The notes under the pieces: model-generated | Seen by the model: only the letters and a program-made list of their open reading frames with translations | The model's database searches: none | What the model was told of the DNA's origin: nothing | Source: a virus | Lineage: Duplodnaviria > Caudoviricetes | Length of the DNA: 64,000 nucleotides | Strand: one strand, 5' to 3' | IMG/VR virus record: IMGVR_UViG_3300021399_000009 | Span: 32,001-96,000 of that record | Shown here: positions 1 through 64,000 of the stretch, one piece after another | How the letters are laid out: the number at the start of each line of letters is the position of its first letter | Position numbering within the stretch: the first letter of the stretch is position 1 | Made by a program: the position numbers and the translations under genes

Positions 1-1
1 A

Positions 2-2836
2 ATTGATGATACTCTCAAATTATGCAATCTGACTTGGCAAGATGTAGACATTAACCATCTCGATTTAGCTGACAAAGAAGTGTTTGACAATGTATATAAA
101 CAGGGACACACAATAGGTATATTTCAAATGGAGAGTGCAGAAGCTCGTAAAATGTGCATTGAAGCACAGGCAGATAATATAGACGATATTATTGCTATCA
201 ATGCTGCTAATCGTCCAGCTACCAAAGATAGTTTTCCAACTTACTGTGAAAATAAATTACATCCAGAGAATGTAAAACTGATACACGAGGATTTGAGACA
301 GTTCTTTAGTAATACACAATATATACTTCTTTATCAAGAACAGGCATTGCAGTTGTTTAGATATGCTGGTTTCCCTGAGAGCGAAGTAGATAATGCGAGA
401 AGATGTGTGGACGAAAATACTCTTGTTACTATGAGCAATGGAGACATTAAAAAAATCAAAGACATAAACGTAGGCGACAATGTTATGTGCTATGATGAAG
501 TAAATAACAAAATGACTTATAAATCTGTTGCAAATGTTTTTGATAATGGCGAAAAAGAGTGTTTTAAAATTTCTACGAAACAGGACGAAGAAATAATTGC
601 TACTGCTAACCATAAAGTGTTGACACAAGATGGATGGAAGGAAGTTAAAGACCTTACACTAAATGACTATATTATGAAACCCAAGACTTACCACGCTTAT
701 AAAGACAACATTCCATCTAATAAAAAACCAAGTAATGACTTAATGTATTTAATCGGTCTGCTTATTGGAGATGGTACGTTAGGAGATAAAAATTCTATTA
801 AATTTACCAATTCAGAACACGAACTAATTAACAAATTTAAGAGCATAGTTGAAGCAATGCTTCCTCATAGTCGTAATTGCGAGTTTTACGAAAGAAAAGT
901 TGATGGAGTTGAAGTTGATTATGTTTACACTGTAAGCATTAAGACTCCTAATTTTAAGCATAAGTTAGAAAATGTCTGCGAAAAATACGATTTGCTTCAC
1001 AAAGCGAATAGCAAAAATATATCTTGCTTTATGGATTATCCTGCGAGTGGACTGATACAACATCTTTTAGCTGGATTATTTAATACTGATGGTGGCTACT
1101 GTATGTCAAGAAACGCTATTGAATATCATACAATAAGCGAGACTTTGGCATATCAAATTAGTGCGTTGCTGTTAAAGTTTAGAATAAATAATTATGTTTT
1201 GTCAAAAACGGTTTCAGAATATGATTATAAAGTCTATTCCATAGAAATACAAAACACGACAGCTCTCGAAAGGTTTGATAGATATATAAATAAATACGTT
1301 ATTGGTCGTAAGCATCAAGAGTTTTCTGCTATGATTACCGCTTCTAAATTAAAAAAAGAAAGTCTTGATTATTTATATGTTCTTCCAAATAAATATTCTT
1401 CTGAAATAAGAAACAATATTGCTTTAAATGGCATAAGCTATTGTGAATTATCTAAAGACATATATAATGGAGAGCAAGAACTAAAAGTTGTAAATGGTTG
1501 CGGAATTACAGACAAAAAAGCATCTGCAATTATAAGTCAAATATATTGTCCAGAAACATATAAAATGCTGACTGCTGAATATTACCCTGTTAAAATAAAG
1601 TCGATAAAAACAGCAGGAGTAAAACACGTTTATGACATTGAAGTTTCTGAATGTCATAACTATATTGCAAATAATTTGATTGTTCATAACTGTATTGGTA
1701 AAAAATTAGCAGATAAAATGGCTCAACTTCAAACAGATTTTACAAAGGGTTTGGCAAATAAGAATTGGACAGAAGAACAAATAAACTCTATATGGGATTT
1801 ACTTTTAAAGCAATCTACATATTCTTTTAACAAAGGTCATTCAACAGCATATGGACTACTATCTTATCTTACTGCTTATTTAAAGACACATTATCCAGTA
1901 GAGTTTATGACTGCACTTCTCACCTCCAGAAGCGATAAGATAGAGAAGATAAGTGCAACGATTGATGATTGTCGTAGAATGAACATTCAAGTTTGTCCTC
2001 CTAACGTAAACAAATCAGACGGTCAATTTACAGTAGTTCCAAATGAAAATAAAATATTATTTGGGTTGCTTGGCATTAAAGGGCTTGGCGAATCGGTGGT
2101 TGATGAAATAATAAAAAATAGACCATACAAAAACTTTGATGACTTTACTTCTAAAATTACAAATACGTCTGCTATCGTTACACTTATTAAGTCAGGAGCT
2201 ATTCCTACTAAAAATAAAATGTCTTTGCTGAGAAAGTACGCAGAAAAGATTAACCCCATATCAGAATATTCACCAGTTTCTACACTTCCTACATACAAGA
2301 AACTTGAAGAAATGGGAATTGACGTTGATTCCTTTAGAGAGGGTAAAAAGGTAGATAAAGAAAGACTTCTTGTAAAATATAATTTGATAAGAAAGAAAGC
2401 ACATTATGAGCAGCAAAACATTAAACACCACAAAGCTATAAATGAATTTAGAGAGAAGTACGCACAGGACGAATTTTTATGGGAGTTCCAAACTTTATCA
2501 ATGTTTTTGTCTAATGACCCACTACTTGAAAGTAAGCAATATATTAGTAGTCAATGGCAGACTGCTGAAACTGGAAGTCTTGTATTAATATGTTGCGTTA
2601 TTACTGATATAAAAAAGAAGAAGGATAAGAACGGAAATCAGTTCGCCTACCTTGATTTATATACTTCTGATGGTATGGTTGAAGCTACGATTTGGTCAAG
2701 TCAACTTAAAAAATATGCTGATATAGTCAAGAAATCCTCTTGTGTAATAATCAAAGCAAGAAAAAATGACGGTTACTTTGTAGATGAAATGAAACTATAC
2801 TCTCAGTGGCTAAGTGAAAGGAAACTAAAGAAATGA
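2..2836 (+). CDS. dnaE: DNA polymerase III alpha subunit (5'-truncated at window edge), intein-containing
   Basis: Frame is open from position 2. Motifs IFQMES, NRP, LYQEQ, RR|CIGKK, YSFNKGHS.AY, LKTHYPVEF, PPNVNKS and IKGLG are present, with a C-terminal OB fold. Confidence 0.95.
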   Translation: MDDTLKLCNLTWQDVDINHLDLADKEVFDNVYKQGHTIGIFQMESAEARKMCIEAQADNIDDIIAINAANRPATKDSFPTYCENKLHPENVKLIHEDLRQFFSNTQYILLYQEQALQLFRYAGFPESEVDNARRCVDENTLVTMSNGDIKKIKDINVGDNVMCYDEVNNKMTYKSVANVFDNGEKECFKISTKQDEEIIATANHKVLTQDGWKEVKDLTLNDYIMKPKTYHAYKDNIPSNKKPSNDLMYLIGLLIGDGTLGDKNSIKFTNSEHELINKFKSIVEAMLPHSRNCEFYERKVDGVEVDYVYTVSIKTPNFKHKLENVCEKYDLLHKANSKNISCFMDYPASGLIQHLLAGLFNTDGGYCMSRNAIEYHTISETLAYQISALLLKFRINNYVLSKTVSEYDYKVYSIEIQNTTALERFDRYINKYVIGRKHQEFSAMITASKLKKESLDYLYVLPNKYSSEIRNNIALNGISYCELSKDIYNGEQELKVVNGCGITDKKASAIISQIYCPETYKMLTAEYYPVKIKSIKTAGVKHVYDIEVSECHNYIANNLIVHNCIGKKLADKMAQLQTDFTKGLANKNWTEEQINSIWDLLLKQSTYSFNKGHSTAYGLLSYLTAYLKTHYPVEFMTALLTSRSDKIEKISATIDDCRRMNIQVCPPNVNKSDGQFTVVPNENKILFGLLGIKGLGESVVDEIIKNRPYKNFDDFTSKITNTSAIVTLIKSGAIPTKNKMSLLRKYAEKINPISEYSPVSTLPTYKKLEEMGIDVDSFREGKKVDKERLLVKYNLIRKKAHYEQQNIKHHKAINEFREKYAQDEFLWEFQTLSMFLSNDPLLESKQYISSQWQTAETGSLVLICCVITDIKKKKDKNGNQFAYLDLYTSDGMVEATIWSSQLKKYADIVKKSSCVIIKARKNDGYFVDEMKLYSQWLSERKLKK
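404..1690 (+). mobile_element. Intein (429 aa) with LAGLIDADG homing endonuclease in DnaE
   Basis: Starts CVDENT, has block B ATANHKVLT and motifs LIGLLIGDG and LLAGLFNTDG, and ends IVHN followed by Cys. Removing it restores ARR-CIGKK. Confidence 0.95.
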
Positions 2837-5800
2837 GTGAAGAATATACATTTGAATTAACTCCTGATTATGAAATGTTTTATAGTGACAGTTCATCTTT
2901 TGGAGTTTACAAGTTCAATACAAAATCAGAGTTGCCCCATTTAACGGGCAATCCTGATTTGTTTGACCATACCGTAACATACTCTGGTGTTTTGTCTGGA
3001 CGTATGCAGAAACTTTATCTCGGAGATACATATAACGTGGTAGCGAAACCAGTGTATAATAAAAAGTATAGTAATTGGCAGTATGAGCCTATTAGTATAC
3101 AGGCTGCTATTCCAAAATCAGAAGAACAGCAGAGAGCGTTTTTAAGGTCTATCCTTACAGAAAAGCAAACAGATACACTTATGGATGTATATCCCAATAT
3201 CGTTGAAGATATTATGGACGGTAAAGATGATGTAGACTTGTCTAAGCTTAATGGCATAGGCGAGACTACCTATGGTATTATCAAAAAGAAAATAATTGAT
3301 AACTATGTAATCTCAGATATACTTGCTATGCTTCAACCTTTGGGGGTAACAATCAGAACAATTAAATCGCTTGAAAAATGGGAGGCGAATCCCGTACTGC
3401 TAAAGAAACAGCTTATGCAAAACCCATATATTCTTACAAAGATTAGGGGGTTTGGTTTTAAAAAAGTTGATACGCTTGCACTTAAAATAAATCCTGAGAG
3501 CAAATGTTCAAGAGAAAGATTGGAGGCATATATTGTATATTATCTCCAAGAAGTAGGCGAGAGCTATGGTCACACTTGGGTAACAATAGACACACTTAAA
3601 AGCAATGTAAGAGATAATGTAATTGAGTGTATTGATTTATTTGATAAGTATATTGACGATGACCAAGTAAAAGAAAATCCTTTGCTTGAAGTAGGCGAAG
3701 GCAACAAGATAGGTCTTAAAAGATACTACAATGTGGAAGAATATATTTTTAATAAGGTAACAGAGATGAAAAATATTGAGCCTATTGCCGTAACAGAAGA
3801 TAATATTAACGATGGACTCAAAGAAGCAGAAGATAAACAGGGGTTTGAGCTTACAGAAGAACAGAGAGATGTTGTGATAAATAGTTTTAAAAACAATATT
3901 ACTATTATTTCGGGCAAAGCAGGATGTGTTGATTGCGATACTGAGTTCTTTAACGGTACTGAGTGGAAGAAAATTTCAGAATATAAAGATGGAGAAAAAG
4001 TCCTGCAATACAACGAAGATGGTACGGCAGAGCTGGTTTATCCGATAAATTATATAAAACAGAAATCTGATTATTTATGGCATTTTTCAACTAAATATGG
4101 GCTTGACCAGTGTTTGTCTGATAAACATAATTGTTATTGGGTATCACAAAAGGGAAAAACATATCTTACACCCTTTAGAGAAATAAGAGAAAAACAACAG
4201 GATAATAACACTGGGTTTTACGGCAGATTTCCAACAACCTTTAAATATAATGGAGTCGGAATCTCATTGACTGATAATCAGATTAGACTTATGGTTGCTG
4301 TTTTTGCAGATGGTTCATTTAATTATCACACTTGGTCTGACAATACATACACTAAAGCAAGGTTTCATATAAAAAAAGATAGAAAAAAGGAACGGTTAAT
4401 TGAGCTTGCCAAAAAGTGTGGATATGAGTATTCAACTTCTCCAAGTGCAGCAGATGGATATTTGGATATATATATTAGAGATCCGTTTAGGTGCAAGCAT
4501 TTCCCAAGTGAATGGTATAACTGCACACAAGAACAATTAAAGATAATTGCAGATGAAATTGTATATTGGGATTGCGACTACAACAGAAAAAATCGGTTTT
4601 CAACAACGTGTAAAAAGGATGCTGATTTTATTCAATTTGTATTTAGTTCTATTGGTATACGAGCAACTATTGCTAAACAAGACCGCAGAGGCAAAAAGCA
4701 TTTTACAGACGGAAAGGAATACGAAAGAAAAACTATTGATTATGAAGTCTCTTGGACTAATCGAACACTCGTGGGAATGTGTGCAGATTTTCGTTCTAAC
4801 CATTCAAAAACTCAGATTCAACAATATAAAACAAAAGATGGATATGAGTATTGTTTTACTGTTCCTTCTCATTTACTTGTTTTAAGAAGAAATGACAAGA
4901 TTTTTATTACAGGCAATTGTGGTAAAACGGCATCGGTTCGTTCAATCCTTACTATCTACTCCAAAGCTGGTTATCAGATAGGTTGTTGTGCCTTGTCTGC
5001 CAAAGCTGCTATGGTCATCAGAGAATCAACAGGATTCCCAGCAACAACAATTCACCGTATGCTTGGTTGTCAGGGAGCAAATAAGTTTAAATACAGTAAA
5101 GATAATCCATTACCATTTAATGTATTATTTATAGATGAAGGTTCTATGATTAGTGCAGATATATTCTATCTTATATTCCAAGCTATTAAGCCACAGACCA
5201 AACTAATAATATGTGGTGATAATGGTCAGCTCCCTCCAATTGGATATGGCAATATATTTAATGATTTGCTTGATATGCGAGAATATCTTAATAGCTATGA
5301 GTTGACTAAGGTCATGAGGCAAGCTGCCGATTCTGGTATTACAAGTGATGCTAATGTGATTCGTGCTGGGAGCAATCCAATTGATAAACCTGAGTTAAAG
5401 ATAGTAACAGGCAAACTTAAAGATATGACATATATGTTCCGTGACGATAGAGAAGTTCTTAATAAGCTGGCTATTAAAGCTTATATGGGAGCTATAAAGA
5501 CCTACGGAGTTGATGACGTTCTGATAGGTGTACCTCGTAAGAAAGACTGTGTAAATAGCACAGGACGTATCAATGAAGCTATACAAGAGTTATTGTTACC
5601 CGATGAAACTCGTATGATTACATATGGCACTCGCAGATATAAGCTTGGAGCTAAAGTTATTCAGAAGGTAAACAACTATGAAAAGAATGTATTTAATGGT
5701 GATGTAGGTTATATTACAGATATATCAACTACAATGAGAGATGGTCAGAAAATGAATACGTTTGCTGTTGAATACAGGTCTGGCGAAGATACAAAGACCA

Positions 5801-6069
5801 TTGAATATGAACAGGGAGAGATTGACCAGATTGACCTTGCATATGCTATGACAATACACTCATTGCAAGGTTCTGGCTATAAGGCTGTCATTATTGTAAT
5901 TGATAATACGCACTTTGCGTTACTTGATAATTGCTTGCTTTATACTGCTATAACAAGAGCGAAGAAGAAATGTTTACTTCTTGCAGAGCCTTATGCTTTT
6001 AAGAAATGTATATCCGAAAACAAGACTGCAAAACGTCAAACGTGGTTTGAAAATTTTATTCCGTTTTAA
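2833..6069 (+). CDS. recD2: RecD2-like SF1 helicase, intein-containing
   Basis: NPY..GFGFKKVD HhH region, split Walker A GKAG|CGKT, IDEGSM, GDNGQLPPIG, VMRQA, YAMTIHSLQGS, LYTAITRAKK. Confidence 0.93.
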   Translation: MSEEYTFELTPDYEMFYSDSSSFGVYKFNTKSELPHLTGNPDLFDHTVTYSGVLSGRMQKLYLGDTYNVVAKPVYNKKYSNWQYEPISIQAAIPKSEEQQRAFLRSILTEKQTDTLMDVYPNIVEDIMDGKDDVDLSKLNGIGETTYGIIKKKIIDNYVISDILAMLQPLGVTIRTIKSLEKWEANPVLLKKQLMQNPYILTKIRGFGFKKVDTLALKINPESKCSRERLEAYIVYYLQEVGESYGHTWVTIDTLKSNVRDNVIECIDLFDKYIDDDQVKENPLLEVGEGNKIGLKRYYNVEEYIFNKVTEMKNIEPIAVTEDNINDGLKEAEDKQGFELTEEQRDVVINSFKNNITIISGKAGCVDCDTEFFNGTEWKKISEYKDGEKVLQYNEDGTAELVYPINYIKQKSDYLWHFSTKYGLDQCLSDKHNCYWVSQKGKTYLTPFREIREKQQDNNTGFYGRFPTTFKYNGVGISLTDNQIRLMVAVFADGSFNYHTWSDNTYTKARFHIKKDRKKERLIELAKKCGYEYSTSPSAADGYLDIYIRDPFRCKHFPSEWYNCTQEQLKIIADEIVYWDCDYNRKNRFSTTCKKDADFIQFVFSSIGIRATIAKQDRRGKKHFTDGKEYERKTIDYEVSWTNRTLVGMCADFRSNHSKTQIQQYKTKDGYEYCFTVPSHLLVLRRNDKIFITGNCGKTASVRSILTIYSKAGYQIGCCALSAKAAMVIRESTGFPATTIHRMLGCQGANKFKYSKDNPLPFNVLFIDEGSMISADIFYLIFQAIKPQTKLIICGDNGQLPPIGYGNIFNDLLDMREYLNSYELTKVMRQAADSGITSDANVIRAGSNPIDKPELKIVTGKLKDMTYMFRDDREVLNKLAIKAYMGAIKTYGVDDVLIGVPRKKDCVNSTGRINEAIQELLLPDETRMITYGTRRYKLGAKVIQKVNNYEKNVFNGDVGYITDISTTMRDGQKMNTFAVEYRSGEDTKTIEYEQGEIDQIDLAYAMTIHSLQGSGYKAVIIVIDNTHFALLDNCLLYTAITRAKKKCLLLAEPYAFKKCISENKTAKRQTWFENFIPF
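3925..4917 (+). mobile_element. Intein (331 aa) in the RecD2 Walker A motif
   Basis: Starts CVDCDTEF, has LAGLIDADG-like LMVAVFADGS and block F YCFTVPSH, and ends FITGN followed by Cys. Removing it restores GKAGCGKT. Confidence 0.92.
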
Positions 6070-6081
6070 TCAAAAAAGGTA

Positions 6082-6110
6082 TTGACAAAGTATAAATCAT
6101 ATAGTATAAT
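6082..6110 (+). promoter_or_regulatory. sigA-type promoter P1
   Basis: TTGACA (6082-6087), 17-bp spacer, TATAAT (6105-6110): perfect consensus in an intergenic gap. Confidence 0.9.
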
Positions 6111-6174
6111 ATAGTTGTGGCACTGATAGTGCTACAACTATATCTTTATAAAGTAAAAATCGTATAGGAGGAAG

Positions 6175-6402
6175 ATGATAACATTGATAGTTGCATTGTC
6201 TATTATGGCTACCATTGCCAGTCTTGCTGGTAATATTTTGATTGCTTGTTCTAAAAGGTCAGGTTGGATTACTTGGATTGTAGGGAATATCCTTTGGATA
6301 GAAGTAAACTTCCTTGATACTATGAATGTTCCTATGGTTTGTATGTATGTAGTCTATATGGTTATTAACATCGTAGGATTTGTAAAATGGAGAAAGAGGT
6401 GA
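6175..6402 (+). CDS. PnuC-like small membrane protein
   Basis: Three hydrophobic segments, W..WIVGN.LW and G...W.K patterns, AGGAGG RBS. Confidence 0.6.
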   Translation: MITLIVALSIMATIASLAGNILIACSKRSGWITWIVGNILWIEVNFLDTMNVPMVCMYVVYMVINIVGFVKWRKR

Positions 6403-6407
6403 TTTGA

Positions 6408-7571
6408 TTGTTTAAAATTAACGACAAAGTGAGAGTTATTAATCAAAGAAAAATAAGAAACTACGAAGATACTTATGGTAAAGAAGGACTTGTCGCCTAC
6501 ATTAACTCAACCAGATATGGAGTTGATTTTCCCGATATTAAAAACCCATCAAGTGGTTACGGACGATATTATTTTGAGGAAGGTGAACTTGAATTGGTCG
6601 AAAGTAAAATCCCTACGCTTGAAGAAATCACGCAGAGAGGACTGACTTGCGTAATTCATACATCAAACAGAGAAGATGCTATGTGCGTTGTGAGTAAAAT
6701 ACCTTCGTCAAGCTCATATGTAACAGGCGATGAGTGGTTGGAGTATTGGGGCAGATATAAAGAAAATACTTGTTATTATATCGTAGACGGTGCAATAGAG
6801 GCTTATAACAAGAAGAGTTATTTTGAGAATAACGAAGATTATATAAGAGAGATTCCATATATAATCTATGAGTTTTCAGACCTGTTTGCCACTGACGGTA
6901 CGGTAAACATTCACGATTTGCCGTTAACTGAGTTATTTGAAAGAGAATATAATGCAACATGGATTGATAAAAAGGAGGAAAAGAAAATGCCAACATTTAC
7001 AATTACAGAAGGAACAAGAACAAGAAAACCCTACGAAAAGGACAAGCCTAAGACAATCGAGACAATATCTACAACAGTAAGAACAGAGTGTGGTCAAGCA
7101 ACAACTACTTGTGATAAGTCTGACTATTACGACATTTATACAGGCACACTCGTAGCTGCTGCAAAGATTACTGCACAGCAGAGCGAAGAAGCAATGCTTC
7201 TATATAAGACTGCCATAGATATGTGGGGTAACGAGATGTGCTTCTCAATTCTCAAAGCTCTTGCTAATCGTGCTTTTGCTAATGAAAAGTTCGATTGGGC
7301 TTATAAGAAGTGGCGTAAGGCTGTTGCTTACGAAGAAAGACAGAAAGATACTAAAGCTCGTACTTGCTCTGTGTGCGGTAAGGTATTTAAAACCGTTGAA
7401 GAAGCAAGAGCACACGAGAAGTGGCATGAGGATTGCAGAACTCGTAAGATTGAGCGTAGAGTAGCAAAGCGTAGAATTGCAAGAGCAGAGCGTGAAGGAA
7501 GAATTACAGAATATATAACTGAGATTTTGGAGGAAAGAAAGAAGAACGATGAAAAGAAAAATGAAGAATAA
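6408..7571 (+). CDS. Hypothetical protein with C-terminal C2H2 zinc finger; possible internal start at 6987
   Basis: 387-aa ORF containing CSVCGKVF...HEKWH. AGGAGG lies upstream of the in-frame ATG at 6987. Confidence 0.75.
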   Translation: MFKINDKVRVINQRKIRNYEDTYGKEGLVAYINSTRYGVDFPDIKNPSSGYGRYYFEEGELELVESKIPTLEEITQRGLTCVIHTSNREDAMCVVSKIPSSSSYVTGDEWLEYWGRYKENTCYYIVDGAIEAYNKKSYFENNEDYIREIPYIIYEFSDLFATDGTVNIHDLPLTELFEREYNATWIDKKEEKKMPTFTITEGTRTRKPYEKDKPKTIETISTTVRTECGQATTTCDKSDYYDIYTGTLVAAAKITAQQSEEAMLLYKTAIDMWGNEMCFSILKALANRAFANEKFDWAYKKWRKAVAYEERQKDTKARTCSVCGKVFKTVEEARAHEKWHEDCRTRKIERRVAKRRIARAEREGRITEYITEILEERKKNDEKKNEE

Positions 7572-7893
7572 AATCCGTACTTGGTTAATTCGTAAGTTGG
7601 GTGGGTTTACAGAACAGGAATATAATGTAACTGAGGTTAAGACTGTTCGCCCTGAGATTCTTCCTTTGGAAGTGAATCAATTTGTAGATAAAAGACGTTT
7701 TGAATATATGCAAGAAGTAGGATTTGATTCACTTCATAATATGCTTGCTAACGAAATAGGACATTACATTGTAAACAATTTGTTGTATTATGAACTATTT
7801 GAAGAAACACATCAGATATGTGATGGTATAAACTTCAAATGGCGTGTATGGCTATTAAATCCAAAAGACATGAAGGAGACTGTTAATGCTTAA
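7561..7893 (+). CDS. Hypothetical phage protein
   Basis: ORF in a tightly packed operon. Confidence 0.65.
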   Translation: MKNKIRTWLIRKLGGFTEQEYNVTEVKTVRPEILPLEVNQFVDKRRFEYMQEVGFDSLHNMLANEIGHYIVNNLLYYELFEETHQICDGINFKWRVWLLNPKDMKETVNA

Positions 7894-8140
7894 AGAGTTT
7901 AAAGATAAACCAGTAAACGGCAATTACATACTTCTTGATATAGTAGGAGATATAAACAATCCTACGCTATTAACTCCAAAAGAAAACTGGACTGCCAAAG
8001 ATGTAACCAATGTTAATTGCACTGTTTATAACACAAAGACTGATAGAATGTCTACTAAGTCTGCTTATCTCAATTTAAAGACCAAAAGACTCTATCTCAA
8101 ATCTAAAGATGGTAGGCTGTATCTTGACGAGTTTAAGTGA
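7886..8140 (+). CDS. Hypothetical phage protein
   Basis: AGGAG RBS, overlapping operon. Confidence 0.7.
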   Translation: MLKEFKDKPVNGNYILLDIVGDINNPTLLTPKENWTAKDVTNVNCTVYNTKTDRMSTKSAYLNLKTKRLYLKSKDGRLYLDEFK

Positions 8141-8150
8141 GGTGAAAAAT

Positions 8151-8381
8151 ATGAAAATAGAACTATCTGACGAACTTTTTACCATGCTGTACTTTGGCAC
8201 ACGAAATGTTCGAGTAATAAGAAAAGCATTAAATGAAGCCGAAGATGCTATCAATGCATATCTTGAACCAGAGGACGGTACAACGAAATCCTTATATATT
8301 ATAAGCCCAGATGGGACTCGTTTTAAAGTTGAATATGGTGCGAAGATTGAAAACTTTGCAATCACTCCGTTTGTAGAGTGA
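8151..8381 (+). CDS. Hypothetical phage protein
   Basis: GAGGTG RBS before ATG 8151. Confidence 0.7.
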   Translation: MKIELSDELFTMLYFGTRNVRVIRKALNEAEDAINAYLEPEDGTTKSLYIISPDGTRFKVEYGAKIENFAITPFVE

Positions 8382-8390
8382 GGTGATGTT

Positions 8391-8684
8391 GTGGGCTTTG
8401 AATTAAATGGCTTTATTAAAGGCGTTCTCTACAATAAAGATGGAACAGTTGACTATGTGTTTGATGATGCCAAACTCGATGAAGTCATTGCTCCGTTTGA
8501 GAATGAAGCTGACGCAGAAAGAAATCAGGATAAGACGTTGTTTCTGCCAAGCTCAAAAGACCTTGAAGTCTCTTTTGAATCTGCCGATATTAGTGAAGAT
8601 ATTCTATATCTGTTAGGAGTTCTTCGCTGGTATGATTGGTGGAACAGGGATAGCGTTGAATATAATTTTGAGGTGAGTAAATGA
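8391..8684 (+). CDS. Hypothetical acidic phage protein
   Basis: GAGGTG RBS, GTG start. Confidence 0.65.
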   Translation: MGFELNGFIKGVLYNKDGTVDYVFDDAKLDEVIAPFENEADAERNQDKTLFLPSSKDLEVSFESADISEDILYLLGVLRWYDWWNRDSVEYNFEVSK

Positions 8685-8962
8685 CAACTGTTAAAGATTA
8701 CTTTAATCACGAAATCCATAAGGGAGATATACTTCTTTATAATCAAAAAGCATCAAAAGGTTATTATTCCTCGTTCACCGAGGGTGTTGTAGTGAACGTA
8801 ATAGGCAATGGCAAAATAGAAGTTTGTGGGATTGATGACTTGGACAAATACAAAAATGAAAATCGTGGTCAATGGGCTTCATATTACACAGACCGTAAGT
8901 ATGGTCGTAATACAGTAAATCTTACAGCTTTAGGGATAAGAGAAAGGGCTGAGTTAAATTAA
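8681..8962 (+). CDS. Hypothetical protein (D..EI..GD N-terminal motif)
   Basis: GAGGTG RBS; N-terminus resembles that of 9314-9721. Confidence 0.7.
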   Translation: MTTVKDYFNHEIHKGDILLYNQKASKGYYSSFTEGVVVNVIGNGKIEVCGIDDLDKYKNENRGQWASYYTDRKYGRNTVNLTALGIRERAELN

Positions 8963-8976
8963 AGGAGGAGAACGAA

Positions 8977-9309
8977 ATGATTTGTATTTTAAACCCTACG
9001 CTTGATTCTGTAATAATTAATCTTAAATCATTAAAACAAAAGGCAGCATATGATTGTTTTGGTTGGAAGCTCATTGAGATTCCAGTCCCACCTTATGAAC
9101 TTAAAATTGCTGTTTCAAATAATATTGAATTATCTTATATACTTGACACATACAAAGTAGAGCAAATTGGAATTGCCGCATATCCTGATGAAATTGAGTT
9201 CATTAAAGAGGATAAAGGACAGATTATAATTAAATTTGTTTCGGAAGGTAAGTTGCTTCAATTTATAGGTGAGATTAAAAAAGATAATGACAATTATCCT
9301 GCGAGGTGA
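8977..9309 (+). CDS. Hypothetical phage protein
   Basis: AGGAGG RBS. Confidence 0.7.
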   Translation: MICILNPTLDSVIINLKSLKQKAAYDCFGWKLIEIPVPPYELKIAVSNNIELSYILDTYKVEQIGIAAYPDEIEFIKEDKGQIIIKFVSEGKLLQFIGEIKKDNDNYPAR

Positions 9310-9313
9310 TGAT

Positions 9314-9721
9314 ATGACAGACTTCTTTGGTAAAGAAATCCAGATAGGAGATAGGTGCATAAGATACAATGGCAGTATTGGAGGTTTAGAAGAAGTCATT
9401 GTACTTGGAGAAGATAATAAGGGTTTAAAAATACTAAACTATCTTGATAAAGAAGTGTACACAACAGGAACAGAACACAAGTTGTTTAACCTATCCGCTT
9501 TTGAAAGACAAATGCACTCAGAGACTTTTATCAATTCCGTAAAGGCTCTTGATGTGAAACCTGATAGTATAGTAATCGCATCGCTAATTCCTAATCAATT
9601 ACCTATGGATAATGCCGAAAGTATGTACAAGCTAATGAAGAAAATGTTTCCAGATAACAAGGTTGGACTTGTTATGGGGCTTGATATTACAATTGAAAAT
9701 AGCAGGAGTGATAATAAATGA
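9314..9721 (+). CDS. Hypothetical protein (DFFGKEIQIGD N-terminus)
   Basis: GAGGTG RBS before ATG 9314. Confidence 0.7.
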   Translation: MTDFFGKEIQIGDRCIRYNGSIGGLEEVIVLGEDNKGLKILNYLDKEVYTTGTEHKLFNLSAFERQMHSETFINSVKALDVKPDSIVIASLIPNQLPMDNAESMYKLMKKMFPDNKVGLVMGLDITIENSRSDNK

Positions 9722-9966
9722 TTAACAAGAAATCTTGGAGTGAGTTTAGAACAAGCGGAATGTTGTGGTTTGTGAATATGATACTACATACATTTGGGTG
9801 GGCTTTAGTTGTAGACGTTGATGACGATGATAATGTAACAAGTTGTTATCCTGCAAGAGTAAAGTTTAGAGGATTCAATGTCAATTCTAATACTAAGGGA
9901 TATATTGCTGTCAGCGAATATCTTAAAAATAATATTAATGACATATTAGAAGAAGCTAAGAATTGA
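9718..9966 (+). CDS. Hypothetical phage protein
   Basis: AGGAG RBS; ATGA overlap with the previous gene. Confidence 0.7.
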   Translation: MINKKSWSEFRTSGMLWFVNMILHTFGWALVVDVDDDDNVTSCYPARVKFRGFNVNSNTKGYIAVSEYLKNNINDILEEAKN

Positions 9967-10346
9967 AATTCTATTTTATTCAAAAACGGAGGCAAGGAGA
10001 TGATATTACGGAACAGGAAGAAAGCATCAAAAGGGTTGTTGAATGGGCAGAAGAAGAAAGCAAAAGGGCTAAAGCGTTAGACGAGTTCAAAAATAGCCAA
10101 GTTCATTTCAATATTAAAAATCGTGTAGGTGAGAAAGACTACACAATGAGTGAAGAACAATGGAAACGATTTAGACAAGTTTGGGAATCATATGGAGTAA
10201 AATTCACAAACGATGATGGGACGTATAAATCTCTATACGAAGTGCTTTGTGAAATGAGTTCTGTTTGGCAAAGATTAAATGAGGAGAACCAAAGAGAATT
10301 GACAGATTGTATAAAGCTATTCATGAAGCCGAGGATAATTTTATAA
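9963..10346 (+). CDS. Small protein with a tape-measure-like segment
   Basis: GVKFTNDDGTYKSLYEVLCEMSSVWQRL aligns without gaps to the TMP segment GVDIMVDKDTFKSTYDIIKELGAVWGNL. Start is uncertain. Confidence 0.65.
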   Translation: MKFYFIQKRRQGDDITEQEESIKRVVEWAEEESKRAKALDEFKNSQVHFNIKNRVGEKDYTMSEEQWKRFRQVWESYGVKFTNDDGTYKSLYEVLCEMSSVWQRLNEENQRELTDCIKLFMKPRIIL

Positions 10347-10359
10347 ACAGGAGCGAAGT

Positions 10360-10665
10360 ATGAAATATATTGAAAATGTTGTAATAGGCAATATTAATGG
10401 GAAAGAGGCAAATTTATTTTCCCTTGAATCACACTTATTTGCAATTAATAACGAGGACTGGTATGAAAACGAATCAGATAAAACATATTATACAAACGAG
10501 AGATTTCTTCCAAAGATACTTGTTGACTTGGGTATATACCCTTCTATCTCAGAGATACGCAGGAACAGACCTGACCTATTTATAACATTGGACAAGCAAG
10601 ACTTTATAAGCAAATTAAAAGTAGCAAAGAAAAGATTTTTATGGATTGCAGTAGGAGGTATATGA
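10360..10665 (+). CDS. Protein with a segment resembling the TyrRS C-terminal S4-like domain
   Basis: ILVDLGIYPSISEIRR...LKVAKKRF pattern; AGGAG RBS. Confidence 0.5.
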   Translation: MKYIENVVIGNINGKEANLFSLESHLFAINNEDWYENESDKTYYTNERFLPKILVDLGIYPSISEIRRNRPDLFITLDKQDFISKLKVAKKRFLWIAVGGI

Positions 10666-10666
10666 T

Positions 10667-11026
10667 TTGATAATCAAAGATTTTAAAGTTGGAGATGAAG
10701 TAGTCTATCTTGATTTTAATGGATATTCGACACCTAAAAGGACAACATTACGCAAAGGATATATTATTAATGTTGGCAGAAAGATAATTACAATAGGTAA
10801 ACAACCAGATTCTTCTTATGGCTTTAAGTTTACTATTGATGATAATAATATGTGCCTTCGTTCAACTAATATTGGTATTTACGATTTAGCTTTCAAAGAT
10901 TTAGAACAGTATGGACGTTATGTTGAATACAAGGAACTAAAATATTGGGCTTATAGATTTGACTTTGATAGACTACCTTACGATAAGCTAATCAAGATTA
11001 AGGAGATTGTTGAAAATGATTCGTGA
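10667..11026 (+). CDS. Hypothetical protein (FKVGDEV N-terminus)
   Basis: AGGAGG RBS, TTG start. Confidence 0.7.
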   Translation: MIIKDFKVGDEVVYLDFNGYSTPKRTTLRKGYIINVGRKIITIGKQPDSSYGFKFTIDDNNMCLRSTNIGIYDLAFKDLEQYGRYVEYKELKYWAYRFDFDRLPYDKLIKIKEIVENDS

Positions 11027-11258
11027 TATATTTGCGATGATAGGGCTTGGCACATCTATAACGATATTTACAGTGCTTTTTATAGAACTGTTAGAATATT
11101 TTAATCGAAAGAGATGTAAACACAAGTGGGAGTTCTATGATTGTGGTTACACCCCAGAATCTTTTTATATTGAACTTAGGTGCAAGAAATGCAGAGAGAT
11201 AAAACATATCGAATGTGATATAGATACAACAAAATGGGACATTGAATATACAGAGTAA
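11016..11258 (+). CDS. Membrane-anchored protein with C-x-H...CxxC zinc motif
   Basis: N-terminal TM helix; CKHKWE...RCKKC. Confidence 0.65.
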   Translation: MIRDIFAMIGLGTSITIFTVLFIELLEYFNRKRCKHKWEFYDCGYTPESFYIELRCKKCREIKHIECDIDTTKWDIEYTE

Positions 11259-11272
11259 AGGAGAGATTTTAA

Positions 11273-11830
11273 ATGAAAAAATTTATAGCATTATTTATGG
11301 CAGGAGTTGCATTTGCAACACTTACATCTTGTAAAGAGGATGAATCGAAGCGTAGAGCTGACACAGAAAAAACATTGGCGATAGCAAGCAAATTACAAAG
11401 TAATCAACCTACGCCTACTGATATTGATTATAGCCTTGAAAGATACAATCTCATTAAGAGAGCATATTGGGTAAATGGCAACAGAGAAAAAGCAAATGCA
11501 CTTCCTTGTGAAATAGAAAAGCCCTTGGGCTATATAGTTCTTTTTGATAAGGGAGTCGTATTTGGTAAGTTTGTTGTTGATGGTAAGGTATCATCACTTA
11601 ATAGTTATCTTACACCTGATACTGAATATTACGATGTGGATTATGTAGGTGACAGTAGTTACTACAATGAATGGCTTGCTGATGTTGATGGTTCATACGG
11701 CGAGAATGACAATGGTATATTTTTCTTTACTACAGATGGTAAGTACATTGAATGGACAGGTGAATATCTATACTCAGATATTCCCTTTGAGATTGACGAA
11801 CCTGTATTAAAATTCAAGGAGGATAAGTAA
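11273..11830 (+). CDS. Putative lipoprotein
   Basis: Signal peptide MKKFIALF... with lipobox LTSC. Confidence 0.75.
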   Translation: MKKFIALFMAGVAFATLTSCKEDESKRRADTEKTLAIASKLQSNQPTPTDIDYSLERYNLIKRAYWVNGNREKANALPCEIEKPLGYIVLFDKGVVFGKFVVDGKVSSLNSYLTPDTEYYDVDYVGDSSYYNEWLADVDGSYGENDNGIFFFTTDGKYIEWTGEYLYSDIPFEIDEPVLKFKEDK

Positions 11831-12210
11831 TGAATAAAACAATAGCAATAGTTGCAAGCTGTGTACTGTTGATACCAATAATTTATTTTAGTGCTACGCC
11901 ATCGGGTCGTAGAACTTGGAATAACTGGTGGCACAATGTACAAACTGCCGATGATGATACAAGATATGAGACACGAAAAAAGGTTGAAGATACTTGCCGT
12001 TCAATGATAGCAAGTTATAATTCAGATAAACTTACATACGAGCAATATAAGGATTCTGATAATTCTGAAAAACAGTCTTGGGCTGAACAGGCTAAAATGA
12101 GAGCTAACAAAACAGCTTCTACTTATAACAACTACATATTAAAGAATAACTATGTATGGAAGAATGATGTCCCATTTGATATATATAGTACGCTTAATTA
12201 TTTGGAGTAA
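11830..12210 (+). CDS. Membrane-anchored protein coupled to the lipoprotein
   Basis: TAATG overlap, GGAGG RBS, N-terminal TM segment. Confidence 0.75.
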   Translation: MNKTIAIVASCVLLIPIIYFSATPSGRRTWNNWWHNVQTADDDTRYETRKKVEDTCRSMIASYNSDKLTYEQYKDSDNSEKQSWAEQAKMRANKTASTYNNYILKNNYVWKNDVPFDIYSTLNYLE

Positions 12211-12221
12211 AAATAATATAA

Positions 12222-12380
12222 ATGAGAATTGTAATAATAAGTCCGTATAGATTTAAGGCACATACCAAATTCAAGCAATTATTAAATGAGTTTACCAAAA
12301 AGTATAGTATTATAGATACCGAAGCCACTGGCGAGACTACATACATAATCAGTTATACAACATCAACTAATTGCGATTGA
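12222..12380 (+). CDS. Small hypothetical protein (52 aa, below ORF-track cutoff)
   Basis: MRIVIISPYRF...STNCD fills the gap between neighbouring genes. Confidence 0.45.
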   Translation: MRIVIISPYRFKAHTKFKQLLNEFTKKYSIIDTEATGETTYIISYTTSTNCD

Positions 12381-12389
12381 GGTGATAAA

Positions 12390-13496
12390 ATGCAAATATA
12401 TGCAGACAACGCAGCGTTTAAACCGTTGTTGCCGGAGGTCAAGAAGTTTATACATAACTTCATCGAAACTGATTTCTGCAATCCGTCAGCAATTTACAGC
12501 AATGGACGGTCTACACGGAGGCTGATAGAACAAGCAAGAGAACAAGTTGCAAAGGCGATAGGTGCGGACACAGACGAGATATATTTTACGGGTTCTGCAA
12601 CCGAATCAATCAATTGGTTTGCTCGTAATGCTGACCGCATATACACCACAACCATTGAGCACAAAGCGGTGTTGAGAAACGCCAACAACTTCATACCTGT
12701 AGATAATACAGGCAGAGTTGATTTAGATATATTCCGAGAGCAATGTCCGAGATACGGCAACGTGATAGTAGGTTGGGTTAATAATGAGATAGGTGTTATT
12801 CAGCCTGTAAAAGAAATAGTTGACATATGTCACAAGAAGCATAGCAGTATCTTGATTGACGCAACACAAGCCATAGGGCATATCCCAATAGATGTACATG
12901 AACTTGGTGTTGACTTTCTCGTAGGCTCTTTTGGCAAGCTTGGTGGTCTTACAGGTAGTGGTTTCCTCTATATGAGAAGGGGTATGCATATTGAGCCGAT
13001 GATAAAAGGTGGCGGTCAGGAACACGGCATGAGAGCTTCAACCGAAAACATAATTGGCATTTTGGCAGGAGCGAAAGCTATTGAAATTGCAACAAAGCAC
13101 ATCGTCCCAAACACCATACGTCGAGATTATATTATTGAAAGTTTGCTCAATATCCCTAAAAGTTATTTGAATGGTTCTTGGTCTAAGAGAGTTGACAACA
13201 ATATAAATGTGGCTTTTGAGGGCATAGAAGCCGAGAGTTTAGTTTTACAACTGGATTTAAAAGGCATTGCCGTGAGTGCCGGTTCGGCTTGCAACTCCAC
13301 AAACATTGAACCATCACACGTATTAAAGGCAATAGGATTAAGTGATGAGATAGCAAAGGCTTCAATCCGCATAACAATAGACGAAAATATTACAGACGAG
13401 CAGATTGAATACCTTGTAAATACCATTAAAGACTGTGTGGCAAAGATGAGACAGTCATCGTCATTATGGAAGAAGATTGAGAACGAGGATAATTGA
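12390..13496 (+). CDS. iscS: Cysteine desulfurase, IscS/NifS family
   Basis: DNAA, EHKAV, NNEIG, DATQAIG, PLP lysine in SFGK, GGGQE, catalytic loop SAGSAC. Confidence 0.9.
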   Translation: MQIYADNAAFKPLLPEVKKFIHNFIETDFCNPSAIYSNGRSTRRLIEQAREQVAKAIGADTDEIYFTGSATESINWFARNADRIYTTTIEHKAVLRNANNFIPVDNTGRVDLDIFREQCPRYGNVIVGWVNNEIGVIQPVKEIVDICHKKHSSILIDATQAIGHIPIDVHELGVDFLVGSFGKLGGLTGSGFLYMRRGMHIEPMIKGGGQEHGMRASTENIIGILAGAKAIEIATKHIVPNTIRRDYIIESLLNIPKSYLNGSWSKRVDNNINVAFEGIEAESLVLQLDLKGIAVSAGSACNSTNIEPSHVLKAIGLSDEIAKASIRITIDENITDEQIEYLVNTIKDCVAKMRQSSSLWKKIENEDN

Positions 13497-13550
13497 AGAT
13501 TATTTTCAGGATGCAGAAAATAAAAATCTCTCGAATTTTTTAAAAAATAC

Positions 13551-13579
13551 TTGACAAAGTACAAATCGTGTGGTATAAT
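13551..13579 (+). promoter_or_regulatory. sigA-type promoter P2 with extended -10
   Basis: TTGACA (13551-13556), 17 bp, TG-G-TATAAT (-10 at 13574-13579), AT-rich upstream element. Confidence 0.9.
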
Positions 13580-13676
13580 ATGAATATAAGGTTTTTAAAA
13601 AATGTATACAAAGTACAAATCGTATACAGCCTTATATTCATATTTTTATAATGTACAAATCATATAGGAAGGTAAG

Positions 13677-14390
13677 GTGATAGCGATGAAATTTACTTCA
13701 TCATTCATCCGAGGCTTTATAGCCTCAACAGCATTTATTATTTTACTTGGTGTTTGCTTAGTAGGAATTGGCAAACGTGCAAGCACAGACACGACAAACA
13801 CGCAGAGTATAATTCCTACAATGGCAGAATCAACTTGTTTGACTACAGTTTTCACAACCACCACAACTACCACAACTGAGTCCACAACAACTACTACAAC
13901 AAGCACATCCACAAGTACTTCAACATCAACAAGTACTTCAACAAGCACAACAACTACTACCACCACAACAGCAATTGAACTGACAACAGAAGTTCAGATT
14001 CAGACAACAGAGTGTATACAAACAGAGCGTGTAGAAACCTATGATGTTACTGATACTTGTTCATTTTTATCAGAGCAAGATTGGATTTTAATTAGCAATG
14101 TTATATCACACGAAGCAGGTAGTTTACATATATCAACCTACGAACGTTCCTGTATTGTAGCAGCTATTATGAATAGGGTATATGATAGTAGATTCCCAAA
14201 TACAGTTGACGAAGTTGTACATCAGGCAGGACAGATGTTCGATGTACCATATTATAGAGTTGACTACTCAGGCATAGGATATGAACCTATTGACGAAGCA
14301 ATAAGAATGTATCTCGCTAATCCAGATGGCTATGGTAATATCAATAGTTGGAGTGGTGACGGTTATCATAATTATTTTAGTCGTAAGTAA
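13677..14390 (+). CDS. Membrane-anchored SleB/CwlJ-like cell wall hydrolase with Thr/Ser-rich stalk
   Basis: N-terminal TM, poly-T/TS linker, HEAG...IMNRV..SRFPNTV.EVV.Q.GQ (Hydrolase_2). Confidence 0.85.
   Translation: MIAMKFTSSFIRGFIASTAFIILLGVCLVGIGKRASTDTTNTQSIIPTMAESTCLTTVFTTTTTTTTESTTTTTTSTSTSTSTSTSTSTSTTTTTTTTAIELTTEVQIQTTECIQTERVETYDVTDTCSFLSEQDWILISNVISHEAGSLHISTYERSCIVAAIMNRVYDSRFPNTVDEVVHQAGQMFDVPYYRVDYSGIGYEPIDEAIRMYLANPDGYGNINSWSGDGYHNYFSRK
13850..13970 (+). repeat. Low-complexity Thr/Ser codon repeat
   Basis: Runs of ACN/TCN/AGY codons encoding TTTTTTTTESTTTTTTSTSTSTS. Confidence 0.85.
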
Positions 14391-14397
14391 AGGAGAC

Positions 14398-14625
14398 ATG
14401 ATGCGAGACAAGTATAGGTTATTTAAGTTCTACGAAGAACTTAGAGAAATACATATGAAGTATTTCCCCGATTGGCGTTTTGGACAGATGATAAGCAACG
14501 TATTAGTTGATTGGCGTTTTAAAACAGGGAGAGATATTTTCTTTCCAGAGGAAGATGAAATGATACAAATTTTTAAAGATTATATAAAGGAGAACGGATA
14601 TGATAAAAAAGACAATCCTTCTTGA
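14398..14625 (+). CDS. Hypothetical phage protein (PDWRFGQ motif)
   Basis: AGGAG RBS. Confidence 0.7.
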   Translation: MMRDKYRLFKFYEELREIHMKYFPDWRFGQMISNVLVDWRFKTGRDIFFPEEDEMIQIFKDYIKENGYDKKDNPS

Positions 14626-14830
14626 TGATGTAAAGAAGGTATCAAACTTTGTAAATGAAACTTTTAAGTTCAAGGGAGACATCACTGTTAAACATGGTAA
14701 GTATATAGTCAATGGTCGTTCACTTCTTGGGCTTATGTCATTAGATTTATCTAAGCCTCTTACTTGTGAAATTGAAGAAAGAGAAGAACAAATTTGGAAT
14801 GTAAACTGCAAGAGATTCGAGGTACAGTAA
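14600..14830 (+). CDS. HPr-family protein lacking His15
   Basis: YIVNGRSLLGLMSLDL (Ser46 region); no GLHARP motif. Confidence 0.8.
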   Translation: MIKKTILLDDVKKVSNFVNETFKFKGDITVKHGKYIVNGRSLLGLMSLDLSKPLTCEIEEREEQIWNVNCKRFEVQ

Positions 14831-15534
14831 TGAACGTTGAGCTTATTTCTTGGACGAAAGACCCACTTATGACTTGTGCAAAAGCAGCAAGTGTTTGCTA
14901 TGATTCTGAGCCAAGTTTAAAAATAATTAAGGGTTGTATTAAATCAAGGCATCTTTCTGTACTTGAACCCGCAAGTTTTATATTTAAGATAAGCGGTATA
15001 TCTCGTAGCTGTTCACATCAGCTTGTTCGTCACAGAATAGCTTCATACTCTCAGCAGAGTCAGAGGTATGTAAAATTAGATAATCCAACTTGGGTATTAC
15101 CTACTAACTATATGCCCTATGATGACGAAACAGAACGACTTGAAAAGGTTATGCTTGCAAGCTGTGAAAAATCCCTTGAAGCATATGAAGAAATTTTAGA
15201 GCTTGATAACGAAAATAATAATGATACTGCTCGTTGTGTTCTTCCAAATGCAACACCTACTACAATTGTTGTTACAATGAATATCAGAACACTTATGAAT
15301 TTCTTTAATGAAAGATTGTGTAGTAGAGCTTCGAGAGAAATCAGACAAGTTGCTATTAAAATGAAGAAGGCTATTTTAAACTGTCCTGATATAACAGCAG
15401 AAGAAGCTGATATTCTTGATAACATATTTGTTCCTAAATGCGAAAGATATGACATTCCATTCTGCCCTGAGATACAGTGTTGCGGTAGACATAAGAGACT
15501 TAAAGAAATAGTAAAGGAGGAGTACATCAAATGA
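14830..15534 (+). CDS. thyX: Flavin-dependent thymidylate synthase
   Basis: HLSVLE, SHQLVRHRIASYSQQSQRYV, ARCVLPNA. Confidence 0.95.
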   Translation: MNVELISWTKDPLMTCAKAASVCYDSEPSLKIIKGCIKSRHLSVLEPASFIFKISGISRSCSHQLVRHRIASYSQQSQRYVKLDNPTWVLPTNYMPYDDETERLEKVMLASCEKSLEAYEEILELDNENNNDTARCVLPNATPTTIVVTMNIRTLMNFFNERLCSRASREIRQVAIKMKKAILNCPDITAEEADILDNIFVPKCERYDIPFCPEIQCCGRHKRLKEIVKEEYIK

Positions 15535-16079
15535 AGCCATTAATAGCATTAATAGGAACAAGTGGTTCTGGGAAAACAACGCTTGCAAACAAGCTTCAAA
15601 GAAAATATGGATATACTTCTGTAAAATCCTATACCACGAGAGCAATAAGGAATGACCCAGAAGATGCTTTAAGTCATACATTTATTTCACCTGACCGAGT
15701 AGCAGATTACAAAAAAGATATTGTTGCTGATAATTGGTACAACGGTAATTATTATTTTTGCACAAAGCAGCAACTTGATACGTCAGACATATACGTTACG
15801 GACAGAGAGGGTTTAATAAAAATATACAATAATTATATTGGTAAAGACATTATTGCAATCTATCTTGATGTTCCTCCTGAGATTGTTGCCAAACGTATGG
15901 AGCAACGTGGAGATAGTAACGAATCTATTTTATCAAGGTTGCAGTATGATTCAAAAGCATTTGAAGGAGCAAAGGAACTGTGTGATTTCGTTTGTTTAAA
16001 TTGCACTCAGGAACAGCAAGGAGATATTTGTGAATTTATAAATATGCTTTTTAAATACAGAGGTGGTACTAATGATTAA
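15531..16079 (+). CDS. gmk: Guanylate kinase-like dNMP kinase
   Basis: GTSGSGKT P-loop, SYTTR, YNGNYY, RGD. Confidence 0.85.
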   Translation: MKPLIALIGTSGSGKTTLANKLQRKYGYTSVKSYTTRAIRNDPEDALSHTFISPDRVADYKKDIVADNWYNGNYYFCTKQQLDTSDIYVTDREGLIKIYNNYIGKDIIAIYLDVPPEIVAKRMEQRGDSNESILSRLQYDSKAFEGAKELCDFVCLNCTQEQQGDICEFINMLFKYRGGTND

Positions 16080-16278
16080 AGTTCACGTAAGTACAATTTT
16101 CAATAGTGCAACAATAGAACTCTTAAATTTCTTGGACGAAAGAGATATTTCATACGAGGTCGAAAGGGTTAGTACCGAGTGGGTAGGGAGTCACAAAGTG
16201 AAGTCCTTGCCTGTAGTCGAGGTAGATGGAGAAATACTTTCAATGAAGAAGATAATGAAACGATTGAAAAAGAGGTGA
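16072..16278 (+). CDS. Glutaredoxin-like protein lacking CxxC
   Basis: LPVVEVDG motif shared with the next gene; no Cys. Confidence 0.6.
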   Translation: MIKVHVSTIFNSATIELLNFLDERDISYEVERVSTEWVGSHKVKSLPVVEVDGEILSMKKIMKRLKKR

Positions 16279-16282
16279 CAAT

Positions 16283-16498
16283 ATGACCATAACTTTATTT
16301 ACAATAGATTGTCCTAATTGTAAGAGGCTTGAAGAAAAGCTTATTTCATTTGGCTTTCAGTTTTCGATTTGTAAAGATAAGAATATAATGGCAGAACGAG
16401 GAATGACCCATTTGCCTGTACTTGAAGTAGATGGAACAAGCATGAGTTTTAAAGAAGCAATAAAATGGATTAACGACCAAAGAAAGGGGACGATGTAA
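16283..16498 (+). CDS. NrdH/glutaredoxin-like redoxin
   Basis: CPNC active site, LPVLEVDG. Confidence 0.85.
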   Translation: MTITLFTIDCPNCKRLEEKLISFGFQFSICKDKNIMAERGMTHLPVLEVDGTSMSFKEAIKWINDQRKGTM

Positions 16499-18352
16499 AT
16501 GTACGCAGAAAAATACGAAAAGTATCGTAATAAGATTGATTTTATAAACAGTTATAGAAAAGCAAAGAACGCAGCAACAGGTTCTAAGTATGATAGCAAC
16601 GCAAACGTAGAACATAAAAATATTTGTACTTGTGCAGGAGAGCTTGTAAAAGGAGATAAGATAGGTGTTAACCGTCTGCTTATGATAAATAAGATAACAG
16701 AAATGTGGGGCAAAGAACTTGCAGATGAATATATCAGACAGCTTGAATCTCACGAAATTTACAAACACGATGAAACAAATATATCACCGTACTGCGTTGC
16801 TATAACAATGTACCCTTTTCTTCTTAATGGTTTAAGAGAGCTTGGTGGTGTTTCAAAAGCTCCTAAACATATTGAATCCTTTTGCGGTGAGTTTATTAAT
16901 CTTGTTTATGCCATAGCCGCTCAATTTGCTGGTGCGGTGGCTACTCCCGAAGTTCTTCTTTACATGGACTATTTTATAAGAAAAGATTACGGAGATGATT
17001 ACATAAATCATCTTGACGAATATGTTACCCCACCTTTTGCGAAAAATCCTAAGACACTTAAACAGTTAATTGAAGGATATTTCCAGCAGATAGTTCATAG
17101 TATTAATCAGCCAGCAGCAGCAAGAGATTACCAGTCTTGTTTCTGGAATGTTTCTTATTTTGATAAGCCTTATTTTGAAGGTATGTTTGGAGAGTTCCTT
17201 TTTCCTGATGAAACAGAACCTATATGGGAAACATTTAACTGGTTACAGAAACACTTTATGATTTGGGTTAATACCGAAAGATTACACTATGACCTTTCTT
17301 TCCCTGTCGAAACAGTTAATCTTCTTAATGATGGTAAAGAAGATTTTGTTGACGAAGATTGGGGCGATTTTCAAGCAGAAATGTACTCGAAGGGTGCTTG
17401 GTTCTTCACATATTCAAGCAATACAGTTGATAGTCTCAGCTCGTGTTGTCGCCTGAGAAATGAGGTAAGTGAAAACACATTTAGTTTTACCCTTGGTGCA
17501 GGAGGTGTGTCAACAGGTTCTAAGGGAGTAATGACTATTAACATAAATAGGCTCGTGCAAAACGCTGTACGTGATGGCAAGGACATCTCCGAAGCTGTCA
17601 GAGAACAGGTTAAAAAAGTTCATAAATACCTTGCAGCTTATAATGAAATAGTGTGGGACAACTTCAAGGCAAATATGCTTACTGTTTACAAGGCTGGATT
17701 TATTGACCTCGACAAGCAGTACCTCACTATTGGAATCAATGGATTTGTTGAAGGTGCGGAGTTTCTTGGTATTGAAATTTCACCCAATGATGCTTATTTT
17801 GAATACGGTGAAAAGGTATTAAAGCCTATTTACGAAGAAAATAAAAAAGCAAAAACGGAACACTTAATGTTTAACACAGAGTTCGTTCCTGCTGAGAATC
17901 TGGGAGTAAAGAACGCCAAATGGGACAAGGAAGATGGATATGTAGTTCCAAGAGATTGTTACAATTCTTACTTCTATATTGTTGAAGATGAAACAACAGA
18001 TATACTTTCTAAGTTTGAACTTCACGGTAAGAAGCTCACTAAGTATCTCGATGGTGGTAGTGCGTTACATAATAACCTTGCAGAACATCTCACAAAGGAA
18101 CAGTACGCAATACTTAATAAAAAGGCTATCAAGGAAGGCTGCTCATACTATACACACAATGTAAAAAATACAGTATGTAATAAGTGCGATTATCGTTCTA
18201 AGCATACACTTGATATTTGTCCTCGTTGCGGAAGTCGTGACCTTGATTACATAACAAGAATTATAGGTTATACAAAAAGGACATCTTCTTTTGCAGAACC
18301 AAGACAAAAAGAAGAAGGCAGAAGATTTTATGGGAAGTATGCAAAGGCTTAA
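16499..18352 (+). CDS. nrdD: Class III (anaerobic) ribonucleotide reductase, no ATP cone
   Basis: IYKHD, PYC, SCCRL, EFVPAE, CNKC/CPRC zinc site, glycyl-radical RIIGY. Confidence 0.95.
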   Translation: MYAEKYEKYRNKIDFINSYRKAKNAATGSKYDSNANVEHKNICTCAGELVKGDKIGVNRLLMINKITEMWGKELADEYIRQLESHEIYKHDETNISPYCVAITMYPFLLNGLRELGGVSKAPKHIESFCGEFINLVYAIAAQFAGAVATPEVLLYMDYFIRKDYGDDYINHLDEYVTPPFAKNPKTLKQLIEGYFQQIVHSINQPAAARDYQSCFWNVSYFDKPYFEGMFGEFLFPDETEPIWETFNWLQKHFMIWVNTERLHYDLSFPVETVNLLNDGKEDFVDEDWGDFQAEMYSKGAWFFTYSSNTVDSLSSCCRLRNEVSENTFSFTLGAGGVSTGSKGVMTININRLVQNAVRDGKDISEAVREQVKKVHKYLAAYNEIVWDNFKANMLTVYKAGFIDLDKQYLTIGINGFVEGAEFLGIEISPNDAYFEYGEKVLKPIYEENKKAKTEHLMFNTEFVPAENLGVKNAKWDKEDGYVVPRDCYNSYFYIVEDETTDILSKFELHGKKLTKYLDGGSALHNNLAEHLTKEQYAILNKKAIKEGCSYYTHNVKNTVCNKCDYRSKHTLDICPRCGSRDLDYITRIIGYTKRTSSFAEPRQKEEGRRFYGKYAKA

Positions 18353-18827
18353 ATATCTTGGTCGCTCCATAGTTTTTCAAGAAGTACCAAATGAAATAAG
18401 TCTTGCTATAAACGTTAGTGGTTGCCCTTACAAATGTAAGGGTTGCCACAGCTCTTATTTGTGGGATTACAAGGGTAGATACGTCAGTGATGATATTAAA
18501 GCATTAATAGATATGCACGATGGCATTACTTGTGTTTGTTTTATGGGTGGCGACCAAAACCCACAAGAGCTTAATAAGCTAATAGATTATATCCATTCAA
18601 GGGGACTAAAAGTTTGTTTATATACTGGAACAGACAACATTCCAAAAGATATATTTCATTTGGATTATCTTAAAATAGGTCATTACTCAGAAGAGCTTGG
18701 AGGGCTTGACAAACCAACAACAAATCAAAAATTTTATGTTGTACATGATGACAAAGAATACTTTGATATGACTATTATGTTTAGAAAGGAAATGCAAAAT
18801 GTCATTAAAGATAATAAAGAATCCTGA
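18339..18827 (+). CDS. nrdG: Class III RNR activase (radical SAM)
   Basis: FQEVPNE, CPYKCKGCHS, FMGG, LYTG, TTNQ. Confidence 0.93.
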   Translation: MQRLKYLGRSIVFQEVPNEISLAINVSGCPYKCKGCHSSYLWDYKGRYVSDDIKALIDMHDGITCVCFMGGDQNPQELNKLIDYIHSRGLKVCLYTGTDNIPKDIFHLDYLKIGHYSEELGGLDKPTTNQKFYVVHDDKEYFDMTIMFRKEMQNVIKDNKES

Positions 18828-18996
18828 CGAGAATATTTACAATGAAGTTACAGAAGCAGTAATGTCAAATGGGCGTTACTGTCCGTGTCGCCTCGAAAAA
18901 ACTCCTGATACTCTTTGTCCTTGTAAAGAATTTAGAGAGCAAACTGAAATAGGAGAGTGCCATTGTGGTCGCTTCTGTAAAATAGAGGAGAACTAA
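18799..18996 (+). CDS. Ferredoxin-thioredoxin reductase catalytic-subunit-like protein
   Basis: YCPCR...CPC...CHCG signature. Confidence 0.85.
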   Translation: MSLKIIKNPDENIYNEVTEAVMSNGRYCPCRLEKTPDTLCPCKEFREQTEIGECHCGRFCKIEEN

Positions 18997-18997
18997 T

Positions 18998-19246
18998 ATG
19001 TGCGAAGAGTGTAGACACAACCCTTGTGTTCCAGCTTGTCCAAATTACGAACCACCTATAGCATATGAATGTGATAATTGCGGTGGTGCTATTTACGCAG
19101 GAGACACAGTTTACGTACTCAATAATAATCATTATTGTGAATACTGCTGTTACAAGACCGAAGCAGAAATACCAGAGCCAGATGATGATGATTTGATGTA
19201 CGAACGTTGGCGTGATAGAAAGTGGGAGCAAGAACACGATGTTTGA
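18998..19246 (+). CDS. Cys-rich hypothetical protein
   Basis: CEEC..PC...CP, CDNC, CEYC; GAGGAG RBS. Confidence 0.7.
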   Translation: MCEECRHNPCVPACPNYEPPIAYECDNCGGAIYAGDTVYVLNNNHYCEYCCYKTEAEIPEPDDDDLMYERWRDRKWEQEHDV

Positions 19247-19439
19247 TGAAACAGTTTGTAGTGAATTTACAATTGATAAGAATTATTTCTTATGGTTAAC
19301 ATACACTACCGAAAGCGGCAAAGTATGGTATATCACATCTAATAAGCAACGGACTGAATATCAGCTCTGGAAGGAAAACAAGAAAACAAAATACAAAAGT
19401 GACAATCCAACTGACCTTTATAAGTATATTAAAGAATAA
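19239..19439 (+). CDS. Hypothetical phage protein
   Basis: GGAG RBS before ATG 19239. Confidence 0.6.
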   Translation: MFDETVCSEFTIDKNYFLWLTYTTESGKVWYITSNKQRTEYQLWKENKKTKYKSDNPTDLYKYIKE

Positions 19440-19453
19440 TGGAGGAATAAAAA

Positions 19454-19723
19454 ATGAATAACGAAAAGATTATGGGATTTGACCACGCACTTGCTGATAT
19501 TGACAAACAGATTGAAGGACTGTATGCAAAGAGAGCAGAAATCGAAAACAGAATGGAACAGGTAAGAAAGGAGGCAGAAGAAAAGCACAAGGCAGAACGA
19601 ACGGAGGCGTATCAGACAATCGAGGAATTGATTGATAACTACAATGAAAAGTATCACGGTAGTCTTGTGTTAATGGAGCGTTTTGATGTCAATAAATTGC
19701 TTTCTCGATACGGACTTATATGA
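19454..19723 (+). CDS. Coiled-coil hypothetical protein
   Basis: GGAGG RBS; charged heptad pattern. Confidence 0.7.
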   Translation: MNNEKIMGFDHALADIDKQIEGLYAKRAEIENRMEQVRKEAEEKHKAERTEAYQTIEELIDNYNEKYHGSLVLMERFDVNKLLSRYGLI

Positions 19724-19726
19724 GGT

Positions 19727-20314
19727 ATGAAAATGAAGATTGGTATAGATATAGATTGTGTTTGTGTTAATACAACAGAGTGTCTTGTTAATTATATTAA
19801 TGAACGTTTACCAGTTAATCTTAACCTCAATGATATAACTACATATTCCATCGAAGCTGCTCTCCCAGAGCAGTATCGATGGATTGTAGATGCTGGATTC
19901 AGAGATTCAAAAATGTGGAAGAAGATTGAAATGATACCATACTGTGCCGAAACAATCGAACAGTTATACAAAGATGGTTTTGAAATCTATTTTGTAACAA
20001 GTTCACTTCCTGAGAATCTAAGAAAGAAAATTAATCATCTGACAAGAAATATGCCGTTCTTTCCAAAGGACTTTGTATGGCGACATACAATCAATATACA
20101 AGACAAGAGCTTACTTGACTTAGACATCCTAATTGATGATTGCTTGGGACACCTTTTAAATGAACGTAGACATTACAAGTCTATCGCTCTTGACTATCCT
20201 TGGAATCAGCTTGATGAATCTAATGAACCAAATGATTTTTATAGATGCAAGAACTGGCGAGAGATATACTATTTAATCAAAGACATCGAAGACATCGAAA
20301 GGAACTGCTTCTAA
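19727..20314 (+). CDS. 5'(3')-deoxyribonucleotidase (HAD/NT5C family)
   Basis: IGIDID, FVTS, ILIDD, YPWN. Confidence 0.85.
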   Translation: MKMKIGIDIDCVCVNTTECLVNYINERLPVNLNLNDITTYSIEAALPEQYRWIVDAGFRDSKMWKKIEMIPYCAETIEQLYKDGFEIYFVTSSLPENLRKKINHLTRNMPFFPKDFVWRHTINIQDKSLLDLDILIDDCLGHLLNERRHYKSIALDYPWNQLDESNEPNDFYRCKNWREIYYLIKDIEDIERNCF

Positions 20315-20370
20315 AAGAGCATAACGGATATAGTTGGTGACATAATATACATATATAAGGAGAGATAATA

Positions 20371-20805
20371 ATGGAAGTTAATATTACTAAATTAAACACA
20401 AATGCAACAATTCCCACAAGAGGTAGCTCTCAGGCTGCTGGATATGACCTTTATGCTTGCATTGATGAGCCTGTTGTGATTTATCCACACTCTACCGTTA
20501 AGATTGGCACGGGTCTTGCTATTGAAATTCCCGAAGGATATTTCGGTGCTATATTTGCAAGAAGCGGACTTGCAACAAAGAAAGGTCTTAGACCATCAAA
20601 TTGCGTGGGTGTGGTGGACAGTGACTACAGAGGCGAATGTATAGTTGCACTTCACAATGATACAGATGTGTATATGTCAATTGAACCGCATGAACGAATG
20701 GCACAGCTTGTGATACAGCCTTATCTTTCGGTTGAATTTACTGAGGTTGATGAATTATCAAATACAGAACGTGGCTCTGGTGGTTTTGGTTCTTCGGGCA
20801 AGTAA
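20371..20805 (+). CDS. dut: Trimeric dUTPase
   Basis: AGYDL, RSGLA, GVVDSDYRGE, AQLV, RGSGGFGSSG. Confidence 0.97.
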   Translation: MEVNITKLNTNATIPTRGSSQAAGYDLYACIDEPVVIYPHSTVKIGTGLAIEIPEGYFGAIFARSGLATKKGLRPSNCVGVVDSDYRGECIVALHNDTDVYMSIEPHERMAQLVIQPYLSVEFTEVDELSNTERGSGGFGSSGK

Positions 20806-20831
20806 ACTAAATTCACGTTGGGAGGAAGTAT

Positions 20832-20930
20832 ATGAACGAACAAGACTGGTTGCAAGCTATAGTTTCAATACTTATACTTCGCAACGTAATCACAAAAGAA
20901 GAAGGAGAAAAAATTAAGGGGAGCAAATAA
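20832..20930 (+). CDS. 32-aa small protein, candidate recombination directionality factor
   Basis: GGGAGG RBS; MNEQDWLQAIVSILILRNVITKEEGEKIKGSK; last early gene, facing the integrase. Confidence 0.5.
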   Translation: MNEQDWLQAIVSILILRNVITKEEGEKIKGSK

Positions 20931-20944
20931 GCTCCCCTTAATTT
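20911..20944. terminator. Bidirectional terminator between the converging arms
   Basis: AAATTAAGGGGAGC-aaataa-GCTCCCCTTAATTT, 14-bp stem. Confidence 0.85.
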
Positions 20945-22668
20945 ATTATTATAGATATATTAACGTGATATGTAAATATAACATTGTTCTTTCCGAATAT
21001 TCTAATAACATTTAATTGTTGTTCTGGTATCATTTTACAGAAGATGACCCCAGAACTACGATTAAACGAGCAATGAGATTCGCCAAAATTCATTATAATA
21101 TTAAGCTCCATGTTTTTCTTATCAACTGATGTTACCTCTATACGTTCTAAAAACATACCTACAAGAATGTCAACTTCTTTTTGTGTCAACTTTCCATTGA
21201 GTATATCATTAATAGTTTTTCTTACTTGAACTAATCTTTTTTCAATGTCTTTATATGAGGATTGATTATCTACTAACGATTTACGTTTATGTTCAAGTTC
21301 ATCAAGTTCGGTACTTAAACTATCATTTCGTTTTTTAAAATCTACTTTGTTTATATCTCCGCTCATATATAAATCTAATAGCATTTCTTTCTTGTGTTCT
21401 ATATTATTCTGTTGTGCAACAATCTTGTCGATTGATTCCTTTGAGTTATTGTCGCTTAAAGCAGCTTTACATAATGACATAAATTTGTCAGTGTAATCAC
21501 TTAGATTCTTTAAGTTTGTAACAAAACATTTTGAAAGAATATCATATATTTCTGTTTCATAAATAGCAAATGTAGGACAAGTAGCCGAACCCTTGCTTCT
21601 CTTTTCTCTACATATATATTGATAGATATTTTGACCTTTGTGTAGCCTGTGACTATAACTTGTTCGCCAGAATGGGGCTTGACAATGTGTACAAAACAGT
21701 TTGCCCGAAAGAACGGAAGTCGTTTTCTGTCCTCGACCTCTACTCTTTACTTCTTCACTTCTTGCTTTAAATAAACAATTTGCCTTATTCCAAAGTTCTT
21801 CGCTTACAATGGCAGGAACAATTTCACCTGTTTCGTCTTTGTAGACTATCCAATCACTCTCAGGCAAAAACACTTGTTCCTTGGTTCGATAATCAGCTAT
21901 CTTTACCTTGTTACCACAGTAGTACCCCTTGTACTTAGGATTGTTTAAAATACCAGATATGGTATTGTGACTAATTGGAGTACCGTTTCTTGAAGTAATC
22001 CCTTTTGCGGTAAGCTGACGTTGAATTTCTCGTAAAGCATATATTCCTGTCGCATACTGTTCAAATATAAACCTTACTATTTCAGCTTCTTTTTCATTGA
22101 TAATCAATCTACCATTGAACTTATCATATCCATAGATACGACTATTACCCATAACAACGCCCTTCTGAATAGATTGCTTGTGTCCAAACTTAACTCTTTC
22201 AGATAACTTACGCACTTCATCTTGTGCAATAGAAGCCATTATGGTTAAACGAAACTCAGCATCACTATCTACTGTATTTATATTGTCGTTTTGAAAGAAT
22301 ACACCCACACCATTTCGCAACAGCTCTCTTGTATAAGTCAAGCTATCAATTGTATTTCTTGCAAAACGAGATACCTCTTTTGTAAGAATTAAATCAAATT
22401 TGCCATTCTTACCATCCTCAATCATACGCATAAAGTTCTCACGATTGGCTGCTGATTCACCACGAACTCTATCAACATATCCTTCAATATATGTCCAGTT
22501 AGGATGCTCTTTTATCATTTTATCAAAGTGCTCTATCTGATGTTCAACAGAACTATCCTGTTCTTCTTTGAGTGTTGACACTCTAACATAATAAGTAACT
22601 TTTATATCAAGGTCAAAGATTGTTTTATGGTTCTGCCTCATATAATTAACAGTACTATAAATGTCCAT
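20938..22668 (-). CDS. Large serine recombinase (integrase)
   Basis: YVRVST catalytic Ser, SRFARN, recombinase domain (YGY, LNNPKYKG, PAIVSEELW), zinc ribbon CTHC..C..C, coiled coil. Confidence 0.95.
   Translation of the reverse strand: MDIYSTVNYMRQNHKTIFDLDIKVTYYVRVSTLKEEQDSSVEHQIEHFDKMIKEHPNWTYIEGYVDRVRGESAANRENFMRMIEDGKNGKFDLILTKEVSRFARNTIDSLTYTRELLRNGVGVFFQNDNINTVDSDAEFRLTIMASIAQDEVRKLSERVKFGHKQSIQKGVVMGNSRIYGYDKFNGRLIINEKEAEIVRFIFEQYATGIYALREIQRQLTAKGITSRNGTPISHNTISGILNNPKYKGYYCGNKVKIADYRTKEQVFLPESDWIVYKDETGEIVPAIVSEELWNKANCLFKARSEEVKSRGRGQKTTSVLSGKLFCTHCQAPFWRTSYSHRLHKGQNIYQYICREKRSKGSATCPTFAIYETEIYDILSKCFVTNLKNLSDYTDKFMSLCKAALSDNNSKESIDKIVAQQNNIEHKKEMLLDLYMSGDINKVDFKKRNDSLSTELDELEHKRKSLVDNQSSYKDIEKRLVQVRKTINDILNGKLTQKEVDILVGMFLERIEVTSVDKKNMELNIIMNFGESHCSFNRSSGVIFCKMIPEQQLNVIRIFGKNNVIFTYHVNISIIIN
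21011..21066. other. Putative attP site inside the integrase 3' end
   Basis: Imperfect inverted repeat with 26-bp arms, 21/26 matching, around a central ACAG. Confidence 0.65.
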
Positions 22669-22690
22669 AACATCGCCCCCCCTTAATATA

Positions 22691-22720
22691 ATTATACCAT
22701 AGAAAATATAGATAAATCAA
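22691..22720 (-). promoter_or_regulatory. sigA-type promoter of the integrase
   Basis: Minus strand TTGATT, 18 bp, TGG-TATAAT, just upstream of a G-rich RBS. Confidence 0.7.
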
Positions 22721-22721
22721 G

Positions 22722-22768
22722 AAAAAAATAGGGGATAACAAGTTTTATTTTTACTTGTTATCCCCTAT
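22722..22768 (-). terminator. Late-operon terminator
   Basis: 16-bp stem ATAGGGGATAACAAGT/ACTTGTTATCCCCTAT followed by a T-run on the minus strand. Confidence 0.85.
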
Positions 22769-22771
22769 AAA

Positions 22772-22894
22772 TTATCCAAAAAGAAGCTCCTTAATTTTCT
22801 GCCAAATAGACTTCTGTTCTGTTTTTGGTAACGTTTTTGTACCAGATTTTTTTCTCCAATATTTTTTCTTTTTAACTGTAATCTTCTGTCCCAT
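22772..22894 (-). CDS. 40-aa highly basic peptide closing the lysis cassette
   Basis: GAGGTG RBS; MGQKITVKKKKYWRKKSGTKTLPKTEQKSIWQKIKELLFG. Confidence 0.55.
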   Translation of the reverse strand: MGQKITVKKKKYWRKKSGTKTLPKTEQKSIWQKIKELLFG

Positions 22895-23171
22895 ATACAC
22901 CCACCTCGTTTCCATATCCGACAACTGCCGTATTTATTCCATCCGAGTCTTGACTAATCTCAACCTCAGTTTCTTCTACATATTCAAATTCATTAATAAA
23001 CCTTTGAGTTTTAATAAGTAGACAAGCTGTTATCAATAAGCAGATAACTAATATAGTAAATGCAATAACAAGTCCAATTGTCATCTTGGTCATATATTTA
23101 TCAAATCTTTGTTGTGCCAAAATATAATTATCTTTCCATTTTTTATTCTCACACGCTTTGCAATCAGACAT
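22872..23171 (-). CDS. Single-TM membrane protein (lysis region)
   Basis: One long hydrophobic helix, acidic C-terminus; GAGGTG RBS. Confidence 0.7.
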   Translation of the reverse strand: MSDCKACENKKWKDNYILAQQRFDKYMTKMTIGLVIAFTILVICLLITACLLIKTQRFINEFEYVEETEVEISQDSDGINTAVVGYGNEVGVYGTEDYS

Positions 23172-23184
23172 AATTATCACCTCT

Positions 23185-23439
23185 TTACTGCTTCAAAATC
23201 AAATTCATAATAGCCATAACAATAGCTCCTCCAGCAGTACCTAAAGTTGCATATACACCCTTTATGAGCATTGACATCTGAGAAGTTAATTTAGTCAATG
23301 TTATTTTTAACTCAGCCAGTTCTGTGGCTGAATCGGCATGACGTTCATTACAATCATCTTTACGAACAAATATTTCATTAGCTATTTCTGAACGCATATA
23401 TATATCGTCAAGTTTAGCTAAATCTTCTGGACTAAGCAT
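23185..23439 (-). CDS. XhlA/holin-like protein
   Basis: Coiled coil plus C-terminal TM, located after the endolysin. Confidence 0.6.
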   Translation of the reverse strand: MLSPEDLAKLDDIYMRSEIANEIFVRKDDCNERHADSATELAELKITLTKLTSQMSMLIKGVYATLGTAGGAIVMAIMNLILKQ

Positions 23440-23447
23440 AATACCCC

Positions 23448-24245
23448 TCACTTTCTTATTAATACATTCCAATCGCCACCGCCTAAATAACCAACTCCTA
23501 AACCATTATCTTCCTGCCACTTGTATATGGCACTCATAGTTTTATTGCCAGCTATTCCGTCAGCTTCGCCAGAATTATATCCAAGCTGATTAAGTCTGTC
23601 CTGTACCCATTTAATAAGATTTCCTTTATCACCATTTTCAACCGTATACTTTCTTACGGCAGTAAGTGTCTTGTTTCCAGCGATACCATCCACGACAAGA
23701 TTCGCTCCACCATTATTTAACGTCTGTTGCAAGGACGCTATATCTGCACCAGTCTCAATGTTTGAAGGCGATACCGTATTCTCTCCTGCAAATACAGTAC
23801 CTCTCTGAAATGTTTTAATCCAATCATTCTTAGGCGTATTGCCATAAGTATATTCATTGCCAAACCAATGATTAACTACAATGCCATTAATAGTGTATTT
23901 TTCACAATCACGGGTATCAACGTGACAACTATTTGGTAACATTAAACCTATACCACCGAAGCCAAGTCTTTCAGCTACTTCTGCAATGTCCCAAGAGGTA
24001 TACCAAGAACCATCTTTCTTCTGCACTTTTATATCAGCAGCTATACCTCTACGGTGAGCATCAGTTTTACTTCCCCACGGATTGTTCTCACAACGATAAC
24101 CTGAGTTGACGAATATAGCTTTCGCATCCATAATAGTAAACATCTTTTCAAGCCTGTTTATAAGAAGTTTAGACATAGCGTGTGAATGTCCGCAACACTC
24201 ACAGTTAAATTCGCTCTGCGAAAAATGAGTTGATAAATCTCCCAT
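23448..24245 (-). CDS. Endolysin: peptidase M15 with peptidoglycan-binding domains
   Basis: HF..SEF.C.C, NSGYRC, SxxxH..G.AAD, HVD; two DGIAG.KT repeats. Confidence 0.9.
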   Translation of the reverse strand: MGDLSTHFSQSEFNCECCGHSHAMSKLLINRLEKMFTIMDAKAIFVNSGYRCENNPWGSKTDAHRRGIAADIKVQKKDGSWYTSWDIAEVAERLGFGGIGLMLPNSCHVDTRDCEKYTINGIVVNHWFGNEYTYGNTPKNDWIKTFQRGTVFAGENTVSPSNIETGADIASLQQTLNNGGANLVVDGIAGNKTLTAVRKYTVENGDKGNLIKWVQDRLNQLGYNSGEADGIAGNKTMSAIYKWQEDNGLGVGYLGGGDWNVLIRK

Positions 24246-24247
24246 AC

Positions 24248-24445
24248 TTATTCTCCTTTCTCATTATTCTTTTTGTTGTTCTGATAATTAAAGAAAAAAT
24301 TGTAACACATAGTTACTAAAATCAAAAATTCTTTTGACTCTATCTTACCCTCTGCGAATCCCCAACAGAGGAATATTGTAAGAAGTAGTGTAAGAATTGA
24401 TTTAAGGTCTATGAGTTTACAGATTTTTGCAAATAAATTTTTCAT
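24248..24445 (-). CDS. Holin
   Basis: 65 aa, two TM helices, charged tail, upstream of the endolysin. Confidence 0.75.
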   Translation of the reverse strand: MKNLFAKICKLIDLKSILTLLLTIFLCWGFAEGKIESKEFLILVTMCYNFFFNYQNNKKNNEKGE

Positions 24446-24465
24446 AACACCACCTCGTTATAATA

Positions 24466-24492
24466 AAAGAGGGTAGAATAAACTACCCTCTT
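24466..24492 (-). terminator. Hairpin terminator before the lysis cassette
   Basis: AAGAGGGTAG/CTACCCTCTT stem with T-run on the minus strand. Confidence 0.65.
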
Positions 24493-24553
24493 GTTGTTTA
24501 ATATTGTTGTGATTGATTTTATCTTCCTGTGTAGTCACGGAGTTTGTAGAATA

Positions 24554-25456
24554 TTAGACCTTACTTGAATATGATGCATTTATTCTTATCTCGTTATATT
24601 CTTCCTTTGTATAATATGGAAATAAATTTCCGCTTGGAGTTATCAAAGCAAAGGAAGGTTCTTCTACACCATTTAATATATTTCTATATATACAAGGCAG
24701 TATATAACCTATTGAAGATGTTCCGCCGTTTGGAATATTTGCTACTGCATTTTCTTTTACAAGATGGTTTCCAGATGGAACACAAAAACTTGCACAAATT
24801 GTTACTATACCTCCAACAATTCTTGACTTATTATAATATATTGTCGAATTATTTAGAGATTTAAGTGATATTGGCTTAGCAAATTCACTTAACACATCAT
24901 CAATAGCGTTTATAAAATCAGTAGGCATAGCAACTTGCTTAGCTTTGATAATATAGTTGACACCTACGGCTTTGACTTCGGTAGTTTCACCATGACGACC
25001 AATGACAATTTCTCCAATAGTACCTACTCCTGATTGTCCATCGTCTGTCACAGGTACTATATGTATATCTCCACTTTGGTGATACGTGTTAGTCAAATGT
25101 GTTCTATGCATATGGTTTTGCACTCTATCCTCAACAAACTCGCCAAGAGAAACACCATCTGCATCATAGTGAACACTACTTTTTCCGCTTAAACCTACAC
25201 CCTTTGTTGTAGCTTCTCGTAAATCTGGAATATTAAATGTTGTGCTTCCATCACCTGTACCAAATGCTGTTCCAATGGCTTTAAATAAGTCTGCATACTC
25301 AGTTCTACTTACTGCTTGTCCTTGACACAAAAGCCAACCTGACGGAGCAGTAGTGCCACCATATGCTTGAATTGAACCTATCGGAGCATCTGCATATAAT
25401 GTTCCACCAGCAATTCTTTGTAAAGAACCGTCTTCTTTAACTACGTTTACACTCAT
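24554..25456 (-). CDS. Tail fibre protein with phage tail collar domain
   Basis: PIGSI..YGG..APSGWLLCQG..VSR..YA.LF.AIGT.FG.GDGSTTFNIPDLR, VNYIIKA. Confidence 0.9.
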   Translation of the reverse strand: MSVNVVKEDGSLQRIAGGTLYADAPIGSIQAYGGTTAPSGWLLCQGQAVSRTEYADLFKAIGTAFGTGDGSTTFNIPDLREATTKGVGLSGKSSVHYDADGVSLGEFVEDRVQNHMHRTHLTNTYHQSGDIHIVPVTDDGQSGVGTIGEIVIGRHGETTEVKAVGVNYIIKAKQVAMPTDFINAIDDVLSEFAKPISLKSLNNSTIYYNKSRIVGGIVTICASFCVPSGNHLVKENAVANIPNGGTSSIGYILPCIYRNILNGVEEPSFALITPSGNLFPYYTKEEYNEIRINASYSSKV

Positions 25457-25474
25457 ATTGTTTTACCTCCTTAA

Positions 25475-27298
25475 TTATACAGTATACGCTCCATATACTG
25501 TACCTGTAATATAAGAATTAACGGGGAATTGGTCACTACCCCAAGTACCTGTACTTCCATCTGTTTGATACATTCTTGCAGGTGTCCAAAATTGATTTGT
25601 AGCCGAAGCCATAGCACCAAAGCCCATATTATCAATAAAAACAGCACCAGTTGGTGTAAAAAATATCAAATTAGAATTGTTGCTTATTGGAGTTATATAT
25701 GGTATATCTGGTAGTAAAGTCTTTAATAAATCTCTATTTAAACCCCAATTAAAAGTAGATGTCATAGTATTCGTATTTATTCTGGCTGAAAATTTTATTT
25801 CAGCTATTCCATTTTTTAAAGTGATTGACACACGACCGTACCCTGTAATTTCACCTGCACTACTATTGATTATAAAGCCAGAACCCTCATAAGTTCGAGA
25901 TTGTACCTTTTGAAATTCATCATATACCGCATTACTTGTAACAGGGTGCATATCGCCATTAGTAACAGCATCCACTACAACATTTGGGTCACTCTCATCA
26001 TCAGTAATGTTTACTTGTTTATAAGTAAGTTTTTCTTCGGTGGTGAGTGCATCCCATTCTGCCTGAGTTCCAGTAAATTCCTTCGGTATATCTGAATATG
26101 TAGCCATACGTTCGGTAGTCTGATTTGCCTCATCTCCGGCATAATATACCGTACTGGGAAAATAAGAAGAAGAAAACAGTAAAGGAGGAGTGGCTGATAT
26201 ACTGGTATTTGTACTTGAAGTACCCGATTCACTTGAATCCCAATTAAGTTCATTTCTTACTGTATCTACATACATTAAAGCTAAAGTTTTTTCAGGAACA
26301 GAATAATGATTTGTCCAAGTCTCTCTATCCATATATAAATCAGGATATGTTTCTATATCTATACGGTTATTAGCTTGGTCTGGATGTACTGTAAAATATT
26401 GTGAAAGATATGCAACTTTTTCATCAAAAGACATTCCAGATGAAAAGTTTACTTCTATTGTACCAGCTTTGCCAGTAACAACCTCTTTAGTTCTATAAAA
26501 TGTGTTTTTTACATCTGCGGTTGGAAGTTCATTAACATCTATAATGGCTTCTGAATCGCCGCCTGTTTTAAGTTGAATTAATGTCTGTGTTTTAGAATTT
26601 CCAACATAATACAGCTGATTAATTACTCCTTTTCTACAAGGCTTTTCAATATTATTAAACACAGAAACGCTACCGCCTACATAGATTATACCAACATTAC
26701 CAGCTCTGGGAGCTATAGCTTTTATTTCTATCCATTGATTATCCTCATACAAGTAAAGCATAGAGGTTGGAATAGCAAATAAGTATTCTAAATAACCCGA
26801 CTCAGCAGGAGATAACCATTCGTGAGGTATAGAAGGTTCGGCATTGAGAAAATCCTCAATTGATTGTTTGGTTTCATTTACAGTAGTTCCCCTAATACAA
26901 AATGTTGTATCAACATAAGTTATTTCATCTTTAATTACATATATTAAATCCTTAATGTTTCCAGCGGTGGGTAATTCTTCCACGTATTCCACAGCAGTAT
27001 TAGGACTTACTTCTAATTGATTCCAGTTATACGTACCATTACTTTGTACACACTCATAGAAATAGCCTTTAGTATAAGTTCCACTCTCACCAGTATACTG
27101 ATAAATATTTCCTAATTCGTCAGCACTTGCAAGAGGAAGTTCTTCTTTCTGAATACTCTGTCCGTCAAATGTTTTTTCACTCAGTCTTGTTCCGTCTGCA
27201 AACCATACATCTTCTGCATAAGCAACAGGGAATGTTCCTAAATGTTCACTATCTACATAGTTATTAGGTCTTGCTGTATCTGCTAATTTAACTGCCAT
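25475..27298 (-). CDS. Tail fibre / receptor-binding protein
   Basis: Repeated ELPT motifs, FTGTQAEWDAL and PVTSNAV fibre motifs; position. Confidence 0.7.
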   Translation of the reverse strand: MAVKLADTARPNNYVDSEHLGTFPVAYAEDVWFADGTRLSEKTFDGQSIQKEELPLASADELGNIYQYTGESGTYTKGYFYECVQSNGTYNWNQLEVSPNTAVEYVEELPTAGNIKDLIYVIKDEITYVDTTFCIRGTTVNETKQSIEDFLNAEPSIPHEWLSPAESGYLEYLFAIPTSMLYLYEDNQWIEIKAIAPRAGNVGIIYVGGSVSVFNNIEKPCRKGVINQLYYVGNSKTQTLIQLKTGGDSEAIIDVNELPTADVKNTFYRTKEVVTGKAGTIEVNFSSGMSFDEKVAYLSQYFTVHPDQANNRIDIETYPDLYMDRETWTNHYSVPEKTLALMYVDTVRNELNWDSSESGTSSTNTSISATPPLLFSSSYFPSTVYYAGDEANQTTERMATYSDIPKEFTGTQAEWDALTTEEKLTYKQVNITDDESDPNVVVDAVTNGDMHPVTSNAVYDEFQKVQSRTYEGSGFIINSSAGEITGYGRVSITLKNGIAEIKFSARINTNTMTSTFNWGLNRDLLKTLLPDIPYITPISNNSNLIFFTPTGAVFIDNMGFGAMASATNQFWTPARMYQTDGSTGTWGSDQFPVNSYITGTVYGAYTV

Positions 27299-27317
27299 TT
27301 ATTTCTCACCTCTCTTA

Positions 27318-28886
27318 TTAACTTACAACAGCAGTCAGTGTTCCCAAACTTGGCTGATGAAGTCTTACTATCTTATAGGTTGTTGTATATCCACTTGCAT
27401 TTGTAAATGAACGTGAAGCAACAACGGTATCAAGGTCTGTATCAAATCCATTTACCTTTACGCTTATAGACATTCCAGTAGGAATAGCCCAATAACAATA
27501 CTGTCCTGTTCCTGCGGTAAAGTTATATGAACCCTTTGCGTTTGTAGCTAACTTGTTTCCACTAAGTCCAAGAATCCACGCATCTGTATAATTGTCTTGG
27601 TCTGCACTTACACCCCAATAAACCTTGTTCATAAACTGGAATGAAATAGATTTTGTTGCTGTCTTTTCACCATCACCACAAGTAAGAGTAAATGTCTTAT
27701 TAGCAGAAATGTCATTAGCATAAGTAGCTGTTCTTACTGTCTCGTCAGCAAGTGTACAATCTGTAAGTGTCTGACTTGTCATATCCTTATTGTAAGTCCA
27801 GTTGAATACAACACCACCTGTGATAACCGCACCATTTTCATACTGTAATGTAGAAGGTGTAGATGTGAAAGAAGAAATCTGAGGGTCAATGTAATACAGC
27901 TTTACAAAGATAGCATCAAGTGCAAGGTCTACGTTGGTATAAGTAGGGAAGTCCGCATTTGTATAGCTTACATTCTCTGCACTACCACCAAGAGTAGATA
28001 AGGGAGCGAGTGTTATATCTCCGTTTTCATCTGTGATAACTGCTTTATTCGCATTGGTTGAACCCTGTGACGTACTTACCTTACCATTTATTTCTGTTTC
28101 AATAAGTGTCTGTAATGCTTTCATAGCGGCAATATCAGGTACTTTGTTTGTAACAACTTCTTCACCAGTATATGTGCTTACTACATCAGTAGTCTTTGAA
28201 ACATATTCATCAAATGAAATTGAGCCTGCACTAACGATAGTTGTCCATTCTCCATCAATAAGAATAGACTGCATAAGTTTGTCGCTATCCTCATAATAGA
28301 ACCATATAGAACCAGCATCAATTGTGTGGCTTACTCCACCCTTGACATAAGTAATCTTATCTGTTGTGCTGTCATAAGTAGGCATAGCATCACACTTAAT
28401 TGCTTCATCTACATTAAGCAAAGCTATCTGTTCGTCAGTATAAGTATTTGCATCAGAAACTCCCTGTGCTACTTTACTATCAACAGAGCCAGTAACAGTT
28501 GAATCGCTATTAAGAGTTGCTATATCTTCTTTATTCTGTTGTACCTGTGCTTTTTCTGTATCATCATAATCATTAGTCGAAAGACCTTTACCAGTTTCCT
28601 TTTCAACATACTGCTCTAAGAAAGCATTAATTTCTGACTTAGTATAATAATTCAAAAGGTCAGCAGAACCGCCACTTAATACTCTCCACTTACCTGTTTC
28701 GTCATCAATTGTGTTTGCCTTGTTAAAAAGATAAGGCAATCCAGTTTCAACACACGTTGCTATAAAAAGACTTGGTAAATAATTCTCATTATATTCTCGC
28801 ATATCAGCGAGAGTTTCAAACATATCTCTCTTGACATTAGGAGAAGATTTTCTAATGTCAAAGTTATCTAACATACTAACAGCCAT
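27318..28886 (-). CDS. Tail fibre-like structural protein
   Basis: GKGLSTNDY motif; beta-rich C-terminus paralogous to the next gene. Confidence 0.65.
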   Translation of the reverse strand: MAVSMLDNFDIRKSSPNVKRDMFETLADMREYNENYLPSLFIATCVETGLPYLFNKANTIDDETGKWRVLSGGSADLLNYYTKSEINAFLEQYVEKETGKGLSTNDYDDTEKAQVQQNKEDIATLNSDSTVTGSVDSKVAQGVSDANTYTDEQIALLNVDEAIKCDAMPTYDSTTDKITYVKGGVSHTIDAGSIWFYYEDSDKLMQSILIDGEWTTIVSAGSISFDEYVSKTTDVVSTYTGEEVVTNKVPDIAAMKALQTLIETEINGKVSTSQGSTNANKAVITDENGDITLAPLSTLGGSAENVSYTNADFPTYTNVDLALDAIFVKLYYIDPQISSFTSTPSTLQYENGAVITGGVVFNWTYNKDMTSQTLTDCTLADETVRTATYANDISANKTFTLTCGDGEKTATKSISFQFMNKVYWGVSADQDNYTDAWILGLSGNKLATNAKGSYNFTAGTGQYCYWAIPTGMSISVKVNGFDTDLDTVVASRSFTNASGYTTTYKIVRLHQPSLGTLTAVVS

Positions 28887-28900
28887 TTATAAATCCCTCC

Positions 28901-29923
28901 TTACTTAAATGTTATCTGATTATCTTCCGCTGCTGTTGGTTCGATTAATGTATAACAATAATAATCTATACCATCAACTGATACTTCGCTTCTCTGGAAT
29001 GAATCCCAGTAGTTGATATTGTTGATTTCATCCTTGATACTTGTTAAAGCACCAAATGACTTAGGATAAGCATAGAATACTTTACCCCAATTGGTAGTAA
29101 TTCCACTATAAGTATAAGCCTTTGTATCTTTCAGCACACTTGAACCACTCTTAATAACAGTCTCGTCAGGGTCACTTACACTTGCATCACAAATACCGTA
29201 ATAAGATTTGCCAACAAATTTGATTGTCACAGTAGAACTTGTTGACTGCTGTCCGTCAGTTGTCATTGCCTTAAATGTAACATCTGATTTAATAGGTGTA
29301 GTAGGTGTATACTGATACTGAAAATTACCACCATCAGCAACACCAGTTGTGACCTCATTAAGTAAAGTATCGCCTACATAGAACGATACCTTTGTGACAG
29401 GCTTGCTCTTTTTAGTTACAGCACCTTTAAGAAGAATAGTAGATATACTATCGTTCACAATATCATACAACTTTGTAGCAGGCGTTGTTGAAAGCACAAC
29501 CGTAGGTGGCTGATACTTTACAAGCATATCTTTTACCACTTTCCAAACAGGAGTGTTTACAGAAATAGTCTGACCAGAATTAATACTTCCTTGACTCTCT
29601 GTAGTAACAAAAGATTCAGGGAACTTGTCTGTAACAGTTATTGCACCAGCATCAATAGTTGAACCGTCAGAGAATGTAAATATTAAATGATTGTTCGCAT
29701 TTATAGAAGCGTTTGTAATAGAAATACCCTGTTCACCATCTTTGACAAGCATTTGAGTTGTCTGTACAGTACCAGAATCGCCAGTCCAACGAAAGGTTAC
29801 AAGATGTCCATTATCTACATCTGTGATAGACTGAATTGTACAAGGCTTTCCTCTAACTGCACCAAGTCCCTCTGCTGTTTTACGAACATAAGCTTGACAT
29901 AATGCGTATGTTACAATATCCAT
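28901..29923 (-). CDS. Tail structural protein
   Basis: MDIVTYAL start, beta-rich; position. Confidence 0.65.
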   Translation of the reverse strand: MDIVTYALCQAYVRKTAEGLGAVRGKPCTIQSITDVDNGHLVTFRWTGDSGTVQTTQMLVKDGEQGISITNASINANNHLIFTFSDGSTIDAGAITVTDKFPESFVTTESQGSINSGQTISVNTPVWKVVKDMLVKYQPPTVVLSTTPATKLYDIVNDSISTILLKGAVTKKSKPVTKVSFYVGDTLLNEVTTGVADGGNFQYQYTPTTPIKSDVTFKAMTTDGQQSTSSTVTIKFVGKSYYGICDASVSDPDETVIKSGSSVLKDTKAYTYSGITTNWGKVFYAYPKSFGALTSIKDEINNINYWDSFQRSEVSVDGIDYYCYTLIEPTAAEDNQITFK

Positions 29924-29939
29924 TCAATCACTTCCTTTC

Positions 29940-30134
29940 TTACTGCTCAATCCAAGTCTGAGCTTCTGCATTATAAAAAAACACAGTGCCAGTATCTATC
30001 TCTAAAAAAGCACTACCAGTTAGTATGGGATAGCCTTCATAAAAATCAATTGGTTTAATATCGCTTGATAATCCACGAAATTCAAGTACGGGAGCATTGG
30101 TATGCTCTCCTATTTTTGTCATTGTAATTGCCAT
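29940..30134 (-). CDS. Small tail-associated protein
   Basis: GLSSD.KP...GS.F.EIDTG pattern; AGGAG RBS. Confidence 0.65.
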   Translation of the reverse strand: MAITMTKIGEHTNAPVLEFRGLSSDIKPIDFYEGYPILTGSAFLEIDTGTVFFYNAEAQTWIEQ

Positions 30135-30150
30135 AATAACTCTCCTTTCT

Positions 30151-31368
30151 TTAATCTGGATAAAATTTAATCCTGCACCCTTCTGGAAACGATGTAGGAT
30201 AATACTCGCAATCGCTTGCAATAACTACTAATTTTAATTTAGTTTTTGAAAATGCATAACGTCCTATTTTCTTACAACTTCTGGGAATAACAACTTCCGA
30301 AAGATTAATGGCATTAGCAAAAGCTCCAACTAAAACTTTTTCTGGCATGAAGTTATTAGTTAAACCTTTATATTCGCTGATATACCATTGTGCTAAAGGT
30401 CTACCTTCTTTGTGTTGTAATTCTGGTATTAATTCCGATGTTATATTTCCGTCATGCTCTACCCTAAAGTATGATTTCGGATAAGGTTTAGTCATCTCAG
30501 AATTAGCAGTAGTATAGAAATTATTACAAGTTAATTCATTATCTTTTATGTGCCATATATAATCTGTTTCATAACTTATATCGGAATATAATAGTTCTAT
30601 CTGTACGTTATCTGTTATGTAACCCATGTCAATAACCAGATAGGCTAATCCAGAATAGTCCGCAGTAATAGTTATGCTATAATCTCTTAACACGCTACTG
30701 GCTTCTGATGATACAGCAGTTCTGCTTAAAATCTGATAGTCAGTTATCTGTCCACTACCAGAGGGTTCATTTTTTGTTATAGCGATATAATCTTTATTAT
30801 CACCATACTGGCAAGTAAAACCAGTAGGACTACAGAATTTCAATGAAAAACTTAGGGATAAGCCTTGTGTAACAGTTACAGGAAAGTATATTCTCTCACA
30901 ACCACCCCCACCTGTAAATGTTAAGGTGTTTAAACCATCAGAATAAACGTTATCAAACTGTGTAAAACCAGCAGAGTTTTTTATCCAGTTATCAATATCT
31001 TTTATTCCAGTATCAGATTCTACGATTTCCGCATTACAACTTACAATATCTGACGGAGTTATATTAGTCCCATCGGATTTGCTCAAAACTACACGAAAGT
31101 ATTTTGCAGTTGGGTAATTAGTAATGTCAATACTCTCCCCATTGTCAACCCAACCAGAATCCCACAAAGCTCGATTAGTCGTAGAATCTGCGTATAACAT
31201 AACATTTGTTTTTATGTTACTATTACTTTCTGCGGTAATTTTTATTTGTTGACCAAAATTTACCGTATATCTTCCAGCAGACCTCACTCTGTTGGAAGAA
31301 CTTTGATTGCCATAATCATCAATTGTTCCTTGCTCTATGTCTGTTATATCTATTAACCTTGTCGACAT
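30151..31368 (-). CDS. Tail protein with C-terminal BspA-like LRRs
   Basis: GAFANAINLSEVVIPRSCKKIGRYAF; CBM-like N-terminal domains. Confidence 0.65.
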   Translation of the reverse strand: MSTRLIDITDIEQGTIDDYGNQSSSNRVRSAGRYTVNFGQQIKITAESNSNIKTNVMLYADSTTNRALWDSGWVDNGESIDITNYPTAKYFRVVLSKSDGTNITPSDIVSCNAEIVESDTGIKDIDNWIKNSAGFTQFDNVYSDGLNTLTFTGGGGCERIYFPVTVTQGLSLSFSLKFCSPTGFTCQYGDNKDYIAITKNEPSGSGQITDYQILSRTAVSSEASSVLRDYSITITADYSGLAYLVIDMGYITDNVQIELLYSDISYETDYIWHIKDNELTCNNFYTTANSEMTKPYPKSYFRVEHDGNITSELIPELQHKEGRPLAQWYISEYKGLTNNFMPEKVLVGAFANAINLSEVVIPRSCKKIGRYAFSKTKLKLVVIASDCEYYPTSFPEGCRIKFYPD

Positions 31369-31369
31369 A

Positions 31370-32326
31370 TTAATCACCTACTGGAAATCCGACACTTCTC
31401 AAATAAGAAGCGTCTTGCAATTGTAATGTGGTAACACCTGTCATTCCAACATAAGTTGTTCCAGTCGGAAGTTTATCTGTATTAATTATATACGGATTAT
31501 GACTATGACCATTATCATAATTAAACCTTGCATTTTGATACTCGGTGACATCCATATCAATGACATTGGTAGTGGAACTACCATCCGAGGGAAACAGAGG
31601 ATAGTCCGAATTGGCTACACCTTTCAACGTTCCAGTTATTTTACAATTAAGTATCTTATTACCATAAGTACTTCCAAATAACTGGCTCGGTAAACCATAA
31701 AAATCAAATAGACAAAATTGATAATACTTATTACTATCATTTAATGCATTTTCTATGAAAGATGCGGAAGTACCAAAAGTGATGCTAAACGTTGTAGATT
31801 TAAAAGCTGGGCTACCATTTACTCCGCAAAAAGTCCCACGAGTAATAAAACCACTGAATTGTACATTGTCTGTTAATAAGCGGTCACTACCACTATTAGG
31901 AGTAATAACCCCGTAGTAATCAGTGCTTTCTGAATAAAAGTTTAAAAAATTTATATTTTTTATGGTAGAATTTCCCGCAAATCTTAACCCACACGTATCA
32001 TTAGGCACATAACAATTTATTATGGATGCACCATTCCCATTTAAAGTAACACCATTAAAATTTAATCTAATACCCATAGGAGCATAAGCATTTGCATCAA
32101 GTATAAATCCATTTTCATAATAATCACTTAGCTCAGATTCAACAGGAGATTGTATTCGATTACCCTGAGAATCAAAATACAATTTTCCGTTCATTATATG
32201 TTCGTCTTTAGTTTTTATTGGTACTATAGGCAACTCCACATAAGCTCCTGATGTGCCTATAGCCGTAACAAAGTCATCCCACGTATTAGGAATAAAAGGG
32301 TCATTCTGAATTCCTGTTCCCGTCAT
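31370..32326 (-). CDS. Tail protein (beta-helix-like)
   Basis: GTG..NDPF N-terminus, Asn/Gly-rich. Confidence 0.6.
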   Translation of the reverse strand: MTGTGIQNDPFIPNTWDDFVTAIGTSGAYVELPIVPIKTKDEHIMNGKLYFDSQGNRIQSPVESELSDYYENGFILDANAYAPMGIRLNFNGVTLNGNGASIINCYVPNDTCGLRFAGNSTIKNINFLNFYSESTDYYGVITPNSGSDRLLTDNVQFSGFITRGTFCGVNGSPAFKSTTFSITFGTSASFIENALNDSNKYYQFCLFDFYGLPSQLFGSTYGNKILNCKITGTLKGVANSDYPLFPSDGSSTTNVIDMDVTEYQNARFNYDNGHSHNPYIINTDKLPTGTTYVGMTGVTTLQLQDASYLRSVGFPVGD

Positions 32327-32341
32327 TTATTCGCACCTCCA

Positions 32342-33172
32342 TTATTCAATTTCTTCTATTCCCTCTGGTATATACACTGATTCGATAGTGCTATAATTAA
32401 AACCAGTAGAATATATTTTATTAATTTCTGTATTTTGTATTATCTGTGGAATTTGAGGATTCGTGCTGTTTCCTATGTAATAAATAATTGAATTGTTATT
32501 AGCATCAATAATATAATCATCATCTGTCGTAGGGTCAAATATAACTGTTTCTTCGATATTAAACCCATAAACAAAACATTCAAAATCTAAAAGAGTCACC
32601 ATACCCTTGACATTTAATTGAATTTTATATTTTTGATTCGCTTCAAATTTTAAAGGAAACGAAACTGAAACGATTTCCTTTTCATCCTCGTTTATATTCT
32701 TATATATCGTCTTATAGATTTCTCCATTAATTAATATTTGTAGTCCAAATTCTGTTTGCACCAGTCCTTGTACGTTCATATTAACATTCAATAGTGAAGG
32801 CGAATCAGCAAAACTTAACACCTTACAGTTTGCTAAAGGCATAAAGTCAATTGTTGGTAAATCACCAACGATATTAAAATTAATACACTGAGCTATTGTA
32901 CTTCCCGAACCTTGTCTATTTAACGCAGCTCCTATAAAACAGTTCCTTTGGTTGAAACTGCCTTTGTAGAAAACTTGACATAAATCTCCCTTTTCGAGAG
33001 CACTTCCGCTTAAATTAGGCAATACATAAATACAGTCATTAGACAGCATCTTGACCGAAAAATTATTCGAGTCAACTTGGTCTAAAATAATGCAAGGTGT
33101 AGTATTAATAACGTTGCTTTCGACTATTGCTTTTTTTACCCTTTGGTCTATTACTTGTAAAAAATTATCCAT
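32342..33172 (-). CDS. Baseplate/spike-like protein ending in a single BspA-like LRR
   Basis: OB-like N-terminus; ends FNYSTIESVYIPEGIEEIE. Confidence 0.55.
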   Translation of the reverse strand: MDNFLQVIDQRVKKAIVESNVINTTPCIILDQVDSNNFSVKMLSNDCIYVLPNLSGSALEKGDLCQVFYKGSFNQRNCFIGAALNRQGSGSTIAQCINFNIVGDLPTIDFMPLANCKVLSFADSPSLLNVNMNVQGLVQTEFGLQILINGEIYKTIYKNINEDEKEIVSVSFPLKFEANQKYKIQLNVKGMVTLLDFECFVYGFNIEETVIFDPTTDDDYIIDANNNSIIYYIGNSTNPQIPQIIQNTEINKIYSTGFNYSTIESVYIPEGIEEIE

Positions 33173-33183
33173 ACTACACCTCC

Positions 33184-34383
33184 TTATTCAGTATATAAAA
33201 AGTCTACCTGTGTGGCATCTACACTCATTTCACTACCGTCCAACGGCATAGACAAAGAAGATATGATGAATTTGTTGTCATTAAGATTATTTAATTTGTC
33301 AACAATTGTAACAGCTTTTCCTACGTCCATATGCGGCATTAAAACTGAATTAAAGTTTGCCTTTAGTCCGTTGAAAGTCTCTTGTATAAGCAAATATTCT
33401 GCATATTCTTTACAACGCTGCGTCATCCTTTTTACGTTTTCCTCAACATATGGGATTTCAACAGAATCCATTCTTCTAATTCCTACCAAGCTTACTCGTA
33501 TAGGACTGCATGGATTGTCATTATATGCCGTATAGCTAACATTCTCAAACTCAGACGAGTTAGTGTAAACTGTTACTGTATTTTTAGCGGAGTATTCATA
33601 AGATAAACTTAAATCATTATACAGTCCTTCACTATCTATAAACTCCCATTCTATCGGTGCGTAAGAATATTTATTTGTAGAATCATCAGGTAAGCTTTTT
33701 TTAAAAACCAATCTACCTGCTGCATCATAATAAACATCTGCACCATATCCGTCTGCAAGACTTTTAATCAAGTCTCCAATAGGAGCATTGCTATCCAGAG
33801 AAATTTCAGCCTCGGTGTAAATGCTCTTATAATAATAATCAATCAAAGGAGATATTGTATCTACATTGGACTGAACTCCGTTGGGTAAATTAAAACTTAA
33901 AGCCATAGAGTCAGATATTACTTTATATATATTAGATTGAGGTTCTACAATATATTGTGTTTCGATAATGTTTGTGTTCAAGCTACCATCAATCGCTCCA
34001 CCCTTATCGATACCATTTACAGTAAATACCCCGTCTTGATTTTCAACACCCGTAGCGAGATATACACCCTGTTCAAACCAATAAGTATTAGCGTCATCAC
34101 TTATTCCAATATATAATTTAAATTTCTTACTCATCCAAAACGGATTATCTTCATTTATAATATACTTTCCGTCCTGATTAAAGAAAGAAACATTGCAAGT
34201 ACGTCTGGTCAATTGTTCTAAGTTGATAGTAATTTGTCCTGAAACATCTTTTAATATCTCCCCTTTAATTGAATCAAATGGTTTTTCAAAAATGTTAAGA
34301 AGTTCAACTTTTACAAGATATTTTGGGTTGGATGCATAAAGCATCCTTTTGTATTCGTCATTAACGAGATTCAAATATTCCAT
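33184..34383 (-). CDS. Baseplate hub-like tail protein
   Basis: Position; YYDAAGRLVF and PHMDVG motifs. Confidence 0.6.
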   Translation of the reverse strand: MEYLNLVNDEYKRMLYASNPKYLVKVELLNIFEKPFDSIKGEILKDVSGQITINLEQLTRRTCNVSFFNQDGKYIINEDNPFWMSKKFKLYIGISDDANTYWFEQGVYLATGVENQDGVFTVNGIDKGGAIDGSLNTNIIETQYIVEPQSNIYKVISDSMALSFNLPNGVQSNVDTISPLIDYYYKSIYTEAEISLDSNAPIGDLIKSLADGYGADVYYDAAGRLVFKKSLPDDSTNKYSYAPIEWEFIDSEGLYNDLSLSYEYSAKNTVTVYTNSSEFENVSYTAYNDNPCSPIRVSLVGIRRMDSVEIPYVEENVKRMTQRCKEYAEYLLIQETFNGLKANFNSVLMPHMDVGKAVTIVDKLNNLNDNKFIISSLSMPLDGSEMSVDATQVDFLYTE

Positions 34384-34396
34384 GCAATCACCTCGC

Positions 34397-36217
34397 CTAA
34401 TTTCTTATCCATACATTTTTGACGCTTTCACATTCAATCCAGTCAAAAGAAACCTCTAAAGGTAACGGAGATATGTTTTCTGTAGTGTTTATTTCACTGT
34501 TTAATATCTTAACAATATAAACTCCACCCTTTGCCGTTTTAAGAAGATATAATTCATATTTTTTGACGAACTCTCTCCATTTGTTCATCATATAAGCGTC
34601 ATCTTTATATTCCCCAATCCCACTTCGACAATCTGGATAACCCAGCATGGCAGTTAAATTACCAGTAAGATAATCATTCTGACTGTCAACAACTTTAGGG
34701 AACTGAGAATATCCTATGTGTGTTTCACGATTAATGTTTTGAGTTTCAGTAGTGTCCTGAATATCACCAACAAACTTCCACTGTTCTCCTACACCATAAA
34801 TTTTCTTTTTTGTCTTTTTTGTCTCTGGATAGTCTTTTGTTTCTGAAATTAATCCACTTATTGTATATCCATCCATATTAACATTTATAGACTTTTTAGC
34901 AATACCTTTTTGGCTAATATAAGTTCCTCCTGCGTCCAGATAAGGAACTAACATATATTCAACATTGCATCGGTTAGGTACTGTGTAATCAAAATAACTA
35001 CCATTAGCCATTAATTGATAATCTAAAAATTCCCAATTTTCCGTACCGACATATCTGCGATAGAGTTCACAATATATAACTCTGTTGTCTGAATCTTCGT
35101 AGAACCAAAGCAAACTTACAAATTGTTTTCCTTCCCATCCAGTGCTTATATAGCTTGGAGCAACGACATTATCATGTTGTTCTAAGTCAAAAGAATCAAG
35201 CGTTGGGTCGTATTCGTTATCTACTGCATTTCTTACATTATCTCCCACCGTAATGGTTTGCCCACTTGCACTGGTTATTTCATATTCAACGTAGGTGTCG
35301 CTGTATAAAGACAGCATATCATCAAAAGCAAAAAAATCATAAAAGGCAAATCCTATATCCTGTGAATAAATATCGCCAGATTCGGCAATTAAAGTTTTTA
35401 TGGTAGTATCGTTTGGATATGTCAAATATAAACGAACGTTATACTTGTTAACCAAATCACCTTGCTGTTGAGTATATGTGCCAGTAGTATCGAAAGACAA
35501 ATGATATATGCCTGTAGTTAAGTCTCGGCTTAAATTTCTACCCATAGTATCAACTTCAAAACTTGGAGTTGTTTTGAGTCCGAAACTATATTGTGGGGTA
35601 ATTAAATAATTCTTATAAATCCTGTACTGCATATTAGCGGTCAAATTAAAACTAAAAGGCTCGTCCACAACTACCTTGCCTGTTGTTGGATTATAAGAAC
35701 TTATTAAGTGTCTCTCAGTATTTATTTCTATCATCATGCCAGACACAACTTTTTGTCCGATTACTTGTGATTGTAAATTAACCTTGTCAACAATTAAAGG
35801 CTTTCTTTCGCCATTTACTTCATTCCATTCGTAAATATTCTTTATATTATTCTCGATATAAAACTCTTGATTTGTCATTGATGCATTTGGTTGAAGCTCT
35901 CCGCTTAATGCGTACATATCGTATATCTCAGTGTCGACAGTTCCTTGCATTAGCATGACTTGGGCGATATAGTCTCGCCCGTATGGTGTTTCCCATGGTA
36001 TCTCGTGCTGTGCCGTTTCGCCATTATAACGTATGTGTTGGTTGACTTGTACATTAACAGGCGGTGACGAAACAATAAATTGCCCAGATTCCAAGTCCCA
36101 TATTTTTACCCATGTACACAGTAACAAATCTCCATTGAAAGTGAAGGTAATATCTCTGTCTACATGATGGTCTACTGCAATATTTTGTGGTTTAAAATTT
36201 GTTGGGTATTGAAGCAT
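34397..36217 (-). CDS. Distal tail-like protein
   Basis: Immediately downstream of the TMP; C-terminal LLK..KG and FDWIE. Confidence 0.55.
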   Translation of the reverse strand: MLQYPTNFKPQNIAVDHHVDRDITFTFNGDLLLCTWVKIWDLESGQFIVSSPPVNVQVNQHIRYNGETAQHEIPWETPYGRDYIAQVMLMQGTVDTEIYDMYALSGELQPNASMTNQEFYIENNIKNIYEWNEVNGERKPLIVDKVNLQSQVIGQKVVSGMMIEINTERHLISSYNPTTGKVVVDEPFSFNLTANMQYRIYKNYLITPQYSFGLKTTPSFEVDTMGRNLSRDLTTGIYHLSFDTTGTYTQQQGDLVNKYNVRLYLTYPNDTTIKTLIAESGDIYSQDIGFAFYDFFAFDDMLSLYSDTYVEYEITSASGQTITVGDNVRNAVDNEYDPTLDSFDLEQHDNVVAPSYISTGWEGKQFVSLLWFYEDSDNRVIYCELYRRYVGTENWEFLDYQLMANGSYFDYTVPNRCNVEYMLVPYLDAGGTYISQKGIAKKSINVNMDGYTISGLISETKDYPETKKTKKKIYGVGEQWKFVGDIQDTTETQNINRETHIGYSQFPKVVDSQNDYLTGNLTAMLGYPDCRSGIGEYKDDAYMMNKWREFVKKYELYLLKTAKGGVYIVKILNSEINTTENISPLPLEVSFDWIECESVKNVWIRN

Positions 36218-36242
36218 AATTCACCTTTCCTTTCGATGATAA

Positions 36243-36264
36243 AGCCCCACAAAAGCGTGGGGCT
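36243..36264 (-). terminator. Hairpin after the TMP gene
   Basis: AGCCCCAC/GTGGGGCT stem. Confidence 0.6.
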
Positions 36265-36270
36265 AATCTA

Positions 36271-39200
36271 TCATTTTACATAACTCTCATTTAGTTTCAA
36301 ATCCATATATGTATGAATTTCTTTTATAAACTGACTATGGAACTGTTGCGGATTATCTGCCTTTATAGTCATATTGTTGATATTTACCGCTGTGGAATTA
36401 GATGTTGGGGCAGAAGGTTTAAACGCTCTATTAAGTCCTTGCATAACTCTATTTTCGATTTGTGTAGCGAACTTACCTGTCCTAACCAAATCGTAAAGTT
36501 CCTTAGACTGACTTGCATTAAAGACTGTCTCTGAGTGATTCGGTGTACCATGAACCATTGTCATACCAGTAAAGTCAACAGAGCCACCGTCTTTATATCC
36601 TTTTAATCGCCTTATAATGTCAGCAGCTTTTCCTCTATAAGATTCTCCATTAATGACAGCAAGAGCAGAATCCGCAAAAGTAGAACCTATAGCATCTAAT
36701 GCCAGAGCAATAGTCTCAATTGATGATGTTAAATAATCTATCAAGCCATCCATAGCAGGAGCACCATCGTTTGAAAGTTCTGCTATTTGATTTGTTAAAG
36801 CCTCTATTTTATTTGTCGTATCATCAATTAATTTGCTTTTATCACTTATAGCGTTCATATAAGCTATATAGTGATTCTTAAAGGCGTTTAAGTTATTGTC
36901 TCTCGCCTTTAAGTCTGATGCCTCATTGATAGTTACTTGGTCTAATATTTTCATATAATCTTCGTTTGCGTTTTTAGCGGCTGTTGCTGCGTCTTGCACA
37001 GATTTCTTATATTTATTCCAAGCGTCTATCGTCTTTTGCTTTGCTTTAATCTCAGCATCAACAGATTCAATAGATTTTTTAAGTGTTGCAATTTCGCCAT
37101 TAACAAGCTTAGAGAGTTGATTGTTGTAGGAACGATATTCATTCTTAAACTTGCTAAGAAGTTTGATGTCTTTATTTCTAATCTTTTCACGCCACTCAGA
37201 GCCAAGCAATTCGTCAGCAAGTCTCTCTTTTTCCTCTCTGTCAAGCAAATCTTTTATTCCAGACCACTCATCGGCATAAGCTTCAAATCCCTTTATTTGG
37301 TCATCATAAGCCTTAATTCGCTTGTCTCTTTCCTTTTCAAGCTCTTTAATAGCTTTATCATCATCCGCTTGTTTTAGTGCTTCTTGTGCATTGGCAATTG
37401 CATCTCTGTCAACAGCATATCCCCAGCCCGTAGCAGCACCATAAACTCTAACTTTATTCTTCTTTGCGTTTTCAAGGGCAGCAAGTTTTTCTGCATAATC
37501 TAATGCGTCTTTTCTTTCAGAGTTTTCATCTTTAAGTTTATCAATAAGGTCATTATAATATTTTTCAACCTCGTCTTGATTTTTCTTAATTTCGTCAACT
37601 TGGTCTTTAACCGTAGCACTAATAACATCTGCCACATTATCATAGTTTTTAATAATATCTTCTATTTGCTGTTTTTGCTGTTCAAGAGCGTCAAGCTGTT
37701 CTTCTAATATTTTTTTATTTTCTTCTAATGCGTCTTTTTCATCTTGAAACTTATCAATAATTTGGTCAATCTTATATTCCTGTGCTTTTAAAAGATTGTC
37801 GGCAGACTTGTTTAAATTATCAAGTTCTGTTTTTAATTTTTCCTGAGATTTTTTTAAAGCATCTATCTGAGCTTGTAGCATATTCTGAGTATTAGCAAGA
37901 TTTCCCAAGTGTGCATTATATTCACGAATGAGTGTTGTGTCTCTCTGAATTTCATCACCGTAAGCTTTTGAACTTGCTTTTAACTGAGTGATAGATTTAC
38001 TAAGGTCGCTCTGCGTAGCAACAAGTTCTTGTGAGGGTCTTGAATTGCCTTGTGCTGTTCTTGCTATTTGAGAATTAATTCTTGCATATTCACGTTCGTA
38101 TATTTGAATCTTCTTATCTACATTCTGTTTTGCAATGCGTGATTCTTCCAAATCTTGTTGAATAAGAATTTTATTTTTTTCAATTATATCATCTTTAAGA
38201 GAAATTAAATTTTCAAGTTCAATATGATAATTTCCAGAGCCATCTATACTTGGTACACCCAATAAGTTATTTGTATCTAAATTAAGTATATCCCATGCGG
38301 AACTGTGATTTAATCCTTCTCCTTTAACAGCAGACACCATAGCTGATTCAATCTTACTAATATTATCTAAAGCATCTTTGTGAACAGACTTTAACTGTTC
38401 CTTAAATCTTTCATATACTACTTCTTCATTGCCAACTACTCCCTCCATTGATAATCCCATATTCTTCAATGCAGAATCAGCATATTGAGATAATACTGGG
38501 TATTTATCAATAAGAGATTTTATTACATCTTCCTGCTCGTATAAATTTTGTAAAGCTCCATACTGTTGTGCTGGTGTTTTTGTTGAATCGTTAACCACAC
38601 GATTAAGTTCTGCCATACTCTTGATTGTCGATTCATAAGTAGCTAAATCTTCACTTGATAATAAGTTTTCAAGAGACTCAGAATTAGAAAGCATTTGTTG
38701 TTTAGTCTGAATCGTGTCATAATAGTCAGAAACTTGTTTTAAAACACCTAAAACGTGGTCTTGTCTATCTCCCTCTAAATCAAAATAATCTGCTACAGAA
38801 CCTTTTTGCTCTATTAATTGTTTGTAAGCATCAACGTAAGCGTCTATAGCTCGTTTTGTTTGTTCTGCATCCAGCCCCTCTTTAAGAGAAATATTATACC
38901 TTAAATCTTTTACAGCTTGATTGCCAATCTGCCTTTCGATTATATCTTCATTATATGTAAACAAATCCGATACATTTTGTTCTTCTAAGGCATCTTTTAA
39001 AGATTTATAAAATATATTAGCCTCGGTAACAGCCGCTTTTTTAACGGCATCACTTTTCTCCGTAAGAGTGTCTATTTTAAATGTAGACAAAGAAAGACTC
39101 TGCCCGAAGAAATCCTCGGCATCTTTAATTGTTTGTCTATTATCTGTAAGCCAATTTTCATTTCTCTGCTTTTCTTGTTCAAGCAGTAAACCGATATTAT

Positions 39201-42200
39201 CTTCAAGTTTGCCATTAACTAAATCAATTGCATCAGCTTCAAGTCCATACTTTTCGATAATCTGTTCCTGTATATTAATAAGACTATCTTTTACATCGGA
39301 AAGATTTTCCGTGGATGATACAAGTTGTATGTACTGACCAGTTAGGTCTTGTATGTTTTTACTTTCTTGTTCATAAAGCTTTGCACTTTCTATGGTTGCC
39401 TTACGTCTTTCTTCCATTTCTTGACGTAACTGTTCTGCTTGTTCTGCTGCTTCTTTCTCCTTGTTAACCCATTTTGAAACGGCATTTACCGCCCAACTAA
39501 CGGCAAGAGACAAGCCAAATGACACAAGGGTATTTAAAGCAGCAACGCCAGCTTGTGCAGCAATAGACTTAATTCTCACCCCATCAAGTGCAACACCTAT
39601 TTTGGCAATACCACTTGCATCTGTTTTTTTCAAATCAGATTTTACATCAGACCATTTTTTACCAAATATTGTTAATTGTCTTGTTGCTTCTTTGGCATTT
39701 TCTTCAACACCGAATATACCTACACCTTTTGTTATACTAAGAGTTGCACCCAATCCTGCCATTAAAGTTGGGAATGTACCAAGTTTATCAATTGTCTTAG
39801 TAATAATTTCCAAGAAATTCTGAGCCACTCCAAACATTTTTTTTGTAGACTCATTGTTAATAACAGTGTTTGCAAATTCTTGATATGCAGCTTTCAGAGT
39901 ATCAAGTGAGTACTGAATTGACTTTGAGTACTCCTCCTGTTCTTGCATCGCAGAACCTTCGGATTTGATAGATGTCTGTAATACATCGTCAAGTTTTTCG
40001 TAATTTCTCAAAGCACTTGCTACAACGTTAGCCTGTCTCTTTCCTGCAATTGCTTCAAGAATCTGTGCTTGCTCAATATCTTTAAGGTTGCCCCATACCG
40101 CACCAAGTTCTTTGATTATATCATAGGTAGATTTGAATGTATCTTTATCTACCATGATGTCTACACCAGTCATGCTTTTTATCATTGCTTGGAGCTTTGC
40201 AGTTGATTCTACCATTCCTTCGGTATCTTCGCCAGCATCTTCGAGTTCTGCTTTCGCAGCTCTAATTCTCATTGAAACGGTACGCCATGCTTGTGCAACT
40301 GCAACGGGGTCTTGAACAATTTCATTAGCAACGGTAGTTAACGCAATTGTTTGGTCAAGTGTATTATTAGCACTTGCCATTGCTGATGAAACTCGTTTTA
40401 ATGCCTCTCCAAGTCCACCAGAATCTACAGCAAACGTATTACTTACCTTGTTGATACGGTCTATAATACGCTCTGAATCTTTAGCTTCTAAATTAAACGC
40501 TTTCATAATACTGATAATAGATTCAGCAGCACTATCTATAGTTATCCCGTCACCAACATTTTTGTATAGCGTTGCAACCCTACCAAGTTCTTCGGCATCT
40601 GGTAAGCTAAATCCAGCTCTACTAAATACACTTGTAGCATTAATGACATCACTAACACTTGCACCTAATGTTTTTGCGGTTGAAGCAGCGGACTTCTGAA
40701 ATGCTTCAAATTCCTCATCACTTGCCTCTGTAACTTTCCGCAATTCTACCATTGCATTGTCAAGATTAACTACTTCATTCATCAATGACCTTATAGTACG
40801 AATAGCTCCTTGCAAAGAAATCCATTGCATAATGACTTGACTAAGCTGAGTTCTCATATCTCTAAAGAAAGCACTCATGGTTAAATTAGCAGCAGTAGCT
40901 TCTTTCTTTAGCACAACAAACTCTTGATTAATCTCTTTAAGTCCGTTTTCATCCAAATTCTCCGATTTGAGTCTTGTAATAAGTTCCTGCCATTTTTGAG
41001 CAAATGTTGTGACACCATCAGACATTAGCTTATTAGAGTTAATTACTTTTTTATTCTGTTGTGCATAGGAGTTCATGGATGCACTCAGCCCCTTAATGCC
41101 GTTAGCAAGTTTTGTTTGAGCTGCATTGTCATTCAAGGATGCAATTAACCGTTTTGTAGAATCGTTAACAGTATTTAATTTTGGCTTCAAGTTATCTAAT
41201 TCGTTTTGAATAGCAACTAATGCTTCTGGCGTAGTTGCTGTTTGCAACTCGGAAGATAGCTTTTGATACTCGCTAATTAAAGACTGAATCTCAGCTATTT
41301 GGTTCTGTACATCAATATTGTTAGCATTTTTGCGGAACGTTATATTTGTGGTTTTAGAGCTAAGACCACTTATATTTGTACTAATTCTATCGTTTAAACT
41401 TGTTTTTGTAGAATTAAAATTTCTCGTTATTCTATCAAGTTCCTCATAGTATTTCTTCATATCTTTAAGAACTTGATTTTCAGCAGTCATTGCTTTTATT
41501 CTTTCATCAAATTGTCCTTGCCAATATTTATGTTGTGCAGATTCTCGTATCTCTTTTTCTTGCTTTGCTAAATCAACTATTCGTTCTTCATCACGAATTT
41601 TTGATTTCATATATTGATTTTCGGCTTTTATAGCAGATATATCAGAATTTAAAACAGATAACTTATCAAGAAATTTATTCATACCATTGGTATCATTTAC
41701 AGATGCCAATTCAGTTTTTAGTTCGTTTATTCTGTTAGCAAATGTCGTAGAATATAATTCAGCAGTTTTTAACTGACTAATAATTTTTTCTAAATCTGAA
41801 AAACGTTTCTCTTTTTGAACGTCAACACCTTCGTGCCTAAAGGTTGTAGCGTTGGTAGCCTCACGAATCGTTTTGCCAAGATACTCATACACTCTCGCTT
41901 CTTTGTTTAAACTATAAGTAAGAGTCTCTATTGCACCATTTTCTTTTTCTACTTGAACCACAAATGATTGTAACGACTGAGTAGCATCTTCATTGGCTCT
42001 ACGAACTCTTGAAGCAACATCACCAGTTCCATCAAGAAATGTATTAACGGTATTTTTAGCAACTTCCAATGTTTTATCGGTATTGCCAGTATAAGGAATC
42101 TTGGGGTAATAGCCTTTTGACATTCGAGCTTTATTAAGAGCTATAGCATTTTCAGTGGCGTTTTTAACTTCTTTATTATATTCTTTTATTTGTTTAACCT

Positions 42201-42444
42201 GAGATTGTGAAATAACATCGGCACTTGAAGAATTTGATATGTTTCCAACATTGATTTTAATATCTTTAAGCTGATTCTTAATCTCATTTATGCTATCTTT
42301 GTCAATAGTACATTTTATTTGCAAAGCCTTTGAATTATTAATTCTGTCTCTAATTATAGGTATATCTGTATCTACGATTTGCCTAACTGATTTATCTTCA
42401 TCGAGTTTTGCAATCAGTTCTATTATATTATCATTGACAGCCAT
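36271..42444 (-). CDS. Tail tape measure protein (TP901-type core)
   Basis: 2057 aa, helical; LDNAMVELRKVT, DRINKVSN, AGKRQAN; C-terminal YKDGG...HGT. Confidence 0.92.
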   Translation of the reverse strand: MAVNDNIIELIAKLDEDKSVRQIVDTDIPIIRDRINNSKALQIKCTIDKDSINEIKNQLKDIKINVGNISNSSSADVISQSQVKQIKEYNKEVKNATENAIALNKARMSKGYYPKIPYTGNTDKTLEVAKNTVNTFLDGTGDVASRVRRANEDATQSLQSFVVQVEKENGAIETLTYSLNKEARVYEYLGKTIREATNATTFRHEGVDVQKEKRFSDLEKIISQLKTAELYSTTFANRINELKTELASVNDTNGMNKFLDKLSVLNSDISAIKAENQYMKSKIRDEERIVDLAKQEKEIRESAQHKYWQGQFDERIKAMTAENQVLKDMKKYYEELDRITRNFNSTKTSLNDRISTNISGLSSKTTNITFRKNANNIDVQNQIAEIQSLISEYQKLSSELQTATTPEALVAIQNELDNLKPKLNTVNDSTKRLIASLNDNAAQTKLANGIKGLSASMNSYAQQNKKVINSNKLMSDGVTTFAQKWQELITRLKSENLDENGLKEINQEFVVLKKEATAANLTMSAFFRDMRTQLSQVIMQWISLQGAIRTIRSLMNEVVNLDNAMVELRKVTEASDEEFEAFQKSAASTAKTLGASVSDVINATSVFSRAGFSLPDAEELGRVATLYKNVGDGITIDSAAESIISIMKAFNLEAKDSERIIDRINKVSNTFAVDSGGLGEALKRVSSAMASANNTLDQTIALTTVANEIVQDPVAVAQAWRTVSMRIRAAKAELEDAGEDTEGMVESTAKLQAMIKSMTGVDIMVDKDTFKSTYDIIKELGAVWGNLKDIEQAQILEAIAGKRQANVVASALRNYEKLDDVLQTSIKSEGSAMQEQEEYSKSIQYSLDTLKAAYQEFANTVINNESTKKMFGVAQNFLEIITKTIDKLGTFPTLMAGLGATLSITKGVGIFGVEENAKEATRQLTIFGKKWSDVKSDLKKTDASGIAKIGVALDGVRIKSIAAQAGVAALNTLVSFGLSLAVSWAVNAVSKWVNKEKEAAEQAEQLRQEMEERRKATIESAKLYEQESKNIQDLTGQYIQLVSSTENLSDVKDSLINIQEQIIEKYGLEADAIDLVNGKLEDNIGLLLEQEKQRNENWLTDNRQTIKDAEDFFGQSLSLSTFKIDTLTEKSDAVKKAAVTEANIFYKSLKDALEEQNVSDLFTYNEDIIERQIGNQAVKDLRYNISLKEGLDAEQTKRAIDAYVDAYKQLIEQKGSVADYFDLEGDRQDHVLGVLKQVSDYYDTIQTKQQMLSNSESLENLLSSEDLATYESTIKSMAELNRVVNDSTKTPAQQYGALQNLYEQEDVIKSLIDKYPVLSQYADSALKNMGLSMEGVVGNEEVVYERFKEQLKSVHKDALDNISKIESAMVSAVKGEGLNHSSAWDILNLDTNNLLGVPSIDGSGNYHIELENLISLKDDIIEKNKILIQQDLEESRIAKQNVDKKIQIYEREYARINSQIARTAQGNSRPSQELVATQSDLSKSITQLKASSKAYGDEIQRDTTLIREYNAHLGNLANTQNMLQAQIDALKKSQEKLKTELDNLNKSADNLLKAQEYKIDQIIDKFQDEKDALEENKKILEEQLDALEQQKQQIEDIIKNYDNVADVISATVKDQVDEIKKNQDEVEKYYNDLIDKLKDENSERKDALDYAEKLAALENAKKNKVRVYGAATGWGYAVDRDAIANAQEALKQADDDKAIKELEKERDKRIKAYDDQIKGFEAYADEWSGIKDLLDREEKERLADELLGSEWREKIRNKDIKLLSKFKNEYRSYNNQLSKLVNGEIATLKKSIESVDAEIKAKQKTIDAWNKYKKSVQDAATAAKNANEDYMKILDQVTINEASDLKARDNNLNAFKNHYIAYMNAISDKSKLIDDTTNKIEALTNQIAELSNDGAPAMDGLIDYLTSSIETIALALDAIGSTFADSALAVINGESYRGKAADIIRRLKGYKDGGSVDFTGMTMVHGTPNHSETVFNASQSKELYDLVRTGKFATQIENRVMQGLNRAFKPSAPTSNSTAVNINNMTIKADNPQQFHSQFIKEIHTYMDLKLNESYVK

Positions 42445-42460
42445 TCAATCACCCCTTTCT

Positions 42461-43021
42461 TTAATCCTTCCAATAGTTATGTAAAATCAATCTATCGTTT
42501 ATTTTAATCTTTCCATACATATTGGGATGCTCTCTATAAAAATCCCATATACCACGTTGAATTGCGTGTATGCCATCGAAGTGAGTGAAGTTTTCTATTC
42601 TTTTGTGAAAACGTGCTTCTAATTTTCTTGCTGTCCACCCGTATTCCATGAGGGATGGTGTGTAAGATTCGTGCGTAGCCCAAGGCGTATAACTTGTAGT
42701 TTCTCTAAGGTCATTAGTAAATGTCCACTTGGACAAACTGGTATGCCAAGACAATTCATCATTAAAGCGAACAGCAATTCTTATTGTGTCACCAACAACT
42801 CTTATGTCAGCTATGTCCTCTGCATATAATGCACCTTGATAACGATATGTTCTTTTATACACAATAGGGTCGTAAGTGTTATACCATTTATCAATATAAT
42901 ACTGTATATGGTTATACAAACTTTTGGCTAAACGTGCCATAGTTTCATCTAATGTTTCACCATTGGACAGCTTTACTTTTTTGAGAGCTATTCTTGCAAG
43001 TTGTTCTTTAATGCTTGCCAT
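42461..43021 (-). CDS. Tail-region protein
   Basis: YDP..YKRT motif; directly upstream of the TMP. Confidence 0.65.
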   Translation of the reverse strand: MASIKEQLARIALKKVKLSNGETLDETMARLAKSLYNHIQYYIDKWYNTYDPIVYKRTYRYQGALYAEDIADIRVVGDTIRIAVRFNDELSWHTSLSKWTFTNDLRETTSYTPWATHESYTPSLMEYGWTARKLEARFHKRIENFTHFDGIHAIQRGIWDFYREHPNMYGKIKINDRLILHNYWKD

Positions 43022-43559
43022 TAGGCTCACCGCCCTTGGCGTTGTCAATTACAGCTTTAACAAACTTTCTTTTGTCAACTCTGTTAAGTTTGTTAAGAAT
43101 ATCCGAAGCGTTCTTCAACTGGTCACTCATATCTGTCTTTGCCATATTTACGAGTTCATCACATAACACATCAAACGAAGTTTTTCGAGAACTAAGTCTA
43201 CTCTGAATTACTTCATCTACCGCATTTTCAATATAATAATGAATCTGTGTTGATGCAATATGCTTCATAAGTTCGTTCCACCACTCTGCCTGAGATGCTT
43301 TGAACAATTCTTCAATTGACATACCATCAAGACTAATGTTGGTAAAGAACTTTACATACGCCCAACGTTTTGCAACTTCTCTATACTCAGGCTTATATTC
43401 TCCTTTATTATTAAAACAACTGTCAGCAATTGAGTATACACAAGAAGCAAAGCCATCAAGTGTAAGACTATTCTGTACCTCAACACTAACTTTGTTTATC
43501 TTTATAGTTTCGACATCCTTGTTTCGTGAGTTCTTTAAAATATCAAAAATATTAGCCAT
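43008..43559 (-). CDS. Tail-region protein (possible assembly chaperone)
   Basis: AGGAG RBS; position. Confidence 0.6.
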   Translation of the reverse strand: MANIFDILKNSRNKDVETIKINKVSVEVQNSLTLDGFASCVYSIADSCFNNKGEYKPEYREVAKRWAYVKFFTNISLDGMSIEELFKASQAEWWNELMKHIASTQIHYYIENAVDEVIQSRLSSRKTSFDVLCDELVNMAKTDMSDQLKNASDILNKLNRVDKRKFVKAVIDNAKGGEPNGKH

Positions 43560-43574
43560 TATAATTCTCCTTTT

Positions 43575-44075
43575 TTATTTATAAAGATTGATACCTTCGT
43601 ATTTATTCACAGCCCAACAGCCTATATTAATACTATCAGCTATGTCATCATCTTTTTTATTGTCATTAATTTTTAAGTCAATACCAAATATTTTTTCAGC
43701 CAATGCTATGCTTTGCCTTTTTTGCTCTGGTCGCTTACCTTTTATCTTAGCAAAAGATTTCCAAGTAACAGGAGCTACAATATCAAATTGAAAACCTTCT
43801 TCGGTAAATCTTTCCATAGTCATACCACGCAAGCAAGATAGCATACCAAATGTTTTTATATTTCCGCTTGAATAAGCATCCTCCAAAATAACTATATCAG
43901 GTTTGTATTTATTAACTCTTTCCATAATTAGGTCAACCATTTGTAAAGAACGCCTGTAATCTTTAATTGTTTTATCAGCAGTTATTTTTTCATAGGTTGT
44001 GAGTTTACCATCAACCCAAACTGATAGGGCTGTGTTTATCGTAGCTTGGTCAACCGAAATTATAATCATTGTCAC
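43575..44075 (-). CDS. RuvC-like Holliday junction resolvase
   Basis: SVDQA, ILED, P.TWK, DD.ADSI.IG. Confidence 0.85.
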   Translation of the reverse strand: MTMIIISVDQATINTALSVWVDGKLTTYEKITADKTIKDYRRSLQMVDLIMERVNKYKPDIVILEDAYSSGNIKTFGMLSCLRGMTMERFTEEGFQFDIVAPVTWKSFAKIKGKRPEQKRQSIALAEKIFGIDLKINDNKKDDDIADSINIGCWAVNKYEGINLYK

Positions 44076-44137
44076 ACTCCTCCTTTATAAAAAAATAAGG
44101 GATAAGCCAATCGTAATTAACTTACCCCTCTTTCATA

Positions 44138-44446
44138 TTATTCTTCCTCAGAACTTTCTTCTGACTTCTTTTTTACAACCCTTTTAGGTGTTCCTTCGGC
44201 TATAATACTTTTAATTCTTGATGCGACTTCGCTTAAACAATCAAGTTCTGTATCTGCCGTTATTCCTATATTTGCAAACATCATTGTTGCTTCTTTTGCG
44301 TTAATGATTCCCTCACGATACTCTCTTATAATAGTAAGAATTTGGTAATGTCCATGTGAACACGCCACCGCCTTCCAACTACCACGTTCATGACAAGGAG
44401 CACAAAAATCATATTCATTACCACAAATCCAACATTTACGTTTCAA
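44138..44446 (-). CDS. Zinc-binding hypothetical protein
   Basis: CWICG...C..C...WK..ACS..H. Confidence 0.7.
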   Translation of the reverse strand: MKRKCWICGNEYDFCAPCHERGSWKAVACSHGHYQILTIIREYREGIINAKEATMMFANIGITADTELDCLSEVASRIKSIIAEGTPKRVVKKKSEESSEEE

Positions 44447-44463
44447 TCAAACCACCCCGTCAA

Positions 44464-45300
44464 TTAAACAGTAGGAAGTGTAGGAAATACGATTCTAAAG
44501 AGCTGCTTATTACCATCGCAATAATCCTGCTGTGCAGAGAATGAGAATGGGAATGTATCAGTTCTACCAAAATTATCTGTAACAGAAGCGGAAAGCTGTG
44601 CTTTGGGGAATATGGCGTAACCAGCAATAGCCATATTTGTATCACAAATAGGGTGACAAAGAATTTCAACTACCATTTCCATGTTCTTAGGGAACTTGTC
44701 AGCAGAGTCGAAGATTGCTACACAATCCTCAGAGTTATAGTCATACTGTACAAAAAGCTTATCTCCCTCTGCAATATCTCCCTCTGCAAAAGTAATCTTA
44801 TGAGTAGCTGATGTATATGTAAATACTCCTGCTGCTGCCTCTGCACCAAGTTTGAATGTCTTATTTCTTGCACCGTCCTTACCAAGTGTACATACAGTAA
44901 TTCTGTACTCAGGATTTGCAGTTGTACCTTTATTGGCAGCAGAGTATTTAAGCGTATATTCGGTAAAAGTATCACCAGCAGCATACTTCTTTTCCTCGGT
45001 AAGAGGTACGATTACACCATTTCCAGTTGTACCAGTTGTCTTTTCCTCTCCATTAAGCTGCTGAGAGAAAAGGTCAAGATTCCAGAAAGTCTCTGCACCA
45101 CTGAACGAAGCTGTCTTTGCGTTCATCCACTTAGCAATAGGAGTACCCTCTGCATCATTCTTAATTACTTCCTGTGCATCGCACTGGAGAGATGGGTCGT
45201 TAACCTGTCCTGTAATAAAAAGCGGTTCTGCGGTTACGATGTCACGACCCGTAACTCTAATAACCTTATCAACAATAAGCTGAGAAGTTGTAATTGCCAT
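44464..45300 (-). CDS. Major tail tube protein
   Basis: Size, position, strong RBS, codon bias typical of high expression. Confidence 0.7.
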   Translation of the reverse strand: MAITTSQLIVDKVIRVTGRDIVTAEPLFITGQVNDPSLQCDAQEVIKNDAEGTPIAKWMNAKTASFSGAETFWNLDLFSQQLNGEEKTTGTTGNGVIVPLTEEKKYAAGDTFTEYTLKYSAANKGTTANPEYRITVCTLGKDGARNKTFKLGAEAAAGVFTYTSATHKITFAEGDIAEGDKLFVQYDYNSEDCVAIFDSADKFPKNMEMVVEILCHPICDTNMAIAGYAIFPKAQLSASVTDNFGRTDTFPFSFSAQQDYCDGNKQLFRIVFPTLPTV

Positions 45301-45318
45301 ATTATTACCTTCCTTTCT

Positions 45319-46068
45319 TTAGGCTTCTCTAAGCCAATTAAATTCTTTTTTATTTATTTTACTCGTATCAATATTTCCTGAGTACGCACCAATACTTAAA
45401 TGGTTTGAATTTTCAATTATATTAATACTTTTAAGAGCGTCATAAAATGCATAGACACTCATATCCCATACTTCATCTAATTTGTATTTAAAATAAGGAT
45501 GATTAGTCGCCCTTGAAACAAGAGTTTTAAGTATTGACTTGGGCTTTCTTCTTTTGGCGAGTTCCATTTCTGAATATGCAAGTTCAATCATTTTTTGCTT
45601 CGTATATTCATTAGCAACTCGTGTATACTGCGGTGGAGAAAGTGCATTTATTATACGAACGCCATCTACTATTTCTTTGTATATTTTCTCATTTATGACA
45701 GTATCATAAAATCTAAGCTCAAACTTGCCATTATTCTCTATTAACCTAAATTTTGAAAAATCTAAATCACCAAATAATAGCTTCGTTTCTTTAACATCTA
45801 ATAATTTATAAAAGACACAAAACAATTGAAAAGATGTAATTTTAGTAAAGTCAATATTAAGCTTGTCCAATTCAGCTATCATATCAAAAGGAGAACTAAC
45901 TAAAATCGCTAACATTCCAGAATATTTTTCTTCACCTAATTCTTCGATTTCACTAAGTTTGGGCTGACGTAAAATAATACCTTTGGCAATTTCGCAATCC
46001 CTTCCCCTTAATGTATGTAAGTTTTCAATCACTATCACACATCTCCTTATTGAAATCCAGAATCTCAA
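45319..46068 (-). CDS. Virion morphogenesis protein (start uncertain)
   Basis: QPKL.EI...GE; G.YSG.ID motif; position. Confidence 0.6.
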   Translation of the reverse strand: MRFWISIRRCVIVIENLHTLRGRDCEIAKGIILRQPKLSEIEELGEEKYSGMLAILVSSPFDMIAELDKLNIDFTKITSFQLFCVFYKLLDVKETKLLFGDLDFSKFRLIENNGKFELRFYDTVINEKIYKEIVDGVRIINALSPPQYTRVANEYTKQKMIELAYSEMELAKRRKPKSILKTLVSRATNHPYFKYKLDEVWDMSVYAFYDALKSINIIENSNHLSIGAYSGNIDTSKINKKEFNWLREA

Positions 46069-46528
46069 ACTTTACTTCACGACAACGGTATACATCACTC
46101 AAATTCACTGGTAAATCTGTTATTCTTTGTATTGTACCAATTCCAGCTATATATTTACCATTGAATTTTTGACTAAGAAGCTCTGTTATATGGTCTGTAC
46201 GAACAGCAGAATGTCCAGCAGTTTCCATACGTATTACTGATTGATGTGAAACTACATACATATACATCTCGCATACATCATAAACAACTTCATTCTTATA
46301 TGCATTAAATCTGTCACACACCGCTTTGATAGCACCTTCAATAAATATATATGTTTTAGCTTCTTCTTGGGTAGGCTCAATAAAATAATAGGGGAATAGT
46401 CTAACATAAGACAAATCTTCTTCATCTTCGTCTTTATTAATCGCTAATGCGTTTATAATCTGCTTGTCGTTTTGAATCTGTTCTATTAACTTATTTTTTA
46501 ATGTAGTGATAATTGAGTCGTTAGCCAT
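46025..46528 (-). CDS. Tail terminator-like protein
   Basis: FPY..I...Q.E and R.D motifs; position. Confidence 0.55.
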   Translation of the reverse strand: MANDSIITTLKNKLIEQIQNDKQIINALAINKDEDEEDLSYVRLFPYYFIEPTQEEAKTYIFIEGAIKAVCDRFNAYKNEVVYDVCEMYMYVVSHQSVIRMETAGHSAVRTDHITELLSQKFNGKYIAGIGTIQRITDLPVNLSDVYRCREVKFEILDFNKEMCDSD

Positions 46529-46530
46529 AA

Positions 46531-47568
46531 TTAAATTCCACCTTTCACACTTATTAGAAGTTCACTTGATTGACTTCCATTGTTGGCGACAAGCTTAAAA
46601 TTACTGCCAACGATATTAACATTGCTCTTAACACTAATCTTGCAAGTTTTACTGTCAACTACCATCAGTTCAATATAATCTTGGCATTGTTCTGAAACCA
46701 ATAAGCTAAATGTTATACTATCTTCTGTATCAACAGTAAATGTTTTAGTTCTACCTATTCTAATTTCGGGTTTACCAACATATGATATTTCAATTGGACT
46801 TGTTGGCTGTGGTATATTTTCAATATAATCACATAGCATTAAATCAATCCTATCGGTCTGAGGATTAAATTCATGTTCTGTAAATGTAATACGCATGATT
46901 CGCATTTCATTGTACGAATAAGGTACTTTAGACATTGACGTAATTATATATACGTCTGGATGTTTCTTTGAGAAATCTATAAACATTCTTTTGTCACGTT
47001 GTAATTCAACGGTTATATCATCAAGTGACAACCAACTCATTAGCTGAATATATCCAGTCTGAATCCTTTCTCTTGCTGATTCAACACCAGTATTATACTG
47101 AGTGGCATCCGCAGTATAAGATGGATAGTAATATATTATTCCAGTTTCAGTATCTTGCCATTTTAATGTATAATTACATTCGTGAGCTACAACTTTTGTA
47201 TATATGCCATTATTATCAGGCATTGCCATAATGACATATATTTGCCAATTATTTTTGGTGTCCTTAATTTTGATATACTTATAGTCAGCCACCATATCAC
47301 TAATTCGTGTTAATAATTGTCTTTTCCAACCCTGTGTATAAGCGTCAAAAGTTTTGTTCTGCACAACAGCTTGTGTTTCAAATTCTGTTTCAAACAATCC
47401 TGTTTCACCATTAAACTGACCCCTACAAAATATAACTTCTTCTCCAAGCCGAGTTTCAGTTAGGGCTTCGTCAAAACTATCACTAACCCAATTGTCCCAT
47501 TCTTCATTTTCTAAGCCATTATTAATTGTTGGTTGTGGATTAATAAGATACCAATTCTGAGAATCCAT
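46531..47568 (-). CDS. Head closure / neck protein
   Basis: CNY.LKWQD motif, C-terminal Ig-like domain; position. Confidence 0.55.
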   Translation of the reverse strand: MDSQNWYLINPQPTINNGLENEEWDNWVSDSFDEALTETRLGEEVIFCRGQFNGETGLFETEFETQAVVQNKTFDAYTQGWKRQLLTRISDMVADYKYIKIKDTKNNWQIYVIMAMPDNNGIYTKVVAHECNYTLKWQDTETGIIYYYPSYTADATQYNTGVESARERIQTGYIQLMSWLSLDDITVELQRDKRMFIDFSKKHPDVYIITSMSKVPYSYNEMRIMRITFTEHEFNPQTDRIDLMLCDYIENIPQPTSPIEISYVGKPEIRIGRTKTFTVDTEDSITFSLLVSEQCQDYIELMVVDSKTCKISVKSNVNIVGSNFKLVANNGSQSSELLISVKGGI

Positions 47569-47582
47569 ATTAATCACCCCAA

Positions 47583-47981
47583 TCAATTATTAAATGCGTG
47601 AGTTTTCTGTTTATGAAGGAACTCTTGAACTCGTTGCTGCTGTAATACCAAATCCTTATAAGTTACATTTTTAGAAGCATCGCTACCAGTTAATTGAATA
47701 TCCTTACCTCGAAATCCATTTATCTTTTCTGCTTTTGACAACTCTCTCGTAAGATACTCTTGATACATAAGAAGTCCTAATGTATACACAACAAAGGGTT
47801 CGAGCTTTGAAGCAAACTTAGAACTGTCTACATCATAGCCAAGTTTATCAATGTCAAGTTCATATTGACCCAAAGCAGAGTCAAACCATTCGTCCTCTAA
47901 ACCCTCTGGCAAGACCTGTTTTGCCATTGGGAGAGAACGAAATTTTTGGATAACATCAGCTTTTGTCGTTACGTCACCCAA
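47583..47981 (-). CDS. Head-tail adaptor-like protein
   Basis: Position downstream of the capsid gene. Confidence 0.5.
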   Translation of the reverse strand: MGDVTTKADVIQKFRSLPMAKQVLPEGLEDEWFDSALGQYELDIDKLGYDVDSSKFASKLEPFVVYTLGLLMYQEYLTRELSKAEKINGFRGKDIQLTGSDASKNVTYKDLVLQQQRVQEFLHKQKTHAFNN

Positions 47982-47995
47982 CGCAAATCACCACC

Positions 47996-48466
47996 TTAAT
48001 CTTCGCTATCGTTAATTGCCATTCCAGTATACTTTTCAACAAATTTAATTTTCTTATAATCGTTAATTTCAAGCTTTTTAATAGACTCAACAAGAAGTTT
48101 CTTTTCAGAAAAGGTTACAGCAAGCTCTGCAATCGCCTGTTCAAACGCCTTGTTTGTTTTGCAAGCAAACGCAGCCTTTATTTTATCTTCACTAATAATA
48201 GACTGAGGCTGTTCTTCTGTTTCAAGACCAACATAAATTCTTGTTTCTTTATCATCTATGTAGATGTATGGATGTGAAGCGTTATAATTTTCTCCACAGA
48301 ACTGAATGTTACCAGACTGAACCTGAGAAATTACTTCTGCTCTATCACAAAGAATTGTAGTTGACGGAGGGAGGTTAATTTCTCCCTGTCCATTAATCCT
48401 TCTAAATCCAACAGGAAAGCTGGTAATATTTTTAATCTTAATGTTTTCACTCATATCAAGCGACAT
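47996..48466 (-). CDS. Head-region protein
   Basis: AGGAGG RBS; follows the capsid gene. Confidence 0.6.
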   Translation of the reverse strand: MSLDMSENIKIKNITSFPVGFRRINGQGEINLPPSTTILCDRAEVISQVQSGNIQFCGENYNASHPYIYIDDKETRIYVGLETEEQPQSIISEDKIKAAFACKTNKAFEQAIAELAVTFSEKKLLVESIKKLEINDYKKIKFVEKYTGMAINDSED

Positions 48467-48491
48467 TTATTAGTTCCTCCTTTAAATTAAT

Positions 48492-48511
48492 GGGGCGAAA
48501 TTAATCGCCCC
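48492..48511 (-). terminator. Hairpin after the major capsid gene
   Basis: GGGGCGA/TCGCCCC stem. Confidence 0.6.
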
Positions 48512-48531
48512 GTAAATTACACTTTTAAATA

Positions 48532-49620
48532 TTAGCCTGCTGTATCAATAATACCAATCTTGTATTCCTCGCCCTTTGCAACATCAGCAGCAACTTCAAG
48601 GTCATATCTTGTAAGGAGCTTACCAGTTGTTACATCTGTGCCAGTCATAGAAGTAAGACCACCACGAGTCCAGAGCTGAATAGGAGAATTATTACCTGTA
48701 GGAACAGCAAAGATATATCTATCAGATACAAGCTTCTCAAACCAAGTACCAGCAGCATTAAGCTTGCTAAGGTCATATGCATTATCAAGACCTACAACAG
48801 AAGCACCCATAATAGAAGAAATATATGCGTTCTTTCTAATTTCCTCCATAGCCTCCTGAGAAATATTAAGATAAGGAGTAGCCTGACCATCAGAATATGT
48901 AGCAATGTCATTAAGTTTAATAACAGCAGATGTATCACCAAGGAAGCTTACCTTACCAAAAGGACGAGCCTTATTAAGAATACCCTGTACGTTTGTTCTT
49001 GTTACGCCAGAAGCGAAGTTCTTTACATTTGCATTAGTGATAGCTGATATAACTGTGTCAAATGCGTAAGCAGCAGCCTTATTAAGTATATCTGTCTTAA
49101 TATTCTCAATAAGAATATTCTCGGCAGACATATCGCCGAACTGTGCCTTACGGTAATCTACTTCATAACCAGCAGCAAGAGAAGTTGTAGGCACAGTGTA
49201 CTTATCAGCATAATTGAAGCTGAAAGGAACATCGCCATTAAGAGCCTGTCCTCTTGTATTAACATTCTGTTTGATTATCTTACGCTCAACAGTTTCATCC
49301 TGACCAAGCTGCTCGTAACCTCCAAAGAAACCAAAGAGCTTGATGCTTTCAAGAATATCAGGGTTTACAACAAAAGCTCTGATAGCATTAAGCTCGGAGA
49401 TAGCTGTAAGGTCGCCAGACTCGGCACGAGCATTAAGCTCTTTGATTTTGTTTGCACAATCATCACCAACTGCAATACCCTTGCTGTCCTTGATACTACC
49501 AACTGACTCTCCTTTTACAAGAGCAGAATATGCAGCCACAATAGGTGACTTAGAATTAAGTTCATTGTGAATAGTGTCCTTACGGCAACCATTCATTTCA
49601 TTAATCTCATATGTTCTCAT
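48532..49620 (-). CDS. Major capsid protein
   Basis: 362 aa; position after scaffold and decoration genes; strong RBS and codon bias. Confidence 0.8.
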   Translation of the reverse strand: MRTYEINEMNGCRKDTIHNELNSKSPIVAAYSALVKGESVGSIKDSKGIAVGDDCANKIKELNARAESGDLTAISELNAIRAFVVNPDILESIKLFGFFGGYEQLGQDETVERKIIKQNVNTRGQALNGDVPFSFNYADKYTVPTTSLAAGYEVDYRKAQFGDMSAENILIENIKTDILNKAAAYAFDTVISAITNANVKNFASGVTRTNVQGILNKARPFGKVSFLGDTSAVIKLNDIATYSDGQATPYLNISQEAMEEIRKNAYISSIMGASVVGLDNAYDLSKLNAAGTWFEKLVSDRYIFAVPTGNNSPIQLWTRGGLTSMTGTDVTTGKLLTRYDLEVAADVAKGEEYKIGIIDTAG

Positions 49621-49648
49621 ATTATTTTACCTTCCTTTCTATTCAAAA

Positions 49649-50098
49649 TTACTCAGCAATCTGTACAAGTACTCTTATACCAGTTGTTGTAAGTGCTGTT
49701 ACCTTAAAGCAAACATCACCAGCAGTTGCGGTGTCCTCCTTGAACTTAAAGGTTGTAGCATCAAATGTAAGTGTATCGCCAACGGCTATGTTAGCAAATG
49801 TTCCTGTAACATTCTCCTTTGTAACGTCAAGCTCCATACCTTCCCACTTAGAAAGCTTAAAGAGATTTACATACTCTCCCTGTTTGATAGGATATGTAAG
49901 AGCGTATACATTATCGCCCTCCTGAGTATTAAGAACAATGTAAAGTTCCTCGCCAGTAGCAGGAGCTTTAGTTACCTTTGAAGCACCTGTATATGTAAGA
50001 CCAACAAGAGCACCATTAATCATATCTGCGTGTGCTGTAACATTAGGGTAGCTATCACCGAAATGTTCAATCATCTTCATAGTATGTACCTTTACCAT
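49649..50098 (-). CDS. Capsid decoration-like protein
   Basis: 149 aa, beta-rich, between scaffold and capsid genes. Confidence 0.6.
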   Translation of the reverse strand: MVKVHTMKMIEHFGDSYPNVTAHADMINGALVGLTYTGASKVTKAPATGEELYIVLNTQEGDNVYALTYPIKQGEYVNLFKLSKWEGMELDVTKENVTGTFANIAVGDTLTFDATTFKFKEDTATAGDVCFKVTALTTTGIRVLVQIAE

Positions 50099-50121
50099 AA
50101 TAAAACCTTCCTTTCTTTTAA

Positions 50122-51306
50122 TTAATAAATAGAACCTTTTTCTGTGTTGCCAATTGTAGACTTAGGCTGAAATACTTCGCCGTAAATATCAGCAGCAGAA
50201 TTAATCTCTACAACAGGCTCGTCCTTCTTTTCAATGGACTGCTTACCAATACCACGATAGATGGCATCAATTACAGTATTGATTTCAACATTTACGGGGT
50301 CAGCATTAAACTTTTCAATCTCGTCCTTTGCATATCCCTTCTGTTCCTCTGTGAATCCTGCAATAGCAGAATTAAGTTCGCCAAGTCTCTCCTTTGCCTT
50401 TGCTTCGCCAAGTGCAACTTCTAATGCTCTCTTTTCCTCCCAAGCAGCATCGAGTTCATTTGACTTCTGCTCAATCTCAGCTCTAACTGCATTAAGAGCT
50501 GACTGAACCTCCTCTACAGAAGCATTAAGCTCTGCAATCTTTGCATCCTTATCTGCGATAGTCTGGTTAAGTTCTGAAATCTTAGCTTCATATTCTGAAT
50601 TTTTAGAATTTGTTTCTGATACTGCAACCTTTACGGAATCAGTAATCATAGCAAGTGTCTCTTTATCCATTTTATAAACCTCACTTTCTTTATTATTGCT
50701 TGTATTTAAAGAAGCTGCTTCTAATACAATTGCATTTTTGTCAGCCTCTTTTACACTTAAAATAGCCGTTCCCGAATAGGAATAAACCATAGGCGTTCGA
50801 TGTTCTTCTGTGACTTCACCATCGTAAACAATCTGATTATTATTTTCTTCTGTACCCATAAGCTCAATAGATGATTTGACTGTATTGGTTTTTATACTTT
50901 CTTTGAGCCATTTAACAAAATTAGGATAACGTTGGTCAAATAAATACCCTTCTCCTACAAGACATTCACTATCTACACCATCAACATTTACTGTTTCAAT
51001 CTGTGCCTTTTCAATTGTTCCAACTACTTCTGAATTTCGGAAGATAGGAATAGGATTTCCATTTTCATCTTCAATTTCATCTGTATAGCCGTGTCCAAGT
51101 GGAATTGTTTTATCTTCATCTGCAAACTCTACACATATTGGCATATTAACAGCGGTAGAAATATTATTTAAAACATATTTCTTTTCCCAATGAAGTCCAT
51201 TATCTTGAACATCTTCTGCATTTTCATGAATAGAATGAAGTGCCATCTTAATATATCTTCTACCGCCCTTGGTTCTTTTGCTACCCATTTCAATCACTGT
51301 GTTCAT
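50122..51306 (-). CDS. Prohead protease/scaffold
   Basis: GHG, VVGTI and SSIE in the N-terminal domain; C-terminal coiled coil. Confidence 0.7.
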   Translation of the reverse strand: MNTVIEMGSKRTKGGRRYIKMALHSIHENAEDVQDNGLHWEKKYVLNNISTAVNMPICVEFADEDKTIPLGHGYTDEIEDENGNPIPIFRNSEVVGTIEKAQIETVNVDGVDSECLVGEGYLFDQRYPNFVKWLKESIKTNTVKSSIELMGTEENNNQIVYDGEVTEEHRTPMVYSYSGTAILSVKEADKNAIVLEAASLNTSNNKESEVYKMDKETLAMITDSVKVAVSETNSKNSEYEAKISELNQTIADKDAKIAELNASVEEVQSALNAVRAEIEQKSNELDAAWEEKRALEVALGEAKAKERLGELNSAIAGFTEEQKGYAKDEIEKFNADPVNVEINTVIDAIYRGIGKQSIEKKDEPVVEINSAADIYGEVFQPKSTIGNTEKGSIY

Positions 51307-51337
51307 TTATTCACCACCTTTCCCCTAAAAATAAAAA

Positions 51338-51358
51338 GAACCACTATATGAGTGGTCT
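51338..51358 (-). terminator. Hairpin after the portal gene
   Basis: ACCACT/AGTGGT stem with T-run on the minus strand. Confidence 0.5.
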
Positions 51359-51361
51359 ATC

Positions 51362-52984
51362 TCAACTATTAGGTTTGGGCTGTTTGTTTGAGTTGTTAGT
51401 TTTGCTTCTAATGGTATTCTCATTTGTGGGATTATTATTAGTTGGTCTACCGCCCTTGTTCTGACTATCCTTGTTCTGATTGTCAACATCGCTGTTGTTA
51501 CCAGATGTATTAAATGACGTAGCATTAACAGGGTACTTGTCCAAAACACCTTCTTCAAGTTGTTCATCAAGCATAGCAAAATAAACTTCTTTGGATAGAC
51601 CAGCACAGTTTGCAAGATAAGCAAGTGAACCTCTGCCTATTGTAAACAAATCTTTTGCAGTTTCAAAATACTTATCTCTATTTAAGTGCGTTATAGGAAG
51701 ATAATTAACTTCTACATCTATATATGACAAACCAAGTATGTTGTAATTAATAACCTTATTTAGCTCTGCTACAATACTTTCAATCCATTCAAATATTTGA
51801 GATGTTACAAGTTCAAGGTTCGTTTGCTGAGAACTAAATGAAGTCGTACCACTTGCATTAAGAAGCGAAGCGGCAAATCCTAAATCAGTACCAACCTTAG
51901 TGTCAAGATTTGATTCATAATCATTATCGAACAAATCAGTCTTAACATCTATGCTACCTATCTTTGTTCCTGCTGCAACAGAAAAGAACGTAGTGCCATT
52001 AACTCCTTGCTTATTCTGAACCGCACCTTTGACAGCATCGTGTTGTTCTTTTTGCTGTTGTTTGCTTAATGCAGAAGTACCAGCAGTCTTTCCCTCTGGG
52101 AATGTTTGATATATGATTTTATTATTAACATTATCAAGCAAATTCCTTTTTGTGTTTCTAAAATAATCAGAGTAAAGAATATCTTGAATAGCGGCAAGAA
52201 CTAAGGGTCTACCCCAAGGCTCGTCCAAGTTAGAAGAAACCTTGTGAACAATAGTTTTGGTATTATCTAAAACATACATCTGATTATTGCTCTTGTCATT
52301 TATCCACTTATTATAAGCTACCGTGAACTCAGCAGGATATTTTCTCAACTTGTCCTGTGGTGATTCTATTCCGCTTTCAAAATAACTTAAATCAAATGCT
52401 ACAACATAGGAATTGTTTCTTGTTCCTGTTATACGACAATAATCTATTGGCAGCGATTTTATAGCGGCGTTAATCTTTGCCAGTTTTGGTTTTAGTGCAT
52501 TTACCTCACTTATGGATTGTGCCTTGAATTTGCTAATAAACTTTTGATTATCAACCTTTGTTTCAGTTGTATCAAGGTAATAAATAGCAATACCATCAAT
52601 ACAACCTTTGAGAATTGCATCTCGTATAAATTGTTTGTGTTTTATTTTTCGCATCACATAACGTACAATTTCTTTATTAACCTTCGATTTGTTGTCATTT
52701 ACATAGCTTGTAATTATATAATCTAAAGAAGGAAGTGCTGATATGTAATCGAGAGTATTTCTTGTAATACCATCACTTGAATACAATCTTCTTGAAATTG
52801 TTCTTAACTGCTGATTATTTGAATCAAGCATTGGTTCTTGAATCATTTTAATGAGCTGTTCAATATGATAATCGCACAAAATGTTAATATAGTTATTGGT
52901 AGTAACATCACTTCTAAACCAATAACTATTCACTTCGTAATTTGACATATCTTTATGTTTGGTTAGTTTATGTATTTTTGCCAT
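51362..52984 (-). CDS. Portal protein
   Basis: Follows TerL; LPIDYC.I, WGRP, LPIT..N and GGRP tail. Confidence 0.8.
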   Translation of the reverse strand: MAKIHKLTKHKDMSNYEVNSYWFRSDVTTNNYINILCDYHIEQLIKMIQEPMLDSNNQQLRTISRRLYSSDGITRNTLDYISALPSLDYIITSYVNDNKSKVNKEIVRYVMRKIKHKQFIRDAILKGCIDGIAIYYLDTTETKVDNQKFISKFKAQSISEVNALKPKLAKINAAIKSLPIDYCRITGTRNNSYVVAFDLSYFESGIESPQDKLRKYPAEFTVAYNKWINDKSNNQMYVLDNTKTIVHKVSSNLDEPWGRPLVLAAIQDILYSDYFRNTKRNLLDNVNNKIIYQTFPEGKTAGTSALSKQQQKEQHDAVKGAVQNKQGVNGTTFFSVAAGTKIGSIDVKTDLFDNDYESNLDTKVGTDLGFAASLLNASGTTSFSSQQTNLELVTSQIFEWIESIVAELNKVINYNILGLSYIDVEVNYLPITHLNRDKYFETAKDLFTIGRGSLAYLANCAGLSKEVYFAMLDEQLEEGVLDKYPVNATSFNTSGNNSDVDNQNKDSQNKGGRPTNNNPTNENTIRSKTNNSNKQPKPNS

Positions 52985-53001
52985 TTGCCCCCTCCTTTCT
53001 T

Positions 53002-54651
53002 TTAGTTTACAAATACAGAGCTTGCATATTCTTCATCAATTGATAAGTCTTTAGCAAATTTGTCAATATACCAAAGCATATATATTAAAGCAGACACCCT
53101 ATCCTTATCAACCTTTCTTGCAACTCTTTCAATTGTTATTCCACCATTAGACAGATGCTTCATTTTTAGATTTGCAGCTTCTTCAATGAAAGCATCCGTT
53201 TCAATATAAGGTCTAATTAAATTTTCAGAATCGTCCCATTCGCTTTCAGTAAACTCTGTATCTATTTTTCTTTCCAATAGTTTTAATTTGCCACTTTCAA
53301 CATAATCAATAAAAGTAGTAACTATTTCATTTTGACATGACTGTGCTTTAAGGTTATATAGTATCTTAGGCGAATTTGGAATCTCAGGTTCATTATTATC
53401 ATTAATTGTGTCCCAGCACCCTAAACTTTCGCCCGTGACTGGGTCAATAGTTTCAGTTAGTAAAGCATCAATTAATCCAGCACCCAAACCGTTACCATCG
53501 CAAACAACTATTTTTGCATTGTACTGTTTCTGGACTTGTTTTACTTTTATTGCTTGCTTGGTAAAATTATATATATTTGGCACATTAACAATATCCACTA
53601 TCTCAACTGCAATTATTCTTGAAGCATCAGAATTTCTTATTACCTTGCCAACTACAATTGAAGATTGATTGTTAGAAGTCTTTTGGCTTCGTGCAACATC
53701 GACACCCATAAAGATTTCGTCATCATCTGCGACCTTTACTGGTTTTAATAGAACTCTACAATTAAGCAATTTATTAATATTTACCAATGCCCCCTCAGAA
53801 GCTCCAACCCATTCTTGCTCATAGTTCTGTGCGAAAGCTACCAATGACATATTCTTTTTCTTATTAAGTATCTGGCTCTTACTTGAACCACGACCATACC
53901 AACAAGGCAACATCCAATTAGAACCAAGAACAATTTTTCCTTTGAGTTGTTCCATTTCATCAACCATACTTACCAATCTAAGATATTCGTCACTACCTTT
54001 GAATCCAGCAGTTGTAAAGAAATGAATTTGTTGATTAAGTTCGCAAGGGTCAGGTATACCAAGTTTTCCTACTGTCAAACGAGGAACTTCAACAACAGGT
54101 GCAAGTGCATCCTCGAACAACGCATTATTAAGCAATGCAGATTCTTCTATTTTTAATCGAGTACGTCTTTGTCCCTTTGTGCTTTGTGCATTAGCAATTG
54201 CATCAATCTCAGAACCATTTTTAAATTTAATATAAGCAATACCTCTTGAAAATTTAGGCTTGTCCTCTATCTCATTTAACAAAAGCGGATAGTGTTTTGT
54301 TATTTCGTTCCATTTAGCAGCCAAAAGGTCAGCGGCATTTTCTTTTGTTTGTGCTGAAATAGCAACAGTTATATTGGGATATAACATTGCAGCACAAACG
54401 CAGTCCAATACCTCATCATATGTTTTGGCATAGCCTCTTGAAAAATCTCCATACATACTAAAAAATCTCAAATCACACCTGAGAAAAATTCTTTGGTCAA
54501 GATGAAGATTGATGCCTCCCTTTGGAGGTTTAAGCATATCCAACATTAAATCAGGATAGAAACGAAAGAAGCTTATTAAATCATAATAATTCTCAATTCT
54601 TTTGCCAAAAGGAGTATCATCTACAAGAGCTTTAATTCTATCATTCGCCAT
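53002..54651 (-). CDS. terL: Terminase large subunit
   Basis: SRGYAKT, GQRR...IEES, TTAG, MGVDVAR, DGNGLG, KDRVSA. Confidence 0.92.
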   Translation of the reverse strand: MANDRIKALVDDTPFGKRIENYYDLISFFRFYPDLMLDMLKPPKGGINLHLDQRIFLRCDLRFFSMYGDFSRGYAKTYDEVLDCVCAAMLYPNITVAISAQTKENAADLLAAKWNEITKHYPLLLNEIEDKPKFSRGIAYIKFKNGSEIDAIANAQSTKGQRRTRLKIEESALLNNALFEDALAPVVEVPRLTVGKLGIPDPCELNQQIHFFTTAGFKGSDEYLRLVSMVDEMEQLKGKIVLGSNWMLPCWYGRGSSKSQILNKKKNMSLVAFAQNYEQEWVGASEGALVNINKLLNCRVLLKPVKVADDDEIFMGVDVARSQKTSNNQSSIVVGKVIRNSDASRIIAVEIVDIVNVPNIYNFTKQAIKVKQVQKQYNAKIVVCDGNGLGAGLIDALLTETIDPVTGESLGCWDTINDNNEPEIPNSPKILYNLKAQSCQNEIVTTFIDYVESGKLKLLERKIDTEFTESEWDDSENLIRPYIETDAFIEEAANLKMKHLSNGGITIERVARKVDKDRVSALIYMLWYIDKFAKDLSIDEEYASSVFVN

Positions 54652-55765
54652 CGGTATCACTTCCTACATTGTAGTCTTTCGGCAATTGAATAAATTTTTT
54701 TACAGCTTCTCGGTTTTTTTCAGAAGTATCATCTGTAAAGATACCATATGGGTCGCCATACTGTGCAATATATTCTTCTTTCTTTCTATCATAGAATTTA
54801 TAAACTTCTTCATAATCAACTTCTGGTAAGCCTTTTAATTTACGGCAGAAATTAATATAGCACCAAATTATAAAATCTGGTGCATCGTTAGGAGCGTATT
54901 TGAATCTTGGTAATATCTCTATAATATCAGCAGCTTCTTCAACTGCTTTAGATATTTCGCTAATAGTAGTTATACCACCTTGTAAGTCAGCCTGTGTCAA
55001 TTGTTTTGGGGTAAGCTTAGCTTTTTCAGCGGCATCCTGTGCCGCTTTATTCCATTTGTTTGCACTCTCCACATCTCCATTTGCTGTCGCTTCTTCTTCT
55101 CTTACTTTAAATCTAACATATGTTGCAAGAGCTTCTTCGTGAAGATTTGTTGTTAACTGATAGTTCTGCTTTAGCTTGTCATACTTTTTTTGCATTTTAG
55201 CATATTGACTTTTGGTATATCCTTCACCAAATCTATCAACAATATCTTCGGTTAAGTCAAAATCAATATTTTCATTAATAAAGACCGCTTCTTCTTTTCC
55301 TCTATTAGTTCTTTCTACAACAGAATAACGTACTGAATTTGAATTAGTTGGTTTATCTTCCTTGTAGTTTTCACCATCGGCAAATGTCATTTTAGAGTAT
55401 GGGATTAAACTTGATATGTTTTTCATATATAGTCCAACCACATCTGTTCTAACAGCATTATCACTACAAGTTTTTTCTGATTCTTTTATCGCTATATCTA
55501 ATATCCTTGGAACGAAAGGACGGTCAATCAGCATAAGCATATTTTTGAACGCATCAGCATTTATTGTTCCATCAGGATTTGTGGAGCAAATTTTGATGCA
55601 GTCTTTGCAAACATTAACTCTCTTGCCATCACTTGAAGTGAATGGATTTGAAGCAACATAGAAGCTACTCAACGGTAATTCTCTATTGCAATTAGTACAA
55701 GTCTTTCTTACAGTTGTCGTATTTTTTTTTGACTTTGAGCCTTTAGGTCTACCACGACCAGCCAT
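54641..55765 (-). CDS. Zinc-finger protein upstream of TerL (candidate terminase small subunit)
   Basis: GRGRPKGS N-terminus, CTNC...CKDC, overlaps terL. Confidence 0.55.
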   Translation of the reverse strand: MAGRGRPKGSKSKKNTTTVRKTCTNCNRELPLSSFYVASNPFTSSDGKRVNVCKDCIKICSTNPDGTINADAFKNMLMLIDRPFVPRILDIAIKESEKTCSDNAVRTDVVGLYMKNISSLIPYSKMTFADGENYKEDKPTNSNSVRYSVVERTNRGKEEAVFINENIDFDLTEDIVDRFGEGYTKSQYAKMQKKYDKLKQNYQLTTNLHEEALATYVRFKVREEEATANGDVESANKWNKAAQDAAEKAKLTPKQLTQADLQGGITTISEISKAVEEAADIIEILPRFKYAPNDAPDFIIWCYINFCRKLKGLPEVDYEEVYKFYDRKKEEYIAQYGDPYGIFTDDTSEKNREAVKKFIQLPKDYNVGSDTDGE

Positions 55766-55777
55766 TTTTATTCCTCC

Positions 55778-55969
55778 TTATGTAGAGTGTTTCCCATAAA
55801 ATCCAGTACATTTTACAACATAATTACCGTTACAATAATTTGTTGTCATGTCCCTGTTTGCATCCGTTTTGCATATAGGGCATTGTTCGTGCGGATTATA
55901 TTCGCTAATCTTTTTCTCTACAGAAAATTTGTTGTCACAATTTGGACAAATATAATTATACTCAGGCAT
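55778..55969 (-). CDS. FmdB-family zinc ribbon protein
   Basis: MPEYNYICPNC...F...CPIC...GFY; GGAG RBS. Confidence 0.8.
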   Translation of the reverse strand: MPEYNYICPNCDNKFSVEKKISEYNPHEQCPICKTDANRDMTTNYCNGNYVVKCTGFYGKHST

Positions 55970-56191
55970 TATTTCTCTCCTTCTATTTTTATGGTGCAAC
56001 TTTTCATATCTTTGCAATGATTAGTTACTAATAGGGGAGGTGAACTCCCCATAGGAGGAAATAAGTATTATGATGATGTCAGTAAATATAACTTGTGGCT
56101 TTGCAGGACTTGTCCCGAATACCTACTACTGCAAGTACAGCGGAGAGGCGGTTTTCATCTCTCGTAGAATCCTAAAATCCTACCCTCTATT

Positions 56192-56266
56192 TGGTGACGA
56201 TTGCGAGAATTGAACTCAGCATTGCATCCTTGAAAGGGATGTGTCCTACCTTTAGACGAAACCGCC
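56192..56266 (-). tRNA. tRNA-Glu(TTC) with bulged T-stem
   Basis: Acceptor GGCGGTT/AATCGTC, anticodon arm CATCC-CTTTCAA-GGATG, TTCAATT loop, encoded CCA. Confidence 0.8.
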
Positions 56267-56375
56267 ACATAGCTCTTTTTACACCGATTTACCATAAAGG
56301 TGGCTAAGCAACGTATTATCGGGAACGTTTACTCTAAAATAGAGCCTCGCACAGCGAGTAGAGCATAATGCTCGT

Positions 56376-56451
56376 TGGTCACGGAGACAGGATTTGAACC
56401 TGCGAGTGCCAGAATGAAAATCTGGTGAGTTAGCCACTTCTCCACTCCGTG
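56376..56451 (-). tRNA. tRNA-Glu(TTC)
   Basis: Acceptor CACGGAG/CTCCGTG, anticodon arm CCAGA-TTTTCAT-TCTGG, GGTTCAAATCC, CCA. Confidence 0.88.
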
Positions 56452-56701
56452 ATAATGCACTGGTTTGCTACTTGTCCGTAACCTACCAATGTGCAGGTTT
56501 GCCTTTCCACATTAGGTTGTGGCAACCATAAAAGTCCTTGCGTAGTCAGCTTGTAGGCATAACAGAGGCTTGCAAGGCTCATTGATTATTGATTATCAAA
56601 GCAAGCCTTGACAACCTTTCAACATCATAAAGTGCTCGTAAAGAGCTGTGTCTTAAAAGACCTACCGTGGTACGCTTGCAACAGAGGCGTGGTAGGTACG
56701 T

Positions 56702-56777
56702 TGGCGGTCACAGTAGGACTTGAACCTACGACAACTCGGTTAACAGCCGAGTGCTCTACCGACTGAGCTATATGACC
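56702..56777 (-). tRNA. tRNA-Asn(GTT)
   Basis: Acceptor GGTCATA/TGTGACC, D-arm GCTC/GAGC, CTCGG-CTGTTAA-CCGAG, CCA. Confidence 0.95.
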
Positions 56778-56864
56778 ATCACCCCTTTCGGGGTGTACAG
56801 ATATATTTCACTTCCCTCTCTTTTGGGAAGAACTTTATTTTAGTCGACTATTGCCGACTTAAAG

Positions 56865-57287
56865 TCAAAATACATTCTCAAAAATCTGAGTTTTAATTTT
56901 AAACGGCACAACCTTTGCGTGTAAAGGTAAAACAAAATCCTTTGCACTATATTCCACAAAATACACACCGTCATCCACATACGCAGACTCGTCACTTAAA
57001 GCCTTTTCGCAAATCATTTCTCCGTCATCAAACAAGGTAATCAGCATATTGCCATCATACTGTTTGACTTCTTCAATTTCTTCATACGCTTCGTCCGCAA
57101 ACTCACGCTTCATAACAACACTTTTGCCATTAATGGTAAAAGTATTAAGCAACTGACACACGCCAAGTGCATCCTGCCAATTCACTATAAGAAAAACAGA
57201 ACCGTTTTCCATTGCAGAACGTACAAATTCAGATATAAGTTCATTATACTCATTGTACTCTTTGCACATAGATTCTGATATGGTCAT
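56865..57287 (-). CDS. Acidic hypothetical protein
   Basis: GGTGG RBS; 140-aa ORF. Confidence 0.7.
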   Translation of the reverse strand: MTISESMCKEYNEYNELISEFVRSAMENGSVFLIVNWQDALGVCQLLNTFTINGKSVVMKREFADEAYEEIEEVKQYDGNMLITLFDDGEMICEKALSDESAYVDDGVYFVEYSAKDFVLPLHAKVVPFKIKTQIFENVF

Positions 57288-57300
57288 ATCAATCACCACC

Positions 57301-58497
57301 CTAATTTAATATTATTTTATAAGACTCTGTATGACCATAAAGTTCATCAAAGCCATAAATCTTTACAGCTCCTTTTGAACCAGTAAATAAACTATCCGAG
57401 TATGGGTCAGAACCAATAAACGATGGAGCTATTAAAACCTCGTAATCATGTGTAACCCCTTCTCCAACTGTAGTCTCTTTACCACCGTGATAATGCCCCA
57501 TGAGAACAGCATCAACATTTGAATTAATAAGGGTATTCAAATTACTAATTACACCCTCTGGGTTCTTTATTTGATGTCCGTGCAAAGCATAAACGTCAAA
57601 CCCAAATACATCTTCGATTTTTATATACTGTTTACCGTTGTCAGCAAGATTAACAGTTACTCTTGGATTGCTTGTAAGTATATCTTTAATATAGTTACCA
57701 ATAACATATTCCAAATCCTCAGTAGCTATTTCGCTCGCCTTGCTGTTTAAAGGTCTAATCTGAGTATGATTAGCAGTAGGAACGTGATAATAAGATATAT
57801 CAGCATATTGAGAAAGCTCATTTAGAAACTGAGCAATTAATCTGCTATAATCAACAACCGCTTTAACAACAGCAGTATCGTTTATTGCAAGGTCAGACAT
57901 TCTGAGAATACCCTGTAGGCTGTCCCCCAGAGAAGTTACAACCAGCTTGTTCACCCTTTTGTTTGTGATAAATGAAATTAATTTACCAGTTAAATATTCA
58001 AGTCTTTCCTTAAAAATATCTGGCGAATATGCATTTCGTTCACTTTCAAATGTAGCTCCATAATGCTGGTCGCTTATCGCAACCACATAGGTTATACCAT
58101 TCTTTGTGTCACCACAATAGGGAACGAACTCTGGTACAGGCAAAGTCTGGCACAAAGAACCTATCTGCTCATAATAAAGTTCCTGTCTTGCTTCATTTCG
58201 GTCAAGACGATTTCGCTCTAAGTTTGCAGTCTGTAACTTCATTCGTTCTTTGCGAAGCTCACGACTCTTAATTTCCAATTCCTTACAAGCATCATTGCTT
58301 GATGTGAATATATCCTTACAAGCAGAATACATTCTGTCGAAATATTGCCACGCCTTTCTAAAACAGCTCTCAGAATATTCAGTTCCGAAACGCTTATTAA
58401 GTATATCAGCTACTTCGTTCCAATCTTTATAAAATTCTTTTTTAGAACAAACTTCATAGATAGCTCGAAGTTGCTCTTTAGTAAACTTGTCTTTTAT
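57301..58497 (-). CDS. HTH plus calcineurin-like metallophosphoesterase (SPbeta YonJ-like), probable ATA start
   Basis: SDQHYG, LGD, ANH, LHGH, GHYH motifs. Frame extends 55 codons upstream of the first ATG to GGGAGG-N7-ATA. Confidence 0.75.
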   Translation of the reverse strand: MKDKFTKEQLRAIYEVCSKKEFYKDWNEVADILNKRFGTEYSESCFRKAWQYFDRMYSACKDIFTSSNDACKELEIKSRELRKERMKLQTANLERNRLDRNEARQELYYEQIGSLCQTLPVPEFVPYCGDTKNGITYVVAISDQHYGATFESERNAYSPDIFKERLEYLTGKLISFITNKRVNKLVVTSLGDSLQGILRMSDLAINDTAVVKAVVDYSRLIAQFLNELSQYADISYYHVPTANHTQIRPLNSKASEIATEDLEYVIGNYIKDILTSNPRVTVNLADNGKQYIKIEDVFGFDVYALHGHQIKNPEGVISNLNTLINSNVDAVLMGHYHGGKETTVGEGVTHDYEVLIAPSFIGSDPYSDSLFTGSKGAVKIYGFDELYGHTESYKIILN

Positions 58498-58512
58498 AAA
58501 AATTCCTCCCCA

Positions 58513-58692
58513 TTATCTCTCTACAGTATTTGAAACACTGATTGTTACATCAGCACCATCAAAATGACTGAGAATAGATGCAAGTTCAACTGCCTGTCCA
58601 TCTTCAAGTTCAACAACAATTATATTGTCATTAATACCAAGTATACCCTTTATGGTTATTGCGTTCTTTTCTACGATACTTGATTTCGCCAT
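58513..58692 (-). CDS. YonK-like small protein
   Basis: KGIL...L..F.G..V.IS pattern; adjacent to the YonJ-like gene as in SPbeta. Confidence 0.6.
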   Translation of the reverse strand: MAKSSIVEKNAITIKGILGINDNIIVVELEDGQAVELASILSHFDGADVTISVSNTVER

Positions 58693-58729
58693 ATTTATTT
58701 CTCTCCTTTTCCACATAATCGCATTTTTT

Positions 58730-60154
58730 TTAAAAACTTATCTTATCGCCCATTACTGGCGTGTGAACCTTTGCACTCCTATCTGCCTTACTTAAATTGT
58801 CACGAAGCATTTTTGCAAATTCCTGTTTGCCATTGCCCTCAGAATGAACAAGGTAAATTTTGTTATACTGTGCATTGGTATATCTCTGTAATAATTCACT
58901 TCTGCAAGCATGACTTGAAAATGATGTAAGCTGCATTATATTAGCTCTGCTTCTCACACGCTCACCATCTATTGTCACCCATTTTTTACTATGCTGAATT
59001 TGGTAGGCAACGCTATCTTCATCACCAGCGTAACCGCACAGCATCACACGAGCGTTCTCATTTGGCAATATAGATTTAAGCCAAGAAACTACTCGTCCGT
59101 TCTTTAAAAAATTTGATGTACTAATAATTACCTGAGAAGTTTTTAGCTTTTGCCACTCCTGAGATTCTTCGTAAGTATTAACCCACACGATGTTCTTCCA
59201 TGCCGACACTTTCTTCCACAGGTCATAATCTTTCTCTATAATCCCATCCCATAAGGCAGATATTTTCATACCAAGTGGTGCGTCAATTATTATGGGCGTT
59301 GCAAACGTTTCATCATCGCCATATATCTTATACAGTGTTGTTAGAATATCCTGTAATCTATTGAGTGAGAACGAGCCAAATAAAACCTTTTGAGTGTCGT
59401 GTTGACAGCACTGGTCGACCACACACTTTATTTTTTCAAGGTCTTTGTCTCTGTCTTTCTGCTTATGTGTCTTGTGACTACCACCATAAGTACACTCAGC
59501 CAGTAATACATCACAGTAGGGGAGTCGTTCATACGGTAAGAGATAATCCTTTTTAATATCCGAACCTATATCGCCTGTAAACCCAAGTGTTTTAATTGTC
59601 TCTCCCAACCTAAATGTTAAATGCACTTGTGCTGCATTTATTATATGGCTTGCGTGGTAATACTTTATAGCAAGGTCATCAAATAAAAAAGTGGTCTTGC
59701 CAAATGGTAATTCAACTAAATGTTCAAGAGCAATTTCAATATCTTTCTGTGTGTATAATGGAGCTGTGTTGATTCCATATCGCCTTTCAAGTTTTATACA
59801 ATCGCTCTCAAATATTTTAAGGCTATCTTCCCACATAACACGAGCAAGTGGTTTATTGCCTTTAGGAACATAAACACTACCACGATAACCACGAGCAAAC
59901 AAGTAGGGGATAAGCCCACAATGGTCTGTATGAAAATGACTGATAACCACAGCATTAAGATTAGAAAAAGGAACTTTGTAATTTCTATGATTGACCTTGT
60001 ACTGTTTGAGAATATCATCTCCACTTGTTTGATACAAGCCAGCATCTAATAAGATTTGTTTGTCGTTAAAAGTAATATAATACATTGAACCAGTTACACC
60101 ATCTGCTGATTTGCCAACCATTTCAATTTTTACTTTATCGTTTTTCTTTGTCAT
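58730..60154 (-). CDS. Metallo-beta-lactamase / beta-CASP nuclease
   Basis: VTGS, LDAGL, SHFHTDH, ASHI, FTGDIG, ECTYG, FSSHA, LVH. Confidence 0.9.
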   Translation of the reverse strand: MTKKNDKVKIEMVGKSADGVTGSMYYITFNDKQILLDAGLYQTSGDDILKQYKVNHRNYKVPFSNLNAVVISHFHTDHCGLIPYLFARGYRGSVYVPKGNKPLARVMWEDSLKIFESDCIKLERRYGINTAPLYTQKDIEIALEHLVELPFGKTTFLFDDLAIKYYHASHIINAAQVHLTFRLGETIKTLGFTGDIGSDIKKDYLLPYERLPYCDVLLAECTYGGSHKTHKQKDRDKDLEKIKCVVDQCCQHDTQKVLFGSFSLNRLQDILTTLYKIYGDDETFATPIIIDAPLGMKISALWDGIIEKDYDLWKKVSAWKNIVWVNTYEESQEWQKLKTSQVIISTSNFLKNGRVVSWLKSILPNENARVMLCGYAGDEDSVAYQIQHSKKWVTIDGERVRSRANIMQLTSFSSHACRSELLQRYTNAQYNKIYLVHSEGNGKQEFAKMLRDNLSKADRSAKVHTPVMGDKISF

Positions 60155-60894
60155 ACTTGTTCCTCACAGCCACAATTACATTCACCATCACTAATAAATG
60201 AAAAAATAGTTTCAAGGTCAATATCCTTGCCTATAATACTATCAACCATGTTCATTTCAACAAGGTCATCTGCAAAGAACCAAGTGTCATGTGGCATTAT
60301 CTCCGTAAGTTCCTTTACTGTAAACTTTGTTCTGGATGCAATTGCTTTATTATATCTCTCAGTAAGGCGAGGCGAGAATTTAGCCCAATCCTGTGCCTTA
60401 GTTGCAGTTGTCCACGGACAAAACTCATATCCATCATGAACCATAAATACAGCATCAGGAACAGACATTCTTTTATGACAAACTGCATAAATTCCAAACG
60501 CCATTGAAGCACAAAGCCCAAGACATACACCAGTAACGGGAGTAGTAGAGTTCTGAATAGTATTGACAAGTGCCATTCCAATCATCGTATTGCCACCGCA
60601 ACAATTAACAATAAGAGTTATAGGTTTCCTTTTGTTAGTTGGTTTTCCGTAATCTTCTCCATTTATCTTGCATATTTGCATAATAATTGTACGAAGAATA
60701 TCATCATTAACCTCGCCATCAAGATAAAGAACTCTATCGTGCATATCTTCAATTTGAAGCCGTTCTGCAAGACCTATACTCATAACGGTTTGCATATCAT
60801 ATCCAGTATTCGGCTCACCATTGGCTGCTTCGAGTTCGTTACTTGTTTCTTCTATTTTTGTTTCTGGCTTCTTCTTTGCCATAGCCATTTCCAC
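60151..60894 (-). CDS. ClpP-like protease subunit
   Basis: RVLYLDGEV, PITLIVN..GG, CASMA (catalytic Ser), FMVH, DTW. Confidence 0.85.
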   Translation of the reverse strand: MEMAMAKKKPETKIEETSNELEAANGEPNTGYDMQTVMSIGLAERLQIEDMHDRVLYLDGEVNDDILRTIIMQICKINGEDYGKPTNKRKPITLIVNCCGGNTMIGMALVNTIQNSTTPVTGVCLGLCASMAFGIYAVCHKRMSVPDAVFMVHDGYEFCPWTTATKAQDWAKFSPRLTERYNKAIASRTKFTVKELTEIMPHDTWFFADDLVEMNMVDSIIGKDIDLETIFSFISDGECNCGCEEQV

Positions 60895-60943
60895 CTTTAT
60901 AATTTGATACGGTTATCCAACCGCCCTTTGAAAACAAAGGATA

Positions 60944-61147
60944 TTAACCAATTGTGCCGTAAGTTTCTTTTACAACTAAATTAGAATTAAACTCATTTAT
61001 AAGTTCAATTATACTGGTATCTTCACAGGCGTAATAATTATGTCTTTTTGATTTCTGAGACATTGTTCGAGCAACAGGAAGTTCTACTCTGTTATCATTA
61101 AGTTTTTTTCTTATGTACTCAGCCTGTGCTTTGGTAACTTTAATCAT
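60944..61147 (-). CDS. Small hypothetical protein, first gene after the intergenic region
   Basis: MIKVTKAQAEYIRK...KRHNYY..E. Confidence 0.6.
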   Translation of the reverse strand: MIKVTKAQAEYIRKKLNDNRVELPVARTMSQKSKRHNYYACEDTSIIELINEFNSNLVVKETYGTIG

Positions 61148-61186
61148 TTTTTTATTCACTACTTTCAAAATTATTTACCACATCTA

Positions 61187-61215
61187 TTGACTTTACAACT
61201 ACTATGTGATATGAT
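61187..61215 (+). promoter_or_regulatory. sigA-type promoter antisense to the late arm
   Basis: TTGACT, 17 bp, TG-A-TATGAT. Confidence 0.65.
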
Positions 61216-61446
61216 ATAAAGGGGGGAGTGTATCTCTTTTTTGTATTCTGTAAAAAAGAGAACAAGAGGGGATTAACCCCTCTCGCCAGAGATAAAACTA
61301 TATCTCTGATTATACCCGTAACAGATTTTATTCTCTCTGTCATAGGTAGGTTTTTCTTTTTGAAAACAAATAACGTATTATAGCCAAATTCTTAATGTTG
61401 CAATGTAAAAATCGTATAACGTTTTCAAAAAATTCCTGTCCACAAC

Positions 61447-63999
61447 TTACTTTCTATATTCTGATTGTTTTAAAGTCTTGAATTGTCTACGATATTTCTT
61501 ATAACAACAATCGCAAAGTTCACGCTTGGATTTTGAACCAACACTAAATTCAGCTCCACAGTTTACACATATTCTTGTAGGTGTATATTTCACAGGAATG
61601 TATTTCTCTCTCATATCATTTCTATTGGTAATAAGAGTATATCTTTCCTGACATTCCTTACATCTGCAAGTATTAGTTCCTTTACGAACTATTATTTCTT
61701 CACCACAATCAATGCAATAGCTTATATCTATTTCACTATCAAAATCTTTCATTAAGTGCTGATACATTGTATTGCCAAACATCTCCCAGAACATTTTCTT
61801 TTTACCAGTTGGATTTCGATTAAATATTTCTTCAACAATGTTATCGACTATATCATGCCAATTGGTTATGCCTATCTCTTTACAACGAGAATAGATTTTA
61901 TTCCTTGCACCATTAATCACGAATCGGTAATCTTTTACAACTTCGTCCTGTTTCTTGTCAAAACGTGAAGAATTGATAACGTCCTTGTAAATACCAACCA
62001 CCTTTGAATTGAATCTGCTATCAGTCATAGGACTGCTAAGAAATTTTGTATAATCAAACTGTGTTTCAAAGTCATATTTGCCGTATTGTATTCTTGGTAT
62101 CTTAATAACTTTAGCAATATTATTTGCAGGAGTGTCTGTTAATGTATCTGTCTTTTCTTCTTCATAGTTCTTTGCGTACTCAAAGAAACGTGGTACTTTA
62201 ACATTGAGATACTTGCTTATAATATAATTGATATTGTCTGGTCGAGTTGGCATATACATTGTCTTAAAATAGTCAATTTGAAAATTGTTCTCTCCTACAA
62301 GAAGTTTTATTACTTTTACCTGTTCATCAGTTAAACTCCAATCGTTGTTTCTTCCTATGTTCCAAATCTTAGTAATTGCATTGCTATAATAGCCTATGCT
62401 TTTACTATTGAAAGCCATTTCCATACATCTGAAAAGTGAATCGTTATTAACTGGTGTACTATCAGCTTTTTTCATTTCATAATACAAGGGACATATATTT
62501 AGTTTTTTAATGACTTTCTTTGCAGCTTTAATTATTATATCATTGTTACACACAAACAGATGGTCGCCATCCCAATCGAGTGCCATTATGCGTGACATAA
62601 AATCGTGAGAGTTCGTATAGATAGCATTGGTAGTAAACCACTCCTGTATATTATTTGTTTCTATGCAATGCTCACAATAAAGATGCGGACTACGCAAACA
62701 ATCAAGGTCGATGCCGTTATCAAATAACCTACAGCTTACTTCGCCAGCTTTTAATAAACCGTTGGGGTTTTCAATTCCCATAATCAGATGTTCACAGAAA
62801 GCATATAGGTCTGGAACAGCAAACGTATAGTTTCCTTCTACCAAAAACTTTGCTGAATATAAATCCCTTACCAGACTTTCTTTTTTTGATTTAAGCTGCT
62901 CTTTTATGTATTTGTCTTGCAACATCTCAGGATATTCATAAAGGCATTTTTGAAAAGGCGATTTGTTTTTATTGCTTTCTACTGCACCAAAGATTTCAAG
63001 TATATGTTCTTTGTCAACTTTTTTATTCTTGGTAGATACGCCAAGGTTTAATATTTCATCAAGATTTGGCTGAGACAGATTTAAGATTTCATCATCGGTT
63101 AAACAACGCAAGGTTTGAATCATTTGATAGTTTATGTTTCTCACGTTGTCAAATTCTTCATCTTCTTCATTACCGATACACGCTTCACAATTATATTTTT
63201 TAAAGCGTTCTTTGTAGTCATTCCAATCTTTGTAATACTTCCACATCTTAAATTGGGATTTTGTAAATATGACTTGTATATCTTCCTCGATGATATTATG
63301 TTTCACACCATAAATATCCTTGACCACAGGAGAACAATCATTGACCTCAATAAATTTTCTAAAGTCAAATACTCCCAACAGTCCTTTAAACCACGGCAGT
63401 CTGATAACAAAATCCTTTGAGCTAATACTCGGTAACATCATTCCGCATCCATCGTTCTGCTCCATTGGTAGTGTTCTAACTCCGTGTGTTATCTCATAAG
63501 TGTCGTAGTCTATATAATCTACCTCACCAGTTACCTCGTTCTGAAAATCATCTACGACAATAGACTTATCAATATCAAAACCTTTCCAAGTTTTAGACAT
63601 AGAGCTACACAAAGAAACATAAGCAAGATACTTAGCTGTATTACAACCACCGCAATCATTAATCTCCTTGATGCTTAATCCAGCCATAATCTTATTCCAA
63701 TGTTTCTCTTTTAAATCTTTGCGTATAGCTACAAATTTTTTGTCCTTGGTTTGTCCTGCTGATGCTGTAAAAAATTCATATTCATATCCATCGTACATAA
63801 ATCCATTCTTAATCAAAGATTCCATAATACCAGTATAATAAACACGAATAATACAAATCTCAGGATTAAACTTATTTTTATTAAGACCAAGAGTTCTTGT
63901 TAACGCACTATCGCTTATAGTGACCTTCTTGCCACTACTAATGCCATAACCATTTCTTTTTGCTATTTTTTCATATATCAATGTTCGCTTGGTATCTTT
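61447..63999 (-). CDS. YonO-like single-subunit RNA polymerase (5'-truncated at window edge)
   Basis: DGCG, IRLPWFKG, RSPHL, catalytic DWDGD, IDYFK; C-terminal zinc ribbons; frame open to the edge. Confidence 0.88.
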   Translation of the reverse strand, partial: KDTKRTLIYEKIAKRNGYGISSGKKVTISDSALTRTLGLNKNKFNPEICIIRVYYTGIMESLIKNGFMYDGYEYEFFTASAGQTKDKKFVAIRKDLKEKHWNKIMAGLSIKEINDCGGCNTAKYLAYVSLCSSMSKTWKGFDIDKSIVVDDFQNEVTGEVDYIDYDTYEITHGVRTLPMEQNDGCGMMLPSISSKDFVIRLPWFKGLLGVFDFRKFIEVNDCSPVVKDIYGVKHNIIEEDIQVIFTKSQFKMWKYYKDWNDYKERFKKYNCEACIGNEEDEEFDNVRNINYQMIQTLRCLTDDEILNLSQPNLDEILNLGVSTKNKKVDKEHILEIFGAVESNKNKSPFQKCLYEYPEMLQDKYIKEQLKSKKESLVRDLYSAKFLVEGNYTFAVPDLYAFCEHLIMGIENPNGLLKAGEVSCRLFDNGIDLDCLRSPHLYCEHCIETNNIQEWFTTNAIYTNSHDFMSRIMALDWDGDHLFVCNNDIIIKAAKKVIKKLNICPLYYEMKKADSTPVNNDSLFRCMEMAFNSKSIGYYSNAITKIWNIGRNNDWSLTDEQVKVIKLLVGENNFQIDYFKTMYMPTRPDNINYIISKYLNVKVPRFFEYAKNYEEEKTDTLTDTPANNIAKVIKIPRIQYGKYDFETQFDYTKFLSSPMTDSRFNSKVVGIYKDVINSSRFDKKQDEVVKDYRFVINGARNKIYSRCKEIGITNWHDIVDNIVEEIFNRNPTGKKKMFWEMFGNTMYQHLMKDFDSEIDISYCIDCGEEIIVRKGTNTCRCKECQERYTLITNRNDMREKYIPVKYTPTRICVNCGAEFSVGSKSKRELCDCCYKKYRRQFKTLKQSEYRK

Positions 64000-64000
64000 A

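What the first reader, a model, noticed from the sequence alone, without database searches (positions are those of the whole stretch)
9963..10346. Stand-alone early protein resembling a segment of the phage's own tape measure
Seen: YGVKFTNDDGTYKSLYEVLCEMSSVWQRLNEENQRELTDCI (10191-10313) aligns without gaps to TMP TGVDIMVDKDTFKSTYDIIKELGAVWGNLKDIEQAQILEAI (about 40048-40170, minus strand). The match has 13/41 identities plus many conservative swaps, in the conserved TP901-type core. Known: some defence and superinfection-exclusion proteins target TMPs or tail assembly. Inference: an early-expressed decoy against a TMP-sensing defence, or a dominant-negative inhibitor of competing phage tails.
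Basis: partly seen in the sequence, partly recalled or inferred. Interest (0 to 1): 0.7.

Follow-up and report, generated by a model that had tools for sequence, protein, structure and literature searches.

The report
Stand-alone mini copy of tape-measure core
A 108-kb temperate gut phage carries, among its early and DNA-metabolism genes, a small gene kept by selection whose ~55-residue core is an old free-standing copy of one folded unit of the conserved tail tape-measure core; it may act as a molecular mimic, but its function is untested.

Summary

**Homology to the tape measure (TMP)**
- ORF 9963-10346 (127 aa) matches the phage's TMP (36271-42444, minus strand) at residues 737-799. BLASTP gives 33.9 bits; 300 shuffles gave 17.3±2.1.
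- A TMP-core profile searched against all 1296 six-frame ORFs of the genome finds only this ORF (E 2.8e-7).
- Secondary-structure elements coincide, and the best fold matches among viral models are minor-tail/TMP proteins.

**A real gene family**
- About 30 relatives of 53-163 aa were found, and pairwise dN/dS is 0.22-0.26.
- The minis form one clade apart from 95 TMP segments.
- The functional unit is the ~55-aa core. A syntenic relative carries a 60-aa core-only form.

**Not a copy of this phage's own TMP**
- The own TMP ranks 68th of 120.
- Eight positions that are hydrophobic in TMPs are polar in the minis. The β-hairpin motif D-x-x-T-[YF]-K-S-x-Y is kept.

**Context and function**
- The family always lies in the replication/nucleotide-metabolism region. 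In three distant phages it sits between a RecJ-like exonuclease and Pol III alpha.
- The function (decoy, interference or something else) is untested.
- This scan has noted similar mini-genes on other phage DNA.

The parts
9963..10346 (+). Mini-TMP gene, 127 aa (P0001). The start is uncertain: TTG 9963 overlaps the upstream stop. Relatives start at an ATG that is ACG (10008) here.
   Evidence: An identical protein is encoded in an independent metagenome record, L014.
9963..10145 (+). Variable N-terminal extension (residues 1-61), predicted as a long helix. It is absent from the core-only forms.
   Evidence: AF2 model: H2-44 and H46-57, lower pLDDT. The 60-aa form sits in the syntenic slot of L012. 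53-81-aa forms were also found.
10146..10316 (+). Conserved core module (residues 62-118): helix, beta-hairpin, helix, helix. It is homologous to TMP residues ~745-800. The in-frame ATG at 10146 aligns with the start of the short forms.
   Evidence: pLDDT ~95; invariant columns; hhalign 95.7%; TMP-core HMM E 2.8e-7.
10191..10313 (+).
36271..42444 (-). Tape measure protein gene, 2057 aa (P0002).
   Evidence: PF10145 E 7.8e-20; TIGR01760 E 6.8e-34.
40045..40212 (-). TMP segment (residues 745-800) homologous to the mini core. It is the last helix-hairpin-helix-helix unit of the core, just before the invariant G-K-R-Q-x-N motif.
6082..6110 (+). Perfect TTGACA-17-TATAAT promoter heading the plus-strand small-gene block that contains the mini gene (inferred transcription start). 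No terminator-like site lies between 6234 and 12600.
   Evidence: The spacer element recurs at 13653-13668.
9718..9966 (+). Upstream neighbour, 82 aa, phrog_16397 (unknown function). It overlaps the mini gene's TTG by 4 bases and is also directly upstream in L012.

Best explanation
Shown: ORF 9963-10346 is a real protein-coding gene of a small phage family. Its ~55-residue core (helix, beta-hairpin, helix, helix) is an ancient stand-alone derivative of the last structural unit of the TP901-type tape-measure core (PF10145/TIGR01760). It evolves on its own, under purifying selection, and is not a recent copy of this phage's TMP. It has no signal peptide or membrane segment. It lies in an operon-like block of small genes behind a consensus promoter, in the replication/nucleotide-metabolism arm of a 108.6-kb temperate SPbeta-like gut phage. 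Inferred mechanism: the module has been resurfaced into a soluble, autonomous domain. It still displays the polar hairpin and helix residues that are nearly invariant in TMPs (D84, T87, K89, S90, Y92, E97, W102). It most likely acts in the cytoplasm as a molecular mimic of that TMP epitope. In that role it would occupy a factor that normally binds the TMP core, such as a host or prophage defence protein that senses or blocks TMPs (Tab-like, SNIPE-like), and so protect the phage's own TMP. That the gene and the homology are real: ~0.9. That the mimic/decoy mechanism is right: ~0.35.
For: Homology:
- BLASTP 33.9 bits against shuffles of 17.3±2.1, 0 of 300 reaching it.
- TMP-core HMM is the only non-TMP hit in the genome, E 2.8e-7.
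- hhalign 95.7%.
- The family HMM hits the homologous place in all 120 TMP relatives, up to 27.8 bits.
- 8 of 20 members hit PF10145 sub-threshold, and no other Pfam family is hit by more than 2.
- P0025 hits TIGR01760 positions 195-231.

Fold:
- AF2 core pLDDT ~95.
- Elements H64-76, hairpin 82-88, H91-104 and H107-121 coincide with TMP-core model elements at TMP 748-759, 764-770, 773-784 and 789-799.
- The top 9 BFVD matches are all minor tail proteins, probability 0.95-1.00, rmsd 2.2-5.5 Å.
- Atlas: TM 0.73 to a 100% PF10145 cluster, and 28 of 30 named neighbours carry PF10145.

Real gene:
- 18 close and 9 more distant relatives.
- dN/dS 0.22-0.26.
- Syntenic in L001-L003 and L012.

Single old origin:
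- The minis are one clade, SH-aLRT 100.

Resurfacing with a retained hairpin:
- TMP positions 745, 751, 758, 764, 765, 790, 793 and 800 are 78-100% hydrophobic in TMPs and 0-15% in the minis.
- D766/T769/K771/S772/Y774/E779/W784 are kept as D84/T87/K89/S90/Y92/E97/W102.

Context and precedent:
- Promoter and early-type context.
- TMP-directed defences and a phage-encoded antidote exist (PMC10884400; 10.1101/2025.11.03.685801).
Against: - There is no direct evidence of any binding partner, expression time or phenotype.
- The retained polar residues (T-x-K-S, D-D-G) could be purely structural (turn and helix-capping residues) rather than an epitope.
- The mini is no closer to its own TMP than to others, so there is no sign of co-evolution with the protein it would shield.
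- A truncated mimic could as easily trigger a sensor as block it.
- In three distant phages the gene is wedged between a RecJ-like exonuclease and Pol III alpha with overlapping stops and starts. That points towards DNA metabolism rather than defence.
- No relative was found in cultured phages or in 185,579 reference genomes, so nothing is known experimentally.
Confidence: 0.4

Rival explanations
1. Replication or DNA-metabolism accessory. The module was recruited as a small subunit or adaptor of the phage replisome or DNA-processing machinery (for example with the RecJ-like DHH exonuclease or Pol III alpha). Its TMP ancestry would then be irrelevant to its present job.
For: In L004, L005 and L006-L008 the 59-80-aa forms sit directly between a ~565-aa DHH/RecJ-like gene and the next gene, with overlapping stops and starts. 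The next gene is Pol III alpha in L005 and L006. In the window, L001, L012 and L017 the gene lies in the same arm as Pol III alpha, a RecD2-like helicase, Dam, ThyX, a dNMP kinase and NrdD. Some variants carry a strongly basic C-terminal tail (P0014, P0019, P0021).
Against: The position is not fixed. In this phage the RecJ-like gene abuts Pol III alpha with no gene between, and the mini lies ~7 kb downstream of the Pol III alpha gene, in a block of unrelated small genes. The core is mildly acidic, not DNA-binding in character (read from the sequence). Small-gene blocks of this kind usually hold accessory genes (general knowledge).
Confidence: 0.17
2. TMP-binding modulator. The mini binds TMP cores, either of rival phages (dominant-negative, Tab-like tail-assembly block) or of its own phage (holding the TMP or timing tail assembly), through the contacts its ancestor made inside the TMP.
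For: Homology to a TMP-core unit. It is more similar to the consensus and to other TMP lineages than to its own, as expected if rivals are the target. Tab shows that blocking assembly through the TMP is an effective strategy (PMC10884400).
Against: Eight positions that are hydrophobic in TMPs, most likely the face packing against the rest of the core, are polar in the minis. This argues against docking in place of the native unit. The gene sits in a promoter-driven lytic-type operon, not in a prophage-expressed moron position. An inhibitor of TP901-type cores would also endanger the phage's own TMP.
Confidence: 0.15
3. Decaying TMP fragment or chance similarity with no function.
For: P0001 alone gives no TMP hit in Pfam or NCBIfam. 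A single-sequence search of 1.8 billion proteins found no TMP.
Against: dN/dS is 0.22-0.26. About 30 intact relatives exist in several contexts. Shuffle, genome-wide HMM and profile-profile statistics all support the match. The minis form a monophyletic clade. The core is confidently folded.
Confidence: 0.03

Closest known systems
Conserved core of TP901-family tail tape-measure proteins (Pfam PF10145 PhageMin_Tail; NCBIfam TIGR01760)
   Same: The mini core is homologous to the last helix-hairpin-helix-helix unit of this core. It shares the same secondary-structure elements and the near-invariant residues G-V, D, T-[YF]-K-S-x-Y, E and V-W-x-x-L.
   Different: It covers only ~56 of the ~200-340 core residues. 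It ends before the invariant G-K-R-Q-x-N motif. It has no coiled coil, no hydrophobic segments and no tail-module position. Its buried face has been resurfaced, and it falls below the curated family thresholds.
Anti-Tab (gp30) and Tab of Pseudomonas phage JBD26 (PMC10884400)
   Same: Small phage proteins whose biology centres on the TMP. Tab blocks tail assembly through the TMP of invading phages, and anti-Tab is a phage-made antidote. This gives a precedent for both readings of the mini.
   Different: No sequence relationship was tested. Tab and anti-Tab lie between the terminase genes, anti-Tab is expressed late, and anti-Tab binds Tab rather than mimicking a TMP as far as is known. Here the gene is in the early/replication arm.
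SNIPE membrane nuclease (10.1101/2025.11.03.685801) and TMP-directed injection blocks (Ltp of TP-J34, HK97 gp15; these two from my own knowledge)
   Same: They show that host or prophage proteins recognise TMPs. Such proteins are the kind of factor a TMP mimic could titrate.
   Different: These act at the membrane during injection. The mini has no signal peptide, lipobox or membrane segment and would be cytoplasmic.
Stand-alone TMP mini-genes noted by this scan in other phages (e1-5842750, e1-5758184, e1-372266, e1-3315951, e1-5865293)
   Same: Small early or replication-region genes that copy a piece of a TMP. Two of the notes name the same PF10145 core.
   Different: These are unchecked AI notes on other DNA. 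No shared sequence words were found with this ORF. Some of them copy other TMP parts (the C-terminus, or another core piece).

Membership tests
PF10145 / TIGR01760 TMP core | Score above the curated family threshold | tested here: not met
   P0001 gives no hit at E<=10. 8 of 20 relatives hit PF10145 sub-threshold, best E 0.011. P0025 scores 14.6 bits against TIGR01760, cut-off 28.8.
PF10145 / TIGR01760 TMP core | Homology to the core by profile methods | tested here: met
   hhalign 95.7%, E 1.1e-8. TMP-core HMM E 2.8e-7 over the whole genome. The family HMM hits all 120 TMPs at the same place.
PF10145 / TIGR01760 TMP core | Same fold over the matched unit | tested here: met
   Secondary-structure elements coincide. 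The top 9 BFVD matches are minor tail proteins. Atlas TM 0.73 to a PF10145 cluster. No solved structure of the core exists for comparison.
PF10145 / TIGR01760 TMP core | Complete core domain, including the invariant G-K-R-Q-x-N motif that follows the segment | tested here: not met
   Only TMP 745-800 is represented. The minis end or diverge before G801/K802/R803/Q804/N806.
Tape measure protein (functional class) | Long protein in the tail module, downstream of the chaperone genes, with coiled coil and hydrophobic segments | tested here: not met
   127 aa, on the plus-strand early arm. The true TMP is at 36271-42444, with candidate chaperone genes at 42461-43559.
Tab / anti-Tab (JBD26) | [quoted passage not shown] | tested here: not met
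   The gene lies among small early genes, ~26 kb from the TMP gene and on the opposite strand from the minus-strand block that holds it; position rule from PMC10884400.
Tab / anti-Tab (JBD26) | Sequence or fold similarity to Tab or anti-Tab; binding to Tab | not tested
Ltp/Sie-type injection blockers | Signal peptide or lipobox, or a membrane anchor | tested here: not met
   The sequence read directly shows no N-terminal hydrophobic stretch, lipobox or membrane segment. The model is all soluble helices.

The most novel reading that the evidence does not exclude
Phages of several lineages carry 'mini-TMP' genes: soluble, resurfaced copies of single TMP units, made early in infection. They would serve as decoys that blunt immunity proteins recognising the conserved tape-measure core, or as weapons against co-infecting phages. 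This would be a new class of counter-defence built on mimicry of a virion protein, and it would mark which TMP epitope is under immune surveillance.
Probability: 0.25. Interest if true: 0.8.

Novelty: new variant of a known kind. Interest (0 to 1): 0.55.

Why it matters
The TP901-type tape-measure core is one of the commonest phage domains, yet it has no solved structure and no assigned molecular role. A selectively maintained, free-standing, confidently folding copy of one of its units offers two things.

- It is a tractable handle on that domain: it is small and predicted to be a soluble, confidently folded helical domain, so it should be suitable for structure determination and pull-downs.
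- It hints that this unit is a recognition surface worth mimicking, at a time when TMP-directed defences (Tab, SNIPE) are just being described.

If the mimic idea is wrong, the alternative is still of interest: a virion-protein module recruited into the replication arm would be an unusual case of domain exaptation.

Tried and rejected
**Searches that found nothing useful**
- Complex prediction of TMP residues 560-900 with mini residues 58-127 gave no verdict: score 0.01 against a mark of 0.32, controls not run. This is no evidence either way.
- A family-profile search among proteins of 283-2000 aa found nothing at E<=1. The E-value is scaled to 5.8 billion sequences, so this is uninformative.
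- tblastn of P0001 and P0026 against 50,697 phage records gave only E>=0.1 hits. Several of those fall in TMP genes (FP_Taranis, phiSM101, and a 1509-aa protein of Enterocloster phages).
- megablast of 8000-20000 found no match.
- The genome-contig scan found no relative. Viral contigs gave one locus and metagenome contigs four.
- PDB by sequence gave only an L29 chance-level hit, E 0.1.
- Foldseek against the PDB found nothing.
- pdb_via_wide matched only the N-terminal long helix to coiled coils, Z<=5.7.
- For the TMP-core model, the PDB gave only designed helical repeats.

**Weak hits judged to be chance**
- Holin_LLH at E 0.049, Bromodomain, and YlbF/YmcA at 17.7 bits against a cut-off of 177.
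- A possible second TMP-like mini-gene at genome 10627-11013: 6.9 bits, E 0.2, lysine/glutamate-rich helix. Rejected.

- The look-up of sequencing runs listed no RNA holder.
- No model coordinates were available, so burial of the resurfaced positions could not be measured.

Full report
**1. What is there**

The window is bases 32001-96000 of a complete 108,606-bp virus record with direct terminal repeats.

- A plus-strand arm (1 to ~20800) carries Pol III alpha (with an intein), a RecD2-like helicase, blocks of small genes, a class-V aminotransferase, ThyX, a nucleotide kinase and NrdD/NrdG.
- A serine recombinase follows at 20938-22668, and then the minus-strand block that holds the TMP and its neighbouring genes.
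- The upstream part of the genome has a YorK-like DHH/RecJ exonuclease directly abutting Pol III alpha. Relatives carry YorF and YorH families. This is an SPbeta-like temperate phage.
- Near-identical DNA occurs in animal gut metagenomes.
- ORF 9963-10346 (127 aa, P0001) lies in a tightly packed block of small plus-strand genes. A perfect TTGACA-17-TATAAT promoter sits at 6082-6110, and no terminator-like site lies between 6234 and 12600.

**2.

- BLASTP extends it to ORF residues 55-117 against TMP 737-799: 33.9 bits, pairwise E 3e-6.
- Shuffled ORFs score 17.3±2.1 bits (max 25.4), with 0 of 300 reaching 33.9.
- In the reciprocal direction, an HMM of 119 TMP cores searched against all 1296 six-frame ORFs of the genome finds the TMP and this ORF only (E 2.8e-7).
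- The TMP segment lies inside PF10145 (587-801) and TIGR01760 (547-899).

**3. It is a gene family, not debris**

- The word-indexed search found 18 relatives of 72-223 aa. The exhaustive search of 1.8 billion representatives added nine of 59-108 aa.
- The shared part is a ~55-residue core (P0001 residues 62-118). Nearly invariant residues are W74, E75, G78, V79, F81, D84, D85, G86, T87, Y88, K89, E97, M98, V101 and L105.
- The N-terminal 60 residues of P0001 form a variable long helix. A close relative (L012) has a 60-aa core-only gene in the same slot, directly after the same phrog_16397 neighbour.
- Other variants carry a basic C-terminal tail or a methyltransferase fragment.
- Pairwise dN/dS is 0.22-0.26.
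- An identical protein is encoded in an independent metagenome record.

**4. Relation to TMPs**

- The family HMM hits the homologous place in all 120 related TMPs, with scores from -0.4 to 27.8 bits (median 18). The phage's own TMP scores 21.8.
- With P0001's core alone, the own TMP ranks 68th of 120. TMPs P0063, P0055 and P0054 share 53% identity over 30 residues. The mini resembles the TMP consensus rather than its own TMP.
- On a tree of 20 mini cores and 95 distinct TMP segments, the minis are one side of a branch with SH-aLRT 100. The tree has only 56 columns, so it should be read cautiously.
- 8 of 20 members give sub-threshold PF10145 hits, and no other family is hit by more than 2 members.

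**5. Fold**

- The AF2 model of the mini has pLDDT ~95 over residues 61-120: H64-76, a hairpin at 82-88, H91-104 and H107-121.
- The AF2 model of TMP 560-900 (pLDDT 81.5, pTM 0.78) is a stack of helix pairs. Its last unit has elements at TMP 748-759, 764-770, 773-784 and 789-799. Shifted by the alignment offset of 682, these fall on the mini's elements.
- Foldseek against viral models puts nine 'minor tail protein' entries on top: probability 0.95-1.00, rmsd 2.2-5.5 Å over 48-65 columns, E only 0.02-0.16 because the domain is small.
- The ESM Atlas gives TM 0.73 to a cluster that is 100% PF10145. It also shows several ~100-member clusters of 62-91-aa viral proteins nearby.
- No solved structure resembles either model.

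**6. What changed in the stand-alone form**

- The hydrophobic core positions are shared: V79/V761, F81/I763, Y88/F770, Y92/Y774, V94/I776, M98/I780, W102/W784 and L105/L787.
- Eight positions that are 78-100% hydrophobic in TMPs (745, 751, 758, 764, 765, 790, 793, 800) are 0-15% hydrophobic in the minis.
- Helix 1 has gained an aromatic stripe (W67, F70, W74, Y77).
- The invariant TMP D762 is K in the minis.
- The polar hairpin residues D766, T769, K771 and S772 are kept as D84, T87, K89 and S90.
- My inference is that the face packing against the rest of the TMP core was made hydrophilic, producing an autonomous soluble domain that still shows the hairpin. I could not verify burial because no coordinates were available.

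**7. Context elsewhere**

- The close relative P0008 lies in the same kind of small-gene block, upstream of Dam, the aminotransferase and a cell-wall hydrolase.
- L017 places a 63-aa form between Dam and ThyX, a kinase and NrdD.
- Three more distant forms (P0025, P0026, P0028) sit right after a DHH/RecJ-like gene with overlapping stop and start. In L005 and L006 they sit right before Pol III alpha.
- This phage has no gene at that junction and no second copy.
- The family therefore stays in the replication/nucleotide-metabolism arm but is not tied to one neighbour.

**8. Mechanism**

Nothing here measures function.

- I commit, at about 0.35, to a cytoplasmic mimic of a TMP-core epitope that titrates a TMP-binding factor. 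Tab/anti-Tab and SNIPE show that such factors exist.
- The rivals are a replication accessory (0.17) and a TMP-binding modulator or dominant negative (0.15). The second is weakened by the resurfacing.
- Debris or chance is rejected.
- The co-folding job gave no verdict and is not used as evidence.

**9. Start codon**

- Relatives start at an ATG aligned with codon 16. In this phage that codon is ACG (10008). It follows a strong GGAGG...GGAG at 9988-9999, and an in-frame ATT lies at 10005.
- P0003 and P0004 share the loss and use an upstream ATG where this phage has TTG 9963.
- The in-frame ATG at 10146 matches the start of the core-only forms.
- Which start is used is unknown.

**10. Novelty**

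- I found no paper on stand-alone TMP-core proteins.
- This scan has noted similar mini-genes on other phage DNA. Those are unchecked notes and share no sequence words with this ORF.
- I class the finding as a new variant of a known kind.

Noticed in passing
window 80-2836 (+): The Pol III alpha gene is interrupted by an intein: Intein_splicing and Hint domains plus a LAGLIDADG endonuclease domain, at residues ~104-537 of the windowed part.
   Followed up: no
window 6082-6110 and 13653-13668 (+): A perfect sigma-70 consensus promoter whose 16-base spacer element recurs, with 2 mismatches, just upstream of the gene at 13677. An earlier scan note describes this as a multi-copy operator.
   Followed up: partly
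window 9988-10010 (+): The ATG that relatives use as the start of the mini gene is ACG here, although the strong Shine-Dalgarno sequence in front of it is kept. The start has apparently moved to TTG 9963, or to a non-canonical ATT at 10005.
   Followed up: partly
L016 417-745; proteins P0014, P0019, P0021: A ~55-aa peptide with a very basic end (K/R-rich) is a separate ORF upstream of the mini core in L016. In P0014, P0019 and P0021 it is fused to the C-terminus of the mini core.
   Followed up: no
protein P0015 (223 aa, 1.8-kb contig): An in-frame fusion of an N6-adenine methyltransferase fragment (PF07669) to the mini core. It could be a deletion variant or an assembly chimera.
   Followed up: no
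L011 14553-16247 / 16247 onward (genome 28553-30247): In this phage the DHH/RecJ-like exonuclease gene abuts Pol III alpha directly. Three distant relatives have the mini gene exactly at this junction.
   Followed up: yes
window 12390-13496 (+): A class-V aminotransferase (cysteine desulfurase-like, E 4e-53) is encoded in the phage early arm. It is conserved in relatives L001 and L002.
   Followed up: no
window 6176-6405 (+): The first ORF after the promoter is a small, hydrophobic, membrane-like protein. Relative L006 has a PnuC/NMN-transporter-like gene in a comparable place.
   Followed up: no
genome 10627-11013 (+), outside the window: A 129-aa K/E-rich helical ORF gives a marginal match (6.9 bits, E 0.2) to TMP-core positions 258-316. 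Judged not significant.
   Followed up: partly

Follow-up and report, generated by a model that had tools for sequence, protein, structure and literature searches.

The 56-bp imperfect inverted repeat embedded in codons 535-553 of a large serine integrase gene is supported, by comparison of sequences, as the attP of the phage's own integrase. We located it in a window of 64,000 nucleotides (by the window we mean the whole stretch of DNA that was analysed), taken from a virus record of 108,606 bp that has direct terminal repeats. The 108-kb phage is of gut origin. Junctions of relatives indicate that the integrase family recombines attP with the host's alpha/beta-type SASP gene (ssp), at the conserved codons GG.MV(K/Q)KMI close to its 3' end, and that the exchange falls on bases one and two of the K/Q codon. 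A site with AA or CA at its centre, read on the integrase strand, places the two genes head to tail and swaps their C-terminal tails in frame. A TT or TG centre gives a head-on insertion, in which each gene ends within a few codons of the other's antisense strand. In the window phage, the inner part of attP (22 bp) is inverted with respect to its closest sisters, which gives the site a TG centre and a predicted head-on insertion. Taken as a whole, this explanation (attP in the integrase, an ssp target, orientation set by polarity and head-on insertion of the window phage) is in our judgment probable. The sequences themselves show the repeat and where it lies, the junctions of the family, both orientations and the inverted core; for the window phage itself, we infer the target, the orientation and any role of the tail from its sequence and those of its relatives. 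The coordinates of the features are collected in Table 1.

Table 1. Features of the integrase region, with positions in the window.
Feature	Positions	Strand	Remarks
Large serine integrase gene, 576 aa (P0001)	20938..22668	-	Stop codon included; from the ORF list and its translation
Integrase tail, codons 544-576	20941..21039	-	Separated from the rest of the gene by the predicted integration
Putative attP, 56-bp imperfect inverted repeat (26 + 4 + 26)	21011..21066		Within integrase codons 535-553
Predicted central (crossover) dinucleotide	21038..21039		CA when read on the + strand; the integrase strand has TG, within the Cys544 codon
attP inner core, inverted relative to sister phages	21025..21052 (approximate)		Between the GTTCTGG and CCAGAAC motifs
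Bidirectional terminator-like hairpin (inverted repeat I2)	20908..20947		17-nt arms, 94% complementary
32-aa ORF facing the integrase	20832..20930	+	Candidate directionality factor; ends in the loop of the shared terminator

The integrase gene and the repeat within it

The integrase has the features of a large serine recombinase: a resolvase domain (Resolvase, PF00239, residues 26-171, E 9e-28) with its nucleophilic serine, a recombinase domain (Recombinase, PF07508, 7e-20) with a zinc ribbon (Zn_ribbon_recom, PF13408, 1e-7), and an inserted coiled coil. Ser31, in the sequence YVRVST (motif YxRVST), was invariant in 47 homologues, and the AlphaFold model contains a long coiled coil and helices at residues 371-490, past the zinc ribbon. 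The domains are those of a serine and not of a tyrosine recombinase, and the imperfect inverted repeat of about 50 bp around a predicted 2-bp crossover is a further feature of the large serine class. The reading frame is intact, and its core is under strong purifying selection (dN/dS 0.04-0.06).

The gene sits between two converging arms of the phage genome. Genes for dUTPase, NT5C and NrdD lie on one flank (the early arm), and genes for an M15 endolysin, a tail collar protein and a tape measure protein lie on the other (the late arm). Since phage genes flank the integrase and the record has terminal repeats, it represents the unintegrated, free form, as a preliminary description of this DNA had concluded from the flanking phage genes. 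A megablast search of the region against GenBank phages returned no matches, and a search for a SASP gene in the phage's own record found none. The end of the early arm (window 16499-20805, + strand) encodes an anaerobic ribonucleotide reductase (NrdD), a 5'-nucleotidase (NT5C) and the dUTPase; such a nucleotide-metabolism block fits a large phage of strict anaerobes.

The terminator-like hairpin is common to the integrase gene and the converging early arm, and it is kept in L105 and L106, sister phages that are 87-92% identical to the window phage. The 32-aa ORF that faces the integrase has near-identical counterparts after the dUTPase gene in both sisters. In the relatives L083 and L107, a 44-aa ORF lies between the dUTPase and integrase genes, and its C-terminal pattern resembles that of the 32-aa ORF; the two share the ending L-R-G/N-hydrophobic-acidic...K-x-K. 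A Pfam search with the 32-aa ORF gave no match. It is a candidate directionality factor.

Gene order was compared between window positions 20371-24245 and the relatives L083, L107, L113 and L114. In all of these, as well as in L105 and L106, the integrase gene has the lysis cassette on one side and, on the other, the early arm with its dUTPase end. The window, L105 and L106 carry it on the lysis strand, whereas in L083, L107, L113 and L114 it follows the dUTPase gene on the early strand. The idea that prophage orientation is tied to the phage backbone was rejected, because the orientation of the integrase gene and the polarity of the core are found in all four combinations. Two neighbouring genes were recorded in passing. 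L106, a 92%-identical sister, carries a reverse-transcriptase gene (RVT_1; L106:1-490) just upstream of its holin and endolysin genes, which could belong to a diversity-generating or retron-like element. In L083, an integrated relative, a cytosine DNA methylase gene is split by an intein (L083:1069-3252; Pfam DNA_methylase, Intein_splicing and Hint_2).

The two arms of the repeat (21011-21036 and 21041-21066) are 26 nt each, complementary at 21 of 26 positions (81%) and separated by 4 nt. Our repeat search returned the same arms, around an acag spacer inside the integrase coding sequence, that the preliminary description had picked out. Given the base composition, a repeat of this kind has a chance expectation of 0.001 at one spacer length and of 0.014 for spacers of 0-10 nt, and no other repeat of such quality was present in the 64-kb window. 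Its symmetry centre coincides with bases one and two of the codon for Cys544, which precedes the last residue by 32 codons. When the sisters L105 and L106 were compared with each other, the attP codons had accumulated no synonymous change in 12.3 sites, compared with 183.7 in 314.2 sites for the rest of the gene. We read this absence as a direct sign of constraint on the DNA itself.

Junctions of integrated relatives in the SASP gene

To the conserved SSG-x-I-x-K-M motif, the best 120 integrase homologues are alike; beyond it they diverge into classes. About 59 carry a phage-type tail of 30-60 residues, with P at +2, R at +10 and a G-K/R...Y-x-I pattern. About 53 have a SASP-type ending, in which KKMI(D/E).Y(K/E) is followed by a few more residues. 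The remaining class of 5 is short, with a stop within three codons past the site. The type of C-terminus switches exactly at attP, and the KKMI..YE ending is found on most copies in bacterial genomes. The alignment thus contains the switch at KMI to a SASP-like sequence that the preliminary description had told its readers to look for. The KKMIE.YE endings that it had named for related clostridial integrases occur on many homologues as KKMI(E/D).Y(E/K), and integrated homologues have not retained the PEQQ... tail.

A SASP-family search of five genomes with KKMI..YE-type integrase copies recovered the N-terminal part of a SASP in three of them. In these three, the N-part (49-52 Pfam positions) lies 17 to 42 kb from the integrase gene, on the same strand. 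The SASP N-part (Pfam positions 1-51) continues into an element tail that is a homologue of the phage-type tail, and at the opposite end of the element the integrase is fused to SASP C-terminal residues. In relatives, the SASP (PF00269) is split at about model position 51. Intact SASPs of related genomes have GGQMVKKMIESYENSMK-like ends, which is the exact ending of the integrated integrases. The junctions mapped in Oscillospiraceae and Ruminococcus contigs place the insertion in the alpha/beta SASP gene, where the break falls on bases one and two of the K/Q codon within GG.MV(K/Q)KMI. Together, the fusions of SASP N-part to phage tail and the matching ends of intact SASPs indicate that the family inserts in the alpha/beta SASP gene. 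In parallel insertion, the integrase gains the last 7-12 residues of the SASP, and the SASP gains a phage tail of about 30 residues.

Given these SASP junctions, the reading of the preliminary description holds for the family. The attL and attR of integrated relatives map to the centre of the attP-like site inside the integrase reading frame, and an ssp gene is the attB; the same attB is suggested for the window phage by relatives that are 70-92% identical. L112 represents the attL left by a phage with a tail only 2 residues different from the tail of L106, the sister with an integrase 92% identical to the window's. L083 is the attR of a 69% relative; its integrase ends in INSYKMQ, after which host genes follow. 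The bases CA and then GAAGAT are common to attB, attP, attL and attR. Intact SASPs of the Ruminococcus type end in GGRMVQKMINSYKMQ. The Gln type makes up 51 of the 120 SASP homologues, and a single SASP match was found in the one Gln-type genome checked. One SASP that is otherwise of the Gln type, P0155, has Leu at the crossover codon (GGRMVLKMINSYKMQ). It could be a host escape variant, as the altered central dinucleotide of its attB should keep CA-type phages from integrating.

The position of the crossover was bounded by sequence comparison and by symmetry. In their first 500 residues, the free-form integrases P0063 and P0084 equal P0117, which is integrated. Two codons ahead of the Met, the free forms specify Asn and the integrated one Lys. 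Conversely, the Lys of intact SASPs is replaced by Asn in 24 SASP fusion proteins. Because only the third base of the central codon changes partner, the exchange should lie within its first two bases, which are also the symmetry centre of the repeat.

Polarity of the site and the predicted prophage

On the integrase strand, the attP centre reads TG in the window phage and CA in its sisters. The inner 22 nt match L105 and L106 at 18 positions when reverse-complemented and at 12 when compared directly. The outer 34 nt behave in the opposite manner, with 31 of 34 direct matches to L106 (27 reversed) and 29 of 34 to L105 (25 reversed). Since the inner core matches in reverse and the outer arms directly, the core has undergone an inversion over the stretch bounded by the GTTCTGG and CCAGAAC motifs. 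Throughout the family, the central codon specifies either K/N/Q/H (AA or CA) or L/F/C (TT or TG), and these form complementary pairs: Q goes with C, and K/N with L/F, by complementary dinucleotides. C stands at the centre only in the Gln-type clade, and L/F only in Lys-type clades. In a tree based on the N-terminal 500 residues of 117 integrases, the polarity of the site changes at least 13 times.

Ghosh, Kim and Hatfull (listed among the references of PMC10083194) reportedly found in 2003 that the central dinucleotide alone fixes the orientation of a serine-integrase insertion, and for this reason head-on insertion would be expected of flipped sites. Junction sequences from three lineages support the view that flipped (TT/TG) sites insert in this manner. 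In L016, L045 and L050, the integrases end in LTI-stop, and the N-part of a SASP on the opposite strand runs into the integrase end. The integrase P0020 in L107, which is 70% identical to that of the window and has a TG centre, ends at Phe, and a 68-aa SASP ORF overlaps its end by 43 nt. L113 (free, TT centre) and L114 (integrated) form a matched pair that is also head-on. Every TG- or TT-centred case with junction DNA was head-on to ssp. The orientation argument for the window phage draws on these relatives, 43-70% identical, and on the dinucleotide rule from other serine integrases.

For the window phage, the most likely target would be a Ruminococcus-type ssp ending in GGRMVQKMINSYKMQ. Its integrase would lose residues 544-576 at a stop made by the junction and would gain no SASP residues. 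The SASP would finish with a short tail read from the antisense strand, and the 33-codon integrase tail would remain at the distant prophage end. Recombination in silico with the ssp of L110 (Ruminococcus-type) yielded a 543-aa integrase ending NRSSGVIF at F543, with a stop composed of TG and the host's next base, A. The other products were a 68-aa SASP ending QKM-TPELRLNEQ and, at the other prophage end, an orphan frame with the 33-codon tail. When aligned to SspC (2Z3X), the break lies inside the conserved GGEITKRLV-type motif, which is kept up to K-M. The preliminary description had proposed that integration swaps the integrase tail for host-encoded residues. This is what the parallel relatives do, but for the present phage the TG centre predicts truncation at F543 instead.

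The site might alternatively be a relic, merely inherited by a phage that became lytic or episomal after its core flipped. Several searches agree with this reading. No integrated copy was found of the window phage or in its 90% cluster, all 9 members of which are free-form or fragments (the cluster members of P0001 and P0002 are either free-form or a C-terminal fragment). The attP-core motif common to the free form and the predicted junction had 0 exact matches in JGI metagenome contigs and IMG/VR, and neither a junction nor any relative above 55% identity was found in 301 genomes sampled from the candidate host's family. The phage is also large and has its own nucleotide-metabolism genes. However, the integrase ORF is intact with the low dN/dS of 0.04-0.06, the flipped site is more self-complementary (42/56) than that of the sisters (36/56), and flipped sites are functional in three other lineages. 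We consider a relic unlikely. As a separate search, a 41-aa tail used as a protein query for longer proteins retrieved only integrase fragments and no SASP fusion with the phage's own tail.

We regard parallel insertion of the window phage, with SASP residues replacing the tail after KMI, as quite unlikely as well. The KMI codons do resemble SASP codons in either orientation, the site being near-palindromic, and most integrated relatives are parallel. However, such an event would require a host ssp with a TG (Cys) centre, or a crossover in the shared AA.ATGAT bases, off the symmetry centre. Cys occupied the central codon in 0 of 120 SASP homologues, the third-base switch between Asn and Lys puts the exchange in the first two bases of the codon, and the TG- and TT-centred cases with junction DNA are, without exception, head-on. 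Finally, although any 26-nt inverted repeat can fold, it is very improbable that this one is a transcript hairpin or regulatory structure (e.g., an attenuator) with no tie to recombination, given that it has no T run, that a separate terminator hairpin lies 70 nt downstream and that homologue junctions fall on its centre.

The integrase tail and comparison with known systems

The tail that head-on insertion, our preferred reading, would cut off is translated and under selection. Its codons 553-576, which lie beyond the attP arms, have a dN/dS of 0.12-0.30, versus 0.04-0.06 for the core, and among 47 free forms the conservation of P548 and R556 is at least 90%. The AlphaFold model gave the tail no confident fold: residues 539-576 have a pLDDT of 42-55, and the last confident strands span 507-536, the final one being 529-536. 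Because the tail is retained in lineages where joining a SASP is impossible, we favor a role for it in the free-form integrase.

A bolder proposal is that one gene yields two enzymes, a free form with a conserved tail and a tail-less or SASP-tailed prophage form, whose difference would help to set directionality or enzyme lifetime, and that the near-palindromic core acts as a labile polarity switch that flips by small inversions. We put this forward tentatively and think it rather doubtful. If true, one integrase family could enter the host's only SASP gene either way, with differing effects on the spore protein.

On our reading, the same bases would act as recombination site, as integrase codons and as a mirror of host SASP codons, and would tie the evolution of the phage's enzyme to a spore protein that is conserved in the host. 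If the host has a single alpha/beta SASP gene, lysogeny would change the DNA-protecting spore protein of Clostridia that are common in the gut and rumen. The orientation variants would amount to natural matched attP/attB pairs, usable for polarity studies and as orthogonal recombination tools. Our literature searches, of incomplete coverage, turned up no paper that describes a serine recombinase in an ssp gene or an attP inside a serine integrase gene.

As in Bxb1 and phiC31, the putative attP is a quasi-palindrome of about 50 bp with a 2-bp crossover, and its non-palindromic centre would decide orientation. We found no report of recurrent natural reversal of the attP centre, relative to the integrase gene, within one serine-integrase family.

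The closest parallels in biology are SPbeta in spsM (SprA integrase and SprB) and the skin elements in sigK (SpoIVCA) of Bacillus and Clostridioides (PMC4191935, PMC5499854, PMC5025042). In these systems, too, a large serine recombinase places an element inside a sporulation gene of a spore-forming Firmicute, and a small directionality factor is expected; insertion of this kind was observed for the relatives and is predicted for the present phage. The split gene of SPbeta and skin, however, is expressed in the mother cell and rebuilt there by excision. The present family, in contrast, has an attP inside the integrase ORF and two coexisting insertion orientations, and its SASP target is cut 8 codons from the end, leaving an in-frame variant. 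To our knowledge, the attP of SPbeta or skin has not been described inside the recombinase reading frame. SASP genes are forespore genes, which argues against a mother-cell excision model here.

Integration-dependent immunity of the BPs type was reportedly described by Broussard et al. in 2013. Mycobacteriophage BPs and its relatives (PMC4557955) resemble the present phage in that attP lies in the 3' part of a phage gene and the C-termini of the free and integrated products differ. They differ from it in that their gene encodes the repressor, their integrase is a tyrosine recombinase and an effect on stability and activity was shown. In the present phage, the gene that bears the putative attP is that of the integrase itself and not a repressor gene.

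The SSV-type tyrosine integrases of archaeal viruses and plasmids share with the present integrase an att site within the integrase's own gene, which integration alters. Those enzymes belong to the tyrosine recombinases and have their gene divided into two large parts, whereas the serine integrase of this bacterial phage is predicted to lose only its last 33 residues, beyond the last confident strand. According to a review, integrases that disrupt their own gene (SSV-type, "suicidal") are found only in archaea (PMC8371274); the present family would provide a counter-example from a bacterial phage.
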